NCBI GenBank assembly: GCA_945865325.1
Contig: CAMBFA010000004.1
Coordinates: 114-64,113 of the forward strand
Reading direction: 5' to 3'
Length of the DNA: 64,000 nt
Source of the DNA: Candidatus Kuenenia stuttgartensis
GTDB taxonomy: Bacteria; Planctomycetota; Planctomycetia; Pirellulales; UBA1268
Positions 1-64,000 of this stretch are shown here, in pieces (position 1 is the first letter of the stretch; each line of letters opens with the position of its first letter). The notes beneath the pieces were generated by a model that saw only the letters and a program-made list of their open reading frames with translations, did not search any database and had not been told where the DNA came from. Both the position numbers and the translations under genes were made by a program.

Positions 1-1410
1 CAGCGCGTAGCGGAGAAACGACTGCCCCTCGCCACGGAAGATGTCCATCTTCATGCGGGCAATGGTGCTGCGGGCGGTCTCCTTGAGCTTCTGCGCCTCG
101 GCCTCGGCCTCGCCCGTCAGCCGGTTCATCTCCCCGTCAAGGATCGCCACCTCGGCCTCGTTTTTTGCCCGCATCTGTTCCAGGTTTCCTTCCGTGGTGG
201 CCTGCAGGTTCTCGACCTGCCCATCGAGCAGCGCCACCAACCGCTTCGTCTCCGCCTCCACCTTCTTCACCCCGAGCTCGACCATCTGCTTGGCTTCCTC
301 AACCTCGGCGGTGGTCTTGGCGGTGGCCTCCTTGGCCTTGTTGGTCAGCGTCTTCTGCGTGGCAAGTTGCTTGTCACGGACCTGCTCGAGATAGGTCTCG
401 GGAATGTCGATGTTGCGGATGAAGGCGGAATGCACGGTGACATGCTTCTCCGCGCAGGACTTCATCAATTCGCTCGTGAAGTCGTCCTGAAACTTCCGCC
501 GTTTGGCCCCCTCGAGCAGATCGATGATCCCGTACTCCGAGCCCTTGTCACGACCGATCGCGTGGGTCTGAAGATCGATGACGTTTTCCTCGATCCGGTT
601 CCGCGAGCCGTATTCCGCCACCAGCCTTGGCATGTCCTCCGGCAGGATCTCCCATTCCACGGTGCAGTCGATGCTGATCGGGAAGCCACCGCGGGAGGTG
701 AAGGTGATCGGCGGACGGGCCTGGGAGGCCCCCTTGGAGAAGGTGGTTTGGAAGATGCCCACCTCCGACGGGATGACATCGATTTCATGCGGGTTGATGT
801 AGTAGAGCCCGGGCTGGAGGACCGTGGGGAGAAAACCCTTCCGGTCGTCGGCCACGCTTCCGGCCGCGTCGGCCTCGATCAGCGCCGCATCGGTTTCCCG
901 CCCCACCAGCCGCCGCTGCACACCGACGAACCCAACCGGTATCTCCGTCGCCGGGGCTTCCGTCACCTTGAAACCGTGGAGGTTGATGCGGTAGCTGCCG
1001 GGGGGAAGGACCTCGCGCTGGATGCCCTGCTGCCCCGGCTCGGCGAGCACCATCCCCGGCGGGAGCGGCTCACCGCCGAGGGCCGTGACGATCCCGACCT
1101 GGCCAGCGGCGATCGACGTGTTGGGCTCCAGCTTCCCTTCGTAGGCGATCGGCAGGACGAAATGCCAGGCCTCGCCGAGAACTTTTTCCAGGGGCCCCTT
1201 TTGCCCCGGCTCGGCGAGCACGTGCCCCGGCGGCAGCGGAGCACCATCCTTGGCGAGGAGCACCAGATGCTGTCCCGGTGGCACATAGGTGAAGAATGAA
1301 TTCCAGGTGACGAGAAACGTCACCAAGCTTGCCAGGGCGACGACGGCCCAGAAGCCGAGAATCCATTTCCACCGTTCGATGCGGCGGGGGGGCGTGAACC
1401 GGATGTCCAT
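1..1410 (-). CDS. SPFH/band-7 (flotillin-like) membrane protein, paralog 1; 3' end lies beyond the window start
   Basis: Not in the ORF track because there is no in-window stop. Manual reverse-complement translation from the ATG at 1410..1408 gives MDIRFTPPRRIERWKWILGFWAVVALASLVTFLV... and stays open for 470 codons to position 1. It has an N-terminal TM helix and three repeats ending in PG.Y.IN (LPPGSYRINL, LQPGLYYINP). An SPFH-like core (ITFTSRGGFPISIDCTVEWEI) and an Ala/Glu/Lys coiled coil follow. The architecture matches the downstream ORF 1466..3064. Confidence 0.8.
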   Translation of the reverse strand, partial: MDIRFTPPRRIERWKWILGFWAVVALASLVTFLVTWNSFFTYVPPGQHLVLLAKDGAPLPPGHVLAEPGQKGPLEKVLGEAWHFVLPIAYEGKLEPNTSIAAGQVGIVTALGGEPLPPGMVLAEPGQQGIQREVLPPGSYRINLHGFKVTEAPATEIPVGFVGVQRRLVGRETDAALIEADAAGSVADDRKGFLPTVLQPGLYYINPHEIDVIPSEVGIFQTTFSKGASQARPPITFTSRGGFPISIDCTVEWEILPEDMPRLVAEYGSRNRIEENVIDLQTHAIGRDKGSEYGIIDLLEGAKRRKFQDDFTSELMKSCAEKHVTVHSAFIRNIDIPETYLEQVRDKQLATQKTLTNKAKEATAKTTAEVEEAKQMVELGVKKVEAETKRLVALLDGQVENLQATTEGNLEQMRAKNEAEVAILDGEMNRLTGEAEAEAQKLKETARSTIARMKMDIFRGEGQSFLRYAL

Positions 1411-1465
1411 GAAAGCGTGCTCCTCAACTGGCCGTCGTGTGAATCGGGATCTGTGGGCGTCTTCG

Positions 1466-3064
1466 TCAGGGGGCAGGATTCGGGGGGGACGGCGCGACGG
1501 CTTGGGGGAGCGTGTCGGCGCCGGTGGTGGGCACGAGCAACGTGGAGAAGAGGCGGCCGAACTCACTTTCGTCGGAAGCAAAAATCTCCCCCAGGGACGG
1601 CGCCAGCCGCTTGAGCACGGCATGACGGGCGAACAGCTCCGGGCTGCCGAAGCCTTCCACGCTCGTCCGCAGCGCCGCCACCTCCGCCTCGTTTTGGGCA
1701 GTGATCACCGCCGCTTCCGCCTCGGCCCGGGCCTTTACCGCCTTGGCCTGCTCCCGGGCCGCCTCGAGTTGGCTCGTCGCCACCGTGACCATCGCGGTGA
1801 GCTTTAGTTTCTCTACATCGAGAAGCTGTTCGGCCTCGGTCTCCGCCTGGGCGAGCCTGGTCTCGGCGAGCACCCGCTCCCGGTTTTGGTCGACGGCGGC
1901 CTCCTGGGACTTGAGGGCCTGCTCGTTGGTGTATTGCTTCACCATCTCCACGTTTCTCTGCTGCTCGGCTAGGGCGCTCTCCCGGTCGGAGATCTCCAAG
2001 GCCAGCTCCTTTGGAGGCTCCATTTGCCCGACAGCGATGGCGCGGATGTCGATGCCGAGCTCTTTGCAGCGGGGCTTGACCGCCTCGAGCAGCGCCTGGC
2101 GAAAGCGCTCACGGCTGTTGATGACCGCCACGTCGGCCTCCCCGGGAACGAGGATGAAGTCGGTGGCGTTGAAACTGCTCCCCTCGAGCCTGGCAAACCC
2201 ACGGATGTGGGGCAGCACCACCTTTTGGAGGATCTCGTTGCGGCCGATCTCGTCGCGCGATTGGTCCCCCTGGAAGATCTTCCCCTCGTCGGTGATCCGC
2301 ACGAGGAGCTCCGCGGCCAATTCCCTGTCCACCGCATACTCCACCTGGATGTGAGGCTTGAGCGTGAATCCGTCGCGGGAGGGAAACGAGATGTCGTCGA
2401 AGTCGACCTTGTGGCTGCGGATCTCGATCGGCGTAATCTCCTCGACGAAGGGATTGATGTAATACGTACCGGGGGGGAGGTAGCGCTGCTGGACGCCGCG
2501 GTAGCCCTCCTCGGCCACGACATAGCTCCCCTGGCGCTTGTCTGCAGGCAGCGTTCCCGGGTCCTTGCCCACCTTGCGGGTGCGAACCCCGACAAACTGG
2601 GCCTTCACCTCGACGGCGTCGACCACCTTCAGATCGTAGGCGTGGGGATTGAGCGAATAGGTTCCCGGCGTGAGCGGCTCGGCGACGATGCCGCGCTCGC
2701 CGTCATGGGCGAGGAGCTCACCGGCAGCGATCCGCTCGGGGGGAATGCGCAAGCCAAACTTGCGGGTGAGGATCCCGCACTTGCCGGCAGGAATATCGAC
2801 CATCTCGTGGATTTCGTGGCCGTAGAGGAGCGGATTGAGAAAATGCCTCCCCGGACCACGGACGGTCTCCAAAACCCCCTTGTACGAGTCGTCGGGGGCC
2901 AGGATCGAGTCGGGCTCCAGGTTCCTCCCCCAACGGTGGATCACCACGAGGAAACGGCCGGTCGGTACCTCGACCCGCTCCACCTCCCACTTCCAGAACA
3001 GCTGCGCCACGCCGAGCGCCGCCGCTGCCACCACCAGCCAGATAACTACCCGTCCACTCGCCAT
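1466..3064 (-). CDS. SPFH/band-7 (flotillin-like) membrane protein, paralog 2
   Basis: 532-aa ORF. N-terminal TM helix (VVIWLVVAAAALGVAQLF). Three repeats (GRHFLNPLLYG / LTPGTYSLNPH / LPPGTYYINPF). SPFH-like core (FPSRDGFTLKPHIQVEYAV ... GIDIRAIAVGQMEPPKEL). C-terminal flotillin-like Ala/Glu coiled coil (ARAEAEAAVITAQNEAEVAAL). Confidence 0.85.
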   Translation of the reverse strand: MASGRVVIWLVVAAAALGVAQLFWKWEVERVEVPTGRFLVVIHRWGRNLEPDSILAPDDSYKGVLETVRGPGRHFLNPLLYGHEIHEMVDIPAGKCGILTRKFGLRIPPERIAAGELLAHDGERGIVAEPLTPGTYSLNPHAYDLKVVDAVEVKAQFVGVRTRKVGKDPGTLPADKRQGSYVVAEEGYRGVQQRYLPPGTYYINPFVEEITPIEIRSHKVDFDDISFPSRDGFTLKPHIQVEYAVDRELAAELLVRITDEGKIFQGDQSRDEIGRNEILQKVVLPHIRGFARLEGSSFNATDFILVPGEADVAVINSRERFRQALLEAVKPRCKELGIDIRAIAVGQMEPPKELALEISDRESALAEQQRNVEMVKQYTNEQALKSQEAAVDQNRERVLAETRLAQAETEAEQLLDVEKLKLTAMVTVATSQLEAAREQAKAVKARAEAEAAVITAQNEAEVAALRTSVEGFGSPELFARHAVLKRLAPSLGEIFASDESEFGRLFSTLLVPTTGADTLPQAVAPSPPNPAP

Positions 3065-3065
3065 G

Positions 3066-3848
3066 TCAGACCTCCCCTTCGCGGATTGTCCGTTTCAACC
3101 GGGCTAGTTCGTCGTCGAGCTCGTCGTTTGGGGCTACCGGCGGATTAAGGGGGGGCGCCGCCTTGACGATCGCCCCGTCCCCCTCGAGGGCTTTTCGCAG
3201 ATCGGCTTCGACCCGGCCGATGGCCCGGGCCGAGATCTGCTTCTCCTCCACCATGTTTTCCGCCTGTTTCCAAGTGCCGACCGCGCTGAACGGGTCGAAC
3301 TCACTGGCGATCCGGTATTGCTGTTCGACAGTCTTGGCCTCGGCGAGTTGGGCCAGAAGGAGCTCACGCCCCACTTCATACTGCCGGAGCTGGAGCTCTG
3401 CGGCGTAAAGGTTGCGGCGGATGTCGTCGATCTGCCGGGCGTGCCGGGTTCGCTGCTCGCTGAAAGCGGCGAGGGCCTGCCGCTCCAGATTGCTCTTGAA
3501 GAGCACCCCCTTGGCATTGAGGTCATCGCCCCGCCTGGCCGCCTCCCGGGCCTCTCCATCGAGTGTGGCGAGATTGGCCTCGCTCTGCTCGATGTTGCGT
3601 TCGAGCGTTGCATCGGCGGCGTGGGCCTTTTCGAGGGTCTGGTTGAGCGAGCCGACCATCGCGCGGTACTGCTGCACCACCTGCTCGATGACCTCCTCCG
3701 GCTCCTGCTTCCGCTGCCAGATCTGCGCCCAGAAGCGACTGACGATCGCCCGGCAGCGGGCGGGCCCGACCGCCATGGCAAAAAGCATGATCGGCACGCC
3801 GACGAACAGCAGCCCGCGGAGGATGAGATACTCAAAGAGGCGTGGCAT
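3066..3848 (-). CDS. PspA/IM30-like coiled-coil protein with N-terminal TM helix (tentative family call)
   Basis: Internal start MPRLFEYLILRGLLFVGVPIMLFAMAV at 3848 inside ORF 3066..4025; the upstream part of that ORF is Arg/Gly junk. The rest is long heptad-like helices whose layout resembles PspA (SRFWAQIWQRKQEPEEVIEQVVQQYR..., ...WKQAENMVEEKQISARAIGRVEADL). The stop at 3066 lies 1 nt from the ATG of the next gene at 3064. Confidence 0.55.
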   Translation of the reverse strand: MPRLFEYLILRGLLFVGVPIMLFAMAVGPARCRAIVSRFWAQIWQRKQEPEEVIEQVVQQYRAMVGSLNQTLEKAHAADATLERNIEQSEANLATLDGEAREAARRGDDLNAKGVLFKSNLERQALAAFSEQRTRHARQIDDIRRNLYAAELQLRQYEVGRELLLAQLAEAKTVEQQYRIASEFDPFSAVGTWKQAENMVEEKQISARAIGRVEADLRKALEGDGAIVKAAPPLNPPVAPNDELDDELARLKRTIREGEV

Positions 3849-4109
3849 CGCTCGCACTCCCGCGTGGCTGACGCGGTCATCCGATTTACCCCCTTTTTCG
3901 AGGGACACCCCCGACTCTACCTCGGATCTTGCCCGTCTGCCACCATTTGGCCGACCGGATTCATCGGTAAAACCACTCCGACCGGCGCGGCTCCGGCAAC
4001 CGCCGGCTCGGAGCCGAGAGCGCACCGCTCATTCCTGGCCAGCGCCCGCTGTGTGGGGTGGGGAGGCCGAAACGGGGCTGCCGGGAAAGGCACCCGGGAA
4101 TCGACCGCG

Positions 4110-5501
4110 TCAGCTGTGGATCGCGTTCCCCGACACGGCCATGGCCGCTTCCTTGAGCGCTTCCGGCAACGTCGGATGGGCGTGGCAGACGCGGGCGATG
4201 TCCTCGGCGGTGGCGCCGAAGGCCATCGAAGCCGCCGCCTCGCCGATGATGTCGCCCGCGGCCGGACCGATGATGTGGATCCCCAGCACCCGATCGGTGG
4301 CTGCATCGGCCAAGACCTTCACCTTGCCGATCGTGTCGTTGATCGTCCGGGCCCGGCCGTTGGCGCGGAACGGAAACACCCCTTTGCGGTACTTCCGCCC
4401 CTCGGCGTTGAGCTGCTCTTCCGTCTTGCCGACGGCGGCGATCTCCGGGTGGGTGAACACGACCGCCGGCACGAGGTCGTAATCGACATGCGCGTGGCCG
4501 GTCTTCATCCCCTCAACACACGCGACGCCATCCTCTTCCGCCTTGTGGGCGAGCATCGGCCCTAGGATACAGTCGCCGATCGCCCACACGCCGGCGGCCG
4601 AGGTGCGGAACAGGCCGTCGACCGGAACATACCCGCGCTTGTCGGGCTGGATGCCGACGGAGTCGAGGCCGATGTCGGTGGTGGCCGGGCGTCGGCCGGT
4701 GGCGGCGAGCACGCGATCACAGTGGATCGGCTCGAGCCCCTCGCACTCCACCACGGCGCCGCCCGACTTCACCGCACGGGCACCATTCACCTTGGCGCCG
4801 AGCCGGATGTCGAGCCCCTGCTTGCGGAACTGCACCAGCGCCTCCGAAGCGACGTCGGCATCGATCCCGGCCAGGATCCGATCGGCGTATTCGAGGACCG
4901 TCACCTTGGCGCCGAGGCGGCGCCAGACGCTGCCGAGCTCGAGGCCAATGTAGCCGCCGCCGATCACGACCAGATGCCCGGGGACGGCGTCGTACGAAAG
5001 CGCCTCGGTGCTCGTCCCCACGATGCCGCCGTCGACCTCAACACCCGGCAGCACGATGCTCGAGCTCCCCACCGCGAGGATGATCCGGGCAGACTCAAGG
5101 AGCGACTTCGTGCCGTCGGCCCCGGTCACTTCGACGCGCCCCGGCCCGGCGATCCGGCCGGTGCCGCGAATCCGGGCGATCTTGTTCTTCGCCAACAGGC
5201 CGTCGATCCCCTTGCAGAGCGTGGCGACGACCTCTTCCTTGCGCTTGAGCATCGCGGCCAGATCGAGGGCCACCGAGCCGACCTGGACGCCGTGATGGGC
5301 AAGCTCACCCCGGGCTTCCTCGTATTTGTGGCTCGACTCGAGGAGCGCCTTGGAGGGGATGCACCCGACCCGTAGGCAGGTGCCGCCGAGGCGGTCTTCC
5401 TTCTCGATCACGGCGGCGGAGAACCCGAGTTGGGCGGCACGGATGGCGGCCACATAGCCGCCGGGACCGGCACCGATCACCAGCACGTCATACGCTTGCA
5501 T
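4110..5501 (-). CDS. lpdA: dihydrolipoyl dehydrogenase (E3), OGDH-adjacent copy
   Basis: Starts MQAYDVLVIGAGPGGYVAAIRAA (FAD GxGxxG). Redox-active disulfide GGTCLRVGCIPSK. C-terminal HAHPTLPEA interface motif. The start at 5501 was chosen inside ORF 4110..5564. Confidence 0.93.
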   Translation of the reverse strand: MQAYDVLVIGAGPGGYVAAIRAAQLGFSAAVIEKEDRLGGTCLRVGCIPSKALLESSHKYEEARGELAHHGVQVGSVALDLAAMLKRKEEVVATLCKGIDGLLAKNKIARIRGTGRIAGPGRVEVTGADGTKSLLESARIILAVGSSSIVLPGVEVDGGIVGTSTEALSYDAVPGHLVVIGGGYIGLELGSVWRRLGAKVTVLEYADRILAGIDADVASEALVQFRKQGLDIRLGAKVNGARAVKSGGAVVECEGLEPIHCDRVLAATGRRPATTDIGLDSVGIQPDKRGYVPVDGLFRTSAAGVWAIGDCILGPMLAHKAEEDGVACVEGMKTGHAHVDYDLVPAVVFTHPEIAAVGKTEEQLNAEGRKYRKGVFPFRANGRARTINDTIGKVKVLADAATDRVLGIHIIGPAAGDIIGEAAASMAFGATAEDIARVCHAHPTLPEALKEAAMAVSGNAIHS

Positions 5502-5621
5502 CGGCCAGCCCACTCCTCTCACTCGCCCGCCATCGGCCGGGGACCTTCCCCGACCATCCGCCACGGCATTCCCTCGACGGGGCGTGCCGGCCGGTGAATC
5601 ACCCCGTCGACAAGGCCCGGT

Positions 5622-6866
5622 TCAGACTTCGAGGATCAGACGGGTCGGATCCTCAATCGTGTCTTTGATCTTCTTCAGGAATGTGACCGCTTCGCGACCG
5701 TCGACGAGGCGATGGTCATACGTCAGCGCCAGATACATCATCGGCCGGATCACGACCTGCCCGTCGATGGCCACGGGGCGGTCGGTGATCGCGTGGAGAC
5801 CGAGGATGCCACTCTGCGGCGGGTTGATGATCGGGGTGCTCATCATCGATCCGTAGACACCGCCGTTGGAGATGGTGAACGTCCCCCCCTGGAGCTCGTC
5901 GAGCTTGAGCTTGTTATCGGCTGCCCGCTTGGCGAAGTCGGTGATCCCGAGCTCGATCTGCGCAAACGACAGCGTCTCGGCATTCCGCAGCACCGGCACG
6001 ACGAGCCCCTTGCCACCGCCGACGGCGATGCCGATGTCGGCGTAGTCACGGTAGATGATGTGCGGGTCGCGGAACTCGGCGTTGACCTGGGGCACCGTTC
6101 GCAGCGCCTCGACGGCGGCCCGCACGAAGAACGACATGAACCCGAGCTTCACCCCGTAGCGCTGGAGAAAGACATCCTTGAACTTGTTCCGCAGCGCCAT
6201 CACGGCGCTCATATCGACTTCGTTGAAGGTCGTGAGGAGCGCCGCCTGCTGCTGGGCCTCGACGAGCCGTTCGGCGATCCGACGACGGATCGGGCTGATG
6301 AGCACCGCCCGCTCCTCCCGCGCCCCCGGGAGACGCCCTGGCGGCGCGGCGGCCGGTGCCAGCTTCGACACCGGGGCCGGTGCCCGTGCAGCGGCGACCG
6401 CTCCGAGCGCATCATCTTTGGTCACCCGGCCCCCGGGCCCGGTGCCGGTCGCGGCCGACACTGCGACACCGGCTTCGCCGAGCACGCGTGCCGCGGCCGG
6501 CATCACTCGTGTACCGTCGCCGGCCGACATCTGCACCGAGCCGATGTCGACCCGACTGCCGGTCCGCTTCACGTCGACGACCGGCTGGCTACCGGGGGCC
6601 GCCGGAGGGGCAGCCGCCGCGGCCGATCCGGCCGGCTCGAGGTACCCGATCACCTCGCCAACGCGCGCCTTCTCGCCACTCGCTTTGAGGATCTTCGTGA
6701 CGATGCCGGCGGCAGGTGCCGGAAGCTCGACCGTCGCCTTGTCGCTCTCGATCTCCACGATCGAGTCGTCCATCGCGACCCCTTCCCCCTCGCGCTTCTT
6801 CCAGGTGCCGATCTGCACCTCGGTGATCGATTCGCCGACTTCGGGGACTTTGAGTTCGATGGGCAT
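5622..6866 (-). CDS. sucB: dihydrolipoamide succinyltransferase (E2o)
   Basis: Start [17 protein letters not shown] at 6866 (single lipoyl domain, ESDKATVEL). Ala/Pro linker. Catalytic [17 protein letters not shown]. The upstream 151 codons of ORF 5622..7319 are Ser/Arg-rich and overlap sucA. Confidence 0.9.
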
Positions 6867-6933
6867 GATGGCAGTGCCGGGGAGGGAGTGGATGGTGGAT
6901 GGGGAGGTTATTCGTGAAGGGCAAGGCCCCGCG

Positions 6934-9906
6934 TCACGATTGGAACGCCGCGGAGAGCAGTTCATTCTGCTCCATGTCGTGGCTCTTCTTCGATCCGGTC
7001 GCAGGGCTCGCGGCGCTCTGCCGACAGACCCCCGAGAAGGGGAAACGATCGAGGAGCTTTTCGCCGAAGTGAACTCGGTAGAAACGCCACGCCCCCATGT
7101 TCTCCGGCTCCTCCTGCACCCACACCGCCGGCGTGCCGACGGCATAGGCACCGATCGCCGCCTCGATATCGGCCTTGGGGAGGGGATAGAGTTGCTCGAC
7201 GCGGACGATCGCGACGTCGTGGCGGCCGAGATCCTGACGGCGCTTCTCGAGCTCGTAGGCGATCTTTCCCGCGCAGAGGAGGATCCGCCGGACATCGCGG
7301 GCCCCAGCGCCGGAGGCATCGGGGATCACGCGGCGGAAGGTTCCCGACGTCAGCTCCGCCAGCGGCGACACGCACTCCGGATGCCGGAGGAGACTCTTGG
7401 GAGTCATCACCACCAGCGGCTTCCGCCAGGTGCGGAGCATCTGGCGGCGGAGGAGATGGAACATCTGGGCGGGTGTCGTCGGCGTGACCACCTGGATGTT
7501 GTCCTTCGCGGCGAGCGACAGGAATCGCTCCAGGCGGGCGCTGGAATGCTCCGGGCCCTGGCCCTCGAAGCCGTGCGGTAGGAGCATCACGAGCCCCGAG
7601 AGACGGTTCCACTTGTCTTCGGCGCTGACGATGAATTGGTCGATAACGACCTGGGCACAATTGACGAAATCGCCGAACTGTGCCTCCCACATGACGAGGC
7701 CGTCTGGACAGTCGAGGCTATAGCCGTACTCGAAGCCGAGCACCCCAGCCTCGGACAACGGGCTGTTGAAGATCTCGACCGGGGCCTGCTCGGAGCTGAG
7801 GTGCTCGAGCGAGCAGTAGGTCTCGTCGGTGACGCAGTCGTGGATCACGGCATGACGGTGGCTGAAGGTTCCCCGTTGGCAATCCTGCCCGGAGAGCCGC
7901 ACCCGCATCCCCTGCGTGGCGAGCGTTCCCAGCGCCAGAGCCTCCGCGGCCGACCAGTCGAGCGGCTGGTTGCCCTCGGCCATCTGCTGGCGGACTTCAA
8001 GGAACTTCTGGATCTTGGGGTGGGGCTGGAAGCCCTCGGGAAGACGGATCAACTGCCGGAGCATATGGGTGAGGAGCTCGGCCCTCACACCCGTGTCGAC
8101 GTCGATCGAATCCCGCTCCCGGCCTCCGGTGTAGGCCGCCCAGACGCCGGCCAGCTCGTTGGAATGGACGTAGTCGTCGCTCTTGGCCACCGAGAGTTCG
8201 GCGTCGAGCTTCGCCCGGTGTTCCTCGGAGATCTGCATCGCCTCCTCGCGCGTCACCTCGCCGAGCTTCAGAAGCTTCTCGAGGTAGCTCTCGTGGACGC
8301 TCGGCCGCTTCTCGATGACGCGGTACAGCGCCGGCTGGGTGAACGCCGGTTCGTCGGCCTCGTTGTGGCCGCGGCGCCGGAAGCAGTACATGTCGATAAC
8401 GACATCCCGCTGGAACTCGCGGCGGAAGTCCATCGCCAGATTGACGACCTGTGCGACCGCCTCCGGATCCTCACCGTTGACATGAAAGATCGGGATCTGA
8501 AGCATCTTCGCCACGTCGGTGGCGTAGGTGCAGGAGCGGGCCTCGCGGGGGCCTGTCGTGAACCCGATCTGGTTGTTGACGACGACATGGAGCGCGCCGC
8601 CGATGCGGTAGGCGTCGAGCTCGCTCAAATTGAGCGTCTCCTGGATGACTCCCTCGCCGGCGAAGGCGGCGTCGCCGTGGATCAGCAGCACCATCCCCGT
8701 CTGCCGGGCGAAATCGCTGATCCGGTCCTGGCGGGCCCGGACGCGTCCGATGGCGACGGGATCGACGAACTCGAGGTGGCTGGGATTGAAGCAGAGCGTG
8801 AGGTGGACGTTGCGGCCGTTGGCGGCACGGTGATCGCTCGAATGGCCGAGGTGATACTTCACATCGCCGCGGCCGACATGGAGCTCCGGGTCGAGATCGG
8901 CAAACTCGCGGAAGATCCGCTGGGCGCTCTTCCCCATGACATTGGCGAGGACATTGAGCCGGCCGCGGTGCGCCATGGCGAGGACGACGTCGCCGATCCC
9001 CTGCGTGGCCGCGCGCTCGATCGCCATCTCGAGGAGCGGGACGAGCGATTCGCCCCCCTCGAGGGAGAAGCTCTTCGCCCCGAGGAACCTCTTTTGGATG
9101 AACTCCTCGAACACCGCCGCACAGGTCATCTGCCGGTAGATGCGCAGTTGCTGGCGCCGATCGAGTTGCACTCGGTTCTCGCACCCCTCCATCCGCACCT
9201 GGAGCCATTGCCGGACCCGCAGATCGTCCATGTGCATGAACTGCACACCGATCGCCCGGCAGTAGGTGTTCCGCAGGCGCTGAATGATCTCCCGCAGCGG
9301 CATCGACTGCGGGCCCTCGATCGTGTCGGTGGAGAACGTCCGGTCCATGTCCTCCTCGGTGAGGTGATAGAACCGGGGATCGAGCTCCGGCAGGCCCGGG
9401 CGGGGCCGACCGAGCGGATCGATCTCCGCCATCAGGTGGCCGCGGACCCGGTAGGCCCGGACGAGCTGGTCGACGCGGTCCTGGAGAAACGCCACTCGCT
9501 CTTCGGCAGCATTGCCGGTTGTCAACGGCAGCGGCAGCGGCATCGCCTCACCGACCGGGGCATCGGGGAGCCGGATATTCCCCCCGGCGACGGCGACGGC
9601 GTGGGCCGTGGCGATGCCGTCGGGTGTTACCAGGAGGTCGCCGGTGTCGCCGTGATACTGGGTGCCGTGGTACTGGCTCCCGTGGAGCGGCGTGCCGGCA
9701 TGGCCGTTCGATGCCGGGGCGTGGCCATCCGCACCAGCTCCCAACGACGGAGACCTTCCCGCCCCCTCCGGCCCGTCGAGAGCTTCGAAGTACTCCCGCC
9801 ACTGGGCATCGACACTCATCGGATCGGCGACGTACTGGTCAAATAATTCCTCGAGAAACGCGAGGCTGGCGGTTCCGGCGGCGTCGAGGCGATCGGGAAG
9901 GCTCAC
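6934..9906 (-). CDS. sucA: 2-oxoglutarate dehydrogenase E1 component
   Basis: 990-aa ORF. N-terminus [26 protein letters not shown]. Contains [17 protein letters not shown] and the ThDP-region [17 protein letters not shown] ... [14 protein letters not shown]. Confidence 0.93.
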
Positions 9907-9980
9907 GGCTGCGATCCAATGCTTACGGTGGGACGACGGGGCGGCGGCATCCCGCCTCCACCCCCCGGATGGGAACGGTG

Positions 9981-11309
9981 TCAGCGGGCAAGAAGAAGGC
10001 GCCCGGGGCTCTCGAGGTAACCGATCACTTCCCGGAGGAACCGGGCAGCCATCGCACCGTCGATGATCCGGTGGTCATACGACAACGATAACGGCATCAT
10101 CAGACGCGGCTCGATCCGATCCCCTTGGACCACCGGCAACTTCCGCGACCGACCGACGAGGAGGACGGCCACCTCGGGCCAATTGATGATCGGCGTCGAA
10201 TAGGTGCCGCCAATGGCGCCGAGGTTGCTGATGGTGAAGGTGCCGCCGCGCAGATCCTCGATGGAGTACTGGGCGTGCTTCGCTTTCTCCGCCGTCTCCG
10301 CGATCGTCTGGGCGATCTGCGGAATCGACAGTTCGTCGCAGCCCCGCATCACCGGCACCACGAGCCCGCGGGGCGTGTCGACAGCAAGACCGATATTGAC
10401 GTAATCCTTGTAGAGGATCTCCCCCTTCTCGACGTCGATGCTGGCGTTCATCGCCGGGTGCTGGCGGAGGGAGAGACTGACGGACTTGATCACGAACGAG
10501 AGCGCCGTCAGCTTGACGTTCACCTTGGCATGGTCATCGGCGCTCGCCTTCCGCAGCCGCTCCATCTCGGTGACGTCGGCATCGTCGAAGTTCGTCAGGT
10601 GGGGAATCGTCGAGACGCTCCGCACCATATTGGTGGCAATCGTCCGCCGCATCCGCGACATCTGTTCGCGATGGACCGGCCCCCAATCATCGCGGTCGGA
10701 GGTCGGCGTTGCCGCCGAACGCCCCGCCCCCTGGGCGCTCCCCAGACGAACGGCCGCCACGACGTCCTCACGGAGGATCCGCCCCGCCGGCCCGCTCCCC
10801 TTGATGCGACCGAGATCAATGCCGAGCTCACGGGCGAGCCGTCGCACCGCCGGACCGGCGGGATCGACCGCGGCCTCAGCCGGCTTCGGCGCGGCAGGTT
10901 CAGGCTCGAGGGCGGGCTTGACGGCGACCGGCGGAGGGGCAGCCGGCACGGGATCGGCCGACGCGACCTTCGCCACGGCCGGCGCGACCTTTGCCAAGGC
11001 GGGGGGGGCCGCGACCGACGCAGGCTGGGCGGGTGCAGCCGCAGCGGGCTTCGCGGTCACCGGAGCGGAGCCGGCCGCCTCGAGGGTGACCAGCGTCTGC
11101 CCCACCTTGACGGTGTCCCCTTTCTTGACAAGGACACTCACGACGCGGCCACCGGGGGGGCAGGGCACCTCGATGACGGCCTTGTCGGTTTCGACTTCCA
11201 GGAGCGCCTGGCCCGGCTTGACCACGTCCCCGGGGGAGACAAACACGCTGACGACATCGCCGGAGGCGATGTTTTCGCCCAGATCGGGCAACTTGAAATC
11301 GGTGGCCAT
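9981..11309 (-). CDS. aceF: dihydrolipoamide acetyltransferase (E2p-type), single lipoyl domain
   Basis: Start MATDFKLPDLGENIASGDVVSV at 11309 (lipoyl motif VETDKAVIEV). Peripheral subunit-binding domain AGPAVRRLARELGIDL. Catalytic LSYDHRIIDGAMAARFL. Calling it PDH rather than another 2-oxoacid E2 rests on adjacency to aceE. Confidence 0.88.
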   Translation of the reverse strand: MATDFKLPDLGENIASGDVVSVFVSPGDVVKPGQALLEVETDKAVIEVPCPPGGRVVSVLVKKGDTVKVGQTLVTLEAAGSAPVTAKPAAAAPAQPASVAAPPALAKVAPAVAKVASADPVPAAPPPVAVKPALEPEPAAPKPAEAAVDPAGPAVRRLARELGIDLGRIKGSGPAGRILREDVVAAVRLGSAQGAGRSAATPTSDRDDWGPVHREQMSRMRRTIATNMVRSVSTIPHLTNFDDADVTEMERLRKASADDHAKVNVKLTALSFVIKSVSLSLRQHPAMNASIDVEKGEILYKDYVNIGLAVDTPRGLVVPVMRGCDELSIPQIAQTIAETAEKAKHAQYSIEDLRGGTFTISNLGAIGGTYSTPIINWPEVAVLLVGRSRKLPVVQGDRIEPRLMMPLSLSYDHRIIDGAMAARFLREVIGYLESPGRLLLAR

Positions 11310-11394
11310 GGTGGGGTCGCGGGGGGAAACGGGCGGGGGAGGGAAAGGAGAGAGTCCCGGCGTGGGCGACGGGCACCACGACGGAGGGGATGGA

Positions 11395-14229
11395 TCAGGC
11401 GCTGGCGGCGTCGATTTTCTCCGCATCGACGCCCAGCGAGGTGATCGCCTCGGCGACGATCTCGGCACCGATAGCACCGGCGGCCGCAAGCCTGGAGAGC
11501 ACCCCGACGGCGATGCACTCGGCATCGACCTCGAAATGGCGCCGCAGTCGTGGGCGCGATTCACTCCGCCCGAAACCGTCGGTCCCCATGACGAACAGTC
11601 CCCCCGGAATCCAGGGATCGAGTTGCTCAGGGACGGTCCGGACATGATCACTGGCGGCAACGAAGATCCCCTCGGCGGCGCCCAGGGTCTCCTCGAGGTA
11701 GCTGCGACGCGGCGTCTGGGTCGGATGGAGCATGTTCCAGTGCCGGCAGGCCAGCGCCTCGCGGCGCAGTTCCTTCCAGCTCGTCACGCTCCACACCGTG
11801 CTCGTCACGCCGAAGCGGTCGGCGAGGATCTCACCGGCGCGGATGACCTCCCGCAGGATCGATCCGGAGCCGAGCAGCTGGACGGGGGGGAGGGATGCGC
11901 CCTTTCCCTTCTTCGCCCCCTTCGCCGTGACCGGCTTGGCGGGGTTCTCACGGAGCCGGTAGGCCCCCTTCACGATCCCTTCCTCGCAGCCAGCCGGCAT
12001 CGCCGGCATCTCGTAGTTCTCGTTGTAGATCGTCAGGTAGTAGATCCAGTCCTCCCCCTTGGCGTACATCCGCTCCATACCGTCGAGCATGATCACGGTC
12101 GTCTCGTAGACGAACGCCGGGTCGTAGGCCTTGACCGTCGGATAGGCCATCGCGAACAGATGGCTGTGGCCGTCTTGGTGCTGCAATCCCTCGCCATTGA
12201 GCGAGGTGCGGCCGGCGGTGCCGCCGAGGAGGAATCCCCGGGCCCGGCAGTCGCAAGCGGCCCAGATCAAATCGCCGATCCGCTGAAAGCCGAACATCGA
12301 GTAGTAGATGAACATCGGGATCATCGGCACGCCGTGCGTCGCGTACGCCGTTCCGGCGGCGATAAAACTCGCCATGCTCCCCGCCTCGGTGATCCCCTCC
12401 TCGAGGACTTGCCCGTCCTTTGCCTCGCGGTAGTAGAGGAGCTGATCGGAGTCGACCGGCTCGTAGAGCTGCCCGGTATGGGCGTAGATCCCGCACTGCT
12501 TGAAGAGCGGATCCATGCCGAAGGTCCGCGACTCGTCGGGGACGATCGGGACGATGTACTTCCCCACCGACTTGTCCTTGAGCAGCGACGCCATGAGCGT
12601 CACCACCCCGGTCGTGGTCGAGACCTCACGACCTGCGCTCTTCTCAATAAAAGGGATGTAGTCGGCGAGCTTGGGAACCTCGAGCCGCGGGGAATCGAGC
12701 GGACGGGTCGGCACGTAGCCCCCGAGCGCCTCGCGCCGTTCCCGCAGATACTTCATCTCCGGCGAATCCTCGGAGGGCCGGTAGAACGGCGCCTTGGCGA
12801 CCTCGTCGTCGGAGATCGGGATCCCGAAACGGGAGCGGAAGGCCCGCAATTCGTCCTCGTTGAGCTTCTTCTGCTGGTGGGTGACGTTGCGCCCCTCGCC
12901 AACCTCGCCCAGGCCGTAGCCCTTGATTGTCTTGGCGAGGATCACCGTCGGCTTGCCAGTGCAGGCCATGGCCGCCGCGTAGGCCGCATAGACCTTCTCC
13001 GGATCGTGCCCGCCACGGCGGAGCTTCTTGAGCTTCTCGTCGGAGAGATTCGCCACCATCTCGGCGAGCTTCGGATCGGCCCCGAAGAAGTGCTCGCGGA
13101 TGTAGCTGCCCGGCATGACGACATACTTCTGATACTGCCCGTCGACTACTTCGTTCATCCGCTGGACGAGCAGACCTTCATCGTCCTTGTCGAGGAGCGG
13201 ATCCCAATCATCGCCCCAGATGACCTTGATGACGTTCCAGCCTGCGCCGCGGAAGAGCCCCTCGAGCTCCTGGATGATCTTGCCGTTGCCGCGGACGGGC
13301 CCGTCGAGCCGCTGGAGGTTGCAATTGATGACGAACACGAGATTGTCGAGCTTCTCGCGGGCCGCCAGCGTGATCGCGCCGAGCGTCTCTGGTTCGTCGC
13401 TCTCGCCGTCACCGATGAACGACCAGACCGTCTGCCGGCTGGTGTCCTTGATGCCCCGATCCTGGAGGTATTTGTTGAACCGGGCTTGGTAAATCGCCAT
13501 CAGCGGTCCGAGCCCCATCGACACCGTGGGGAACTCCCAAAACCCGGGCATCAGCCAGGGGTGCGGGTAGCTCGAAAGCCCGCCGCCGTCGGCGAGCTCG
13601 CGGCGGAAATTCTCCAACTGTTTCTCGGTGATCCGCCCCTCGACGAACGCCCGGGCGTAGATGCCGGGGGAGGCATGCCCCTGGAAATAGACCTGATCGC
13701 CGGAGAAATCTTCGCCGCGACCGCGGATGAAGTGGTTCATCGCCACCTCGACGAGCGTCGCCGATGAGGCGAAGGTGGAGATGTGCCCACCGATGCTCTT
13801 GTCCTCGCGATTGGCGCGGACGACCATCGCCATCGCGTTCCAGCGGATCATGCTCTTGATCCGACGCTCGACCTCCCGGTTGCCGGGAAAGAGGGGCTGC
13901 TTGTCGGCCGGGATCGTGTTGATGTAGGGGGTGGTGGCCGAGAACGGAATCGACACCCCGAGCCGATAGGCCTCCTGCTCGATGGCATGGAGGAGGTAGG
14001 CCGCCCGCTCCTCGCCCCGGCTGTTGAGCACGTAGCGGAGGGAATCGAGCCATTCCCGCGTCTCGGTCGGGTCGGTGTCGACACCGGCGGTGCCATCGAC
14101 CGCGACCGGTTGCCCTGCGGATGGGTCCGTCATCCGGCCGATCGACATCTGGGCATGTGCGCCCGGGGGGAGTTGCGAAGCTTGGGTAGCTCCGTCGGTG
14201 CCGGACTCGTCGATGTCGGGGCTCGCCAT
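11395..14229 (-). CDS. aceE: pyruvate dehydrogenase E1 component, homodimeric type
   Basis: DTDPTETREWLDSLRYVL and YFQGHASPGIYARAFVEGRITEKQLENFRRE closely resemble the E. coli AceE N-region. The start is ambiguous: in-frame ATGs at 14229 (MASPDIDES), 14148 (MSIGRM) and 14133 (MTDPSAG). The ORF's further extension to 14901 overlaps lpd and is Arg/Gly-rich. Confidence 0.9.
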   Translation of the reverse strand: MASPDIDESGTDGATQASQLPPGAHAQMSIGRMTDPSAGQPVAVDGTAGVDTDPTETREWLDSLRYVLNSRGEERAAYLLHAIEQEAYRLGVSIPFSATTPYINTIPADKQPLFPGNREVERRIKSMIRWNAMAMVVRANREDKSIGGHISTFASSATLVEVAMNHFIRGRGEDFSGDQVYFQGHASPGIYARAFVEGRITEKQLENFRRELADGGGLSSYPHPWLMPGFWEFPTVSMGLGPLMAIYQARFNKYLQDRGIKDTSRQTVWSFIGDGESDEPETLGAITLAAREKLDNLVFVINCNLQRLDGPVRGNGKIIQELEGLFRGAGWNVIKVIWGDDWDPLLDKDDEGLLVQRMNEVVDGQYQKYVVMPGSYIREHFFGADPKLAEMVANLSDEKLKKLRRGGHDPEKVYAAYAAAMACTGKPTVILAKTIKGYGLGEVGEGRNVTHQQKKLNEDELRAFRSRFGIPISDDEVAKAPFYRPSEDSPEMKYLRERREALGGYVPTRPLDSPRLEVPKLADYIPFIEKSAGREVSTTTGVVTLMASLLKDKSVGKYIVPIVPDESRTFGMDPLFKQCGIYAHTGQLYEPVDSDQLLYYREAKDGQVLEEGITEAGSMASFIAAGTAYATHGVPMIPMFIYYSMFGFQRIGDLIWAACDCRARGFLLGGTAGRTSLNGEGLQHQDGHSHLFAMAYPTVKAYDPAFVYETTVIMLDGMERMYAKGEDWIYYLTIYNENYEMPAMPAGCEEGIVKGAYRLRENPAKPVTAKGAKKGKGASLPPVQLLGSGSILREVIRAGEILADRFGVTSTVWSVTSWKELRREALACRHWNMLHPTQTPRRSYLEETLGAAEGIFVAASDHVRTVPEQLDPWIPGGLFVMGTDGFGRSESRPRLRRHFEVDAECIAVGVLSRLAAAGAIGAEIVAEAITSLGVDAEKIDAASA

Positions 14230-14426
14230 GGGCAACTCCGGGAGGGCTGGGAGAACTTTCCCTATTATTCCGCCCCTGCCGGCGGCCGTAAAGGCCGTTT
14301 CGTCAATGGGCCGCGCGACGAAAGTCGGTTCCTCGAAACGCTTTTCGACTCGGAACCGGGCCGGCTGGCCACCGGCCTGACAGGGCTCCAGCGGCGGCGG
14401 GAACTGCGCCCCTGGCCCCGGGGGAT

Positions 14427-15836
14427 TCAGCTCCTGGGACGGTAGATCTCGGTCGCCGTGCCGAAATAGTTCTCGGCCGCGAACGCCACCGTCTCCCCGA
14501 GGGTCGGATGGGCATGAATGGTTTCGGCGAGGTCGCGGGCACTGGCGGCCATCTCGATGGCCAAGGCTCCTTCCGCGATCAGCTCCCCCGCCCCGGCGCC
14601 GACGATCCCCACCCCGAGGACGGTGTCGGTCTCCGGATCGACGAGGAGTTTCGTCATCCCCTCCGTCCGCCCCAGGGCCTGGGCGCGACCACTGGCCGCC
14701 CATGGGTAACGGCTGATCTCGACCGTTTGTCCGCTCGCCCGCACCTCCTGCTCGGTGAGCCCGGCCCAGGCAATCTCCGGATCGGTGAAGACCACCGCGG
14801 GGATGCAGCGCGGCGCGAACAGCGCGGGCTCGCCATGGAGCCCCTCGACGGCGACCTTCCCCTGATGGCTGGCCCGGTGGGCGAGCATCGGCTCCCCGCA
14901 AACGTCACCGATGGCGAGGATCTTCGGGTCACTCGTCCGCTGGTGGGCGTCGACCTGGACGAACCCCTTGGCATCGATCGTAACGGCGGTGTTCTCGAGC
15001 CCCAGGCCGTCCGAATTTGGGCGCCGACCGACCGCCACGAGCACCCGGGAAAACTCCTTCTCGAGCAGCCCCTCCGGCCCCTCGAAACGGACCACAATCC
15101 CCTTCTTCTTATCCTCCAATCCGGCCACTTTCGTCTTCATGTGGATCGCTTCGAAGAGCTTCTCCAGCCGCGCCTGGAGCGGCTTGACGAGATCCCGATC
15201 GGCGCCGGGGAGGAGGGTGTCGGTGAGCTCGACGACCGAGACCTTCGAGCCGAGCTCGGCATAGATCGTGCCCATCTCCAGGCCGATGTACCCGCCACCG
15301 ATGACGAGGAGCGAGTCGGGGATCTCCTCGAGCTCCAGCGCCGAGGTTGAATCCATCACCCTAGGCGTGGGCAGCGCGAAGGCCGGGATCCGGGCCGGCC
15401 GCGATCCACTCGCCAGGATGCAGTGGTCGAACGTGACCGTCTGGCTGCCGTCGGCAGCGGAAACCTCGAGCGATCCCGACCCGGTGAAACGGGCCGTTCC
15501 GTGGATGATCCGGACATCGCGGCGCTTCGCGAGTTGGCCGAGCCCCCCGGTGAGTGTCGAAATCACCTTCTCTTTGCGAGCCCGAAGGGCGTCGAGCTTG
15601 ATCTTCGGCTTGCCGAGGTCGATCCCCCAGGACTCCATCTCCCGCGCTTCTGCCAGCACCCGACCGACGTGGAGGAGCGCCTTGGAGGGAATGCAACCCC
15701 GCAGCAGGCAGGTGCCGCCGAGGCGCTTCTCTTGCTCGACGATCGCCACCTCCATGCCGAGATCGGCCGCGAGGAACGCCGCGGCATACCCACCGGGCCC
15801 CCCCCCGAGAACCACCAGCGGAACGTGCGTCGTCAT
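14427..15836 (-). CDS. lpd: dihydrolipoyl dehydrogenase (E3), PDH-adjacent copy
   Basis: Start MTTHVPLVVLGGGPGGYAAAF at 15836. Redox motif GGTCLLRGCIPSK. C-terminal HAHPTLGET. By eye it is clearly diverged from the copy at 4110..5501. Confidence 0.92.
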   Translation of the reverse strand: MTTHVPLVVLGGGPGGYAAAFLAADLGMEVAIVEQEKRLGGTCLLRGCIPSKALLHVGRVLAEAREMESWGIDLGKPKIKLDALRARKEKVISTLTGGLGQLAKRRDVRIIHGTARFTGSGSLEVSAADGSQTVTFDHCILASGSRPARIPAFALPTPRVMDSTSALELEEIPDSLLVIGGGYIGLEMGTIYAELGSKVSVVELTDTLLPGADRDLVKPLQARLEKLFEAIHMKTKVAGLEDKKKGIVVRFEGPEGLLEKEFSRVLVAVGRRPNSDGLGLENTAVTIDAKGFVQVDAHQRTSDPKILAIGDVCGEPMLAHRASHQGKVAVEGLHGEPALFAPRCIPAVVFTDPEIAWAGLTEQEVRASGQTVEISRYPWAASGRAQALGRTEGMTKLLVDPETDTVLGVGIVGAGAGELIAEGALAIEMAASARDLAETIHAHPTLGETVAFAAENYFGTATEIYRPRS

Positions 15837-15991
15837 CGGCTCGAACTCCAATACGGCTAACAGGGCAGGGACGAGACCGGCAGGAGCGTTGTTGTAGTTG
15901 CGGTGAACGGTTCCTTCAAGAAACACTCCATGGACAGACCGCGGCGGACAGCCACGGCGCCCCGCTTCCCCCCCGTGCCTGCGCCCCTCCG

Positions 15992-17563
15992 ATGACCAAG
16001 GACCTTCGACCATGCTTGGCCGCCGATCGCGGCGCGGGCCCCGCCGGCTGTGGCCCGGTGCGGCGGCTCGTCGGGCGGGCCACGTCGCTCGACCTCCGCA
16101 GCCTCGCGGTGTTCCGCGTCATCGTCGGCACGATCCTCGTCGCCGATGCCCTCGCCCGCCTCCCCGGGGCCCCGCTGACGCTCACGGCCGACGGCGTGCT
16201 TCCCCCCGATCTGGTCCGTCGGTTCATCGGCCACCCCTGGTCCTGGTCCGTCGGACTGTGGTGCGATGCCGCCTGGTGGGGCTACGGCCTGCTGTGGGCC
16301 GAGGGAGTGTGTGGGGTCCTCCTCGCCGCCGGCATCGGCCTGCCATGGACGACGACGGCGGCCTGGGTCGTCGTCGTCAGCCTCGTCCGCCGGACCGCAC
16401 CGGTGACGAACGCCGGCGACGTCTTTCTGGCCGTGCTCCTCTTCTGGGGGCAGTTCCTCCCGCTCGGCTCCGTCTGGGCCTGGGGCGCAGCGGACCGCGG
16501 AGGATGGCGTTCCCGGGAGCCCCTGCCCCACCACGGCGTGGCGGCCTTCGCGCTGACGCTCCAAGTGGCGGCCGTCTACCTCTCGGCCGGCATGGGGAAA
16601 TGGAACGACGTCTGGTGGTCGGGCGAAGCGGTCGGCTATGCGCTCTCGGTCCACGACCACGGCACGACGCTTGGCAACCTCGTCGCCGGGTGGCGATGGG
16701 GTGCCCGCTGGCTGACATGGGCGACGCCCGTGGTCGAGCTTGCCGGTCCGGTCCTCCTCCTCGTACCGCGAGTGCGGATTCCACTGGTGGGGGTGTTCAT
16801 CCTCTTTCATGGCGCGATTGCGGTGACGATGGACGTCTGCCTCTTCCCGTGGGTGGGGATCGCCGCCTGGGTGGCCCTCCTCCCCGGCTCTTTCTGGGAC
16901 CGGATCGGCGCCGGGACGATCGTCACCACCGCCGGCTCCGACGGGGAAGCGCGCCTCGACCCCGCGAGACGGATCCTCTGCCTGGCAGCGCTGGGCATCG
17001 CAGCGGTCGCCTTCGCCCACGCCAACGGTCCATGGCAAGGCTCACGCCTGCCCGCGGGCCTGCAGCACGCGGTCCAGCTGACGTTCCTGGAGCAGGATTG
17101 GCGCGTTTTTGGAGAGATCCGGCCGCAACGGCAGTGGGTCTACGGGCGTGCCGAACTGGCCAACGGCGCGACCGTCGACATCCTCCGTCGGGGGAGGCCG
17201 CTGGAGACCGTTCTCCCCGCCGGTGGTTTCCACTCCCTCGGCGACCAGCGGCTGCAGAAACTGTTGTGGGAACTCCCCAAACCGGACCATCGTGCCTTTG
17301 CCCCGAGCCTGGCTACCGGACTGGTGAAGGCTTGGAACGCGAGCCACCCGCCCGGGGAGCAGATCGTGGCCCTCGAGATCCATGGGGCGAGGATGGTCAG
17401 GGCCCGCCGGGCGGACACGATCCAGGACGTCCTGATGGCGACATGGCCCCCCCGCTCCCCGACGGGCCGGGGCAATCTCGAGCGATTTCTGCGGGACGAC
17501 GGCGCCTCCTCCGACGGGGCAGGGGCAGACGCCGCGCCGACGACAACGGCGCCGCTGAGGTAA
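15992..17563 (+). CDS. HTTM-domain (vitamin K-dependent gamma-carboxylase-like) polytopic membrane protein
   Basis: 523 aa. The N-terminal LDLRSLAVFRVIVGTILVADAL followed by several Trp/Gly-rich TM helices is typical of the horizontally transferred transmembrane (HTTM) domain. The C-terminal half is soluble. Family call is from memory of the domain pattern. Confidence 0.6.
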   Translation: MTKDLRPCLAADRGAGPAGCGPVRRLVGRATSLDLRSLAVFRVIVGTILVADALARLPGAPLTLTADGVLPPDLVRRFIGHPWSWSVGLWCDAAWWGYGLLWAEGVCGVLLAAGIGLPWTTTAAWVVVVSLVRRTAPVTNAGDVFLAVLLFWGQFLPLGSVWAWGAADRGGWRSREPLPHHGVAAFALTLQVAAVYLSAGMGKWNDVWWSGEAVGYALSVHDHGTTLGNLVAGWRWGARWLTWATPVVELAGPVLLLVPRVRIPLVGVFILFHGAIAVTMDVCLFPWVGIAAWVALLPGSFWDRIGAGTIVTTAGSDGEARLDPARRILCLAALGIAAVAFAHANGPWQGSRLPAGLQHAVQLTFLEQDWRVFGEIRPQRQWVYGRAELANGATVDILRRGRPLETVLPAGGFHSLGDQRLQKLLWELPKPDHRAFAPSLATGLVKAWNASHPPGEQIVALEIHGARMVRARRADTIQDVLMATWPPRSPTGRGNLERFLRDDGASSDGAGADAAPTTTAPLR

Positions 17564-17574
17564 GATTCGTCTTG

Positions 17575-17656
<82 letters not shown>

Positions 17657-17676
17657 GTGCTCCCCCGAGGCCTCTG

Positions 17677-18909
17677 TCAGCGGAGCGGATTCCCCAGCTG
17701 GGCGGTCGCTCCGCGGAGCGGATTCGCCGCCGTCTTCCCCGCTGTCGCCGCGGCAGCCGCAGTTTTCTCGCGGCACTTTTCGACGGCTTGTTCGTTGAGC
17801 TCGAGGAGCTTCAGCGTCGGCGAACGGAGCTTCGAGTGGTCGCGATCGCCCGCCGGGCGGTCGCTCTGCGTCGCCTCGACCCACGCGCTGGTTTGCACCA
17901 CATTCCCGCGGGCATCCAGCGTCGATTCGGCCCGCGTCCCGCGCCCCAAGTTCGCCCACGCGGTGCCGGCGAAGGTTCCAGCCGGCAGCGCCGCAGCGGC
18001 CCCGGAATCGTCGGACGGCCGAGCGGAAGAAGCGTCGCCCGTCGATGCAGCGTCAACCGCGGCCGCTGGCTTGTCGTCCTCCTTGGCGCCCACGGGCTTC
18101 GAGGCATCGCCGGCCTCCTCCGCCTCGGCTTTCGGGGGCGGTGGAGCGTCGCCGGGGGCACCGTCGCCAGACATCTCCCCGCCATCCTTGCCTTCCTCAT
18201 CGCCTTGTTCTTCGTCGCCGTCGTCTGCAGCGCCCTCTTCCTGCTGGTTGGGCAACGCGAGCTCCTCCGCCATCTCCGGCACTTCGGAGCGGGGAGGGAC
18301 GACGGGCGTCGTGGCGGGATCGAAGTTGCCGACCTGCTTTACGCTCTGCCCGGGCCACGATCGCCAGCGGGTCGCGTAATAGCCGAACTGATCCGGACGC
18401 ACCGGGCAATGGGCCGGACAGCCTCCCTGCTCGCAGAGACCATTGCAGGGGAGATCGAGACGGCCACCGGCGGGACGGCACTTCCCGCAGCCCCGTTGGC
18501 CACACTGCCGACAATCGGCGGCCACGGCGTGACCGGCAAGCACCACACCACCGTCGGCCGTGCCGACGGCGCTCGTCTGCCGGACCCCCGCAGCCGGAGC
18601 CCGCGCACGGGTGGAGACCGCCGCGTTGGCACGCGGACCGGTGCGTCCCGACGTCGCCGCAGCCACCTTCGCGTCTGCATTTCCCCCCCGGGCCGCCTGC
18701 TTTGCCGGCAGAATCGCCCGCGACCAACCCGCCCGCTCAACGGCAGCCGTCGATTCGGCCCGCCGGGGCATCGTTCCGCCCCCGGCCTGCTGGGCCAACA
18801 CCCACCCCGGACAAGCGCCGGCGCCGAAGACGGCGGCCACGATGATCCGGGCACGAAACGCTCTCGAAGAAGCGAATGAGGAGCAGATTCGGGGGGGTCG
18901 GGGGGGCAT
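17677..18909 (-). CDS. hypothetical secreted protein with Cys-rich motif and acidic low-complexity region
   Basis: 410-aa ORF with a signal-like N-terminus (RARIIVAAVFGAGACPGWVLAQQA). Cys cluster CRQCGQRGCGKCRPAGGRLDLPCNGLCEQGGCPAHCPVRPDQFGYYATRWRSWPG. Asp/Glu/Gly-rich tract. Its composition is protein-like, unlike the overlapping Arg/Pro ORFs. Confidence 0.6.
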   Translation of the reverse strand: MPPRPPRICSSFASSRAFRARIIVAAVFGAGACPGWVLAQQAGGGTMPRRAESTAAVERAGWSRAILPAKQAARGGNADAKVAAATSGRTGPRANAAVSTRARAPAAGVRQTSAVGTADGGVVLAGHAVAADCRQCGQRGCGKCRPAGGRLDLPCNGLCEQGGCPAHCPVRPDQFGYYATRWRSWPGQSVKQVGNFDPATTPVVPPRSEVPEMAEELALPNQQEEGAADDGDEEQGDEEGKDGGEMSGDGAPGDAPPPPKAEAEEAGDASKPVGAKEDDKPAAAVDAASTGDASSARPSDDSGAAAALPAGTFAGTAWANLGRGTRAESTLDARGNVVQTSAWVEATQSDRPAGDRDHSKLRSPTLKLLELNEQAVEKCREKTAAAAATAGKTAANPLRGATAQLGNPLR

Positions 18910-19379
18910 GGTTGACCTCGCTGTGGATCGATTGTGGCGGGTGCGGGCCCATCGGCCCTACGACCGTTTATCCCGACTCATGCGGTTTTTTCGTCGCAAC
19001 CCCTCCCAATTCTTTGATCGGACTTTTCCGGTTCCTGGCAGACCGGTTTCTTCCCCCCAGACTGCCCCGACAGATGGGATGAGACTGATGTTTGGGGCGA
19101 TCGGGGCAGTCGGGGCCCAGAAAGGATGTCGGGCGGATGGTTGAACGATTTCCGGGTCTCGCGTCATATTAGGTGTCCTGTCCTATTTGGGTCGCCCGTC
19201 CTCTGTGGGTCGCCCGTCATAGAGAGGGGCTTCGAACAGGGTGTGAACCGTCGCGGGTTCGTCCCGGGAGTTCTCGTCGGGTGGGCTCGCCGTCCCGCCC
19301 AGCGGGCTCACTTGGACGACGCCCAACCCCAGCCACAAGGCCAAGCAAAGGAGCCGCACATCAGCGGCCCGTCATCCCC

Positions 19380-22300
19380 ATGAAAACGGTCAACCTGAAA
19401 CTCCTGATCATCGTCGCCGTCCTCGTCCTCGGAGGGATAGTCGGCACCTACGCGATCCACGGGTACCAGGTCTACCGCAATGCCCACAACGTTCTCGTTC
19501 TCGCCCGCGAACGCGCCGAGGACGGGCGCTCGGACGAGGCCGTCGGGCTCTATGTGCGCTACATCGGATTGCGGGACGACGACAACCAGGCCCGAGCCGA
19601 GTTCGCCAAACTCATGCTCCGCAAGGTCGGGGCGACGCGCTCTTCGAGGGCCAGCCAGGCCCAGGCCTACGACGCCCTGGAAACAGCGGTACAGCGGAAT
19701 CCCGATGACGACGATCTCCGGGAGCAACTTGCCGGATTCCTTTATCGGCTCGGCAATTTCACCGAAGCGCGGCAGCATTTCGGGCTCATCCGCGACCATC
19801 GCCTGGCCAACCCTTTGCCCGCCACAGCGGCGCCGGCAGCCCCCGCACCAACTTCCGAACCAACTCCCGAACCAGGGGACGAAAGTGCCCCGAAGGCAGC
19901 CACGCCCGATTACCTCATCGATCTGCGTTACGCCACCTCGTGTGCGGGAATGGGGCGTTACGACGAGGCGGCCGAGGTCGCCTCGAAATTGATCGGTTTC
20001 GATATCGGCACGAAGTCGTTCGATACCTCCTGGGAACCGCTTGCTGAATGCTCCGAGGCCTACCTCCTCATGGCCGAGATTCTCGAGCGCCGCTATAGCG
20101 ACACCGCCACCGCCTCGAGGGTCATGCGGCGCCTTCCGGAGGTTTACCCCACCGACCCCAATTCATGGCTTTCGATGGCGACGTGGAGCTTCTTCCACAA
20201 CGATCTCTCGGCGGCGGGGATCGAAATTGCGCGGGCGGCCCAACTGGCGCCCGAATCCCCACAGGTGCTCTTCGCCGAGTTCGAGATCGCGATGCGGACC
20301 AACGACTTCCCGCGGGCGAAGAAGGTAATCGAGGTGGGACTGGCCCCCTACGCCGACGATGCCCGCGTCATTACCGGGCATGCCGATCTGGCGAAGCGCA
20401 TGGCGGAGCCGAACTTGGCGCTCGAGATCCTTGCCAAGGGGGTGGAGACGCTCCCCGACAATCCGGTCATCCTCGGCAGGCTCATCGATCTCCTTTTCGA
20501 TCTCGAACGTGGCGAGGAGGCGATCCCCCATGTCGAAGCGATGCGAGCGCTCGAGGGGGACGACAACCCGGTCGTGGGGTGGGCGGATGCCCGCCTTCTC
20601 ATGGAACGCCGGCAGTGGCACCCGGCCCTGGAGAAACTGAAGCAGCTCCGCCCGAATGTTGCCAGCATCCAGCAACTCAGCCAGGCAGTCGATCTCGCCA
20701 TGGCGATCTGCCACCAGGCGATGGGGCAGTCGGACGAGCTGCTCGAGGCGAGCCGACGCGTGCTCGCCAACGAACCAAACTCGTACCAGGCCCGCGTCGC
20801 GCTGGCGACGGCCCACGCCCAGGCAGGGAGGACCGACGAGGCCTTGGCGGAGTTCGAGTCGCTGGCAGCGCTCCAGTCCGTGGAAGAACTTCCGCGCATG
20901 CAACTGCTCTGGGCCCCCCTGCTTGACCTCCGGGTCAAGGACCAATTGCGTCGCCCCGAAGCGGAACGGAACTGGAAGAAGGTCGATGCGCTCGTTGAAC
21001 TCTTGAGCACCTCGCCTCACATCGGTAATAGCCAACTCGCGTCGATTCAATCGAATGTCCTGCAACGTCGCGGCGACAATTCGGCCGCGGTTGAGGTCGT
21101 GTCCCAGGCCTTCGAGGCTGCTCCGGACGATCCCCAGGTCGCCGCCCAGTTGGTGACCCTGCTCGTCGCCGACACACAGGTCGATCGGGCCCGGGAGACG
21201 ATCGTGCGGATGAACCCGCTGGTCCGTCTGGATCCCCGGGTGCTCGCCGCTGAAGCCCGTACCTCCGCCAGCCTGGGAGGGGAAGAAGGAGAGGCTGGTC
21301 TGGTGGCCGTCGAAGCCACCTGCAAGGAAATCCCCACCAAGGACGCCGTTCTCGTCCTCCTCGCCGTCATGGCGATCCGGATCCAGCAGCAGAACATCCC
21401 CGAGGCCGAGCGGATCGCAGCCGTCATTCTCGAACGGGAGCCGTCGGAGGTTCGAGCCCACGCATCCCTGCTCCAGATCGCGATCGACCAGAAGGATGTG
21501 GCAAAACTCGCCGCCTATGCCGAACAGATCGGCGATTTGACGGGCCGATCCTCGCCACAGTCCCGTGTCGCCCAGGCGATGGTCCTGATTCTGCAGGTCC
21601 AAGTCGCGAGGGACCTCCAACTCGGCGAAGACAAGGTTCCCCCGCCGCTCTCGGCGGAGGATCGGACCGGCCTCGACCAGGCCCGCAACTATCTCTTGGA
21701 AGCGGAGAACGACCGGCCGGGTTGGTTTCAGATCCAGCAGTGCTTCGCGGAGATCGCCGGAATCCGGGGGGACACCAACGCCTCGATCAGCCACCTCCAG
21801 AAAGCGATCGAGCAGGGGGCTACGAACCCCGGAGTTTCACGGATGCTGGCAGGGCTGCTTCGACAGACCGGCCGGCTCGATGAGGCGCGGCAGGTCATCG
21901 ACTCCATGGGGCAGGCCGCAGGGCTGGGCGCGGCACGGATCCGGGCCGATATCGACGTTCAGGCCGGCCGATTCGACGAAGCCGTGGCCCAGGCCGAGGC
22001 GATCACCTTGGAGCAGGGATCGAATGTCGACCATCTCCTCTGGTTTGCTGGCCTGCTACGGCGGTGTGACAAGCAACCCCGCGCTCTAGAAGTCCTCGAG
22101 CAGGCTGCGGAGCTCGCCCCCGACAGGCTCGAGTGCTGGATTGAGACGATCCGACAGCAAATCCTGCTGGGGCAGACGCAACGGGCCGAGGAAACGCTGC
22201 AGCGTGCCATCTCGACGCTCGGCGGCGCCGACGGGGAGATCCTCAACGCGATCACGCACGAGATGCGGAGGGATCCCGTAAAGGCCGAGAAAGCCTACCG

Positions 22301-23786
22301 CAGCGCCACCCTCGCCGCCCCCACCGATCCGCGTGTTGCCCGGCGATTTGCCGAGTTCCTCGTCCGCCGCGGCCAGTTGAAGCCCGCCAAGGAGGAGCTC
22401 CTGCGGATCATCGCCATGCCCGAGGCGGCGGGGACGACGAGCCTCTACTGGGCCCGTCGCAAAATCGCCCAGGAATTCACGAGAAACTCGACGTACCGCG
22501 AGCTCCTCGAGACCCTCCAGATCCTCGAGCAGAACACGGACGCCGAGGGAAATTTGACTCCGGAAGATCTGAAGATCGAGTTTGCCATTCTCATGGAACG
22601 GGAGGAACCGAAGTGCTGGAGACGGGCGATCTCCCTCCTCGATGACTTGAAGCGGCGGAGTGACCTCGACACCGAGCAGCGGGTGCTGCGGGCTTGGCTG
22701 CAGGACAAACTCGGAAACTGGCTGGATTCGCGCGAATCTTTGTTTGATATCGCGGCCGAGCCCGATTGCCCCCCGGCCGTGATCGCAACGCTTGTCGAAC
22801 AACTCATCGCCCATGGAGAGCTCGCCTCGGCCCGGACTTGGGCCAACCGCCTCCGGCAGAACGCCCCCGACGCGGTGATGACGGTACGACTCGACGCCAA
22901 ACTCGCGATCGCAGCCAACGATCGTGAGGCGGCCGCCGACGCTGCAAGAAAGCTCATTCCCAACGGGAACCTGTCGCCCGAAAACGTTTCCTCCATGGGC
23001 ATGGTTGCGCAGTTGGTGGAAGAGCTCGGTTTCCCGAAGGCGGCCGACAAGCTCTACAAGGAGTATGCCGATGTCTCTGCCGTGGGAATCCTGGAGCGGG
23101 CCTCGTTTCTCGGGCGACAACAGCGCACCGACGAGGCCGTGGAGCTTCTCGAGACCGCGTGGGATAACGTTCCGATCCTCGACATTCTCGGGACCGGCCT
23201 CGGTATCCTCGAAGCCAATGGAACCTCCCCGTCCGCGGCTGCCGATCAACGCGTTATCGAGATGGTCGCCAAGGCCCGCCGACTCGATCCGGATTCAGCC
23301 ATGATCCAGATCCTTCAGGGGGCTTTGATGGAATTGATCGGAAAACCGGAGGAGTCGATCGCGACCTACCGGCAGCTCCTCGCCAGTCCCGATCTCCCGC
23401 CGTCCATCGCGGCACGGGCGTCGAACAATCTTGCGGCGGTTCTGATCGGCCGGAAGGAGACCGATGAGGCACGGAAGCTGATCCAATCAGCCGTCGTCGA
23501 GCTCGGCCCGCACCCGACGCTCCTCGACACCCAAGCGCTCGTCTGGCTCGCGCGGGGGGACACCACGCAGGCCATGATGGACCTGAAGGAAGCGATACTG
23601 GCCCCCACCGCCACGACCTATCTCCACATGGCCGTGGCCGCCTACGATGCCCGGATGACGTCGGAGTGCCGCGCAGCCCTGATCAACGCCGAGTCGGAGG
23701 GGCTGCGGAAGGAACGTCTGAATGCCGATGACCAAGAGCGGCTTGCCGCCCTCGACAAGGCCCTCGCGGAACAGATCGACCGCTGA
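19380..23786 (+). CDS. very large membrane-anchored TPR-repeat protein
   Basis: Start MKTVNLKLLIIVAVLVLGGIVGTYAI at 19380 (single N-terminal TM) inside ORF 19173..23786. It is followed by ~1400 aa of recurring TPR-like Ala/Leu/Tyr helical hairpins (e.g. AYLLMAEILERRYSD, NSYQARVALATAHAQAGRTDEAL). Confidence 0.85.
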   Translation: MKTVNLKLLIIVAVLVLGGIVGTYAIHGYQVYRNAHNVLVLARERAEDGRSDEAVGLYVRYIGLRDDDNQARAEFAKLMLRKVGATRSSRASQAQAYDALETAVQRNPDDDDLREQLAGFLYRLGNFTEARQHFGLIRDHRLANPLPATAAPAAPAPTSEPTPEPGDESAPKAATPDYLIDLRYATSCAGMGRYDEAAEVASKLIGFDIGTKSFDTSWEPLAECSEAYLLMAEILERRYSDTATASRVMRRLPEVYPTDPNSWLSMATWSFFHNDLSAAGIEIARAAQLAPESPQVLFAEFEIAMRTNDFPRAKKVIEVGLAPYADDARVITGHADLAKRMAEPNLALEILAKGVETLPDNPVILGRLIDLLFDLERGEEAIPHVEAMRALEGDDNPVVGWADARLLMERRQWHPALEKLKQLRPNVASIQQLSQAVDLAMAICHQAMGQSDELLEASRRVLANEPNSYQARVALATAHAQAGRTDEALAEFESLAALQSVEELPRMQLLWAPLLDLRVKDQLRRPEAERNWKKVDALVELLSTSPHIGNSQLASIQSNVLQRRGDNSAAVEVVSQAFEAAPDDPQVAAQLVTLLVADTQVDRARETIVRMNPLVRLDPRVLAAEARTSASLGGEEGEAGLVAVEATCKEIPTKDAVLVLLAVMAIRIQQQNIPEAERIAAVILEREPSEVRAHASLLQIAIDQKDVAKLAAYAEQIGDLTGRSSPQSRVAQAMVLILQVQVARDLQLGEDKVPPPLSAEDRTGLDQARNYLLEAENDRPGWFQIQQCFAEIAGIRGDTNASISHLQKAIEQGATNPGVSRMLAGLLRQTGRLDEARQVIDSMGQAAGLGAARIRADIDVQAGRFDEAVAQAEAITLEQGSNVDHLLWFAGLLRRCDKQPRALEVLEQAAELAPDRLECWIETIRQQILLGQTQRAEETLQRAISTLGGADGEILNAITHEMRRDPVKAEKAYRSATLAAPTDPRVARRFAEFLVRRGQLKPAKEELLRIIAMPEAAGTTSLYWARRKIAQEFTRNSTYRELLETLQILEQNTDAEGNLTPEDLKIEFAILMEREEPKCWRRAISLLDDLKRRSDLDTEQRVLRAWLQDKLGNWLDSRESLFDIAAEPDCPPAVIATLVEQLIAHGELASARTWANRLRQNAPDAVMTVRLDAKLAIAANDREAAADAARKLIPNGNLSPENVSSMGMVAQLVEELGFPKAADKLYKEYADVSAVGILERASFLGRQQRTDEAVELLETAWDNVPILDILGTGLGILEANGTSPSAAADQRVIEMVAKARRLDPDSAMIQILQGALMELIGKPEESIATYRQLLASPDLPPSIAARASNNLAAVLIGRKETDEARKLIQSAVVELGPHPTLLDTQALVWLARGDTTQAMMDLKEAILAPTATTYLHMAVAAYDARMTSECRAALINAESEGLRKERLNADDQERLAALDKALAEQIDR

Positions 23787-23899
23787 TTGAGTTGAGGCCC
23801 GCGTCCGGGCCCGAACAGCGGAGCCGGATCGAGGTAAGCCTCCGGGCGATTGGTTGTGCGCAGAGGGTCGGCCCGGCCTGTCGGACCAGCCGACCTCCC

Positions 23900-24214
23900 T
23901 CAACCGCCCTGCATCGCTCGCGATCGTGCCAGTGCATCCTCGGCTTCGGTGATCTTGCCGCCGCGCATGCACGCCACGCTCAACGCCGTGTAGCTGAATG
24001 GATCTTTGGGTTCGAGCTCACAGACTCGGCGGGCATGCCTGACGGCATCTTCGTGGCGATCAAGACGCGTGCACCACGCCGCCAAGGCGGAATAGGCCAG
24101 GGCGAAATCGGGATGGTCAGCGACGACCGTCTCGAGTTCTGCCACAGCCTCCGCCAATCGCCCCGCAGCCTTTGTGGCATGGGCAGCGTCGTACCGTTCG
24201 TCGCGGGTTGCCAT
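23900..24214 (-). CDS. small TPR-repeat protein
   Basis: Start MATRDERYDAAHATKAAGRLAEAVAELETVVADHPDFALAYSALAAWC at 24214 inside ORF 23900..24646. 104 aa, about 2-3 TPR units. Confidence 0.65.
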   Translation of the reverse strand: MATRDERYDAAHATKAAGRLAEAVAELETVVADHPDFALAYSALAAWCTRLDRHEDAVRHARRVCELEPKDPFSYTALSVACMRGGKITEAEDALARSRAMQGG

Positions 24215-24693
24215 CGACCAATCCTCCTCAAGTCGCCCGATCCCTGCGTTCTGCCCAACCCCCCGGCGGGCTTCCGAGCCGGGGCGAGCGGAAAGACGTC
24301 CAGTGTACCGAAACGCGAAAGGACCGGCCCGGATCGTTGTCCCACCCGGACGTCGAAGCGCGGGAGGGACCAGAAAAACCGCGGTGGGATGACCGGATGA
24401 CGGACGACGGGATGACGGTGAGCCCGCAGCGGACTGGCTGCCCCCGGCGAACCAGGTACTTGCGGCGAAACGGATCGTCGGGGGAACCTGGAAAGATTGG
24501 GAAGTGGCTGTTCGCCGATCGCAAATGCCATTGAATCCTCGCAGCCGGGAAGACGATAACCCTGCGGTTCCATTCCGGACTCTTGGCAAGCCGCAGTCGA
24601 TCAAAGCGGGCAGCCGAGTCACTGAACCGCCAACGGGATCGGGCACTGCGCTCGGTCGATCCTGGCATCACGTCCCGATCTGGAAGGCACGCT

Positions 24694-25551
24694 GTGAGCA
24701 TTCATCCGTTGGCAGCTGTGAGTCCCGAGGCCCGGCTCGGACTGGGCGTGAAGATCGGAGCCTTCGCTTCGGTGGAGGCCGATGTCGAATTGGGCGACCA
24801 CTGCGCGGTCGCCTCCGGCGCCGTGATCAAGTCCGGCGTGACCGCCGGATCCCACAACGAAATCTGCGAACATGCCGTCATCGGTGGCGCGCCGCAACAC
24901 GTCGCGCGGCCGGCGGACGTGGGGCGCGTGATCATCGGCGACCACAACGTCTTCCGCGAGCACGTCACCGTTCACCGCGGTCTCAAGCCGGGATGCGACA
25001 CGGTCGTCGGCAGCAGCAATTACGTCATGGCCGGGGCCCACTTCGGCCACGACTCCGTCGTCGGCAACAGTTGCATCTTCGCCAACGGCAGCATGCTCGG
25101 CGGACACGTCCAGATCGAGGACAAAGCCTTCGTTTCCGGCGCCGTGGCGGTCCACCAATTCTGCCGGATCGGTCACCTGGCGATGGTCGGTGGTCATGCG
25201 CGGGTCACCCAGGACATCCCCCCCTACATGCTCGTCGACGGCCAGAGCGGCTGCATCGTGGGCCTCAACGTGGTCGGACTGCGGCGCAGCGGCCATACGG
25301 CCGAGGACATCGCCGACCTGAAGAACGCCTACCGAATCATCTATCGGCGCGGTCTTTCCTGGCAGGAGGTGCTGGAGACGTTGCGGACGGAGTTCCGGGC
25401 GGGGCCGGTGCTCCACGTGCGGGACTTCCTCGGATCGGGCAAGCGGGGCTTCACGCAGGAGCGCCGCGCCCCTCCCAACGCGACGCTCCGCCTTCGCGTT
25501 GCCGACGACGCCCCGGCCGTCGCTGCGACCCTTCGGGCAAAGGCTGGTTGA
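24694..25551 (+). CDS. lpxA: acyl-ACP--UDP-N-acetylglucosamine O-acyltransferase
   Basis: GTG start at 24694 gives (M)SIHPLAAVSPEARLGLGVKIGAFASVEADVELGDHC. This is the left-handed beta-helix hexapeptide pattern. It is followed by HRG....T.VG..N..M..AH..HD and the C-terminal helical domain (DIADLKNAYRIIYR). Confidence 0.88.
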   Translation: MSIHPLAAVSPEARLGLGVKIGAFASVEADVELGDHCAVASGAVIKSGVTAGSHNEICEHAVIGGAPQHVARPADVGRVIIGDHNVFREHVTVHRGLKPGCDTVVGSSNYVMAGAHFGHDSVVGNSCIFANGSMLGGHVQIEDKAFVSGAVAVHQFCRIGHLAMVGGHARVTQDIPPYMLVDGQSGCIVGLNVVGLRRSGHTAEDIADLKNAYRIIYRRGLSWQEVLETLRTEFRAGPVLHVRDFLGSGKRGFTQERRAPPNATLRLRVADDAPAVAATLRAKAG

Positions 25552-25805
25552 GACGGGGAATCGGCGAGAGCCGCGCGGAGGGGGTCTCGGGCCGAGGCTG
25601 GGAAAAAGCCCCCTGGCGGGCGCCCGACCGCTTCTTCATGGCCGCGCCGCGGCCAACCACCACCTGGGAATCCCGATTTTTCCCAGGTAAATCGACGATT
25701 TCACGGAATTCGTCGCCCCCTGGTCGCGTGACCTGAAAAGATGGGCAAAGATTAACGGAAGCGGAAAGTCTCCGTTGCCAATCCCCGCACGCGCGCACGG
25801 CCACT

Positions 25806-27149
25806 ATGTCCCGACGGCTGACCGCTCCAGCGACCGCCCCGATCGGTGCTTCCACGCTTCCTTCCCCACGGTTCGGCCACTGGCCCTGGATCCTGGGAGC
25901 GATCCTGTTGACGGCCTTCTGCGGATGGTGGGTGAGCCAGACGCTCGGCGAAAAGGAGCCGATCATCGTAGGGATCCTCCACGCGCGGTCCGGCCCGACC
26001 GCCCCCCAGGAACGATTGCTCATCGACGCCGAGGTGCTGGCGCTCGAGGAGATCAATCGCACCGGCGGCCTGCTGGGACGCAGGGTGAGCTGGGTGATCG
26101 CGGACGGTGGCAACGACGGCACATCCTTCGCGCGGCAGGCTGAACGCCTCATCGGGGTCGACCGCGCGGACGTCCTTATCGGCTGTTGGTCGGCAACGAG
26201 TCGGCGGGCCGTGGTGACGGTCGTGGAAGCGAACGATCACCTCCTCGTTCATCCCAGCCGCCACGAGGGATTCGAGGAGTCGCCGAACGTGGTCTCGATG
26301 GGACCACTCCCGAACCAGCAGATCGCACCGGCCGTGGCGTGGTGCAGGGAGACCATGTCGGCTCGCCGGATCTTCATGGTCGGGACGGACGATCCCTGGG
26401 CGAGATCCGCCGGCGCGTTTCTCGGCGACCAACTGGCGGGGATCAACGCCTCGATCGTGGGAGAGGAGTACCTCCCATTGGGCAGCATCGACGTCGCCCC
26501 GACCATCGAAGCGATCATCACCTCGAACCCCGACGTGGTGTTTAGCCTGCTCGCGGGGGAGTCGGCCGCGGCGTTGCTGCGCCAACTCCGTGAGGCCGGG
26601 GTGCGCCCGGCCGATCTGCCGGTGATGATCTTCTCCGTCAGCGACGACGAACTGCGCAGCATGCCGCCGGATGATGTGACCGGAAACTACGTCGTTGCTG
26701 GCTATTTCCCCGGGAACGAACGGACAGCCGACCAGACGTTCGTCCCGGCATTCCGCACGCGGTATGGCAACGATCGCCCGACATCAGAACAGGCGATGGC
26801 CGCCGATGGCGCCGTTCGGCTCTGGGCAGAAGCGGTGAGGGAAGCAGGCACCGCCGATGTGGCGATTGTCCGTTCGACGATCCGGCACCAGACCCTCCCG
26901 AGCCCGGAGGGGGTGATCGCCGTCGATCCGGAGAACCGCCATGCCTGGCGGAATCTCTCGGTGGGTCGGATCCGCCCAGACGGGCAGATCGATACGCTCT
27001 GGTCGACACGGGGGCCGACCCGCCCGACCCCGTTCCCAGCGACCCGTTCGCGCCCCGAATGGGGGCGATTCATCGCATCGCTCCAAAGAGAGAAGGCCCT
27101 CCGCCGAACGGCCGAACCCTCCGCACCCCGGCCGGGGATCGCCCCATGA
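25806..27149 (+). CDS. membrane-anchored type-1 periplasmic binding protein, AmiC/UrtA (amide/urea-binding)-like
   Basis: 447 aa with an N-terminal TM helix (WPWILGAILLTAFCGWWV). Then IIVGILHARSGPTAPQERLLIDAEVLALEEINRTGGLLGRRV, the hallmark N-terminal pattern of AmiC/UrtA-family PBPs. Its stop TGA (27147-27149) overlaps the ATG of the next gene (27146). Confidence 0.75.
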   Translation: MSRRLTAPATAPIGASTLPSPRFGHWPWILGAILLTAFCGWWVSQTLGEKEPIIVGILHARSGPTAPQERLLIDAEVLALEEINRTGGLLGRRVSWVIADGGNDGTSFARQAERLIGVDRADVLIGCWSATSRRAVVTVVEANDHLLVHPSRHEGFEESPNVVSMGPLPNQQIAPAVAWCRETMSARRIFMVGTDDPWARSAGAFLGDQLAGINASIVGEEYLPLGSIDVAPTIEAIITSNPDVVFSLLAGESAAALLRQLREAGVRPADLPVMIFSVSDDELRSMPPDDVTGNYVVAGYFPGNERTADQTFVPAFRTRYGNDRPTSEQAMAADGAVRLWAEAVREAGTADVAIVRSTIRHQTLPSPEGVIAVDPENRHAWRNLSVGRIRPDGQIDTLWSTRGPTRPTPFPATRSRPEWGRFIASLQREKALRRTAEPSAPRPGIAP

Positions 27150-29143
27150 GCTCCGTGCGCCCCCCGCGGATCGAGAGCACGACGAAGCGTTCGATCGTCG
27201 GCCGACTGCTCTTCTGGTTCCTGATCATCGCCTTGGTGCCCTGCGCGATCCTCACCGCGACGACGGCCCGCCTGGCCACCCGCACGATGGAGGATTCAGT
27301 CCACGCCAATCTCGCCCGGATCGCGGCGACCAAGGCGGCGGAGCTCGAGAGCGATGCCGCCGGCCGGATCCGCGATGTCACGGCTCTCTGCCAATCCCCG
27401 GATCTCATCCGGGCCCTCCGCCCGCAGGACGCCGGTGACAGCGGAGCGACCAGCGGCACCGGCTACCTCGACGCACTCGCCTCGTCGATGGCCTTCTCCC
27501 GTGCCATCCTCATCGACGCCGACGGGCGGATCATCCACTCCGCCGACGACCTGCTGCCGATCGGCGCCTCACTGGTGACCGGGGGATTGGCCACGTCGGA
27601 GCTGGCTTCCGGATTCACCCGTGCCCGATCGCTCCTTCAGGCCGATCTGACGGGGTTCCAAACCTACGGCTCGTTGCAGCGCCCCCTGGCTTTCGCCGTC
27701 GGGCCGATTCTCGACGGCGGACGCCTGGTGGGGGCCCTAGCCCTCGGGTTCGGAACCGATCGGATCTACTCGGCACTCGATGACTTCGCCGGACTCGGAA
27801 AGACCGGGGAGATCATCGTGGGGCTGCGGATCGGCGACGACATGCTCGTCACGGCTCCCATCCGGCAAGCCCCCGATGCGGCCTTCCGGATGAGGATCCC
27901 CGTCACGGCCGAGCGGGGAACGGCCCTCCCCGCCGCGGCCGCTGGCGAACGGGGCCAGGGGGTGATCACCGACTACCGCGGTCATCGGGTCGTTGCCGCC
28001 TGGTGTCACCTCCCCAGCTATCGGTGGGGCATGACCGTCAAACAGGATGCCAGCGAGGCCTTCGCGCTCGCCGATTTCCAGCGGACCCTCGTCATCGGTC
28101 TCTCGATCGCCACGATCGCCGGTGTGACGCTCGCCGCGTTCGTCGTCGCAAGAACGATTTCGACCCCGATCCGCACCGCGGTCCACATCGCCCGGCAGGT
28201 TGCCGCCGGCGACCTCCGCGGCCAAATCGCCGTTCACTCCGACGACGAGACCGGTGCCCTGTTGACGGCTATCCAGACGATGACCAACGATCTGCGGGGC
28301 CTCATCGGCCGGATCCAGAAGTCTTCGGTCGCCCTGATCTCAACGGCCACGGCGATGCAGGCCACCAGCGCCGAGCAGCAGCAGGTGATCGCCGACTACG
28401 GTGCGTCGACGAGCCAGGCGGTGGCGGCCGTCAAGCAAATCACCGTCACCAGCCATGAACTGGTGCGGACGATGACGGAAGTCAACGACATGGCCGCGCA
28501 CACCGGGGAAATGGCCGCCGGCGGCCGGGTGAATCTCGCGAGCATGGACGGCACGATGCGGCAGCTCGCCGACAGCACGACTTCCTTCAGCACGAAACTC
28601 TCCGTCATCAGCGAGCGTGCCGTAAACATCAACCTCGCGGTGACCACGATCGCGAAGGTGGCGGACCAGACAAACCTGCTCTCGATCAACGCCGCCATCG
28701 AGGCCGAAAAGGCCGGCGAGTACGGTCTCGGCTTCCTTGTCGTCGCCCGGGAGATCCGCCGCCTGGCGGACCAAACGGCCGTGGCGTCGCTGGACATCGA
28801 ACGGATGGTCAAGGAGATGCAGAATGCCGTGTCGGCCGGCGTCATGGAGATGGACAAGTTCAGCGAGCAGGTGCGGGGGGGCGTAAGCGAGATCGGCGAA
28901 ATATCGGCACGGCTCGGCGACATCATCTCGGCCGTGCAAGGGATCTCTGGACGTTTCGGCCAGGTCACGGAGGGCATGAGGGCGCAGTCCCAGGGCGCCG
29001 AACAGATCCGCGAGGCGATGGTCCGGCTGGCCGAGGGCGCGGCGCGGACGGCCGAGTCGCTCAACGATTTCAACGGTGCCACGGTTCACCTCCGCGAGGC
29101 GGTCGGTGACCTCAAGGAAGAGGTGTCCCGGTTCACGATCTGA
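27146..29143 (+). CDS. methyl-accepting chemotaxis protein (TM - Cache-like periplasmic domain - TM - HAMP - MA), WspA-position
   Basis: Start MSSVRPPRIESTTKRSIVGRLLFWFLIIALVPCAIL at 27146. Periplasmic segment with Cache-like strands (ILIDADGRIIHSA, ITDYRGHRVVAAWCHLPSYRWGMTVKQD). HAMP (PIRTAVHIARQVAAGDL...ETGALLTAIQTMTNDL). Signalling hairpin ADQTNLLSINAAIEAEKAGEYGLGFLVVAREIRRLADQT. Confidence 0.9.
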   Translation: MSSVRPPRIESTTKRSIVGRLLFWFLIIALVPCAILTATTARLATRTMEDSVHANLARIAATKAAELESDAAGRIRDVTALCQSPDLIRALRPQDAGDSGATSGTGYLDALASSMAFSRAILIDADGRIIHSADDLLPIGASLVTGGLATSELASGFTRARSLLQADLTGFQTYGSLQRPLAFAVGPILDGGRLVGALALGFGTDRIYSALDDFAGLGKTGEIIVGLRIGDDMLVTAPIRQAPDAAFRMRIPVTAERGTALPAAAAGERGQGVITDYRGHRVVAAWCHLPSYRWGMTVKQDASEAFALADFQRTLVIGLSIATIAGVTLAAFVVARTISTPIRTAVHIARQVAAGDLRGQIAVHSDDETGALLTAIQTMTNDLRGLIGRIQKSSVALISTATAMQATSAEQQQVIADYGASTSQAVAAVKQITVTSHELVRTMTEVNDMAAHTGEMAAGGRVNLASMDGTMRQLADSTTSFSTKLSVISERAVNINLAVTTIAKVADQTNLLSINAAIEAEKAGEYGLGFLVVAREIRRLADQTAVASLDIERMVKEMQNAVSAGVMEMDKFSEQVRGGVSEIGEISARLGDIISAVQGISGRFGQVTEGMRAQSQGAEQIREAMVRLAEGAARTAESLNDFNGATVHLREAVGDLKEEVSRFTI

Positions 29144-29181
29144 TCGCTTTCCCTCATCCGCGGTCACCGGGCTTCGACGCC

Positions 29182-29673
29182 ATGCAACTCCTCACCTTCA
29201 CCGCCGGTGGACAGACCTACGCCATCGAGGCCAGAAGTGTCGTCGAGGTCCTCCCGGCGGTGCCTGTCCGCGCGGTCCCCAGACTGCCCGATTACGTCCT
29301 CGGGGTCGTCGGATACAGGGGGAGGTTGATTCCGGTGATCGACTTGGCCAAGCGGCTCACCGACGAGTTCTCGGCCCGCCGGTTGAGCACCCGATTGCTG
29401 ATCGTCGAAATCCCGAAGCGGGAGCCGACTGAGAGCCCCACTCCGCCGTCGACGGCCCGCCTGGGGATCGTGGCGGAGAACATGGTCTCGACGCTCCGTT
29501 CGGAGGACGTCGATACGCTGTTCCCGGCGATGTGCCTGGAAAGTTCCCCATACTTGGGGAGAATCGTCCGATTGAACGGGCAGACCGTCCACATGCTCGT
29601 CGTCGAAAATCTCCTTCCGGCAGACCTCGCCTCGGGTCTGTTCGCGGCCACACCGGAGCCGCCGTCGCCATGA
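29182..29673 (+). CDS. cheW: CheW-like coupling protein (WspB-position)
   Basis: 163 aa. MQLLTFTAGGQTYAIEARSVVEVLPAVPVRAVPRLPDYVLGVVGYRGRLIPVIDL is the canonical CheW fold signature. Confidence 0.88.
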   Translation: MQLLTFTAGGQTYAIEARSVVEVLPAVPVRAVPRLPDYVLGVVGYRGRLIPVIDLAKRLTDEFSARRLSTRLLIVEIPKREPTESPTPPSTARLGIVAENMVSTLRSEDVDTLFPAMCLESSPYLGRIVRLNGQTVHMLVVENLLPADLASGLFAATPEPPSP

Positions 29674-31061
29674 ATGAGCCCTCCGCATTGCCCTCCACCG
29701 CGGCCGAGGAGGTGCTCCGACGCTGGATCGGCCTTGATCCCCACAGCATCGGGGAGGCAGCCATCCGCCGTGCCGTCCGCCTGCGGATGCTCTCCCTGGG
29801 GATCGGCGACGTCCAGACGTTCGTCCGCCTCGTGGAGACCGACAGAACGCAACGCGATCGGCTCGTCGAGGAGGTCGTCGTCGCGGAGAGCTGGTTCTTC
29901 CGCGACCATCAGGTCTACGACCATCTCCGCCGATTCGTGGCCGCGAGGATCACGGCCCGTCCCAGCGACCCGGTGAGGATTCTGAGTGCCCCCTGTGCGG
30001 CGGGGGAAGAGCCGTATTCGATCGCCATGTCACTCCTCGATTCCGGACTGCAGCCGGAGCAGTTCCGCATCGATGCCATCGACATCAGTCGCGTCGCGCT
30101 CTCCAAGGCGCAGACTGCCCGCTACTCCACCAACGCGTTCCGGAATGCCGACAGCGGTTTCCGCGATCGCTGGTTCCGCATGGATGGCGGGAGTGCCGTC
30201 CTTGACGAGTCGGTCTCCCGCTGCATCAGCTTCGCCTGGGCCAACATCCTCGAAGAATCGTTTGTGACCGGAGCGATCGACTCCGGAAGAGCCCCCTACG
30301 ATGTCGTCTTCTGTAGGAACCTGCTCATCTACCTCACCACGGATGCACGCTCGGCGGTGGAGCGGTCGATCGACCGGTTGCTCAAGGACGATGGCATCGT
30401 CGTTCTCGGGGCCGCTGAACCGGCGATCCTCCAAGGGAACTGGGTCGCGGATTCCGCCGGATCGACCTTCACGCTCCGGCGGGGAGTCTCCGGGGAAAGC
30501 GCCCGCTGGCCCTCCCTCGCCGGTCGATCTGCCCTCGCCGCCCCGCGACGCCCCACACCAACCTTGACGCCACCGAACCCCGCGCCGGCATATCCTGCCC
30601 CAGCGCCCCCGCCGCCGCAGGCCAGTCCGAGTCGACTTCCCCCGCCGGTCGATCCCCCCGCTCCCGTTGCCCTTCCCCCCACCTCCACGACGTCCACTGA
30701 TCTCCGCTGCGACGATTCCGGCGGCGGGTCGGCCACACAGAGCGTTCCCCTGATCCTGGCGAATGTGAACGCTTTGGCGAATGCCCGGAGATTCTCCGAG
30801 GCGATCGCCCTGTGCGAATCGGCGCAAAGGGACATCGGCCCCTCGGCGGATCTGTATTTCATTGCCGGGATCATGCACCAGACGTCCGGCAGTCTGGCGA
30901 TCGCCGAGGATTGCTTCCACAAAACCCTGTACCTCGACGCCAGCCACGACGAGGCCCTCCTCGCCCTCTCCCTCCTCGCCGAGCAGCGCGGTGACTCAGG
31001 CCAGGCGTCCCAGTACCGACGCTCGGCGCTGCGCGTCGTCGAACGGAAGGGGGACCGATGA
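29670..31061 (+). CDS. cheR: CheR-type MCP methyltransferase with C-terminal TPR domain (WspC-like)
   Basis: ATG at 29670 overlaps the cheW stop (ATGA). Contains ESWFFRDHQVYDHL, the SAM-binding ILSAPCAAGEEPYSIAM, and DVVFCRNLLIYL. A Pro-rich linker leads to TPR helices (FIAGIMHQTSGSLAIAEDCFHKTLYLDASHDEALLALSLL). Confidence 0.9.
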   Translation: MNEPSALPSTAAEEVLRRWIGLDPHSIGEAAIRRAVRLRMLSLGIGDVQTFVRLVETDRTQRDRLVEEVVVAESWFFRDHQVYDHLRRFVAARITARPSDPVRILSAPCAAGEEPYSIAMSLLDSGLQPEQFRIDAIDISRVALSKAQTARYSTNAFRNADSGFRDRWFRMDGGSAVLDESVSRCISFAWANILEESFVTGAIDSGRAPYDVVFCRNLLIYLTTDARSAVERSIDRLLKDDGIVVLGAAEPAILQGNWVADSAGSTFTLRRGVSGESARWPSLAGRSALAAPRRPTPTLTPPNPAPAYPAPAPPPPQASPSRLPPPVDPPAPVALPPTSTTSTDLRCDDSGGGSATQSVPLILANVNALANARRFSEAIALCESAQRDIGPSADLYFIAGIMHQTSGSLAIAEDCFHKTLYLDASHDEALLALSLLAEQRGDSGQASQYRRSALRVVERKGDR

Positions 31062-31846
31062 ACGACGATGCCTCCGCACGTCTGCCAGATAACCTGCCGC
31101 CCACCATTCGTGCGGGGGCGGCACCGCAGCCTTCGATGCCGGGGCAAGAGCACCGGGAGGAGTGCTGGCGGCACATCGGCGTCACCGGAGACCGGAGCTG
31201 CAAGGAATTGCAGACCTACATCCACTGCCGGAACTGCCCGGTCATGGCCGAGGCGGCCAGGGCATTCTTCGATCGCTCGGCGCCGATCGGCTATCTCGAG
31301 TCCTGGTCGGGGATTCTCGAGGAAAGGGGCTCCCGGCCAGATCCCGAAGTGGTCAGCGTCCTCGTCTTCCGGCTCGCCGACGAATGGCTCGCCCTTCCGA
31401 CCGCCGTCCTGGTCGAGGTCACCAAGGACCGCCGGTGCCATCGCGTGCCGCACCGGACCAGCGGTGTGCTCGAAGGCCTCGTCAACATCCGTGGGCAGTT
31501 GCAATTGTGCGTCTCCGCGTGGCGATTGCTCGGGATCGAAGAGAGGGTACCGGGCCACGCCCCGCCCGCGACCGAACCGCTCCGCACCGCCGATCCGGAG
31601 CTCCGCCGCCTGCTCGTCGTCGAGCGTCAGGGGCGCCACGGCCAGGACCGCTGGGTGTTTCCGGTCGATGAGGTGGCCGGCGTCGTGCGCGTCGGGCAAG
31701 CCACACTCCGCGCGGTTCCGGCCACCGTCAGTCAGTCGGGGGCCCGCTACTGCCAGGCCCTGTTCGATTGGCAGGAGGTGATCGTGGGAATCCTCGACGA
31801 GACCCGATTCCTCGACGCCCTCCTCGATCACGTCCGGACCAACTGA
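31058..31846 (+). CDS. CheW-like protein with N-terminal C-x11-C-x8-C-x2-C motif (WspD-position)
   Basis: ATG at 31058 overlaps the cheR stop (ATGA). N-terminal ECWRHIGVTGDRSCKELQTYIHCRNCPV. Then a CheW domain (VLVFRLADEWLALPTAVLVEV...LEGLVNIRGQLQLCVS). Confidence 0.85.
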   Translation: MNDDASARLPDNLPPTIRAGAAPQPSMPGQEHREECWRHIGVTGDRSCKELQTYIHCRNCPVMAEAARAFFDRSAPIGYLESWSGILEERGSRPDPEVVSVLVFRLADEWLALPTAVLVEVTKDRRCHRVPHRTSGVLEGLVNIRGQLQLCVSAWRLLGIEERVPGHAPPATEPLRTADPELRRLLVVERQGRHGQDRWVFPVDEVAGVVRVGQATLRAVPATVSQSGARYCQALFDWQEVIVGILDETRFLDALLDHVRTN

Positions 31847-31868
31847 CGATGTCACGATCCCTCATTCA

Positions 31869-34262
31869 ATGGGCCGGAACGGAAAGGAGCATGCTGTGGC
31901 GGAGGATCTGAGCGGCTTCTCCATGCTCGAGCTGTTCCGGCTCGAGGCCGACACCCAGACGGCCCTGTTGTCGACCGGGATCCTGGCCATCGAACGCCTC
32001 GAGTTGTCCCCCCTGACGATCGAAGCGATGATGCGCGCCGCCCACTCACTCAAGGGTGCCGCCCGTATTGTCGGCGTCGAACCAGCCGTCGAGGTTGCCC
32101 ACGCACTCGAGGACTGCTTCGTTGCCGCCGGCCGCGGCGAGATCCACGTCCGACCGGAGCATGCCGATCTGCTCCTCTCATGCGTCGATTTCCTCGCTTC
32201 GGTCGGCCATGCCGACGACGCGCTCCAGCCCGACGGCCCTTGGACGGCGAAGGCGATGGCACTGGTGGCCGAACTCGGACGGATGCATTCATTCACCGAC
32301 GATTTTGCCGTCGACGCCGGGGCGCCGACCGTTCTGGCACCGCCATCGGCCCACGCTCCGCCGAATTCCACCTCCCTGCCGCCGGCTCACGAGGAGTCGC
32401 CCTCCGGACCGGAAACGGCTCTCCCCCCTGCGACAACACCGCTCCCCGCGGAAGAAACACCACGCATCGGCGACGACCCGACTGCCACCGAGCCGGCCCT
32501 GGAGTCGAGCGACCGGGTCGTGCGGGTTTCAGCGGACAGCCTGACGAGACTCGTAGGCCTCGCCGGCGAGGCCCTCGTCGAAACCCGGCAACTACACCCT
32601 TTCGTCGATGGACTCCTCGGGCTGCGGGCCTCCCAGATCGAACTCTGCGACGCTCTGGCAGCCCTCGAGGATCGGACTTCCGCCGACGGCATCGCCCTGC
32701 CAGCGTCGGTCTCGATGGCGGTTGAACGGGCGCGGCAGCGGGCCGACGCCATGCTGTCGACCCTCATGAAACACGTCGATGATTTCGAGAGCTTCGCCCG
32801 CCGCAACGAGGATCTCTCCGGCAGGCTCCACCACGAGGTGATCGTCAGCCGGATGCGTCCGCTTGCCGACGGGATCCGGGCCTTTCCACGTCTCGTCCGT
32901 GATCTCGCCCGATCGCTCGACCGACAGGTCCGATTCCAGGTCCGTGGGGAACAGACCGGCGTCGACCGCGACATCCTCGACAAACTCGAAGCCCCTCTCT
33001 CGCACCTCATCCGCAATGCCATCGACCACGGCATCGAGTCCCCCGGGGAGCGGATCGCCGACGGAAAGGCCCCTTCCGGTTCGATCGTCCTCGAGGCCCG
33101 CCACCGCGCCGGGATGCTCCAGATCCTGATCACCGATGACGGTCGGGGGATCGATGTCGAGCGGCTCCGCGCCCGTGCCGTGGAACGCGACCTCGTCCCA
33201 CGGCACGTGGCCGAACGACTGACCGAGTCGGAGGTGCTGGAGTTCATCTTCCTGCCAGGATTCTCCACCCGGGAACAGGTCACCGAGATCTCCGGGCGTG
33301 GGGTTGGCCTCGATGTCGTCCAGAGCATGGTGAAGGCCGTCGGCGGGACCGTGCGCGTCTCCAGCCAACCGGGACGACACACCGTCTTCACGCTCCAACT
33401 GCCGATCACGATGTCGGTCGTCCGCGCGCTCCTGGTTGAGGTGGCCGGTGAACCGTATGCGTTCCCGCTGACGCGGATCGACCACATCCAATTCGTGGAG
33501 CAGGCCGACATCCGCACCGTCGAGGGCCGGCAGTTCTTCCGCCGCGACGAGGAATCGATCGGGCTGGTGATGGCCGAACAGATCCTCGGCACCGGAACTG
33601 GCAGCAGCCCGCGCGCCCCGATGCCGGTCGTCGTCATCAGTGACCGCGGCCAGCAGTTCGGCCTGATCGTCGACGCCTTCCTCGGCGAACGGGATCTCGA
33701 GGTCCGCCCCCTCGATCGACGGCTCGGAAAGATCGCCGACATCAACAGCGCTTCGCTTCTGGAGAATGGCGATCCGGTGCTCATCGTCGATGTCGAGGAC
33801 CTCGTCCTGTCGATCGACAACATGCTGATGGGGCGGCGGTTGTCCCGGGTGGACTTCGAGCATCTCGTGCGCCGAGCGCGGAGAACGAAACGGGTCCTCG
33901 TTGTTGACGACTCTATCACCGTCCGGGAACTCGAGCGCCAACTGCTCCATTCGCGGGGGTTCGACGTCGACGTTGCCGTGGATGGCATGGATGGCTGGAA
34001 TGCGATCCGTGGTGGCGACTACGATCTGGTGGTGAGTGATGTCGACATGCCCCGGCTCGACGGGATCGGATTGGTATCCCTCATCAAAGGGGACCCGCTC
34101 CGCAAGGACCTTCCCGTGGTGATCGTTTCCTACAAGGACCGCGAGAGCGACCGGATCCGCGGACTCGACGCCGGAGCGAATCGCTACCTGACCAAGACCA
34201 GTTTTCATGACCAGACTTTCATATCCACGATCATCGACCTGATCGGCGAGCCGAACGCGTGA
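31869..34262 (+). CDS. cheA: hybrid CheA histidine kinase with C-terminal receiver (Hpt-HATPase-CheW-REC; WspE-like)
   Basis: 797 aa. Hpt site MRAAHSLKGAARIVG. HATPase N/G boxes (LSHLIRNAIDHGIE, DDGRGID, GRGVGLDVV). CheW-like domain. REC domain (RVLVVDDSITVRE...DLVVSDVDMPRLDG...VSYK). Confidence 0.92.
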   Translation: MGRNGKEHAVAEDLSGFSMLELFRLEADTQTALLSTGILAIERLELSPLTIEAMMRAAHSLKGAARIVGVEPAVEVAHALEDCFVAAGRGEIHVRPEHADLLLSCVDFLASVGHADDALQPDGPWTAKAMALVAELGRMHSFTDDFAVDAGAPTVLAPPSAHAPPNSTSLPPAHEESPSGPETALPPATTPLPAEETPRIGDDPTATEPALESSDRVVRVSADSLTRLVGLAGEALVETRQLHPFVDGLLGLRASQIELCDALAALEDRTSADGIALPASVSMAVERARQRADAMLSTLMKHVDDFESFARRNEDLSGRLHHEVIVSRMRPLADGIRAFPRLVRDLARSLDRQVRFQVRGEQTGVDRDILDKLEAPLSHLIRNAIDHGIESPGERIADGKAPSGSIVLEARHRAGMLQILITDDGRGIDVERLRARAVERDLVPRHVAERLTESEVLEFIFLPGFSTREQVTEISGRGVGLDVVQSMVKAVGGTVRVSSQPGRHTVFTLQLPITMSVVRALLVEVAGEPYAFPLTRIDHIQFVEQADIRTVEGRQFFRRDEESIGLVMAEQILGTGTGSSPRAPMPVVVISDRGQQFGLIVDAFLGERDLEVRPLDRRLGKIADINSASLLENGDPVLIVDVEDLVLSIDNMLMGRRLSRVDFEHLVRRARRTKRVLVVDDSITVRELERQLLHSRGFDVDVAVDGMDGWNAIRGGDYDLVVSDVDMPRLDGIGLVSLIKGDPLRKDLPVVIVSYKDRESDRIRGLDAGANRYLTKTSFHDQTFISTIIDLIGEPNA

Positions 34263-35299
34263 CCGTGGTCGGCAGCCGTGGTGGGGGGGGCAGAGTGCGA
34301 ATCGGAATCGTCAACGATGTGCGGGCCGCGAGCGAGGCCCTGCGCCGGATTGTCACCGGTCTGACGGATCATGAGATCGCCTGGACGGCCAGCGATGGCG
34401 TCGAGGCGGTGGCGGCTGCGAAACGTGACCGCCCCGACCTGATTCTCATGGACCTGCTCATGCCGCACATGGACGGCGTGCAGGCCACCCGGCAGATCAT
34501 GCTCTCGGCCCCGTGCGCGATCCTCGTCGTCACGGCGACCGTGAGCGGCAACATCTCGCTCGTCTACGAGGCGATGGGGCATGGCGCGCTTGACGCCGTC
34601 GACACGCCGGTCCTCGGACCGGCGGGGGAGGTTCAGGGTGCGCAGGCGCTGGTCGACAAGATCGCCATGATCGGGAAACTCGTCGGCACTTCCCCCGATA
34701 CCCGGCGCTCGAGCCGCGTGACTCCCGCTTCCGGCCCGCCGAAGCTGCTCGTCATCGGGGCCTCCACCGGGGGGCCGAAGGCGATCTCCGAAATCCTCCA
34801 ACCGTTGCCGGTCGACTGGAACGTCGCCGTCGTGGTGGTGCAGCACGTCGACATGGCCTTCGCCCCGGGGTTGGCAAAATGGCTTGGCGACCGGACCGGA
34901 AGGCCCGTGCGGGTGGCCGAGGAGGGCCAGCAACCGCTCGCTGGCGACGTCCTCGTTGCCGGCACCAATGACCATCTCGTGTTCACCAAGGATCGCACGC
35001 TGGCCTACCGTGAGGAACCGAAACACCTCTTTTTCAGGCCGAGCGTCGATGTCTTCTTCTGGAGCGTCGCCGAGTACTGGCCCCAGGCGGGCACGGCCAT
35101 CCTGCTGACGGGGATGGGAACTGACGGCGCTAAGGGCCTGCTCGCCCTCCGGGCCCGTGGCTGGCACACGATCGCCCAGGATCAGACCAGCAGCGTCGTG
35201 TGGAGCATGCCCAAGGCGGCCATCGAACTCAACGCCGCCTGCGAGGTGCTCCCGATCGGCAAAATGTCCGAGGCGATCAGCCAACACCTGGCGAAGTGA
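34259..35299 (+). CDS. cheB: CheB-type protein-glutamate methylesterase with N-terminal receiver (WspF-like)
   Basis: GTG at 34259 overlaps the cheA stop (GTGA); a slightly later start at VRIGIVND is possible. REC domain (DLILMDLLMPHMDG). Esterase (LLVIGASTGGPKAI, VVVQHVDMAFAPGLAKWL, GMGTDGAKG). Confidence 0.9.
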   Translation: MTVVGSRGGGGRVRIGIVNDVRAASEALRRIVTGLTDHEIAWTASDGVEAVAAAKRDRPDLILMDLLMPHMDGVQATRQIMLSAPCAILVVTATVSGNISLVYEAMGHGALDAVDTPVLGPAGEVQGAQALVDKIAMIGKLVGTSPDTRRSSRVTPASGPPKLLVIGASTGGPKAISEILQPLPVDWNVAVVVVQHVDMAFAPGLAKWLGDRTGRPVRVAEEGQQPLAGDVLVAGTNDHLVFTKDRTLAYREEPKHLFFRPSVDVFFWSVAEYWPQAGTAILLTGMGTDGAKGLLALRARGWHTIAQDQTSSVVWSMPKAAIELNAACEVLPIGKMSEAISQHLAK

Positions 35300-36779
35300 G
35301 GCTGCCGCGGCCCTCTATGGCGATCACCCGCATCGCCGTGAGCACGGTAGCTTCGGCCGTTCCCGGCCGCCGGTCGAGGGCTATGACCTGAACGGCGACG
35401 GGCAAGCCGGCACTCCCCCGGTCGGTCTCGATCGCCGCGATCTCCACCGGGTCGTAAGAGCGGGGGCGGCCAGATTCCTCGTCGGCCCGGACCGTCGTTA
35501 CCGGTACCGCCCCAGCGGCGAGATCGAGGAGGTTCGCCAGCAGACAGGGCGCTGCCGCCAGCAGCAGACGCGAGGCCGTGCCGTGGCGGAGGGCGGGGAG
35601 CGCGGAGACCGGACAGACGATGCAGTCATGGGCCGCAGCCCACCGCGACACGATCCGATCAATGGCCCCGCGATCGGAGAGGAGTGAGTCGCGTGCCGCG
35701 CCGCCCCGGGGTCCGGTTCGACGCAGCGCTTTGGCCTCCACGCCCCGCCCCCCCCAGACACAGGCTGCGGCGACCAGCCCCCTTGCCCACCCCGGGATGC
35801 GCGCCAGGGCGAGGAGCCGACGCACCTGATCGATCGGCCTTTCTCCGGCGAACAGGCGGCGGATGTCGGCCCCTCCGTCGGCCGAGAGAATGCCGAGATG
35901 CAACCAAGCGGCTTCCGCGGCGATGTCGGCATCGAGTCGCGTCACGGTGGCACCGGCGGCCGCAAGCCGCTCCACCGCCATGGCGACGGCCCGGCGCACG
36001 GCCGGCGATGGGGCCAGCGGACCGGCGTCGTCCCACCACGCCACTCGCAGGCCCTCGGCCTGGGGGGCAGGATCCGCCGGCGCACCACACAGCCCCCGCA
36101 ACCCCGCGGCGACATCGTCGACCGTCCGCGCGAGCAACCCTGCGCGTGAACGCTGCCCCGCGAGCCCCGGCATGGTCTCGAAAGCCCCCCCGCCCCCGAG
36201 CGTCGCTGAGCGTGGCAGCAGCCCGACGATCCCGCAGGCGTGCGCTGGCTGTCGGATGCTTCCGGCGAGATCGTTTCCGATCGCCAGTGGGACACACCCG
36301 GCTGCGACCAGCGCGGCATCCCCCCCGCTGCTCCCCCCCGGGCCCCGATCGGTATGCGTGGGATGGAGCGTTCGCCCCCACACCGGGTTGTCGGTCTCGT
36401 GGAGATAGAGCGCCTGGGGCACGTTCCCCTTGCCGATGACGATCGCCCCGGCGGCCCGCAATCGCGTCACGATCTCGGCATCGCCGTCGTCGAGCGCCGC
36501 CCGCCGGCTGCGGAGGCCGAGCGAGGTGACCATTCCCCGGACGGGAAAACACTCTTTGATACTCACCGGCACGCCCGCAAGCGGGCCGGTGGGAAGATCC
36601 GCGAGCCGGGAGGCTTCTTCGAGGGCCGCGGCACCGCGGGGCTGCACGAGGGCGTTGAGGCCGGCATGGGCGCTGCGGCATCGTTCGACCGCGTCGGTCA
36701 CGACGTCCAGCGGATCGATCGCCCCGGCCGTGACGGCGGCGACGATTCCCACGACTCCGTCCGGGGGCCGTTGGTCCAT
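35277..36779 (-). CDS. amidase-signature family amidase
   Basis: Start MDQRPPDGVVGIVAAVTAGAIDPLDV at 36779 inside ORF 35277..36881. Contains GVPVSIKE, IVIGKGNVPQ and the AS motif GGSSGGDAALVAAGCVPLAIGNDLAGSIRQPA. Its 3' end overlaps the cheB 3' end by 23 nt (35277-35299), convergently. Confidence 0.88.
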   Translation of the reverse strand: MDQRPPDGVVGIVAAVTAGAIDPLDVVTDAVERCRSAHAGLNALVQPRGAAALEEASRLADLPTGPLAGVPVSIKECFPVRGMVTSLGLRSRRAALDDGDAEIVTRLRAAGAIVIGKGNVPQALYLHETDNPVWGRTLHPTHTDRGPGGSSGGDAALVAAGCVPLAIGNDLAGSIRQPAHACGIVGLLPRSATLGGGGAFETMPGLAGQRSRAGLLARTVDDVAAGLRGLCGAPADPAPQAEGLRVAWWDDAGPLAPSPAVRRAVAMAVERLAAAGATVTRLDADIAAEAAWLHLGILSADGGADIRRLFAGERPIDQVRRLLALARIPGWARGLVAAACVWGGRGVEAKALRRTGPRGGAARDSLLSDRGAIDRIVSRWAAAHDCIVCPVSALPALRHGTASRLLLAAAPCLLANLLDLAAGAVPVTTVRADEESGRPRSYDPVEIAAIETDRGSAGLPVAVQVIALDRRPGTAEATVLTAMRVIAIEGRGSLTSPGVG

Positions 36780-36816
36780 CCGATCAAAACTCCGCAGGCA
36801 AAGGAAGCGGTGCCGA

Positions 36817-38613
36817 TCAGAACGAACGGGGCTTGGCGGTATCGTCCGGCGGATTTCCCGGCACCGACAGGGGGCCGACATCGACGGCCCAGATCGTGCC
36901 CGGATCTCCGAGGACGCCGACCACCATCACCCGCTCCCCCGGCTCCGCCCGGGGAGCCGTTTGGGCCAGGAACGACAACACGCCGGGCGTCTCGCCGCCA
37001 ACGGAGAGTCGCCCTCCCCACCAGGGCCCGACAGGGCGCACCGCCTCGAGCGTGGCGATCAGAATCGCCCCTTCAGAGGGTCGCTTCCCGCTGGCCAGCC
37101 ACATGCTGCCGAGGAGCTCCAAATCATCACGCCGTTCGACGGCCAACCTCCTGCCCAGATCGGCGAACCGGTCGACGACGTCAGACGAACGCCGGCCCGA
37201 CTCAATCGCCGCCCGCTCCATCCTGGCCAGTTCGAGGGCGACGAGGCTCATACTTCGATACCATCCCACCTGGGCCTGCTCGAGGTCGGCAGGATCCCCG
37301 CCAACAGCGCCCGCGGCGAGGTTGTCGGTTGCCGCCGCTGCCGCAGCGATCGCGCCGTCGACTGCGGAGAAGTCGATCACCGTTCCCCTGACGTCAGGCC
37401 CGACGTTCCGTTCCGCTGCCCCGACTCGAAGCGGATCGACGACGATCTCGACCTCATCAATCGGGTCGGCCGGCGACTGGGCGGGAAGACCGGCATCCGG
37501 CGCCACGACCGTCTCACCAGCCGGCTGATCTCCAGCCAGCGACAAGCCCGCGTCGATGGCGGGCGCCACGGGGTACGCCACCGGTTGCGACGCGCCATCG
37601 GAGAGAGCATCGCCCGAGGACGGACTTGCGGCAATCTGGTCGAGGGTCAAGCGGCCAGGCCCATCGGTGTCATTCTCGGCCCGCCGCTCCCCCACCGCCG
37701 GGCGGAATCGGGCCGGCAGGAACGATCGCACCACGGCGGGGAGATGCGGGGTGATTCGGAGGGGATCACGCTGAAACCCGAACAACAGGATCGCGAGGGT
37801 CACGGGGATTGCCAGCACCCCTCCGAGCACGACACCGACAGCCTGCCCCATCCCCCCGCGGGCCGCCGACGGACGCGGGCCGGACGTCACGAACGGGCCG
37901 GCAGGGACCGCCGCCGGTTGGGGCACTCCGAAGGCACCGATATCAATCGACTCGCCGGGGGATTCGCCGATCCCCTGCGAGTCGCCTTGGAAGGAATCGC
38001 CGATAGCCGGATCGACCGCTTCGGCCGCACCGACGAAGGCACCGAATCCGATCGACTCCGAGGGCACGTCATCCCGCCCCGTCGCGACGATGTCACGCCA
38101 CTCGTCGGCGGGCTTGCCGTCATCCTCGCCCGGATCCTCACCCCCCTTTTCAGTCAGGTCGATCCCCTTGAAAAAGTGATCCTCACGGTCCACCGCGCTG
38201 ATCGAGCGATCCTGCGGTGGGGTGGCCACCGGCACGACGTCGCTCGGCGACGTGATGCCAGACTGGCCGGTGCCGATCTGGACCTGCGACGAGTGGGAGA
38301 CCCCGGAGGCCTCGGGATCATCATGGAGGTTCGTCGCCGCCAGCACATCAGGCCCCTCGGCCGCATCGCCAGCGCCCGGATCATCGAGCCAGCCATCGGG
38401 CAGTCCGTCGACGCGCGAGCGCTCAGTGTCGCCGGAGACCCCTCCGGCCCAGAGAGCCTCTTCCAAGCCGGGGTCGAACCGATCCGCCGCCGCGGGTTCG
38501 TTTCCCCCGGGAGCATCCTCCGGAGACAGCTCGGGCGGGGATGCTACCCCCTCATCCAAACCAGGCGCCGGGTCATGCCCACCGAGACCCTGCTGCTGCG
38601 TGTCGTCCGCCAT
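36817..38613 (-). CDS. hypothetical membrane protein (acidic Pro/Asp/Gly-rich N-terminal half, one TM helix, structured C-terminal domain)
   Basis: Start MADDTQQQGLGGHDP at 38613. TM helix MGQAVGVVLGGVLAIPVTLAILLFGF around mid-protein. C-terminal ~250 aa are non-repetitive (WYRSMSLVALELARMERAAIESG...). I recognise no family. Confidence 0.55.
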   Translation of the reverse strand: MADDTQQQGLGGHDPAPGLDEGVASPPELSPEDAPGGNEPAAADRFDPGLEEALWAGGVSGDTERSRVDGLPDGWLDDPGAGDAAEGPDVLAATNLHDDPEASGVSHSSQVQIGTGQSGITSPSDVVPVATPPQDRSISAVDREDHFFKGIDLTEKGGEDPGEDDGKPADEWRDIVATGRDDVPSESIGFGAFVGAAEAVDPAIGDSFQGDSQGIGESPGESIDIGAFGVPQPAAVPAGPFVTSGPRPSAARGGMGQAVGVVLGGVLAIPVTLAILLFGFQRDPLRITPHLPAVVRSFLPARFRPAVGERRAENDTDGPGRLTLDQIAASPSSGDALSDGASQPVAYPVAPAIDAGLSLAGDQPAGETVVAPDAGLPAQSPADPIDEVEIVVDPLRVGAAERNVGPDVRGTVIDFSAVDGAIAAAAAATDNLAAGAVGGDPADLEQAQVGWYRSMSLVALELARMERAAIESGRRSSDVVDRFADLGRRLAVERRDDLELLGSMWLASGKRPSEGAILIATLEAVRPVGPWWGGRLSVGGETPGVLSFLAQTAPRAEPGERVMVVGVLGDPGTIWAVDVGPLSVPGNPPDDTAKPRSF

Positions 38614-38802
38614 CGCCCCTCCCCCCCGTTGGTGATTGGTGTCCCGCACTCAAACCCCGCCTTCCGGACAGGCTACCCCCCGCCGACGGACCTCGATTGG
38701 GCAGGCTGATCGCTCCCCGAAAGAGCGAGTGTAACACCGCTTGAGCGCTGCAAACCTGCCGGCGGAAAGGCCGTTACCACGACCAACACGACCGGAGAAT
38801 GA

Positions 38803-40371
38803 TCATGCCGGAGGCCGTGGAGCGAGGCCGTGAGCGGGCCCGTAGCGCTTCCACAGGCTCTCCACCAGCCACCGCTCCGAGATCGGGCCGCCGGTGGCGC
38901 CGGCGACGAGGCTGCCCGGGTCGATCAGGCGCCCATGGTGGTGAACCCGCTCCCGCAACCAGCCCAGGAGCGAACCGAACCTCCCCGCGGCAAGCTCCAC
39001 GGGGAGCGCGGGGAGATCTCTTTCGATCGCGGCCATCATCTGGGCAGCGTAGACGTTGCCGAGGGTGTAGGTGGGGAAATAGCCGATCAAGCCGGCGCTC
39101 CAGTGGATGTCCTGAAGCACCCCTTCGGCGGCGTTGGCGGGGCGGATCCCGAAGTCCTGCTCGAAGCGATCGTCCCAGGCGGACGGAAGATCGGCAACGG
39201 CCAGCTCTCCACGGACGAGCGCGCGCTCCAGATCGAAGCGGAGCATGACATGGAGGTTGTAGGTCACCTCGTCGGCCTCGACGCGGATCAGCGACGGTCG
39301 AACGGCGAGCAGCGATCGTTGGACCGATTCGGGGGAGGTCTCCGCCAGCGCTGCCGGGAACATCGTCTGCGCCAGGGGCAGGCACCATTCCCAGAACGGA
39401 AGCGAGCGACCGACGAGATTTTCCCAGAGACGCGACTGCGATTCGTGGATGCCGAGGGAGGCCGCTTCGCCCCCCGGCAGGCCGAACGCCTGCGCCGTCA
39501 ACCCCTGCTCGTAGAGGCCATGGCCGGCCTCGTGGAGCACTCCGAACAGCGCGGTCGGCAGATACGACTCGTCCCAGCGGGTGGTGATCCGGCAGTCATG
39601 CGGCCCGATCGTGCTGCAAAACGGGTGCTCCGACGAGTCGAGGCGTCCCCGGTTGAAGTCGAAACCGATCCTTTCAGCCACGGTCCGGACAAACGCCTCC
39701 TGGGCCTCGCGCGGAAACCGCCCTCGGAGGACGTTATCGAGTGGCGCGTGGGGGGCCCCCGTGCAGGCCTGGACAAGGGGCACGAGGCTCGGCCGGAGGC
39801 GGTCGAAGAGGGCCGAAACGTCACTCGCCCGGGCACCCGGCTCGTGGTCGTCGAGGAGGGAATCGTAGGGATCGAGATCGGGCGATTGGCAGCTCGCCTG
39901 TTCGCGTTTCAAGGCGACGATGCGAGCGAGTTTCGGAGCGAAGCCCTTCCAATCGGAGCGTCGCCGCGCGTCGACCCAGGCCTGCTGGCCGTCGATGCAG
40001 GCCCGGGCGGTCTCCTCGACCAGCCGGGCTGGGAGGCGGACATACTTGCGATGATCCCGGAGGAGACGGAGGACCGTCGCCCGCTCGTTCGCACTCCAGT
40101 CGTCCCCGTTTCCCTCCATCGCCGTCGCCAAACGCTCCAACCGATCTCCCTGGGCCGAATCGGTGCGCAGCGTGTGGGCCAAGGAGGCGACGGCGGCCAC
40201 CTGGTCGGCCCGGTGAGCGCCGCCGGCGGGGGGCAGCATCGTCTGTTCGTCCCACCCGAGGATCGATTCGACCGACGCGAGCACCGCGGCCCGACGGGCG
40301 TGGGCGGCGGCTTCGTCGAGATCCCAACGGGAGGCTGGGGGCTGTCGGGCCGGGGGATGGGAGATGCTCAT
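38803..40371 (-). CDS. M32 family carboxypeptidase (carboxypeptidase Taq-like)
   Basis: 522 aa. Zinc site VLHEAGHGLYEQG (HExxH). Also IHESQSRLWEN and DIHWSAGLIGYFPTYTLGN, all hallmarks of peptidase family M32. Confidence 0.88.
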   Translation of the reverse strand: MSISHPPARQPPASRWDLDEAAAHARRAAVLASVESILGWDEQTMLPPAGGAHRADQVAAVASLAHTLRTDSAQGDRLERLATAMEGNGDDWSANERATVLRLLRDHRKYVRLPARLVEETARACIDGQQAWVDARRRSDWKGFAPKLARIVALKREQASCQSPDLDPYDSLLDDHEPGARASDVSALFDRLRPSLVPLVQACTGAPHAPLDNVLRGRFPREAQEAFVRTVAERIGFDFNRGRLDSSEHPFCSTIGPHDCRITTRWDESYLPTALFGVLHEAGHGLYEQGLTAQAFGLPGGEAASLGIHESQSRLWENLVGRSLPFWEWCLPLAQTMFPAALAETSPESVQRSLLAVRPSLIRVEADEVTYNLHVMLRFDLERALVRGELAVADLPSAWDDRFEQDFGIRPANAAEGVLQDIHWSAGLIGYFPTYTLGNVYAAQMMAAIERDLPALPVELAAGRFGSLLGWLRERVHHHGRLIDPGSLVAGATGGPISERWLVESLWKRYGPAHGLAPRPPA

Positions 40372-40451
40372 GGGGGGGAGAGTATGCTCCGGTGGAGCTG
40401 CTTGGCAACCGCACGCCCCGCTCCTTCACCCCGGCCTCCCCCGAGAATCCC

Positions 40452-41147
40452 ATGCTCGATGCCCTCGTCATCGCTCCCCATCCAGACGACGCCGAGCTCG
40501 GCATGGGAGGCACCATCGCGCTGATGCTGGCCCGCGGGTTGCGCGTCGGCATTCTCGACCTCACCGACGGGGAACCGACGCCGCGCGGAACCCCGGAGAT
40601 CCGCGCCCGCGAGACCGCCGCCGCCACGGCCGTGCTCGGAATCGAGTGGCGCGAGAATCTCGGTCTTCCCAACCGTCGCCTTCGGGCCACACTCGCCGCC
40701 CGGGCAAGCCTCGCCGCCACGATCCGCCGCACCCGCCCGCGATGGCTGTTCTCGCCACACTGGGTCGACGCCCACCCCGACCACGTCGCCGCCACCCGCC
40801 TGGTCGATGCGGCGCGATTCTGGGCAAAGCTCACCAAATGCGATCTGCCCGGTGAGCCCTGGCACCCGTCGCGCGTCTACCACTACCCGTGCGTCCATCT
40901 CAAGGTCCTCCTCCGCCCCGCTTTCATCGTCGACATCAGCGACACCTGGGAGACCAAGGCCCGCAGCATCGCCTGCTACGCGAGCCAGTTCCCCACCCCC
41001 GAGTCGTCCCCGGCTTCGTCCCCGTCCGTGCCGGAACGTGTCGACGCCGCCGCGCGCTGGTGGGGCTCGATGATCGGAGTTGCCCGCGGTGAGCCATTCA
41101 CTGCCCGCGAACCGATCGGACTGCGCGGTTTTGGCGACCTGTTCTGA
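40452..41147 (+). CDS. PIG-L/LmbE family N-acetylglucosaminyl deacetylase (BshB1-like)
   Basis: Start MLDALVIAPHPDDAELGMGGTIALMLARGLRVGILDLTDGEPTPRGT at 40452 inside ORF 39741..41147. AHPDD-E-GxGG zinc-site motif plus HPDH later in the protein. Confidence 0.82.
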   Translation: MLDALVIAPHPDDAELGMGGTIALMLARGLRVGILDLTDGEPTPRGTPEIRARETAAATAVLGIEWRENLGLPNRRLRATLAARASLAATIRRTRPRWLFSPHWVDAHPDHVAATRLVDAARFWAKLTKCDLPGEPWHPSRVYHYPCVHLKVLLRPAFIVDISDTWETKARSIACYASQFPTPESSPASSPSVPERVDAAARWWGSMIGVARGEPFTAREPIGLRGFGDLF

Positions 41148-41366
41148 CACCGTCGACCGGCGCCCACGCTGGATCGGCCCCTCGGGCAAGCTGCGCCGAC
41201 GAGGATCGCGGCGGGGGAACGAGGGCGTCGCAGGGAATTGGCCGGATGGGAGCGATTCGGGGGGCGATCATCGGAATCGTGTGGCCCCCGGGAGGGCCGG
41301 GCCGATATCTCCAGTGCGGACGCGTGCGCGCCCGCCGCCGCTCCCTCGACCCATAGGGTCTACACC

Positions 41367-41600
41367 ATGCCCGCCCGCGACATCAACGTCATGGCCCTGG
41401 TCAAGGGAGGCGAACGGTACGTCTTCCTGTATGACGACGACAGCCGTGTCGAGGCCCTCCGCACGTTGAGCCGATTCGCCTCCGACCCGGATCTCAGTTT
41501 CTCCTGGCACGACGCCGCCGTGCTCGGTGAGAAGGTCCGCCACGCCGCCCCACGAGTGAACCGGGTCCGCTTCGTACCGCCGGCCGACCGAACGGCCTGA
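41367..41600 (+). CDS. small hypothetical protein (77 aa)
   Basis: Internal ATG at 41367 gives [57 protein letters not shown], a balanced, protein-like composition. It ends 20 nt before xerC. The upstream part of ORF 41238..41600 looks non-coding. Confidence 0.45.
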
Positions 41601-41620
41601 TCCGCCCCCCTGGCAGGTTC

Positions 41621-42550
41621 GTGATGCCTTCCCTGCCCCCCCAAGCCAGCGCCGGATTCTCTGCGGTGATCGATCGCTTCCTCGGCGCGATGGTCGCGGA
41701 ACGGGGATGCTCACCCTTCACCGTCAAGAGCTACCGAGAGGATCTCATCCAGCTGGCCGAGTTCCTTGCCTCGGCCGGCTGTCGGACCCCCGATGAGGCG
41801 ACGAGCATGATCCTGCGGCGATTCGCCGGCGGGCTCCACGCCGCCGGATATGCGCCGGCGACCGTGGCCAGGAAATTGGCGAGCACCCGAAGTTTTTACG
41901 CCTTCGGCCAGCGCGAAGGATGGGTGCGAACGAATCCCGCCAAGCCACTCCGCGGTCCGAAGCGGGCGCGGAAACTCCCCAAGTTCCTCACTGGCGAGGA
42001 AATCGGCCGCCTCCTTGCCGCCCCCCAACCGAAGGCCGCCGGTGGACTGCGGGATCGGGCGATTCTCGAGCTGATGTACTCGGCCGGGCTTCGAGTTCGC
42101 GAGTTGGTGACCCTCGATGACGGCGATCTCGACCTCCGTGGTGGCACCGCCAGGGTCCGCGGAAAGGGGCGTCGAGAGCGGCTGGGGATCGTCGGCCGTC
42201 ACGCCCGCGGAGCAATCGAAAGCTGGCTGGCGTCGCGTGCCAGCCCCCGCGCGACGGCCGTTGCCCGCGTTCAACCACTGTTCACGAACAAGTTCGGCAC
42301 GCGACTCTCGGTGCGCGGAGTCGCCCGGCTGCTCGAGAAGCACCTGCTCACGGCCGGGCTTTCCGGGCGGGCGAGCCCCCACACCCTGCGGCACAGTTTC
42401 GCCACCCATCTCCTCGACGCCGGCGCTGACATCCGGAGCGTCCAGGAACTACTCGGTCACAAGAGCCTGGTCACGACCCAGATCTACACCCACGTGACGA
42501 CGACACGCCTCCTCGACGCCTTCGACAAAGCCCATCCACGGGCCCGTTAG
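41621..42550 (+). CDS. xerC: tyrosine site-specific recombinase XerC/XerD family
   Basis: 309 aa. N-terminal SAM-like domain ([30 protein letters not shown]). Catalytic [57 protein letters not shown] (R-H-R-Y set). Confidence 0.88.
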
Positions 42551-42563
42551 CAGCAGAGCCCCC

Positions 42564-42589
42564 GGGGAACGAACGTCAGTTCGTTCCCC
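42564..42589. terminator. perfect 11-bp stem / 4-nt loop hairpin between convergent xerC and the response regulator (candidate bidirectional terminator)
   Basis: GGGGAACGAAC-gtca-GTTCGTTCCCC read directly. It lies 14 nt after the xerC stop and 27 nt after the regulator stop. There is no U-tract, so intrinsic-terminator function is inferred only. Confidence 0.5.
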
Positions 42590-42615
42590 AAGGACGCTGG
42601 TCATTCCCCAGCGTG

Positions 42616-43248
42616 TCAGACGAGGCCGCGACGCACGGCCCAGACAGCAGCCTGGGTGCGGTCGGAGACCGCAATCTTTCGGAGGATGTTTTGGACATGC
42701 TCCTTGACCGTCTCGACACTGATCGTCAATGACTGGGCTATCTCCTTATTGGAGAGCCCCAGCGCCATATGCCGGAGCACCTGCGTCTCGCGCTGCGTGA
42801 GCGGGATGTCGGGATCGGGCGTGGCCACCCGGTTGGCCATCGTTGTTGCCACCCGGCGGAGCTCCCCAGCCTTGGCCGGGAGTTGGCCGGCGGCGGCGCC
42901 GGTGATCGCCGCGATGATCTCGCTCCGCGAGGCACCCTTGAGGATGTAATCGTGGGCCCCCGCAGCTACCGCACGGGCGACGTAGGTCGGGTTGTCGAAT
43001 GTCGAGAGCATCACCACCCGGGCCGTCGGAAGTTCAGCCCGGAGTTTCTCGAGTGTCGCCAGCCCATCCTTGCCGGGCATCCGGATGTCGAGGAGCACGA
43101 CATCGGGCTTGAGCTTCTTGGCCAGCTTCAGTGCCTCATCACCGTTGGACGCTTCCCCGAGAATTTTGACCTCGGATCCCGCCAGCAGGCTGGCCAGCCC
43201 ACGGCGCACCACTTCATGGTCATCGGCGATCACAACTTTGACGGACAT
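42616..43248 (-). CDS. NarL/FixJ-family response regulator (REC + LuxR-type HTH)
   Basis: 210 aa. VVIADDHEVVRRGL...DVVLLDIRMPGKDG...MLSTFD. C-terminal LTQRETQVLRHMALGLSNKEIAQSLTISVETVKEHVQNILRKI. AAGGAG Shine-Dalgarno ~10 nt upstream of the ATG. Confidence 0.9.
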   Translation of the reverse strand: MSVKVVIADDHEVVRRGLASLLAGSEVKILGEASNGDEALKLAKKLKPDVVLLDIRMPGKDGLATLEKLRAELPTARVVMLSTFDNPTYVARAVAAGAHDYILKGASRSEIIAAITGAAAGQLPAKAGELRRVATTMANRVATPDPDIPLTQRETQVLRHMALGLSNKEIAQSLTISVETVKEHVQNILRKIAVSDRTQAAVWAVRRGLV

Positions 43249-43296
43249 GCTCTCTTCTCTCCTTCATGTGGTGTGGCACAGACGTGATGTCTAGGA

Positions 43297-43325
43297 ACTA
43301 TAACTCCATCCCCCCGGGGCCACAA
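43297..43325 (-). promoter_or_regulatory. candidate sigma-70-type promoter for the response regulator gene
   Basis: On the minus strand: TTGTGG (43325..43320) - 17 nt - TATAGT (43302..43297), ~50 nt upstream of the ATG at 43248. This is pattern match only, and consensus use in this lineage is unverified. Confidence 0.3.
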
Positions 43326-43402
43326 CGAGCGGGGAGAATTCCCCCCTTCGGGACGCTCTTCCCCCACCTTGCAACCCCGGTCGGGCGGCCCCTAGAGCCG
43401 CT

Positions 43403-44359
43403 TCACGCCTGCCGGCGGAGGGATTCGGCCTGCCGCGCCGCCTCGAGCATCCGGTCGGCCCCCTGGCCGCGCAGCGCTTCGGCCACCCTCCGGCCGAGGC
43501 GGTCGGGGGACTCGGCTGCATCGGCAACCGCGCGGGAGACGATCCGCTCGATCCCGTCGCCATCCGGCCCGAGGACGCAGGCACCGAGATGGAGCCGATC
43601 TCCCTCGAAGCGGGCCCAGGCACCGATCGGAGCCAGACACCCCCCCGCCAAGCCCGCCAGACAGGCGCGTTCGGCCTCCACCGCCGCGTGGGAGGAGGGA
43701 TCGTCGATCTCCCCGACGATGGCCGCCATCCGGGCATCGCCGCTGCGGATCTGCACGATCAACGCGCCTTGCGCGACGGCGGGCCAGAACGATTCCGGCC
43801 GGAGCACCTCCGTAATCCGCTGCTCCAACCCGAGACGCCCCAGACCGGCGGCCGCGAGGATCAGGCCATCACACTCCCCCTCGTCGAGCCGGCGGAGGCG
43901 GGTGTCGACGTTCCCCCGCACCGAGCGGAAATCGAGATCGGGGCGCCGGGCCTTCAGCTGCATGACGCGGCGGATGCTGGAGGTACCGACGACGGCGCGC
44001 GGGGGCAATTGGTCGATCGTCGGGCTTGTCCGCCCCACGAAGGCATCAAAGGGGGAGGCGCGGAGGGGCACGGAGGCCAGTTCGAGCCCCGGCGTGACGG
44101 CGGTGGGGAGGTCCTTGAGGCTGTGAACAGCCGCATCGATCCGCCCCTCGAGCAGGGCCCGTTCGAGTTCACGGACGAACACCCCATCCCCCCCGCGGAT
44201 CGCGGCGATCGGCACATCGGTGACGACGTCGCCCCGGGTCGAGACGAGCTCGACGGTCACCTCATGGCCGCGAGACCGGAACTGATCGACCACCCATCCC
44301 GTCTGCGTCCGTGCCAGCGCACTCCCCCTCGTCCCGACGCAGATCTCCGTCCGTTCCAT
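43403..44359 (-). CDS. hemC: hydroxymethylbilane synthase (porphobilinogen deaminase)
   Basis: Start MERTEICVGTRGSALARTQT at 44359 inside ORF 43403..44605. Contains RGDVVTD, VHSLKDLP, GTSSIRR and GNVDTRLRRL, plus the cofactor Cys region LAGGCLAPIGAWA. Confidence 0.92.
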   Translation of the reverse strand: MERTEICVGTRGSALARTQTGWVVDQFRSRGHEVTVELVSTRGDVVTDVPIAAIRGGDGVFVRELERALLEGRIDAAVHSLKDLPTAVTPGLELASVPLRASPFDAFVGRTSPTIDQLPPRAVVGTSSIRRVMQLKARRPDLDFRSVRGNVDTRLRRLDEGECDGLILAAAGLGRLGLEQRITEVLRPESFWPAVAQGALIVQIRSGDARMAAIVGEIDDPSSHAAVEAERACLAGLAGGCLAPIGAWARFEGDRLHLGACVLGPDGDGIERIVSRAVADAAESPDRLGRRVAEALRGQGADRMLEAARQAESLRRQA

Positions 44360-44405
44360 CACGCATCCTTCCATGCTCGGCGCCGTTGCGTCGGCGCGGT
44401 GGTTG

Positions 44406-45254
44406 TCATTCCAGGGCACCATCCCGCTCGGCTCCCGCATCGTTGCCATGATCGGCCCGGGCCACGACGGCCACATGGACGGCGGCGGCGCCCGCCGTCG
44501 ACAAAGCCCGTCGGCAGGCGGCCAGCGTACCACCGGTGGTGACGACATCGTCGACGAGGAGTACCCGTTTCCCCGTTCCCCCCCCGCGGCCGACGGCAAA
44601 CGCATCGAGGACGTTGGCGCGGCGCGACTCGAACGGCAGCCGGTTCTGCATCACCGTCGCCCGTGTGCGCCGCAGCAACCGCCGGACTGGAATCGCGGCG
44701 AGACGCCCCAGACGCTCGGCCATTACATCGGCGGCACTCGTGCCCCTCTCGACGCGCCGCCACCAGTGCATCGGCACCGGCACGACGATATCGGGCTTCC
44801 AGGCGAGGATGGTTTCGGCATGGTGGCGGTGGAGGAGCGTGGCGAGCGCCGCCGCCACGTTGTCGCCCCGGGGCCTCTTGGCATGGAGCACCGCCTGACG
44901 GAGCGTGCCGCCATAGCCCCCCAGCACGACGATCCCGTCCCAGTCACGACACCGCCCCCGGCACGAACGGCAGCGCTGGCTCCCTCCCAGCTGCCCACAC
45001 CGCAGGCAGCGCAGTCGTGGATCGGAAAGCTCCCCGACACACGCTTCGCAGAGGGGGAGAGGGGGGCGACAAGGGACGGCCGCGCCCGCGGACGTCGCCG
45101 GCGAGCCTGCCGACGTCGCCGGCGCCCCCGCCGACGGCACGAGCAGGTCTTCCCGATGACAAAGCTCGCAGCGGGGGGGGAAAAGCAGGTCAACCGCGGG
45201 CGCGGACCACGCCCGGCCCTGCCGCGCCAGCCACGCCCAACCCCGTGTGATCAC
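44406..45254 (-). CDS. ComF-family phosphoribosyltransferase-domain protein
   Basis: N-terminal double CxxC zinc-finger region (LLFPPRCELC ... CEAC ... CLRCG ... CRSC). C-terminal PRTase motif VLLVDDVVTTGGT. The start is uncertain: GTG 45254 is preferred because it leaves a divergent intergenic region; alternatives are ATG 45326 and 45365. Confidence 0.7.
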   Translation of the reverse strand: MITRGWAWLARQGRAWSAPAVDLLFPPRCELCHREDLLVPSAGAPATSAGSPATSAGAAVPCRPPLPLCEACVGELSDPRLRCLRCGQLGGSQRCRSCRGRCRDWDGIVVLGGYGGTLRQAVLHAKRPRGDNVAAALATLLHRHHAETILAWKPDIVVPVPMHWWRRVERGTSAADVMAERLGRLAAIPVRRLLRRTRATVMQNRLPFESRRANVLDAFAVGRGGGTGKRVLLVDDVVTTGGTLAACRRALSTAGAAAVHVAVVARADHGNDAGAERDGALE

Positions 45255-45363
45255 CGTCGAGATCCTGTTTCGAGCCAGGTTGACGCTGTTTCCGGACAAC
45301 CCTATCCTCCGCCCCCCGGACCCCATCCGGGGCCCCCAGGCTTCCGCTGTTTCAAGGCCCGGC

Positions 45364-46494
45364 ATGCTGATCGATCGCTACATCGCCCGCGCCCAGTTCC
45401 ACGCCTTCGTGATCGTGTTCGTCAGTCTGGCAGGGCTGACGTTCGTTGTCGACGCCTTCACCAACATGGAGGAGTTCGTCTCGCACGCGGCCGACGGGGG
45501 CGGATTGTGGAAGGTGCTCGGGAAGTACTACGGCTACCGGCTGATCTCGTTCTTCGATGCCACAAGCGCCATCATTTCCCTGGCCAGCGCCATGTTCGCC
45601 CTGTCGTGGCTCGAGCGCCACAACGAACTGACCGCCCTCCTCGCCGCCGGGGTCACGCGCTGGCGGATCGCCCGCGGGTCGATCGCCTTCGCGGCCGTCG
45701 TGGCGATCCTCGCCGGCGCCAACCGAGAACTGGTTCTCCCCAAGATCCGGGAAGCTTTCTCGCGGAACGCCCAGGACCTCAAGGGCAACAAAGACCAGGC
45801 TTTCGAGGCCCGGTACGACCATGCGACCGAGGTCCTGTTCCGCGGCCGTTCGGTGCAGGCAGCTCCACGTCGGATCGAATCACCGAGCCTTCTCCTCCCG
45901 CCTTCACTGTCCGAACACGGGACACAGATCGATGCGGCCGAGGCGCATTGGCTCGCCGCCGATGCCCGCCATCCGGCAGGCTACCTCCTCGGGGCGGTCC
46001 GCGAGCCTGCCGGGATCGACCGGCTCTCGTCGATCGAGTTCGGCGGCCGAACGATCATCCAGACGAGGTCCGAGGCCGATTGGCTCGAACCGGGCCAGTG
46101 CTTCCTCGCCAGTGACGTTTCCTTCGAGCAACTGATCGGTTCGTCGAACTGGACCCAGTACTCGTCGACCCCCGAACTTGTGGCGTCGATCGCCAACCCG
46201 GCGCTCGGAGTCGGCGCTGACATCCCACTCCGGGTTCATTCCCGGTTCGTGGCACCGTTCCTCGACATGTCACTGGCCCTCCTCGGCATCCCGCTCGTGG
46301 TCGGTCCCAACCGGCGCGGGATCTTCGTCGCCGTCGGCTTATGCGTTGCCATGACGGTGATCTTCTTCCTCGTGACGCTCGGTTGTCACGCGGCGGCATC
46401 GAGCTATGTCATCAGCCCGTCGGTCGGGGCCTGGGCCCCGCTTTTGATCCTCGCCCCCCTGGCCGCCTGGCGGGCGCAGCCGATGTGGCAGTGA
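45364..46494 (+). CDS. LptF/LptG (YjgP/YjgQ) family permease
   Basis: Start MLIDRYIARAQFHAFVIVFVSLAGLTFVVDAFTNMEEFV at 45364 inside ORF 45247..46494. Topology is typical: 3 TM helices, a periplasmic beta-jellyroll region, then 3 TM helices. Confidence 0.8.
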   Translation: MLIDRYIARAQFHAFVIVFVSLAGLTFVVDAFTNMEEFVSHAADGGGLWKVLGKYYGYRLISFFDATSAIISLASAMFALSWLERHNELTALLAAGVTRWRIARGSIAFAAVVAILAGANRELVLPKIREAFSRNAQDLKGNKDQAFEARYDHATEVLFRGRSVQAAPRRIESPSLLLPPSLSEHGTQIDAAEAHWLAADARHPAGYLLGAVREPAGIDRLSSIEFGGRTIIQTRSEADWLEPGQCFLASDVSFEQLIGSSNWTQYSSTPELVASIANPALGVGADIPLRVHSRFVAPFLDMSLALLGIPLVVGPNRRGIFVAVGLCVAMTVIFFLVTLGCHAAASSYVISPSVGAWAPLLILAPLAAWRAQPMWQ

Positions 46495-46575
46495 CCCCCC
46501 ATCGACCGGCCCCTCGACGGCAACGATGAGATCGGTTGGCGCGACCGTCGTGGTCGTATCGATCGCAGCGGTCGC

Positions 46576-46655
46576 GGTGCCAGGGGTGCCAGGGGTGCCA
46601 GGGGTGCCAGGGGTGCCAGGGGTGCCAGGGGTGCCAGGCGGCGCCAGGCGGCGCG
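46576..46655. repeat. tandem repeat: 7 perfect copies of the 9-bp unit GGTGCCAGG followed by two degenerate CGGCGCCAGG-like units
   Basis: Read directly. The perfect units span 46576-46638 and the degenerate tail runs to ~46655. The repeat lies in the 321-nt intergenic region between the lptF/G-like gene and fliW. Confidence 0.95.
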
Positions 46656-46815
46656 TCCCCCAGTTTCTCCGAGCGGCATCCTCTGCCAAACCCTCCCCAT
46701 TTCGCCAAACCTTTTTTCTCGACCCCGACACCGCCATCGGCCGATCTCTCCTCCTGAAGGGAAGGCGCCGACACCGGAGCCATCCTGCACCGTCCGGCAA
46801 AGGAGTGCCCTGGCC

Positions 46816-47256
46816 ATGCGCATCAACACCTCACGATTCGGGCGCATCGACATCGACGCCGCCGACATCATCAGCTTCCCCAGCGGACTTCCCGGGCTCG
46901 AGGGATGCCGCGATTGGGCCCTGCTGGCAGACGCGACCAACGACGCCCTCGGTTGGCTTCAGAGCACGACCCGGGGAGACGTCGCCCTCGCAGTCGTAAG
47001 CCCGAGACGGTTCGTGCCCGATTACCAGGTGCGCATCCCGCGCAGTGAGCTCACGCCGCTTGCCATCGCCGACCTCCGCCAGGCCCAGGTGGTCGTGATC
47101 GTCGGCAGCAACGGTAGAACCCTCACCCTCAATCTTAAAGCTCCGATCGTCATTAACCTCGAAGCCCGCACCGGCCGTCAAGTCGTTGCCAGCGGCGAGC
47201 TTCCGATGCAGTACGAATTGCCCTGCGCGACTCCCGGCCTCAAAAAGAGCGCATAA
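46816..47256 (+). CDS. fliW: flagellar assembly factor FliW (CsrA antagonist)
   Basis: 146 aa. MRINTSRFGRIDIDAADIISFPSGLPGLEGCRDWALL ... FVPDYQVRI ... TLNLKAPIVINL matches the FliW family pattern. It sits directly upstream of csrA, as in Bacillus-type fliW-csrA modules. Confidence 0.88.
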   Translation: MRINTSRFGRIDIDAADIISFPSGLPGLEGCRDWALLADATNDALGWLQSTTRGDVALAVVSPRRFVPDYQVRIPRSELTPLAIADLRQAQVVVIVGSNGRTLTLNLKAPIVINLEARTGRQVVASGELPMQYELPCATPGLKKSA

Positions 47257-47266
47257 TGATAGTGCA

Positions 47267-47309
47267 AGCCGACCGGGGAATGTCGGCTCCACGACAGGAT
47301 CAGGAAGGA
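47267..47309 (+). promoter_or_regulatory. csrA leader: hairpin presenting GGA in its loop, plus three GGA motifs over the Shine-Dalgarno region (candidate CsrA autoregulatory sites)
   Basis: AGCCGAC-cggGGAat-GTCGGCT (47267-47288). Then caGGAtcaGGAaGGAtcgaccgATG (GGA at 47297, 47303, 47307; ATG at 47317). Structure and motifs were read directly; CsrA binding is inferred. Confidence 0.4.
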
Positions 47310-47316
47310 TCGACCG

Positions 47317-47589
47317 ATGCTCGTGCTCTCCAGACAGCGTGATGAAAGCATCATGATCGGTGACAACATCGTTGTCACGATCGTTGACATTCGGGGAGAC
47401 AAGGTCCGCTTGGGGATCAACGCCCCTTCCGAGATTCCGGTTCACCGGCAGGAGGTCTACGAGGCCATCCAGCGGGAGAATCTCCGGGCCGCCAGGCTCG
47501 AGCCGGGGGATACCGAGGGGCTCGGACGCTTGGCCGACCGCGGCACCGCGCAGGGGCCAAAGAAGCCCAACGACGGCCCACGCCGCTGA
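47317..47589 (+). CDS. csrA: carbon storage regulator CsrA (copy 1, FliW-linked)
   Basis: [55 protein letters not shown] is a near-canonical CsrA core. It is followed by a ~35-aa basic/Gly-Pro tail. Confidence 0.93.
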
Positions 47590-47620
47590 CGCTCGGCCGG
47601 CGTCGACGGCCCGGCTGGGG

Positions 47621-48205
47621 TCATCTGCCGGTGAAGTACTCCGGCTCGCGCCCCGGCTTCCACTTGATGTTGCAGCCGAGACTGGGACGCTGCTCCGCGG
47701 AGGGTCGCTTCCCCGCCACGAGAGCGTCGAGGGCCTCACGGAGATCGGCGCCCGTTCCTGCGACCCCGTTTCCTGGGCGGCTCCCGTCGAGTTGGCCGCG
47801 ATAGGCTAACCGACGGCCGGCATCGAAGGCGAAGAAGTCGGGCGTGCACGCGGCCCGATAGTCGCGGGCCACGTCCTGGGTCTCATCATAGAGATACGCG
47901 AACGGGTAGCCGCGGGCCTCCGCCTCGTGGATCATCTGCTCCGGCGAATCAGCCGGATGTCCGGAGACGTCATTGGAACTGACGGCGACGAAGCCGATGC
48001 CGAGCGGCGCGTAGTCCCGACCGAGCTGGGCAAGCTGGTCGGCCACGTGCTTCACGAACGGGCAGTGGTTGCAGATGAACATGACGACCGTGCCCCGTTC
48101 CCCGGCGACGTCGTCGAGGCCAAGGATCCGGCCGTCGACATTGGGGAGGGAAAAGTTCGGGGCGGTGGTGCCCAGTGGCAACATCGTGCTCGGCGTGCGG
48201 ACCAT
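47621..48205 (-). CDS. thioredoxin-fold thiol-disulfide oxidoreductase (AhpC/TSA-like family)
   Basis: 194 aa. APNFSLPNVDGRILGLDDVAGERGTVVMFICNHCPFV (CxxC in Trx-fold context) ... GYPFAYLYDETQDVARDY. Confidence 0.8.
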   Translation of the reverse strand: MVRTPSTMLPLGTTAPNFSLPNVDGRILGLDDVAGERGTVVMFICNHCPFVKHVADQLAQLGRDYAPLGIGFVAVSSNDVSGHPADSPEQMIHEAEARGYPFAYLYDETQDVARDYRAACTPDFFAFDAGRRLAYRGQLDGSRPGNGVAGTGADLREALDALVAGKRPSAEQRPSLGCNIKWKPGREPEYFTGR

Positions 48206-48289
48206 GGCTGGATCTCCGTGGGACTGGGCAGAGGGGAGCGGAAGGAATGATGCCGATCGGGGAGGGACGCGGTCGATGGTCGTGCGCTC

Positions 48290-49066
48290 TCATCCCCCGC
48301 ATCGGAACAGCCTGCGGGCGTTGGCGGCCGTCGCCGCGGCGAGGACCTCGAGTGACACGCCCCGGGCCAGGGCGAGGCACCGAGCCGTATGGACGACATG
48401 GGCCGGTTCGTTGCGTCGTCCGCGAAGCGGCTCCGGGGAGAGAAACGGACTGTCGGTCTCGACGAGGAGACGGTCGATCGGCACCGTCGCCGCGACCTCG
48501 CGGAGCCCGGCCGAGGAGCGGAAGGTCACCATTCCGGCAAACCCGAGGTAACAGCCGAGCTCAAGGGCCTCGCCCGCCTCTACAGACGTCCCGGTGAAGG
48601 CGTGGAGGATCGCCGTCAACGGGCCGCGGGCGACCGCCTCACGGAGCATCGCGAGGACGTCGGCGAGGCTCTCCCGGGTATGGACGACCAACGGGAGCGA
48701 GAGCCGTTGTGCTAACTGGACATGCCGATCGAACCATTCCCGCTGGATGTCCGGCGGCGCATCGTGACGGTACCAGTCGAGCCCCGTTTCACCGATGGCG
48801 GCGACCCGCCCCGACTCGGCGAGGGTGACGATCCGATCCCACTCCCCGGCAACGACCTCGTTGACGTCGTTGGGGTGAATGCCGGCCGTGGCCACGAGCC
48901 CGGGCTCACGGGAGGCGAGATCCGCCGCGGCCTCGCTGTCCATGGCGCGGGTGCCGATGATCGCCATCCCGGTTACCCCGGCGGCCCTGGCCCGAGCCAC
49001 CACCGCGGGCAGTTCGTCGAGATACCGCATCGGATCGAGATGACAATGGCTGTCGAAGAGCTCCAT
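48290..49066 (-). CDS. tatD: TatD-family metal-dependent hydrolase/DNase
   Basis: Start MELFDSHCHLD at 49066 inside ORF 48290..49126. Contains LPLVVHTRES, AILHAFTG and VETDSPFLSP, the TatD metal-binding motifs. Confidence 0.88.
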   Translation of the reverse strand: MELFDSHCHLDPMRYLDELPAVVARARAAGVTGMAIIGTRAMDSEAAADLASREPGLVATAGIHPNDVNEVVAGEWDRIVTLAESGRVAAIGETGLDWYRHDAPPDIQREWFDRHVQLAQRLSLPLVVHTRESLADVLAMLREAVARGPLTAILHAFTGTSVEAGEALELGCYLGFAGMVTFRSSAGLREVAATVPIDRLLVETDSPFLSPEPLRGRRNEPAHVVHTARCLALARGVSLEVLAAATAANARRLFRCGG

Positions 49067-49122
49067 GCCTTCCCTCCGCGTGGGTGGTGCCGGCTCCCGT
49101 GTACCGTCGGAGAACCGGGGAT

Positions 49123-49566
49123 TCAAGAGACGGGCGCGGGGGAAAGGGAGCCGCTGCGCCCACCGCGCCGGGCGATCTCTTCGAGCTGATCGGCATGTTG
49201 GAGCGACGCCTCGCGGGCCTCGCGCACGAGATCGATCTCCCCTGGGGGCCCTCCCGCGTCGACGAGCCGGTCGAATTGGGCGATCTGACGCCGCAGCCCG
49301 TTGAGCACACGGGGGAGCATCGCGGCGAGGTCGACGTCGTGCGTGGCGGTGTAGCGGATCGGGTAGACAGGCCGCGGTACCGTCTCGCCGTGCTCCTCAA
49401 GGAGCCGGCCAGCCCGGTCGGCGATGCTCCGCTGATCCTCAACGAGATCAACCAGCGCGAGCTTGACCGCTTCGTTCCCGGGAAAAGTCCATACCCCCGC
49501 CGCCACAAAGTAGGAGTGGAGCGACGATCCGAGCGTGTCGATGAGTTCGGCGAGTATCGACTTCAT
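49123..49566 (-). CDS. hypothetical helical protein encoded immediately downstream of nuoN
   Basis: Start MKSILAELIDTLGSSLHSYFVAAG at 49566 inside ORF 49123..49623. 147 aa with a predicted helical-bundle-like composition. It begins 25 nt after the nuoN stop on the same strand. Confidence 0.5.
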   Translation of the reverse strand: MKSILAELIDTLGSSLHSYFVAAGVWTFPGNEAVKLALVDLVEDQRSIADRAGRLLEEHGETVPRPVYPIRYTATHDVDLAAMLPRVLNGLRRQIAQFDRLVDAGGPPGEIDLVREAREASLQHADQLEEIARRGGRSGSLSPAPVS

Positions 49567-49591
49567 GGGGGCTGCCGTGGCGGGGTGAGGG

Positions 49592-51247
49592 TCAGGAGGC
49601 AAAAGCCCCGGCGAGACGGGCAAAGGCGTACAGCCCCGACCAGAAGACGCCGAGCGACACGACCGGAACGACCAGCGCTGTCACCAGCGCCCCGGGAATC
49701 GACACGAGCGGAAATGCGTCGGCGGTCCGATCGGCCGGGGGTGGGTCGAACGTCATGACCTTCAGCACGCGGAGGTAGTAAAACAGGCTGATCACCGTGT
49801 TTGCCCCGCCAACCACGAGCAGGACGAGCATCAACGGCCGTTCGGCGCCGAGCATGACCGCCTCCATGACCGAGGAGAAGACGAGGAATTTGGAGACGAA
49901 CCCAGCCAGGGGCGGAAGTCCGATGAGACTCACGAGCACGACGCCGGTGGCGACGACGATCCCCGGGTTCGATCGAATCAATCCGGCGTAGGAGGCGATC
50001 TCCTCGCTCCGCAGCGAATTTCGCAGCAGCGCCACGATGGCGAACGCGGCAAGGTTCATGAAGACATACGTGCCGAGGTAGAAACAGACCGCGGCGACGG
50101 CGGAACGCGTCGCCTCGGCATCCCTTCCGGCCAGCGCCACCGCCGCCGCCACCCCCATCATGAGATAGCCGGCGTGCGCAATGGTCGAATAGGCGAGGAG
50201 GCGCTTCATGTTGGTTTGCCCGTAGGCAGCGAGATTCCCCAGCGTGCAGGTGAGCGCCGCCAGCAGGGCGATCCCCCCGACGATGAAGTGCCTCGTTTCA
50301 CCGAGTGATGCCATCTGGGCGACATGCTCGGGCCCCGGGCCGGTCGTCCCCAGCCCGAAAGCCACACGGAGGAGGAGCGCTACGGCGGCGGCCTTGCTGG
50401 CCACCGAGAGAAACGCCCCGACTTCGGCCGCGGCACCGGCGAAGACGTCCGGGCACCAGAAGTGGAACGGCACGGCCGAGAGCTTGAACGCCAATCCGAC
50501 GCCCACCATCAGCCCGCCGATCGCCAGCGCCAGCCCGGCGCCCCCCGGCATCCACAGTGCATCCAGCGCCGCCAATTGGCGGGCCATGGTCGGTAGGTGG
50601 CAGGTGCCAAGGACACCGGCCAGGAGGCTCAAGCCGTAGAGCATGACCCCCGCCGCGCCGGCCCCGTAGACGGCATACTTGAGGGCCGCCTCAGAACTCG
50701 CCTTCCGCCCTTTAAGGAGCCCGGCGAGGGCATACGAGGGAACGCTCGCCATCTCCACCGCCATAAACACCATGAGGAGATGATTGGCCGACGCCATCAA
50801 ACACATGCCGAGCGTCGCCCCGAGGACGAGGGTGTAGAAATCGGCTCCATCCTCGCGGTCCGGGATCCCGGAAACCTTCGTGAAGAGGATGAAGAGCACG
50901 AGGAATCCGGCCAGGAGCAAACGGATGTAAGCCGTGAGCGAGTCGAAGGCGAGCAGGCCACCGAACAGTTCCTGCCGCCCCGCCAGCAGATCGCCGATGG
51001 ACGACGACCAGGCTGTGGCGCGGAGGGAGAGGATGTCTTCCCAGGCAAAAAACAGCGAGAACAAGACGCCGCCGAGGGCGATGAAACCGGAGTCGACCAG
51101 ACGCAGGAGCGGCACCATCCGGCAGAGCAACAGCAGAACGATGGTCGCCGCCAGACAGAGCTCCGGACGGAAATGGGGCAGCGACACGACGAGGGTGTCG
51201 TGGAGCGTGCCATTGAGCAGAGCGCCGAGATTGCGGTCGGGATTCAC
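49592..51247 (-). CDS. nuoN: NADH-quinone oxidoreductase subunit N
   Basis: GTG at 51247 overlaps the nuoM stop (GTGA). Polytopic antiporter-like protein (FFAWEDILSL ... MVFMAVEMASVPSYALAGL ... KLSAVPFHFWCPDVFAGA). Confidence 0.88.
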   Translation of the reverse strand: MNPDRNLGALLNGTLHDTLVVSLPHFRPELCLAATIVLLLLCRMVPLLRLVDSGFIALGGVLFSLFFAWEDILSLRATAWSSSIGDLLAGRQELFGGLLAFDSLTAYIRLLLAGFLVLFILFTKVSGIPDREDGADFYTLVLGATLGMCLMASANHLLMVFMAVEMASVPSYALAGLLKGRKASSEAALKYAVYGAGAAGVMLYGLSLLAGVLGTCHLPTMARQLAALDALWMPGGAGLALAIGGLMVGVGLAFKLSAVPFHFWCPDVFAGAAAEVGAFLSVASKAAAVALLLRVAFGLGTTGPGPEHVAQMASLGETRHFIVGGIALLAALTCTLGNLAAYGQTNMKRLLAYSTIAHAGYLMMGVAAAVALAGRDAEATRSAVAAVCFYLGTYVFMNLAAFAIVALLRNSLRSEEIASYAGLIRSNPGIVVATGVVLVSLIGLPPLAGFVSKFLVFSSVMEAVMLGAERPLMLVLLVVGGANTVISLFYYLRVLKVMTFDPPPADRTADAFPLVSIPGALVTALVVPVVSLGVFWSGLYAFARLAGAFAS

Positions 51248-53088
51248 CGGCCACCCCCCACGGAGAAGGAATCGATCGCGGCCTGGAACTCGGCCTTCTC
51301 GGAATCGGTGGAAGCGGCCGCCCCGGCCGAGGCGGAAGCACCGTCGTGGCCCCGCGTCCATTCGGCGAGCGTCTCCACCTGCCGGTTCACCGTCGGCGTG
51401 ACGTAGTTGAAGATCAGCTGCGGCGCCACCCCGAACACGACGGCCAGCACGACCAGCGGCACGGCGATCGCCAGTTCCCGGCGGGTCATCGGCGTGAGGT
51501 GGTCACCGTGCGGGCCTTTGTACTCGGCCCCGAGGTAGACACGCTGGATCGCCCAGAGGATGTAGGCAGCGGTGAGGATCACGGTGAAAGCGGAGCAGAC
51601 GGCGAGCAGACGGCTGTAGTTCCAGCTCGAGAGCGTGACGAGCACCTCGCCGATGAAGCCGCACATGCCGGGGAGCCCGAGACCGGCGAAGAAGATCGCC
51701 ACCGCCAGCGACGCATAGAGCGGCATGCGGTTGAAGATGCCGCCGAACTCTTCGAGGTTGCGGTGGTGGACCCGGTCGTAGAGGACGCCGACCATGAAGA
51801 ACATCCCGGCCGAGCTGATCCCATGGGCGAGCATTTGGAACATGGCTCCGTTGACCCCCTGGGCCCAGGCGTCCCACTGGTACCCATGTCCGTCCACCGC
51901 GCTCCACACGCCGAGGCCGAGCATGACATACCCCATGTGGCTCACCGAGCTGTACGCCACCATCCGCTTGAAATCTTTCTGCGCCAGCGCGGCGAAGGCC
52001 CCGTAGACCATCGACACGACGCCGAGCCCGCACACCAACCAAGCGAACGACAACCCCGCGCCGGGGCAGATCGGGTAGCAGATGCGGATGATTCCGTAGC
52101 CGCCAAGCTTGAGAAGGACCCCGGCGAGGATCATCGAGATCGGTGTCGGTGCCTCGACGTGGGCGTCGGGCAACCAAGTGTGCACCGGCACGACCGGGAC
52201 CTTGATGACGAAGCCGATGAGGAGGAGGAGGAAGGCCCACGACTCGAGCGTCATGCCCCAGAACGAAGTCGCGGCAAAGGGAGAGTTTTGCGATTGGCCG
52301 ATCGCCGCCAGCGCCAGGAGGTTGAAGGTGTGGACCGGCTTCCCGGCGTCATGGGCGGAATGAATGGCAGCCAGCGCCGCCGTCCTCTCGGTTCCCTCAA
52401 GGACCGGGCTGACAACATGACTGGCGATGAGCTGCTCGTCTGACAGCGTACCGACGTCGCTGGCGAAGTAGAGCATCAGGATCGCCAGGAGCATCAAGAC
52501 GCTGCCGGCGAGCGTATAGAGGAAGAACTTGATCGCCGCATACTCGCGGCGCGGACCACCCCAGATCCCGATGAGGAAATACATCGGCAGGAGCATGACT
52601 TCCCAGAAAACGTAGAACAGAAAGAAATCGAGCGAGACAAAGACCCCGATCATGCCCGTCTCGAGCAGGAGGAAGAGGATCCAGTAGGGGCGCACGTGCT
52701 TCTCGATCGGCCAGCTCGCCGCGGCGGCGAGAACCGAAAGAAAGGTCGTCAGCAGAACCAGCGGCATGCTGATCCCGTCGACACCCAGCAGATAGTTGAT
52801 GTTGAAGGCAGGGATCCACGGTTGATCGACCACCGCCTGCATTCCGGCTTCACCGACGGTGAACTGCCCAGCGCTGCCCGTTCCGAAGATCGCCGGCACC
52901 GCCATCCAGAGCGAGAGAACGAAGACGGCGATCGTCGTCGCCAAGCCGACCCAGCGGATCGAGTCGTCCTTGCCACGGGGGATCAGCGGCAGCGCCAGGA
53001 TCCCGGCGACGATCGCCGGCAGGAAGAGGATGAGCGTCAGGGGCCAGAAGGCAGGCTGCGTCACGGCCAAGATCGGTGCGATTCCCAT
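51244..53088 (-). CDS. nuoM: NADH-quinone oxidoreductase subunit M
   Basis: 614 aa. LFYVFWEVMLLPMYFLIGIWGG, IKVPVVPVHTWLPDAHVEAPT, MVAYSSVSHMGYVMLG. Confidence 0.92.
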   Translation of the reverse strand: MGIAPILAVTQPAFWPLTLILFLPAIVAGILALPLIPRGKDDSIRWVGLATTIAVFVLSLWMAVPAIFGTGSAGQFTVGEAGMQAVVDQPWIPAFNINYLLGVDGISMPLVLLTTFLSVLAAAASWPIEKHVRPYWILFLLLETGMIGVFVSLDFFLFYVFWEVMLLPMYFLIGIWGGPRREYAAIKFFLYTLAGSVLMLLAILMLYFASDVGTLSDEQLIASHVVSPVLEGTERTAALAAIHSAHDAGKPVHTFNLLALAAIGQSQNSPFAATSFWGMTLESWAFLLLLIGFVIKVPVVPVHTWLPDAHVEAPTPISMILAGVLLKLGGYGIIRICYPICPGAGLSFAWLVCGLGVVSMVYGAFAALAQKDFKRMVAYSSVSHMGYVMLGLGVWSAVDGHGYQWDAWAQGVNGAMFQMLAHGISSAGMFFMVGVLYDRVHHRNLEEFGGIFNRMPLYASLAVAIFFAGLGLPGMCGFIGEVLVTLSSWNYSRLLAVCSAFTVILTAAYILWAIQRVYLGAEYKGPHGDHLTPMTRRELAIAVPLVVLAVVFGVAPQLIFNYVTPTVNRQVETLAEWTRGHDGASASAGAAASTDSEKAEFQAAIDSFSVGGGR

Positions 53089-53145
53089 GGGGCGATGGTC
53101 CGGAGAGGAACGGTGTGCGGTGCGGGAGGAAGGGCCGAGTTGGCA

Positions 53146-55623
53146 TCAGCCGGCAAACGAAGAATGGAGCAGCAATCCGGCAAGAACGAAGATGGCGACG
53201 GTACCGAGGGCGATGAACATCACGTACTGGCGGAGTTGACCGGTCTGCAGTTTCTTGAGCTCGAGTCCGGCGTGCCACGTGGCATTGGCCGTCCCGTTGA
53301 CAAATCCGTCGATGAACGTCCGGTCGAGCCACGCGTCGAAGCCGGCCACCTGTTTGGCTCCCCAGGCGAGTCCCTCGATAAACTTGTCGATGACCCCTGT
53401 GTCGGTCGCGCTCACCAACCGCGACATTCCCAGGACCGGCAGCACGAACAGGAAGCGGTAGATCTCGTCGAAGTACCAGCGATTGGCGAGAAACGTGTAA
53501 AGGGGCTTGGCCGCAGCGGCGACCGCAGCCGGCGAGATGACGCGCCACACATACATCGCCGCGGCGAGGAGCACGCCGCTGGCCGCGGTGGCAAACGCCG
53601 TCAGTGAGGCGGTGACGTGGATGTTGTGGGCGTGGCTGGCATGCTCCGCCGGTACCGTGAATGCCCGGAAGAGGAGACCGCCGAGCTCGGTCCCGCCGGT
53701 GCCAGCGGGGCGGGCCTGATCGATCATGTTGGCGATCCCGAATCCGCCCGGCAGAGTCCATCCGGCCACGACGGCGAGCACCGACAACGCCACGAGCGGG
53801 TAGACCATCACCGGCGGGGACTCGTGGGCATGTTCATGGACGTGATGATCGCGCGGTTGCCCGGCGAACGTCATGAACCAGAGCCGGAACATATAAAAAG
53901 CCGTCAGCATCGCGCCGCCGGCAACGGCATAGAAGAGGATCGAGTGAGACGGATTCTCGCGGGCGAAGAGGAGGGCCTGGGCGAGGATCGAGTCCTTCGA
54001 GTAGTAGCCACTCAAGCCGATGTCGAGAAACGGCACGCCGGCACCGATGATCGCCAAGCAGCCGACGAGCATCGTTCCCGAGGTCCACGGCATCACCTTA
54101 GCCAGCCCCCCCATCTTCCGCATGTCGTTGGTATGGCAGGCGTGGATCACCGATCCGGAACAGAGGAAGAGAAGGCTCTTGAAGAAGGCATGGGTGACGA
54201 GATGGAACAGCCCGGCCAACCATCCCCCGACGCCGAGCGCCAGCATCATGTAGCCGAGCTGACTAACGGTGGAATAGGCGAGCACCCGCTTGATGTCGTT
54301 GGCCACCAGCGCGATCGTGGCGGCGATGAACAGGGTGATGGCCCCGACATAGGCAATGACGAGGAGGGCATCAGGGGTGAGGACCGGATAGAAACGGCCG
54401 ACGAGATAGACGCCCGCGGCCACCATCGTCGCCGAGTGGACGAGCGCCGAGACGGGCGTCGGCCCCTCCATGGCGTCGGGAAGCCAGACGAAGAGTGGAA
54501 ACTGGGCGCTCTTCCCGATGCACCCGCAAAAGATACCGAGCCCGGCCACAAGGAGCAGCCATTTGCCATATCCCTCGCGCCGCCAATCCTCGACCTTGGC
54601 CTCCACCTGCTCGACCCCGGCCCGCGGATCATCAGCATGCGAGCGGAGCACCTCTGCGACCTTCTCCGCCGCGGCGAACTTCACCATCCCGTCGGGCACC
54701 AACTGGGCATGCCGCGCCACCGGCGGACGGACCAGCGAGAACAACCCCGGACGGGCATGGCCGTCGAGCCCGGTCGAGTCGGCGAAGTGGAGCGTCCCGA
54801 GCGCCCCCCATAGCGCCATCAGGCCGATGAGCATCCCGAAGTCGCCGATCCGGTTGACGATGAACGCCTTATTCGCAGCGTTCGAGGCACTCTTCCGCTC
54901 GTAGTAGAAGCCGATCAGGAACCACGAGCAGATGCCGACCAATTCCCAGAAGATGAACACCATCGCCAGATTCCCGGCGATGACGATCCCGAGCATCGAG
55001 AAGCAAAACAGCGACAAGGCTTGGAAGAAACGGTGGAAGCGGCCGGGGCGATGGAGGTGCGACCCGTCGGCGAGGTGGACCTCGTGGTCGGTGATGTCGT
55101 GAAGCTCGTCATGCATGTAGCCCGACGCATAGACATGGATGCAGGTGGCGATGAACGTGATCATCACGAACATCAGCACGGTCAGCGCGTCGACATACCA
55201 CCCGATCGTGAGCCGCAGCCGCCCCCCCTCGTAAAGCGTGTACCAATCGCCCGAGTACGACACCGGTTGGCCCGCATGGCCGGCCCCCTCATCGACCGTC
55301 CGATGAGCCGATTCGGAGCCCTGCGAATCATGTGAACTGGCGGAATCGTGCGAAGCGGGGGATCCATGCGCCCCATCAGCCGACGCATGGGCCCCGCCAT
55401 GGTCGTCGTGGGCCACCGCGTGGACCGGATGCTGGGCCACCCAAGAAATGAACGCCAGGAGCGAAAGAACGAACGAGCCAACGATCGCGGCGGTGGCGAC
55501 GCCGGCCGCCCCCTTGCCATGGTCCCCGAGTCGGGGGCCGGCAAAAAGGATCACGGCAAAAGACACCAAGGGCAGCAGCCAGGCGAGCCCGAGGAGCGTC
55601 GGCAGGAGTGATTCCAGATCCAT
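53146..55623 (-). CDS. nuoL: NADH-quinone oxidoreductase subunit L (enlarged, with His/Asp/Ser-rich insertion)
   Basis: 825 aa. MVFIFWELVGICSWFLIGFYY, GKSAQFPLFVWLPDAMEGPTPVSALVHSATMVAAGVY, AYSTVSQLGYMMLALG. Insertion HDDHGGAHASADGAHGSPASHDSASSHDSQGSESAH after the second TM helix. Confidence 0.92.
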   Translation of the reverse strand: MDLESLLPTLLGLAWLLPLVSFAVILFAGPRLGDHGKGAAGVATAAIVGSFVLSLLAFISWVAQHPVHAVAHDDHGGAHASADGAHGSPASHDSASSHDSQGSESAHRTVDEGAGHAGQPVSYSGDWYTLYEGGRLRLTIGWYVDALTVLMFVMITFIATCIHVYASGYMHDELHDITDHEVHLADGSHLHRPGRFHRFFQALSLFCFSMLGIVIAGNLAMVFIFWELVGICSWFLIGFYYERKSASNAANKAFIVNRIGDFGMLIGLMALWGALGTLHFADSTGLDGHARPGLFSLVRPPVARHAQLVPDGMVKFAAAEKVAEVLRSHADDPRAGVEQVEAKVEDWRREGYGKWLLLVAGLGIFCGCIGKSAQFPLFVWLPDAMEGPTPVSALVHSATMVAAGVYLVGRFYPVLTPDALLVIAYVGAITLFIAATIALVANDIKRVLAYSTVSQLGYMMLALGVGGWLAGLFHLVTHAFFKSLLFLCSGSVIHACHTNDMRKMGGLAKVMPWTSGTMLVGCLAIIGAGVPFLDIGLSGYYSKDSILAQALLFARENPSHSILFYAVAGGAMLTAFYMFRLWFMTFAGQPRDHHVHEHAHESPPVMVYPLVALSVLAVVAGWTLPGGFGIANMIDQARPAGTGGTELGGLLFRAFTVPAEHASHAHNIHVTASLTAFATAASGVLLAAAMYVWRVISPAAVAAAAKPLYTFLANRWYFDEIYRFLFVLPVLGMSRLVSATDTGVIDKFIEGLAWGAKQVAGFDAWLDRTFIDGFVNGTANATWHAGLELKKLQTGQLRQYVMFIALGTVAIFVLAGLLLHSSFAG

Positions 55624-55642
55624 GGGAGTTCGGGAGCGGAGC

Positions 55643-56062
55643 TCACCCCTTCAGGTCGTCGGCCCGGTCGACATCGACGGTGGCGTGATTGTTGTAGAAG
55701 TTGAGTGTGATCGCGAGCGCGACGGCAGCCTCGGCCGCAGCCAAGAGAATCACGAACAGCGCGACCACCTGACCATCGAGCCCGAGCGTCGGGGCCCCTT
55801 CGGCACGGAGGTAAGGAGAGGCGAAGGCGACAAAGTTGATGTTGGCGCCATTCAGGACCAATTCGATCCCCATGAGGATCCCCAGCGCGTTGCGCTTGAG
55901 AGTCATGCAGGCGATGCCGGCGGTGAACAACACCGCCCCGACAAAGAGGTAATGGACAACGCCGACCGGTTCGGTAAACGGATTGACGGCAAACAGCGGA
56001 ACCGTCGCGAGGCATGTGGCCAACGACGCCACCATCGCCGGAGCCAGGACCAGGCCCATCAT
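55643..56062 (-). CDS. nuoK: NADH-quinone oxidoreductase subunit K with an extra N-terminal hydrophobic segment
   Basis: 139 aa. Core HYLFVGAVLFTAGIACMTLKRNALGILMGIELVLNGANINFVAF ... AAAEAAVALAITL. About 35 additional N-terminal residues (MMGLVLAPAMVASLATCLATVPLF). The ATG overlaps the nuoJ stop. Confidence 0.88.
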   Translation of the reverse strand: MMGLVLAPAMVASLATCLATVPLFAVNPFTEPVGVVHYLFVGAVLFTAGIACMTLKRNALGILMGIELVLNGANINFVAFASPYLRAEGAPTLGLDGQVVALFVILLAAAEAAVALAITLNFYNNHATVDVDRADDLKG

Positions 56063-56856
56063 CGTCCTCCTCCCACGAGCGCCGACCTTGCACCCCCCGC
56101 ACTCCGCCCCGTCGGCGCCGCCGTTGCCGCCGCCGCGACAGGCTCCACCGGCATCGCCGATGCGAGGGCATCGATCGGCCGGGGCGTCCTGCGCCGCTTC
56201 GCGCGGGCCAGATAGGCGGCACCGACCAACACAACAAGCAGATGCACCGACACGATCTCGAATGGCAACATGTAACCGACACGACCACCGACCGGCGTTC
56301 CGGCGGGAGGTTCATCGACGCGGACGCCGACCAACGCCATGCCGAGGGGCGTCGCCGAAGGAGCAGGCACGACGCCGACCCCCGGCCCCCTCCAGGCGCC
56401 GACCGAGAAGGCGGCCGTGAGGAGGAGCGAAAGGAGGGAGGCCCCGGCCACGGCCGTGAGCGTTCGATCGGAGGAGGAAGGCTTGATCGACACCAGCGGG
56501 GCCTGGGCGGTGAGCATGACGCCGAAGACAAGCAGCACGAGCGTGCCACCGACGTAGATCATCAGTTGCATCGCACCGATAAATTCGGCGCCAGCGAGGA
56601 AGAACAAGCCGGCGGTGGCACCGAGCGAGAAGACGAGATAGAGGGCCATGCGGACGACGTTGTCGGCCGCCACGACCCCAATGGCAAACCCGCAGGCCAG
56701 CCCGGCGAAAAGGAGGAACAGGACCGAATGCCAATTGATCCCGGCGATCGGCAGAGCGGGCAGCGCAGCCAGGGTCGTGGCGAGGGGTGGTACGACGTGC
56801 GTCAGGGTGGAGATATCCATGAAATCGATGAAATCCATGTCGAACATTCCCGTCAC
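56059..56856 (-). CDS. nuoJ: NADH-quinone oxidoreductase subunit J
   Basis: VRMALYLVFSLGATAGLFFLAGAEFIGAMQLMIYVGGTLVLLVFGVML is the NuoJ signature. GTG 56856 overlaps the nuoH stop; the alternative ATG is at 56847. Long Ala/Pro/Arg-rich C-terminal tail. Confidence 0.85.
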   Translation of the reverse strand: MTGMFDMDFIDFMDISTLTHVVPPLATTLAALPALPIAGINWHSVLFLLFAGLACGFAIGVVAADNVVRMALYLVFSLGATAGLFFLAGAEFIGAMQLMIYVGGTLVLLVFGVMLTAQAPLVSIKPSSSDRTLTAVAGASLLSLLLTAAFSVGAWRGPGVGVVPAPSATPLGMALVGVRVDEPPAGTPVGGRVGYMLPFEIVSVHLLVVLVGAAYLARAKRRRTPRPIDALASAMPVEPVAAAATAAPTGRSAGGARSALVGGGR

Positions 56857-58097
56857 CGAGGGCTCCGCGTTGCCAGACCGGCCCGTTCGACCGGCTCACC
56901 GCCCGTCAGGGTGGACGAACGATCCTCCGCTGGGGAAGCGGCGGCCGGTAGCCCACCTGGCCCCTCAAGCCAGCCCTCCCGGATCTCCCCGGCGGGTCGC
57001 CCCCATCCGGGAAACAGCCCCCCGGGGAGGAACAGTTGCCAGAACATCGCGCCGGCGAACATCACGGCCGCGATCGGCGTGCAGTACTTCAGGCAGGTCG
57101 TCATCACTTGATCGATCCGCAACCGGGGGAGCGTCCAGCGGATCCACATCATGAACAGCACACCGAGCGTCGCCTTACCCATGAAGTTCGCCAGCCCCAT
57201 GAGCCGGACGACGTAGGCCGCACTCTCCCCCGTGCCATCGCTGAAGCCGAGCAACTGGGCCACTGGCACCGGGCCGTTCCAGCCACCGAGGAAGAGCACC
57301 GCAGCCAGACCGCTGACAAGGAACATCGAGCCGTACTCGGCCATGAAGAAGAAGCTCCAGCGGAGCCCCGAGTATTCGGTGTGGAATCCTGCCACCAGCT
57401 CACTCTCTGCCTCGGCGAGATCGAAGGGGGCGCGGTTCACGCTCGCCACGGCGCAGGTCACATAGACCGAGAAAATGATGAACGTGAACGGGTCGTGAAA
57501 GAGATACCAGCTCGACATCCAGCCGGCCTGTTTCTCGCCGATCGTGACCAGATCCATGGAGCCGGCGAGCATCACCGGGACGACGACGCACATCCCCAGC
57601 GGCACCTCGTAGCTCACCACTTGAGCCGCTTCGCGCATCGCCCCAAACAACGACCATTTCGAGGCCGAGGCGTAGCCGGCGAGGATCACGCCGAACACCT
57701 CTAGGCCGAGCACGGCGACGACGAAAAAGACGCCCACATTGAGCCGTTGACCGACGACGTCAAAGGCAAAGGGCAGAGCGATGAACGCGCAGAACGACGC
57801 GCAGAAGCTCACATAAGGGGCGAGCCGGAAAAGGAGTCCGTCGGCGCCCTCGGGCATCAGGTCCTCCTTGGCGAGGAGTTTGATGCCGTCGGCGAGCGAC
57901 TGGAGCCAACCGAAACGCCCGCCGGTGCGGGTCGGGCCGAGGCGATCCTGGATCCGGGCGGCGATCTTCCGCTCCGCCCAGATGAACACGAGCGCACCAC
58001 CGGCGATGACGTTCAAGAGCAGGACCGCGGCCACGAGGGCAGCGATGCTCCAAGCCACCCAACCGGGTAGCCCCAGACCGATCAGGAATTCAACCAT
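56853..58097 (-). CDS. nuoH: NADH-quinone oxidoreductase subunit H
   Basis: 414 aa. WAERKIAARIQDRLGPTRTGG, GWLQSLADGIKLLAKED, APFDLAEAESELVAGFHTEYSG, RWTLPRLRIDQ. About 60-aa C-terminal extension. Confidence 0.92.
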   Translation of the reverse strand: MVEFLIGLGLPGWVAWSIAALVAAVLLLNVIAGGALVFIWAERKIAARIQDRLGPTRTGGRFGWLQSLADGIKLLAKEDLMPEGADGLLFRLAPYVSFCASFCAFIALPFAFDVVGQRLNVGVFFVVAVLGLEVFGVILAGYASASKWSLFGAMREAAQVVSYEVPLGMCVVVPVMLAGSMDLVTIGEKQAGWMSSWYLFHDPFTFIIFSVYVTCAVASVNRAPFDLAEAESELVAGFHTEYSGLRWSFFFMAEYGSMFLVSGLAAVLFLGGWNGPVPVAQLLGFSDGTGESAAYVVRLMGLANFMGKATLGVLFMMWIRWTLPRLRIDQVMTTCLKYCTPIAAVMFAGAMFWQLFLPGGLFPGWGRPAGEIREGWLEGPGGLPAAASPAEDRSSTLTGGEPVERAGLATRSPR

Positions 58098-58119
58098 GCA
58101 CCACCCATTTCACACCCTG

Positions 58120-58148
58120 GGTAAAAACCGGCGGACCAGGTTTTTACC
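58120..58148. other. perfect 10-bp inverted repeat (GGTAAAAACC-N9-GGTTTTTACC) in the A+T-richer nuoD-nuoH spacer
   Basis: Read directly. It lies inside the 179-nt non-coding spacer 58098-58276, where canonical operons carry nuoEFG. Function is unknown (RNA hairpin or protein-binding palindrome). Confidence 0.6.
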
Positions 58149-58276
58149 GTCGAAAAACCGACATCCTGAAAAATTTCCACGAAGTTTGACCTACACCGCG
58201 GCGAATCACAAGGGCCAACGGGAAAACCGCCGCGGAGCCGTTCCGCGCCCTGCGCCAGGGCTCGAACCACCGGGGG

Positions 58277-59485
58277 TCAGCGATCGATCTCACCCATCAC
58301 GATGTCGAGGCTGCCGACGATCGCTGGAACATCGGCGATCAAGCAGCCGCGGCACAGCTCGTGCGTCACCGAGAGGTTTGAGAACGAGCTCGACCGGGCC
58401 CGGACCCGCCACGGGATCGAGGTGCCGTTGCCGACGACATAGAACCCCATCTGTCCTTTTGGCGCCTCGGTCTCGAGGTAGGCATCGCCGACAGGAAGTT
58501 TCTCGAAGAGCTTGAGCGGTTCGGGGAGCGGCTCCGGGCAGGCGGCGTAGCGGTCGATCGCTTGACGGACCAGGTCCATCGACTGCACGACCTCGAGCAT
58601 GCGGACGAAGAACCGGTGCCAGCAGTCGCCGAGCACGGCTTCCGACGGCACCGTCGGGTAGCTGTGGTCGCGGGGATAACGCCCTTCCTTTTGCACCGCC
58701 ACTTCGAAGGCGTAGCCGTCGTACATCCCGGTGTAGAGGCTCTCGCCGTCCCGGCGCAGGTCCTGGTCGACACCGCTGCCGCGGAGCACCGGCCCACTGC
58801 AGCCGTAGTCGATCGCCATCGCGCGGGAGAGCACCCCGATGCCGGCGGTTCGCTTGACGAAGATCGCGTTGGTCGTGAGGAGGGCGTGGTACTCCTTGAT
58901 GATCGGCTCGAACTGGTCGAGGAACGCCTCACAGCGCTGCAGCCAGCCGGGAGGGAGATCGGCGGTCGCCCCGCCGACAGTGATGTAGCTGTAGGTGAGC
59001 CGCGCGCCGCAGGCCTCTTCGAACAGGTCGAGGATCCTCTCGCGCTCACGGAACGCATAGAGAAACGGGCTGAAAGTCCCTAGGTCGAGGCCGTAGGCCC
59101 CCATCCCGACGAGATGGCTGGAGATCCGGTTCAACTCGGCAATCAGCACCCGGAGGTGACGGGCCTTCTCCCCGACCTCATGGCGCATCAGTTTCTCGAC
59201 CGTCAGGGCCCAGCCGAGATTCATGTTCATCGCCGCCAGGTAGTCGAGCCTGTCGGTGTAGGGGATCCACTGGCGGGGGGTAAGATTCTCGCCGATCTTC
59301 TCGGCACAGCGGTGGAGATACCCGATGTGGGGCTCGGTCTCCGAGACGATTTCACCGTCGGTCCGCAGCACCAACCGCAGCACGCCATGCGTGCTCGGGT
59401 GCTGCGGACCCATGTTGACGAGCATCTCGTCGGTACGGACGTCGAACTCGATGATCCGCGGATCGTCTTCGATGAGGTCTGGCAT
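58277..59485 (-). CDS. nuoD: NADH-quinone oxidoreductase subunit D
   Basis: 402 aa. MLVNMGPQHPSTHGVLRLVL, HIGYLHRCAEKIGE, C-terminal ADVPAIVGSLDIVMGEIDR. Confidence 0.94.
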   Translation of the reverse strand: MPDLIEDDPRIIEFDVRTDEMLVNMGPQHPSTHGVLRLVLRTDGEIVSETEPHIGYLHRCAEKIGENLTPRQWIPYTDRLDYLAAMNMNLGWALTVEKLMRHEVGEKARHLRVLIAELNRISSHLVGMGAYGLDLGTFSPFLYAFRERERILDLFEEACGARLTYSYITVGGATADLPPGWLQRCEAFLDQFEPIIKEYHALLTTNAIFVKRTAGIGVLSRAMAIDYGCSGPVLRGSGVDQDLRRDGESLYTGMYDGYAFEVAVQKEGRYPRDHSYPTVPSEAVLGDCWHRFFVRMLEVVQSMDLVRQAIDRYAACPEPLPEPLKLFEKLPVGDAYLETEAPKGQMGFYVVGNGTSIPWRVRARSSSFSNLSVTHELCRGCLIADVPAIVGSLDIVMGEIDR

Positions 59486-59566
59486 GGCGGTTCACTCCGG
59501 AGGGGAGACGGGAGCGGAGGGCGTGGGAGGGATGAAGGATCGAACGTGACCCGACCGTGACGGGCT

Positions 59567-60103
59567 TCAACGACAGCGGATGCCGTGGTATTCCGTCGGC
59601 ATCTCGTAATCCTTGCGGAGGGGGTAGCCGACCCAATCTTCGGGACAGAGGATCCGGCGGAGATCGGGATGACCGGAGAAGGACACGCCGGAGAGATCGT
59701 AGACCTCCCGCTCGTGCCAGTCGGCGGTGCGCCACACGCCGGCGACACTCGGAATCTCCGGGAGGTGGCCAGCGACGTCACCGCTCCAGCGCGGAAGCTT
59801 GACCTTGAGCACGAGAGTAGCGCGGGCCGGCGTGCTCCAGAGGTGGTAAACCATCTCCAAGTGCGGTTGCCAAGAAACCTTGGCCGCCTTCTTGGGATCG
59901 GTCTCGAGCCAATCGACCGCCGTGATGCATTGCAGCGAGTCGAAGCGCGGCTCCCCCCTCGATTTCAACCACTGGCAGACCTCCGCGATCCGCGCCGGAG
60001 CGATCTCGATCCACGGATCGAGTGCCTCGAGTTGGCTCCCCACCACGGCTCCGGGGCAGGCAGCCTCGATCGATTCAAGAAAACCAGGACCTTTCATCGC
60101 CAC
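59567..60103 (-). CDS. nuoC: NADH-quinone oxidoreductase subunit C
   Basis: 178 aa. SLQCITAVDW, SVAGVWRTADWHEREVYDLSGVSFSGHPDLRRIL, PLRKDY. Confidence 0.9.
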   Translation of the reverse strand: MAMKGPGFLESIEAACPGAVVGSQLEALDPWIEIAPARIAEVCQWLKSRGEPRFDSLQCITAVDWLETDPKKAAKVSWQPHLEMVYHLWSTPARATLVLKVKLPRWSGDVAGHLPEIPSVAGVWRTADWHEREVYDLSGVSFSGHPDLRRILCPEDWVGYPLRKDYEMPTEYHGIRCR

Positions 60104-60157
60104 GACTCCTGTGGTTCACGCCACGGCCTCGATCCACGCCCGATCCCCCGCCGACCA

Positions 60158-60808
60158 TCAGCGCCCGGACGCGGCCCCGCGCTCGTTCGACGTCGCCCGC
60201 ACCCAATCGAGGTCACCGCGATTCCAGACGTACGCGAAACCGACCAGCAGCACTGCGAAAAATGTCACCATGTCGGCAACCGCCAGACGGGCGAGCAATC
60301 CTCCCGCCCGGGTGACGTCCTGCCGGGCCGAAGCCAGCCCCACGGCCGCTGGCGGTGCCACCGCCACGGCCGAGGGATCGACCTCCACCCCGCCAGGAAT
60401 GGCGATCCGGGAGAAATCGGGCAAGACCGGGCGATCGATCCCCAGTTCCCGTAGCAGGCCGGCGGCGGCGGGCGTCAACGACACGCCGTCAGCCTGCACC
60501 GTCTGGAGGGCCGGATCGGACAGTTGCGTTGCCTTGCCGAAGACCGTTGCCCAGGGAAAGAAGAGTGCAACCTCAACGTCGAAGATGATGAACAGCAACG
60601 CCACGACGTAGAACCGGAGGTCGAACTGGACAAAGCTCGAACCGATCGCCGGTTCGCCACACTCGTAGACCTCGAGTTTCTCGGCGTTGGGGAGGCGGGG
60701 GCGCACGAGCCACCCCACGAACAGGTTGACCGCGAGGAAGGCCCCGCCGATCACCACAAAGAGCGCCACGAAACCGGCCAGGATCGTCGGATCGAGAAAC
60801 GAGGGCAT
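60158..60808 (-). CDS. nuoA: NADH-quinone oxidoreductase subunit A with a ~70-aa insertion before the last TM helix
   Basis: 216 aa. KLEVYECGEPAIGSSFVQFDLRFYVVALLFIIFDVEVALFFPWA is the NuoA core, and the last helix is MVTFFAVLLVGFAYVWNRGDLDW. Between them lies an Ala/Pro/Gly-rich segment (KATQLSDPALQTVQADG...DVTRAGGLLARLAV). It contains no NuoB-type Cys motifs. Confidence 0.85.
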   Translation of the reverse strand: MPSFLDPTILAGFVALFVVIGGAFLAVNLFVGWLVRPRLPNAEKLEVYECGEPAIGSSFVQFDLRFYVVALLFIIFDVEVALFFPWATVFGKATQLSDPALQTVQADGVSLTPAAAGLLRELGIDRPVLPDFSRIAIPGGVEVDPSAVAVAPPAAVGLASARQDVTRAGGLLARLAVADMVTFFAVLLVGFAYVWNRGDLDWVRATSNERGAASGR

Positions 60809-61014
60809 GGGAGTGACTCGCGGCGGAGATTCGACAGGGAGCGCGATCGGAGAGGAGCTGAACGAGGAGGTGGAAATCGACCTGAACCAGGAGACCGAGC
60901 TTCGAGGAGGACTGCCATCGGCCGCCTCGAATCAGCCGCCGGAATCTCCTAGCGACTCGGAGCGGGCCGACCACGCACCTCCACCATCTCCGATCACGGC
61001 CGATGGAAGCGTTT

Positions 61015-61542
61015 CTATTGGTTGGGGCCACCGTGGACCGGATCAACGATCACCTTCGAGGCAGCGACGGCCGTCGGATTGAGGGTCGACCTGCCCCAGG
61101 CAGTGTCGACTGGGAGACGGGCGAAGTCGACGATCGTTCCGTCGCGGCTGTAGCAGCTCAGGTCGAGCGTTGATCCCATGAAAATGCAGTCGACGGGGCA
61201 CGGCTCGACGCACAGGGCACAGAACATGCACTTCGAGTAATCGATCGTGAAGCCGCTGATCTGGAAGCCCTTGCCGCCGGTGACGCGTTCCTTGCCGATG
61301 TAGATGCAGTCGACGGGGCACGCCTTAGCGCACTGGTCGCAGGCGATGCAGGTCGTCAGGTCATAGCGGTGGAATCCCCGGTAACGGGCCGCCACCGGAG
61401 CCGGGAGTTCCGGATATTCGAAGTGTTCGGTGAACGTCCGCCGTTTCTGGTCGTAGGTGCTGCCGAACACCCGGAGCGTGACGAGCAGGCCCTGCATCAC
61501 CGTGGCGACGGCGGTGTAGACGTTGCGAAACCACTCGGTCAT
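61015..61542 (-). CDS. nuoI: NADH-quinone oxidoreductase subunit I (2x[4Fe-4S] ferredoxin-type), encoded first in the cluster
   Basis: Start MTEWFRNVYTAVATVMQGLLVTLRVF at 61542 inside ORF 61015..61758. Motifs YRGFHRYDLTTCIACDQCAKACPVDCI and DYSKCMFCALCVEPCPVDCI. Confidence 0.85.
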   Translation of the reverse strand: MTEWFRNVYTAVATVMQGLLVTLRVFGSTYDQKRRTFTEHFEYPELPAPVAARYRGFHRYDLTTCIACDQCAKACPVDCIYIGKERVTGGKGFQISGFTIDYSKCMFCALCVEPCPVDCIFMGSTLDLSCYSRDGTIVDFARLPVDTAWGRSTLNPTAVAASKVIVDPVHGGPNQ

Positions 61543-61581
61543 GGAAAACCCAGCGCTGGGGGGACGGCGGCAATCCGCCAG

Positions 61582-61629
61582 GGAACAGGACTGCGGAACA
61601 GGACTGCAAGACTGGACTTCGGAACAGGG
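61582..61629. repeat. 13-bp tandem repeat GGAACAGGACTGC (2 perfect copies, 1 degenerate, 1 partial)
   Basis: Read directly: GGAACAGGACTGC GGAACAGGACTGC AAGACTGGACTTC GGAACAGGG. It lies 40-90 nt upstream of the nuoI start codon and on the opposite-strand side of csrA2. Confidence 0.9.
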
Positions 61630-62017
61630 CGTCGAACGCACCGGCCAGAGACGGGGTGTGGCGGTGGGGAGCGTCCCGACCCCGGTCTGGTCTCCGTCAA
61701 TCCACGGTCGATACGAAGTATAGGAGGAGAGGGAATCCCCACAAGCCGCGACCGGCATCCCCCGCGCATGCCCCCGGCAAAGCTCCCCGGTCCGCCTCCG
61801 TCAGGCCGGAGCGGTACTGCAGCCGATGCCTCAGGGATCGGGGGGCTGACTGGCAGCGGAGAGCCTGTCCCTCCGATCGGGCTGCGAGCGGAGGGCCCGG
61901 GGCTCACGGCGACCGCGACGAGCCAAACTGTCCAGTTGCCGTTCCTCCCCCAGCGGCCGTTTGGGAGGGCAAACCGGAGCGAAAAGACCAAAAGAGCCCA
62001 AAAGAGCATTGCGCAGC

Positions 62018-62045
62018 TTGACGAAACAACGGAAACATTTACAGT
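62018..62045 (+). promoter_or_regulatory. candidate sigma-70-type promoter for csrA copy 2
   Basis: TTGACG (62018-62023) - 16 nt - TACAGT (62040-62045) in a locally A+T-rich patch, ~110 nt upstream of the ATG at 62158. Pattern match only. Confidence 0.3.
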
Positions 62046-62157
62046 TACTTGGTTTGAATCGATTGACGAACTTGCTCATCCCCACGCCGGTTGGACCGGT
62101 GAGACTGGCGGCCGTTCCCCGAACGGTGTCTGTCGCCCTAGCGTCAAGGAACGATCC

Positions 62158-62445
62158 ATGCTTGTCCTGTCGCGGAAGAAGGACGAGAGCATCGTCATCA
62201 ACAACGACATCACGATTGTGGTGGTGGAAATCCGTGGGGACAAGGTCCGTCTCGGGGTGGAAGCCCCCAAGGAAGTGCCGGTCCATCGGAGAGAGGTTTT
62301 CGACGCCATCGCCCGAGGTGAAGACGCGCTCGCCGACGCCGATTCGTCTTCCCCTGCCCTTTCTTCCCCTGTCATCGGGGTCGCGGATTCGTCGGCCGCC
62401 GCGGCTGGCCCCCTCGACGACCTACGATCCGAACCACTCTCCTGA
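62158..62445 (+). CDS. csrA: carbon storage regulator CsrA (copy 2, no adjacent fliW)
   Basis: Only the last 95 codons of ORF 61369..62445 are gene-like: [55 protein letters not shown] plus an acidic/Ser-Ala tail. AAGGA lies 7 nt upstream of the ATG. Confidence 0.9.
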   Translation: MLVLSRKKDESIVINNDITIVVVEIRGDKVRLGVEAPKEVPVHRREVFDAIARGEDALADADSSSPALSSPVIGVADSSAAAAGPLDDLRSEPLS

Positions 62446-62595
62446 AAAGCTCCCCACCCCGAGGGTGACGTCCTTCGGCGAGTTGGGGATTTCGGCAACC
62501 AGGCGTGGAGCCCTTCCCAGAATCGATTTCCCCGGCGACGATCTTCGAGCGACGTTTTTTTGATGTATCGGTTTTCCGTCCGCGCCGCAACCTCC

Positions 62596-62668
62596 GGCCC
62601 CATCGTCTAGAGGCCTAGGACACGGGCCTTTCAAGCCTGCGACCGGGGTTCGAATCCCCGTGGGGTCA
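62596..62668 (+). tRNA. tRNA-Glu (anticodon UUC)
   Basis: GGCCCCATCGTCTAGAGGCCTAGGACAC-GGGCCTTTCAAGCCTG-CGAC-CGGGGTTCGAATCCCCG-TGGGGTC-A. It is collinear with E. coli tRNA-Glu (D-loop TCTAGAGGCC, anticodon loop CTTTCAA). Confidence 0.9.
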
Positions 62669-62873
62669 TTTGTGCGGCGCGGGCGGAAACCGCAACAACG
62701 CGGAGCTTCGGCGGCCGGGGCATTGCCAATGCCTCTTGGCGGCCGTGCCCCTCGCCAACCGCCATGGCCGGCGAGTCCTCGGTCGGCCGCCGGCGATTGG
62801 AGTGTCACTTCCCCCTTTGCCCCGCGGACTTTTCGGAGACTCAGGCCACGACCAGCGTTGTGAGCCCCCCCCC

Positions 62874-63947
62874 ATGGCAGGTAACTACGACGCGGTGCTC
62901 CTCGTCTCGTTCGGCGGCCCAGATGGCCCCGACGATGTGATGCCGTTCCTGGAAAACGTGCTCCGCGGCCGCAACGTTCCGAGGGAGCGAATGCTCGAAG
63001 TGGCGGAGCACTACCACCACTTCGGCGGCCGGAGCCCGATCAACGCCCAGAACCTGGCCCTTTTGGAGGCCCTCCGGAAGGAACTCGCGGACCACGGCCC
63101 CGATCTCCCGGTTTACTGGGGCAACCGGAACTGGCACCCGCTTCTGAGCGACACGCTCCGCGAGATGGCCGATGCGGGCATCCGGCGCGTGGCGGCATTT
63201 GTCACCAGCGCGTACAGCAGTTATTCAGGCTGCCGTCAGTACCGCGAGAACCTTCAGGCTGCCTGTGCCCCGTTGGGAGACCGGGCCCCCCGGGTCGACA
63301 AGCTCCGCGTGTTCTTCAATCACCCGGGATTTATCGGCCCGATGGCGGACAACCTCGTCCGCAGTCTGTCGGCCTTTCCCGCCGACCAGCGGCAGAGGAC
63401 GCCCGTGCTGTTCACGGCCCACAGCATCCCGGTCTCGATGGCTGATTCCTGCCGGTATGTCGCCCAACTGCGGGAATCGTGTCGGCTGGTGGCAACCGAG
63501 GCCGGCGTGAGCGATTGGGAGCTCGTCTACCAGAGCCGTAGTGGCGCTCCCGGCCAGCCGTGGCTCGAACCCGACGTCTGCGACCGGATTCGTGCCCTCC
63601 ACGCCGCCGGCGGGGATCGGGTGGTGGTGGCGCCGATCGGATTCATCTCGGACCACATGGAGGTCCTCTACGACCTCGACACGGAGGCGGCTGACCTCTG
63701 CCGGAGCCTCGGGATGCGGTTCGAACGGGTGGCGACCGTCGGCACGGCGCGTCCCTTCGTGTCGATGATCCGCGATCTGGTCGCGGAACGGCACGGCGAG
63801 TCGGCCGAGCGTCTGGCCATCGGAGGCATGCCGGCCAGCCACGACGTCTGTCCTCTCGATTGCTGCCCAGCTCCCCAACGCCCGAGCCTGGCGGCGGGCG
63901 GTCCTCCGGGGAGGCCCGGCGTGTCTCCCCCGGGATCGGCTCGATGA
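62874..63947 (+). CDS. hemH: ferrochelatase
   Basis: Start MAGNYDAVLLVSFGGPDGPDDVMPFLENV at 62874 inside ORF 62670..63947. Contains FTAHSIP and PIGFISDHMEVLYDLD. C-terminal CPLDCC cluster. Confidence 0.88.
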   Translation: MAGNYDAVLLVSFGGPDGPDDVMPFLENVLRGRNVPRERMLEVAEHYHHFGGRSPINAQNLALLEALRKELADHGPDLPVYWGNRNWHPLLSDTLREMADAGIRRVAAFVTSAYSSYSGCRQYRENLQAACAPLGDRAPRVDKLRVFFNHPGFIGPMADNLVRSLSAFPADQRQRTPVLFTAHSIPVSMADSCRYVAQLRESCRLVATEAGVSDWELVYQSRSGAPGQPWLEPDVCDRIRALHAAGGDRVVVAPIGFISDHMEVLYDLDTEAADLCRSLGMRFERVATVGTARPFVSMIRDLVAERHGESAERLAIGGMPASHDVCPLDCCPAPQRPSLAAGGPPGRPGVSPPGSAR

Positions 63948-64000
63948 CCCCCGAGCCCGCCGTTCAGGCCGGCCATCCCGACGACGCCAGGACGGGGCGC
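63944..64000 (+). CDS. 5' end of an unidentified gene translationally coupled to hemH (partial)
   Basis: The ATG at 63944 overlaps the hemH stop (ATGA). It reads MTPEPAVQAGHPDDARTGR... to the window end. This is too short to classify. Confidence 0.35.
   Translation, partial: MTPEPAVQAGHPDDARTGR

Follow-up and report, generated by a model that had tools for sequence, protein, structure and literature searches.

[quoted passage not shown] A WspA orthologue of P. syringae is a 40H receptor (PMC11253619); where a cluster includes a CheR-TPR, an association has been described both with the ACF class of pathway and with outputs among which PP2C phosphatases are counted (PMC3447774). On the input side, the only chemoreceptor genes that a 2021 review of binding-protein-dependent signalling describes as directly preceded by a binding-protein gene are those of an archaeon (PMC8050422). 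The same arrangement, a binding-protein (PBP) gene followed by a chemoreceptor (MCP) gene, is unusual for bacteria, and it opens a seven-gene operon in the window, which here means the whole 64-kb stretch of DNA that was analysed. The host of this operon is a freshwater planctomycete. The features of the locus are as follows.

25736..25754, + strand: conserved upstream motif AAAAGATGGGCAAAGATTA, a candidate promoter or operator lying 52-70 nt ahead of the start codon of the PBP gene
25806..27149, + strand: UrtA/AmiC-like binding protein of 447 aa (Peripla_BP_5, E 2.6e-105) with a predicted membrane anchor and a periplasmic domain at about residues 48-447
27146..29143, + strand: chemoreceptor MCP of 665 aa, comprising TM1, a dCache-like periplasmic domain, TM2, HAMP and MCPsignal (~40H by length estimate)
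29182..29673, + strand: CheW-like coupling protein, WspB-like (Pfam CheW, 7.8e-23)
29670..31061, + strand: CheR methyltransferase with a C-terminal extension (Pfam CheR, 1.9e-33)
31058..31846, + strand: second CheW-like protein, WspD-like; N-terminal 4-Cys motif CWRHIGVTGDRSCKELQTYIHCRNC, Pfam CheW domain over residues 101-253
31869..34262, + strand: hybrid CheA-REC kinase, WspE-like (Hpt, HATPase_c, CheW, REC)
34259..35299, + strand: CheB methylesterase, WspF-like (REC and CheB_methylest by Pfam)
35277..36881, - strand: amidase-signature enzyme (Pfam Amidase, 1.7e-76), convergent, its 3' end overlapping cheB by 23 nt

By combining Pfam domains with coordinates, the seven co-directional genes (25806-35299, + strand) were found to run PBP, dCache-MCP, CheW, CheR, CheW, CheA-REC and CheB, exactly as listed in a preliminary description of this DNA. 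Its four 4-nt start/stop overlaps also lie where it had placed them, three of them ATGA (27146, 29670 and 31058) and one GTGA (34259), and the first of these couples the PBP gene to the MCP gene. The remaining two gaps measure 38 and 22 nt, and no terminator-like or promoter-like site was found on the + strand inside the operon. All seven genes are under purifying selection, with dN/dS values of 0.04-0.36; the value of the PBP (0.17-0.36) is the highest or near-highest of the operon. These values and the intact reading frames led us to reject the idea that the PBP is decaying in the window's clade. Upstream of the operon, the motif listed above conforms to the family consensus GAAAGATGGGCAAAGATTG, which is carried by 60 of 78 loci; in almost every one of these it stands 10-106 nt upstream of where the PBP is inferred to start. 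Only 64 matches occur in 1.22 Mb of loci, and the single match in the window compares with 0 expected by chance, so that the motif is a candidate promoter or operator.

The six genes behind the PBP gene follow the order MCP-CheW-CheR-CheW-CheA/REC-CheB. This is the Wsp arrangement, as had been recognised earlier, and the JGI names agree: orthologues of the MCP are named WspA, a protein identical to the first CheW is named WspB, the second CheW WspD, and CheB WspF. The MCP has TM segments at 15-45 and 313-342, with the sensor domain at residues 46-312 between them, and its dCache_1 match, at 30-33 bits (30.5 in the domain scan) under a gathering score of 45, spans profile positions 1-239 of 240. 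The hairpin tip, E525, is 140 aa (20 heptads) from the HAMP end and another 140 aa from the C-terminus, which suggests an approximately 40H receptor, as a length estimate and not as an HMM class call. The CheR had been described as CheR-TPR; at its C-terminus it is clearly extended by about 200 aa, with a Pro-rich linker and then a short helical tail, and the TPR part of that assignment is weak (Pfam E 0.04-0.13; NCBIfam TPR_hemY E 7.8e-5 over residues 371-453). The 4-Cys motif of the second CheW is invariant in 50 of 50 orthologues, including that of Singulisphaera. The CheA-REC retains an intact phospho-His motif, HSLKG, at H59, and intact D-D-D-S-K residues in its REC domain; the CheB exceeds the cutoff of NCBIfam NF009206 (423 against 342 bits) and retains its acceptor Asp. 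As is typical of ACF pathways, the kinase is a hybrid CheA-REC and the cluster contains no CheY, CheZ, CheC, CheD or CheV.

The binding protein belongs to Peripla_BP_5 and carries the motif VGILHARSG...INRTGGLLGR, on which its likeness to AmiC and UrtA was originally based. Its best NCBIfam match is UrtA (TIGR03407), at 308.4 bits, below the cutoff of 492.75 for membership, and the LivJ-type models reach only 30 bits. The closest PDB entries are 8tg1 (E 2.9e-86), the UrtA structures 8hic, 7s6e and 7s6f (about 1e-62) and AmiC 1pea (4.5e-45), matches that suffice to settle the fold. The fold is preceded, at a distance of 9 residues, by an uncharged hydrophobic stretch (W26-V43), and an N-terminal segment of this kind was found in 96 of 104 homologues. 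It is predicted to be a membrane anchor, in keeping with the earlier view of a membrane-anchored AmiC/UrtA-like protein, and could alternatively be a long cleavable signal peptide. Lipoprotein tethering was rejected, as a lipobox occurs in 0 of the 104 homologues. UrtA and AmiC share fold and family with this protein and differ from it in their partners. UrtA has a permease partner, whereas urtBCDE permease and ATPase genes are found neither in the 64-kb window nor in the L001/L002 flanks; AmiC is cytoplasmic and works with an AmiR/ANTAR partner, whereas this PBP is predicted not to be cytoplasmic and Pfam scans of the window's probable genes returned no ANTAR protein. Among its near relatives in Peripla_BP_5, fusions to Ser/Thr kinases or histidine kinases are frequent. 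In public databases (NCBI, JGI), the protein is named 'urea ABC transporter substrate-binding protein'.

By aligning the PBP with UrtA and AmiC, the likely nature of the ligand may be narrowed. The urea-contact residues of UrtA are W120, S122, Y141, Q144, E146, Y190, N246 and S274, and mutation of S122, Q144, Y190 or N246 abolishes urea binding (PMC10392092). PDB entries 8hic and 8tg1 retain all eight residues; the window PBP has W, A, H, R, E, D, A and S at these positions, and the four essential ones are thus replaced by A, R, D and A. Over the pocket as a whole, the window sequence W-A-H-R-E-D-W-A-S contrasts with W-S-Y-Q-E-Y-F-N-S in UrtA. The wider family of MCP-linked PBPs has an AmiC-like pocket, WSYAEYWVA, and both this family and AmiC replace the two residues that contact the second NH2 of urea: the Q144 position is A in the family and P in AmiC, and the N246 position is V in both. 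At the AmiC pocket positions (1pea Y83, S85, Y104, P107, Y150 and Y152), the wider family has W, S, Y, A, Y and W, and the window PBP has W, A, H, R, D and W. The pocket of the window's clade therefore matches neither UrtA nor AmiC. It is further remodelled, charged and kept under purifying selection, and its R, D, E and W are invariant within the 10-member clade. The preliminary description had asked whether the ligand was a small amide or urea; with Arg, Asp and His now built into the pocket, urea is unlikely, and in the window's clade, where the AmiC-like pocket is gone, the ligand is probably not a simple amide either. An invariant pocket and a low dN/dS are compatible with a binding role and with a structural role alike.

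Another finding is that the pairing of the two genes is conserved well beyond this genome. Across 80 loci from planctomycete genomes, an MCP gene always comes after the PBP gene, strictly so in 75 of 77 loci, the other two having fragmentary MCP matches, so that the linkage first seen in the window is general among them. Roughly 237 GTDB genomes carry the PBP. The full che operon is present in 37 of 43 loci and the PBP-MCP pair alone in 6; pair-only loci number nine in all, six of which have the full 8.5 kb downstream without che genes. Singulisphaera sp. PoT has the seven genes in this order too, amid other neighbours, which shows the arrangement to be independent of local synteny. As in pairs of the BasB/BasT type, the PBP gene lies directly upstream of the MCP gene, conserved and without transporter genes; no ABC permease was found in Pfam scans of the probable genes of the 64-kb window or in the mapped flanks. 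The PBP and the MCP sensor domain have also diverged together (about 51% and 50% identity, respectively, against 87% for the MCP signalling domain). When the MCP sensor domain was used on its own in a word-indexed search, only 3 matches came back, which is uninformative on distant relatives. It is most likely that the PBP hands a small molecule to the MCP receptor, on which it would dock.

The output of the pathway appears to lie outside the operon. No GGDEF domain was found in Pfam scans of probable genes across the 64-kb window, in which the sole other REC protein is a NarL-type regulator (42616-43248, - strand), and cheB is followed by the convergent amidase and by no response regulator, as had been noted. 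Among 36 relatives with available sequence, a REC-GGDEF gene follows cheB in none; an amidase does so in 31, and unrelated genes in four of the other five. In Singulisphaera sp. PoT (L066), on the other hand, a REC-PP2C (REC-SpoIIE) gene overlaps cheB by 4 nt. The earlier statement that the operon has no linked output thus holds for the window's clade and fails as a general rule, being lineage-specific; the REC-PP2C linkage was seen in one distant relative only (47% PBP identity). A tblastn search of the window for a sigma-54 activator or a REC-PP2C protein gave generic REC matches only. Upstream of the operon, and divergent from it, most Pirellulales relatives have a gene for a REC-less sigma-54 activator that is missing from the window's clade; its AAA+ domain begins at residue 18, and without a REC domain it cannot be the phospho-acceptor. 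Moreover, no canonical sigma-54 GG-N10-GC (-24/-12) promoter was found upstream of the PBP gene in the window, nor any consistently placed site across 54-78 relatives, and for this reason the activator could not be tied to the operon. The amidase was also considered as a functional partner, a link that is unproven because the gene is missing from Singulisphaera and the pair-only loci and because it sits in a block (TPR giant, LpxA, operon, amidase) that is syntenic anyway.

Based on these observations, we consider it reasonably probable that this one operon encodes a complete Wsp-type (ACF, non-motility) core with a dedicated two-protein input made of PBP and MCP. According to this scheme, the UrtA/AmiC-derived PBP would be tethered by its N-terminal anchor to the outer side of the cytoplasmic membrane and made in step with the receptor through the translationally coupled ATGA junction. 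It would bind a small periplasmic ligand and dock on the 40H chemoreceptor at its dCache-like domain, in the way that LuxP docks on LuxQ or BasB on BasT. The receptor would then control the hybrid CheA-REC kinase through the two CheW-like proteins, while the CheR with its C-terminal extension and the CheB may provide methylation-based adaptation. Finally, the output would be a response regulator encoded away from the operon, for which a REC-PP2C phosphatase as in Singulisphaera is the most plausible candidate.

The automated urea names, the best NCBIfam match and the UrtA-type closest structures would all suit an ordinary urea ABC-transporter binding protein that merely adjoins a che operon. 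This reading is largely refuted and, in our judgement, highly improbable: the UrtA score falls far below its cutoff, the four essential urea-contact residues are all replaced, a membrane anchor is predicted, permease and ATPase genes are absent from the window and the mapped flanks, and the PBP gene overlaps the MCP gene by 4 nt in a pairing that persists in different neighbourhoods. A doubtful alternative, to which we nevertheless give some weight, is that the PBP of the window's clade binds no ligand and serves as a structural or regulatory receptor subunit, its cleft locked, for example, by an Arg152-Asp197 pair, with the dCache domain sensing the signal directly. The R, D and H now at pocket positions, with Arg and Asp facing the cleft, and the comparatively high dN/dS of the PBP would agree with this, and dCache domains are reported to bind ligands directly as a common mode (PMC9303924). 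The invariance of R, D, E and W within the clade and a dN/dS well below 1, however, fit a constrained new site.

As for the output, many planctomycetes have flagellated swarmer cells, and an operon with a full MCP/CheW/CheA/CheR/CheB set might steer their flagella through an unlinked CheY. Motility chemotaxis is nonetheless improbable here, since the hybrid CheA-REC, the two CheW-like proteins (one with four Cys), the CheR with its extension and the lack of CheY, CheZ, CheC, CheD and CheV, together with the gene order, are features of Wsp/ACF clusters (PMC3447774), with which the JGI names agree, and the Singulisphaera version ends in REC-PP2C rather than CheY. The gene order and orthology names matching WspA-F could also mean a genuine Wsp system whose wspR has been displaced, its output being c-di-GMP made through a WspR-like REC-GGDEF protein encoded elsewhere; this is unlikely given that such a gene follows cheB in 0 of 36 relatives and is absent from the window, and that the sole linked output seen is REC-PP2C. 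The binding-protein-assisted, ACF-type pathway first proposed for this locus has thus withstood both of the objections raised against it, that the PBP is a transporter component and that a WspR-like gene normally follows cheB in relatives, and it is the reading retained here.

In this pathway the input is a binding protein in its own right, with a soluble domain, and so lends itself to expression and ligand screening. In addition, the pocket analysis suggests that the urea-transporter annotation is wrong for several hundred planctomycete genes. More tentatively, the operon may represent a widespread, previously undescribed planctomycete module in which a tethered UrtA/AmiC-derived co-receptor is always paired with a dCache chemoreceptor, its pocket re-tuned by lineage from the urea type of an ancestral transporter to the amide type in most Pirellulales and to Arg/Asp/His in the window's clade. 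A Wsp-type (ACF) pathway would thereby have been given a defined chemical input, with a REC-PP2C partner-switch phosphatase instead of c-di-GMP as its output; we regard this broader proposal as possible, though not the likelier outcome.

The PBP-first che operon is a variant of known signalling designs, with a pairing conserved across many planctomycete species. With Pseudomonas Wsp it shares the order MCP, CheW, CheR with extension, CheW, CheA-REC and CheB and, by length estimate, a ~40H receptor; it differs in opening with a binding protein, in the dCache-like sensor of its receptor, in the absence of WspR (REC-GGDEF) from the window and from the position after cheB in 36 relatives, and in that the only linked output in a relative is REC-PP2C. 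Most Pirellulales relatives resemble the reported Che3/CrdA (NtrC-like) system of Myxococcus xanthus (PMC3147164), in that a sigma-54 activator gene lies divergently upstream of a che operon whose CheA is a hybrid and which lacks a CheY; the planctomycete activator, however, has no REC domain and is absent in the window's clade, and no canonical -24/-12 promoter was found. Similarly, Vibrio LuxP-LuxQ combines a signalling-dedicated type-1 binding protein with a co-encoded double-PAS/dCache-like periplasmic sensor (PMC8050422), but LuxQ is a hybrid histidine kinase and not an MCP, and LuxP is a soluble Peripla_BP_4 protein whose ligand is AI-2. A close likeness is found in BasB-BasT and CosB-CosT of Halobacterium salinarum, in which the gene of a membrane-tethered binding protein lies immediately upstream of that of a dCache-like chemoreceptor and no transporter genes are linked (PMC8050422). 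BasB is a related type-1 protein of Peripla_BP_6, whereas the PBP described here is of Peripla_BP_5 (UrtA/AmiC lineage); and whereas the Bas and Cos pairs are archaeal, serve flagellar-type taxis and recognise amino acids or compatible solutes, the system described here is bacterial (diderm) and feeds a Wsp-like pathway.

According to the Pfam scan, seven same-strand genes lie between 25806 and 35299 in the Wsp-like order of the preliminary description, whose four 4-nt start/stop overlaps were matched exactly in position and codon (ATGA at 27146, 29670 and 31058; GTGA at 34259).

Genes of the operon, with Pfam domains, and the convergent gene
25806-27149 (+), gene 1, binding protein (PBP): Peripla_BP_5/6
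27146-29143 (+), gene 2, chemoreceptor (MCP): dCache_1 (sub-threshold), HAMP, MCPsignal
(+), gene 3: CheW
(+), gene 4: CheR
(+), gene 5: CheW
(+), gene 6, CheA: Hpt, HATPase_c, CheW, REC
(+), gene 7, cheB: REC, CheB_methylest
35277-36881 (-): amidase-signature gene, convergent with cheB

The remaining two gaps measure 38 and 22 nt, and no terminator-like or promoter-like + strand sites were found inside the operon. At their 3' ends, cheB and the amidase gene share 23 nt (35277-35299; 23-40 nt in the planctomycete loci L001 and L002), which leaves no space for separate terminators. CheA His59 (HSLKG motif), the D/D/D/S/K set of the CheA receiver and the CheB acceptor Asp are all intact. The second CheW carries an invariant 4-Cys motif, CW..IG..GD.SC.EL.TYIHCR(N/S)C (31163-31237, +; residues 36-60). 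The motif precedes the CheW domain in 50/50 orthologues, Singulisphaera included, and is a possible metal- or redox-binding site. The window (GC ~64-71% in 2-kb windows) otherwise holds housekeeping genes: 2-oxoacid dehydrogenase complexes, a 1537-aa TPR protein, LpxA, an M32 peptidase, a XerC-like recombinase, HemC, LptF/G, Nuo subunits and ferrochelatase.

By scanning one genome per GTDB species, 237 loci encoding a PBP relative were obtained, and the window proteins were placed by tblastn on the best 80, all planctomycete contigs. Among these, 77 loci extend 1 kb or more downstream: the MCP gene directly follows the PBP gene in 75, and the remaining two have fragmentary MCP matches. Of the 43 loci that extend 8.5 kb or more, 37 have the whole che set. 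The other six of these 43, and three shorter loci alike, have the pair without the rest of the set (L018, L028, L049, L056, L059, L062, L063, L067 and L069), and no che genes were found up to ~10 kb downstream. Since their signalling domain is ~70% identical to that of the window's MCP, the pair-only MCPs presumably join a che core encoded elsewhere. In the complete genome of Singulisphaera sp. PoT (L066), the same seven genes occur in the same order, the PBP being 47% identical, beside different neighbours (UvrB, NadC and a biotin/lipoate ligase). Together with the pair-only loci, this shows that the PBP-MCP pair is the conserved unit and that its linkage is independent of local synteny.

All seven proteins are present verbatim in public collections, from a Planctomycetota MAG (RLS83185-RLS83190), where the PBP carries the name 'urea ABC transporter substrate-binding protein'; JGI uses the names WspA, WspB, WspD and WspF for identical or orthologous proteins. 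Some of the 80 contigs bear evidently wrong organism labels. The Pirellulales-type syntenic block occurs on MAG contigs (L004, L011, L012, L034, L036, L040 and others) labelled 'Candidatus Kuenenia stuttgartiensis', 'Chitinophaga', 'Chitinophagaceae' or 'Planctomicrobium piriforme'; these public labels are probably taxonomic errors.

The AmiC/UrtA-like character first ascribed to the PBP is borne out. The protein matches Peripla_BP_5 (E 2.6e-105), scores 308 bits against TIGR03407 (cutoff 492.75) and just 30 bits as LivJ-type, and its closest structures are 8tg1 (E 2.9e-86), cyanobacterial UrtA (8hic, 7s6e, 7s6f) and AmiC (1pea); by sequence it is placed in the UrtA/AmiC lineage. At its N-terminus, ~25 residues including Arg precede an uncharged 18-residue hydrophobic segment, W26-V43, which stops 9 residues ahead of the first strand of the fold. 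This layout recurs in 96/104 full-length homologues, none of the 104 having a lipobox. The segment is read here as a signal anchor, although its cleavage is possible. The MCP has two TM segments around a 267-aa dCache-like domain, and with 20 heptads on either side of the hairpin tip it is 40H by length.

The urea pocket of Prochlorococcus UrtA comprises W120, S122, Y141, Q144, E146, Y190, F192, N246 and S274, and mutations at S122, Q144, Y190 or N246 abolish or strongly reduce urea binding (PMC10392092).

Residues at these nine positions, read from the family alignment to 8hic
UrtA 8hic and 8tg1: W-S-Y-Q-E-Y-F-N-S
63 MCP-linked proteins, main Pirellulales group: W-S-Y-A-E-Y-W-(V)-A
Pair-only group and Singulisphaera: W-S-Y-A-E-Y-W-V-(A/S)
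Window's clade (n=10): W-(A/T)-H-R-E-D-W-(A/G)-(S/T)
AmiC: Y-S-Y-P-E-Y-Y-V-T

The main MCP-linked family, like AmiC, lacks both residues that hold the second amino group of urea, so its ligand would be a mono-amide-like or comparable small carbonyl compound. In the window's clade, all of whose members have R, D, E and W (F192 position), the predicted pocket is charged and changed beyond that of the main family. Thus, the preliminary suggestion of urea is not favored; the pocket evidence points to another ligand. Decay of the window-clade PBP was ruled out by its dN/dS of 0.17-0.36 against five clade members (0.04-0.35 for the six other operon genes). Between this clade and the main group, divergence has run in parallel in the PBP (~51% identity) and the sensor domain of the MCP (50%), while the MCP signalling domain is 87% identical.

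As described earlier, no output gene is linked to cheB: only the convergent amidase follows, and neither a GGDEF protein nor an ABC permease was found in the window. The amidase is next after cheB in 31/36 relatives' loci; in four of the five others, the next gene encodes an IS200-like transposase, a PATR protein or an FAD oxidoreductase. Across the family, a linked output regulator was seen only in Singulisphaera, whose operon has an eighth gene, REC-SpoIIE (PP2C), overlapping cheB by 4 nt (L066:19504-20706, +); this architecture is counted among ACF outputs (PMC3447774). In 43/61 loci of Pirellulales relatives with enough upstream sequence, a divergent gene for a sigma-54 activator separates lpxA from the PBP gene. 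The activator is PspF-like and ~400 aa long (e.g. L002:8443-9654, -). Its AAA+ domain starts at residue 18, with neither a receiver nor any other regulatory domain ahead of it, and a long low-complexity linker precedes an HTH_8 domain. The activator is missing between window positions 25552 and 25805, as in the rest of the window's clade and in L012, and this activator-less lineage is the one with the remodelled pocket. The window encodes neither it nor a REC-PP2C protein. Outside the operon, its one receiver protein is a NarL/FixJ-type regulator (42616-43248, -), downstream of hemC, ~7 kb from cheB and with no adjoining histidine kinase gene; it is a possible orphan phospho-acceptor, with no link to the operon.

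Upstream of the PBP gene, the conserved element GAAAGATGGGCAAAGATTG (25736-25754, +) has two AAAGAT half-sites 10 nt apart and resembles a sigma-54 promoter 1 nt too short; no canonical -24/-12 promoter was found there. The element occurs once in the window and in 60/78 loci, nearly always 10-106 nt upstream of the inferred PBP start, and is missing from the pair-only loci and Singulisphaera.

The main proposal of the preliminary description, a binding-protein-assisted ACF-type pathway, therefore holds together with its underlying observation. Added to it are the conserved PBP-MCP module, evidence for a non-urea ligand, clade-specific pocket remodelling, and linked regulators that differ by lineage: Singulisphaera has REC-PP2C, most Pirellulales the sigma-54 activator without REC.

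The operon core shares the gene order and composition of Wsp. Because WspR is missing, the system counts as Wsp-like and not as Wsp itself; its architecture fits the ACF class. By analogy, the PBP-MCP sensor module would work like the BasB-BasT, CosB-CosT and LuxP-LuxQ pairs. An exhaustive search of the wider PBP family gave 829 representatives at E ≤ 1e-30, and the intact urea signature WSYQEYFNS was found in 61 of the 148 best. Nine high-scoring representatives were scanned, and the PBP's domain was fused to a Ser/Thr kinase in four (P0333, P0342, P0344, P0348) and to a hybrid histidine kinase in one (P0385); a TIR fusion (P0362) was also seen, and many of the close Peripla_BP_5 relatives carry a fused signalling domain. 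P0342 and P0348 keep the full signature, which suggests that they are urea-sensing kinases, whereas P0333 (WSYQEYWAS) and P0344 (WSYQEFWAS) do not. The kinase fusions indicate that sensor use of the PBP fold is common, and among such uses the MCP-linked, pocket-altered, stand-alone PBP is a distinct variant.

Follow-up and report, generated by a model that had tools for sequence, protein, structure and literature searches.

A conserved planctomycete nuo operon very probably encodes an eleven-subunit complex I whose nuoB lies in a suf operon

The nuo operon in the window (the whole 64-kb stretch of DNA analyzed here) very probably encodes a conserved planctomycete complex I of eleven subunits that lacks NuoE, NuoF and NuoG and whose nuoB has been relocated to a suf operon, separate from a canonical nuo set on contig C15 of the same genome. 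The gene content of the operon, the relocated nuoB, the conservation and co-occurrence of the two loci in relatives and their congruent phylogenies are shown directly by the data and support this assignment. The window genome is a fragmented metagenome-assembled genome (MAG; 298 contigs, 89% complete), in which contigs C4, C15 and C79 are alike in composition (tetranucleotide r ≥ 0.993).

To identify the genes, we performed Pfam searches on every minus-strand ORF of the window. The resulting order, nuoI-A-C-D-H-J-K-L-M-N, upheld each ORF identity proposed in a first-pass annotation, and all ten nuo ORFs are intact. Overlaps of 4 nt (GTGA or ATGA) join nuoH to nuoJ, nuoJ to nuoK and nuoM to nuoN; the first of these therefore leaves no nuoI remnant between nuoH and nuoJ. 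The first-pass annotation had also described a nuoA-nuoC gap of 54 nt without nuoB (60104-60157, minus strand), the position of nuoB in other bacteria, and a nuoD-nuoH spacer of 179 nt in place of nuoE, nuoF and nuoG (58098-58276, minus strand); the coordinates agree with both. The nuoA-nuoC gap measures −1 to 257 nt in 70 related loci, and nuoB is too large for any of them. We searched the window with NuoB, NuoE, NuoF and NuoG using tblastn and obtained only noise (E > 0.2), which together with a six-frame search with PF01058 (NuoB) ruled out hidden or frameshifted copies of these four genes in the window. The nuoD-nuoH spacer ranges from 91 to 2370 nt in 56 relatives, and in several related genomes the operon is physically split there; the spacer marks a break point that is conserved. 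The nuoI-nuoA spacer (206 nt; 60809-61014, minus strand) ranges from 4 to 2285 nt among relatives. Neither of these two spacers contained an Rfam family, a consensus promoter or a consensus terminator.

The first gene of the operon, nuoI (61015-61542; all ten nuo genes are on the minus strand), encodes 175 aa from a probable ATG start at 61542, in an ORF that stays open up to 61758. It matches the Fer4 families, its translation has two CxxCxxCxxxCP motifs (2x[4Fe-4S]), and its best NCBIfam matches are NuoI models, yet below the curated cut-off; its placement ahead of nuoA is conserved in relatives. NuoA (216 aa; 60158-60808) matches PF00507 in two stretches and carries an insertion of about 80-90 residues preceding the last transmembrane helix, with NCBIfam NuoA models covering residues 14-92 only. 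With nuoC (59567-60103; PF00329, E = 2e-40) and nuoD (402 aa; 58277-59485; PF00346 in two stretches, with an insertion of about 21 residues), the Q-module subunits NuoC, NuoD and NuoI are present in the window operon. NuoD retains the quinone-site His (GPQHPSTHG) and Tyr (DRLDY), which we take to be H38 and Y87 of Nqo4. Its best solved-structure relative is the cyanobacterial NdhH (6hum_H, E = 8.5e-91), by a small margin over Paracoccus or Thermus NuoD. The large subunit is of the NuoD type, with E values of 1e-80 to 1e-91 against NuoD/NdhH versus 1e-28 to 1e-44 against Mbh/FHL large subunits, and a group-4 [NiFe] hydrogenase or Ehr complex was rejected on these values.

All seven membrane subunits (A, H, J, K, L, M and N) are encoded: besides nuoA, these are nuoH (56853-58097; PF00146, E = 6e-105; NF004741 NuoH above cut-off), nuoJ (56059-56856; PF00499; GTGA overlap with the nuoH stop), nuoK (55643-56062; PF00420; ATGA overlap with the nuoJ stop), nuoL (825 aa; 53146-55623; PF00361, PF00662, PF06455), nuoM (51244-53088; PF00361, PF01059) and nuoN (49592-51247; PF00361). 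The ORF of nuoN is open to 51361, and its probable GTG start at 51247 overlaps the nuoM stop as GTGA. On visual reading, the translations of the antiporter-like subunits NuoL, NuoM and NuoN show FWE..., LLKLGGYG, KR.VAYSS, GF.GE and YSKD, motifs that may represent the conserved charged Glu/Lys residues of such subunits.

Downstream of nuoN lies a conserved 147-aa gene without a Pfam or NCBIfam match (49123-49566, minus strand), which follows nuoN in about 20 Pirellulales loci, and then a tatD-family hydrolase gene (48290-49126, minus strand; PF01026, E = 4e-76) that overlaps the 147-aa ORF by 4 nt and is conserved as the cluster end in relatives. The operon probably extends beyond nuoN into these two genes. 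An AlphaFold model of the 147-aa protein (pLDDT 93) is a predicted four-helix bundle of generic ferritin-like fold; the best Foldseek matches were Rv2844 and Dps/ferritin-like proteins (TM ~0.7, E = 3.5e-3). Since this fold search was only generic, we do not claim an electron-input role for the protein. On the other side of the operon, direct reading of the sequence (MLVLSRKKDESIVINN...) placed a divergent csrA upstream of nuoI (62159-62445, plus strand), as first annotated. Several relatives carry csrA at the same place, and a tRNA gene (62596-62668) and hemH lie beyond it.

We next performed the six-frame PF01058 search across the whole genome and found two matches, neither on the window contig. 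The suspicion that nuoB must be encoded elsewhere proved correct: an intact nuoB is on contig C79, in the order sufR-like, nuoB, sufC, sufB, sufD and Rieske/SufT. The encoded protein keeps all four Cys ligands of cluster N2 (GLACC...GAC...GCPP), matches mitochondrial PSST with an E value of 1e-59, and ends in a lineage-specific, conserved C-terminal tail (ELPxPHHSGYV...FDHQK). In the window genome 14 nt separate nuoB from sufC; across 21 loci this distance spans −4 to 216 nt. The SufR-like protein has TIGR02702 (SufR_cyano) as its best match, though at 43.7 bits it falls well short of the 178.8-bit cut-off, and its tail has the pattern C-x12-C...C...CC. In 12 of 20 loci an element TTTTSRMM-N8-TTGYCW lies 50-134 nt upstream of the sufR-like gene and has no other occurrence in 0.5 Mb, a count that is partly circular as these very sequences supplied the pattern. 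No palindrome in the sufR-nuoB gap was shared between loci, and the only conserved element was the one upstream of sufR. From this layout, nuoB would be co-transcribed with the suf genes from the sufR-like promoter.

Comparison across Planctomycetota showed the non-canonical order to be common to relatives. Roughly 30 long loci from Pirellulales have the arrangement I-A-C-D-H-J-K-L-M-N, in some cases followed by the 147-aa gene and tatD, and eight closed chromosomes contain both the window-type operon and a suf-linked nuoB, 0.5-3.4 Mb apart. Thus, neither a nuoB remnant in the interval nor canonical order in relatives, either of which would have spoken against the first-pass annotation, was observed. 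Among 151 genomes of the order, window-type NuoD and suf-linked NuoB occurred together in 122, NuoD alone in 10, NuoB alone in 8 and neither in 11 (Fisher p about 1e-6). Most of the 18 discordant genomes are fragmented MAGs, and a few are rated >95% complete (G039, G141 and G144); all 10 genomes with at most two contigs were concordant. In twelve genomes (G011, G074, G145, G026 and others) the sole NuoD is of the window type and the sole NuoB of the suf-linked type, and five genomes with the canonical set only have no suf-linked NuoB.

Phylogenies of both subunits gave the same picture. Window NuoD, for which the first-pass annotation had proposed a tree, fell inside an EFG-less clade (support 98, starred), distant from the canonical NuoD of the same genome and sister to NuoD of Phycisphaerae operons with the order I-A-B-C-D (support 95, starred). 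Suf-linked NuoB nested with planctomycete NuoB still encoded within the operon (SH-aLRT 89-94), in a short tree of 165 columns whose key branches fall short of the 95 star. The two trees agree in grouping the proteins with I-A-B-C-D operons of Phycisphaerae and Gemmatales, inside a clade of EFG-less Bacteroidota, Chlorobiota and Ignavibacteriota. Taken together, co-occurrence and phylogeny assign the NuoB on C79 to the window set. The gene orders themselves form a series: A-B-C-D-H-I-J-K-L in Acidobacteriota, Ignavibacteriota, Chlorobiota and Bacteroidota, I-A-B-C-D-H-J-K-L in Phycisphaerae and Gemmatales, and nuoB adjoining suf in Pirellulales and Planctomycetales. Comparison of these lineages suggests that nuoI moved ahead of nuoA in Planctomycetota and that later, in the Pirellulales/Planctomycetales lineage, nuoB left the A-C junction for the head of an Fe-S assembly operon.

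The genome-wide search also revealed a complete canonical nuoA-N cluster, including nuoEFG, on contig C15, in line with the earlier proposal of several paralogous nuo sets. This set would be the NADH-oxidising complex I of the organism. The window set shares a homologous core with such 14-subunit NADH:quinone oxidoreductases (for example, Nqo1-14 of Thermus thermophilus) but is only 35-41% identical to the C15 set, lacks the NADH module and falls elsewhere in the trees. Closer in content are the 11-subunit, NuoEFG-less complex I-like enzymes (nuoABCDHIJKLMN) catalogued by Moparthi & Hagerhall 2011 (PMC3144371), one of which has been studied in Desulfitobacterium hafniense and for which, as a group, the electron donor is listed as open (PMC11238625). 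With the suf-linked NuoB, the window set has the same subunits (A, B, C, D, H, I, J, K, L, M and N, without E, F and G), and such enzymes of Bacteroidota, Chlorobiota, Ignavibacteriota and Acidobacteriota make up the clade that holds window NuoD and suf-linked NuoB. Unlike their contiguous operon, which is usual but not strictly defining, the arrangement here has nuoI first, nuoB in the suf operon and a frequent break after nuoD; NuoA, NuoL and NuoB have lineage-specific insertions or tails, and the cluster carries the ferritin-like 147-aa gene and tatD at its end. The ferredoxin-dependent NDH-1 of cyanobacteria and chloroplasts (NdhA-K) likewise lacks NuoEFG, and its genes, too, are spread over more than one locus. 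Our trees did not include cyanobacterial sequences, and we therefore do not claim closer kinship to it. A literature search, with subscription journals mostly outside its reach, found no published description of the split arrangement in planctomycetes.

We considered other explanations for these loci. It is improbable that suf-linked NuoB now serves only the SUF system, as an Fe-S carrier or scaffold, with the window operon using the canonical NuoB or none: its tight placement within the suf operon and its C-terminal tail would fit such a role, but its core is as close to PSST/Nqo6 as that of any bacterial NuoB, with all N2 ligands, it is orthologous to the NuoB of sister lineages in which the gene has kept its place at the nuoA-nuoC junction, and it is the sole NuoB in operon-only genomes and absent where the operon is absent. 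Hardly more probable is a window complex that acts as an NADH dehydrogenase by borrowing the NuoEFG of C15 or another NuoF-like protein, of which a second gene exists on contig C136. Of the 13 other genomes whose sole nuo operon is of the window type, 10 (4 of them closed) contained no NuoF-type flavoprotein (PF01512) anywhere, so the enzyme family works without NuoF, and both NuoD and NuoB fall in the EFG-less clade.

The fragmentation of the MAG might suggest an assembly or binning artefact, or the operon might be a decaying, non-functional paralogue. This we regard as the least likely explanation of all: the ten ORFs are intact with their overlapping start and stop codons kept, NuoD is 82-99% identical in the best 80 of >580 related loci, no prevalence of frameshifts or stops was seen among relatives, and the translations contain what may be the characteristic charged residues of NuoL, NuoM and NuoN. 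Closed chromosomes with identical order and content and the matching composition of the contigs ruled out an artefact.

In the 11-subunit complex that we favor, relocated NuoB would be the eleventh subunit and would assemble with NuoC, NuoD and NuoI on a membrane arm of A, H, J, K, L, M and N. Electrons would pass from a donor through the NuoI clusters and N2 on NuoB and would reduce quinone at the site shared by NuoB, NuoD and NuoH, a transfer that would drive proton pumping. Like the first-pass annotation, our analysis assigns no electron-input module to the complex. By analogy with cyanobacterial NDH-1, the donor is possibly reduced ferredoxin, or else some other small redox protein that docks on NuoI, a tentative proposal that we would put somewhat behind its alternatives taken together. 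Neither NqrA nor a 2-oxoacid:ferredoxin oxidoreductase was found in the window genome (89% complete); with no obvious source of reduced ferredoxin there, ferredoxin as the donor is a guess.

Pathway callers that expect the nuo genes in one uninterrupted operon, or that tally subunits locus by locus, will rate complex I of Pirellulales and Planctomycetales as incomplete, although its eleventh gene is present in the suf operon. The progression from A-B-C-D-H-I... to I-A-B-C-D-H... to I-A-C-D-H... plus sufR-nuoB-sufCBD provides a clean, datable series that can serve as a marker of rare genomic change among Planctomycetota. As the lineage includes culturable aerobes, with an EFG-less complex I alongside Na+-NQR or canonical complex I, it may be a convenient system for the donor question of the 11-subunit enzymes. 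Finally, the position of nuoB behind a SufR-like, putatively Fe-S-sensing regulator raises the idea, which we consider unlikely, that NuoB is a gatekeeper through which the complex is built in step with Fe-S assembly capacity, or that NuoB gained a second role in SUF. If either were true, two orders of Planctomycetia would have fixed an undescribed regulatory coupling by which the assembly of a respiratory complex is tied to Fe-S biogenesis.

Ten nuo ORFs lie on the minus strand at 49592-61758, with Pfam matches to NuoN, M, L, K, J, H, D, C and A and a 2x[4Fe-4S] NuoI-type protein whose likely start is the ATG at 61542. Pfam, coordinates and the sequence itself confirmed every point that the first-pass annotation had observed here: the order nuoI-A-C-D-H-J-K-L-M-N, a nuoA-nuoC gap of 54 nt, a nuoD-nuoH spacer of 179 nt, and a divergent csrA upstream of nuoI (62159-62445, plus strand, read directly). 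The absence of nuoB, nuoE, nuoF and nuoG also held, as tblastn for the four proteins gave only noise in the window and PF01058 found no NuoB on its contig, C4. GTGA/ATGA overlaps occur at the H/J, J/K and M/N junctions; the H/J overlap therefore indicates no loss at this junction, the usual nuoI position.

A tRNA and hemH (62670-63947, plus) also lie upstream of nuoI, and hemH is kept there across Pirellulales; with hemC (43403-44605, minus), haem biosynthesis genes flank the region. Downstream of nuoN, a 147-aa ORF (49123-49566, minus) and tatD continue on the same strand, and a second csrA (47317-47589, plus) follows past an AhpC/TSA-like gene, placing a csrA gene on either side of the nuo cluster. 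The 147-aa protein is conserved, has no family match, and is predicted to form a four-helix bundle with a ferritin/Dps/Rv2844-like fold (pLDDT 93); its His and Asp residues H76, D77 and H124 hardly vary and may point to a metal site. Compared with NdhH/Nqo4, NuoD (58277-59485, minus) carries an insertion of ~21 residues at about 269-289 (…GRYPRDHSYPTVPSEAVLGDC…), which divides the Pfam match in two and is common to all NuoDs of this type (window-type) in the order.

A six-frame PF01058 search of the whole 4.4-Mb assembly placed NuoB on contigs C79 and C15 only. The first-pass annotation had inferred that nuoB is encoded elsewhere or that several paralogous nuo sets exist, and both parts are supported: C79 carries a lone nuoB, and C15 a complete canonical nuoA-B-C-D-E-F-G-H-I-J-K-L-M-N cluster (about 18276-35332, loci L007/L008), whose proteins share 35-41% identity with the window set. 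C4, C15 and C79 are alike in GC and tetranucleotide usage (r at least 0.993). The lone nuoB encodes ~200 aa with all four N2 ligands (GLACC...GAC...GCPP) and matches mitochondrial PSST (E 1e-59) and Thermus Nqo6 (E 7e-56). A second NuoF-like gene of the genome (PF01512; C136:10992-11495, minus) lies outside both nuo clusters.

The nuoB-less order recurs across Pirellulales. Window NuoD has >580 relatives, the best 80 of which are 82-99% identical and nearly all labelled Pirellulales or Planctomycetota. Every long locus reads nuoI-A-C-D-H-J-K-L-M-N(-147-aa ORF)-tatD with a divergent hemH, and in a few genomes the operon is broken after nuoD. The A-C gap ranges from -1 to 257 nt (70 loci), always too small for nuoB, and the D-H spacer from 91 to 2370 nt. 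All eight closed chromosomes examined carry a sufR-like gene followed by nuoB, sufC, sufB, sufD and Rieske/SufT, plus a separate nuoB-less nuo operon 0.5-3.4 Mb from that nuoB.

We counted the co-occurrence of window-type NuoD and suf-linked-type NuoB in 151 genomes of the order: 122 had both, 11 neither, 10 NuoD only and 8 NuoB only (Fisher p about 1e-6). The discordant genomes were mostly fragmented MAGs, and all 10 genomes with <=2 contigs were concordant. In twelve genomes (four closed) these are the sole NuoD and NuoB types present. Five genomes with only the canonical type lack a suf-linked NuoB.

Loci found with the lone C79 NuoB form a gene-order series, from A-B-C-D-H-I-J-K-L (Acidobacteriota, Ignavibacteriota, Chlorobiota, Bacteroidota) through I-A-B-C-D-H-J-K-L (Phycisphaerae, Gemmatales) to nuoB adjoining suf (Pirellulales, Thermoguttaceae, and Planctomycetales such as Fuerstiella). 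In the NuoB tree, suf-linked proteins are nested among planctomycete in-operon NuoBs (SH-aLRT 89-94). Window NuoD is sister to the Phycisphaerae I-A-B-C-D NuoD (support 95) inside a clade of EFG-less enzymes (support 98), and the canonical NuoB and NuoD of the same genome group with 14-subunit types, e.g. Scalindua. These data are most simply read as a single lineage of the enzyme in which nuoI first moved to the front and nuoB subsequently into the suf operon. Separately, an unclassified bacterium (isolate SMAG_U9794; L167, 101-8802) has sufC-sufB-sufD-Rieske and, ~1.9 kb on, nuoB-nuoD-nuoI-nuoC in unusual order, which may be an independent nuo/suf neighbourhood.

The C79 nuoB lies 14 nt ahead of sufC-sufB-sufD, followed by a Rieske/SufT fusion; across 21 loci nuoB and sufC are co-directional, with spacings between -4 and 216 nt. 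An HTH gene 172-175 nt upstream of nuoB has cyanobacterial SufR as its best, sub-threshold family, and its product has a C-x12-C...C...CC tail. Upstream of this gene is a sigma-70-like promoter (TTGTCA-16-TAGAAT), whose -35 box is overlapped by a conserved imperfect palindrome, TTTTSRMM-N8-TTGYCW (L006, the C79 locus, 7921-7965, minus). The pattern, derived post hoc from these same sequences, was matched in 12/20 loci, 50-134 nt ahead of the regulator gene, with no other match in the roughly 0.5 Mb scanned; it is a candidate operator. No shared element was found between regulator and nuoB. The arrangement fits a putative autoregulated sufR-nuoB-sufCBD unit. Suf-linked NuoBs share a conserved C-terminal tail of 40-75 residues (L006 6348-6500, minus; also L089-L099, L162, L169-L176) whose motif is ELP(V/I)PHHSG(Y/F)V; most Pirellulales have ...FDHQK(I/V)T after it. 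Phycisphaerae in-operon NuoBs lack a tail; those of Gemmatales have a related LPVPxRTG tail, and the tail is therefore older than the nuoB move. Directly after the C15 cluster comes a gene for an Fe-S carrier ATPase of the ApbC/Mrp (NUBPL/Ind1) type that bears a FeS_assembly_P domain at its N-terminus; both complex I sets of the genome are thus linked genetically to a function in Fe-S delivery.

Together the eleven proteins most likely act as an EFG-less, complex I-like enzyme that reduces quinone and pumps protons. Both cluster motifs are retained in NuoI, as are the His and Tyr of the quinone site in NuoD; what we take to be the usual Glu/Lys motifs are seen in translated NuoL, M and N. Ten of 13 other genomes with only the window-type set have no NuoF-type protein anywhere, and genomes of this kind carry NqrA and 2-oxoacid:ferredoxin oxidoreductase-type genes, so Na+-NQR probably handles NADH there and the complex takes electrons from another source. 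NqrA and POR_N were both present in 8/8 other Pirellulales genomes examined (only window-type or only canonical nuo). Neither was found in the window genome (assembly 89% complete), which has canonical complex I in place of NQR. The donor of 11-subunit enzymes is still treated as unknown (PMC11238625). By analogy with cyanobacterial NDH-1, our preferred though tentative guess is reduced ferredoxin, which would dock at NuoI.

The window enzyme has the same subunit inventory as complex I-like enzymes of 11 subunits (Moparthi & Hagerhall 2011, PMC3144371) but differs in gene organisation; it is a member of this known class and not a new kind of enzyme. We found no description of the planctomycete nuo/suf arrangement in the literature searched, and the main text of two survey papers on the enzyme group does not mention Planctomycetes. 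The apparent nuoB anomaly of the window operon is solved. The nuoI and nuoB moves provide a neat evolutionary marker, and the nuoB-suf linkage may represent a regulatory link between Fe-S assembly and respiration.
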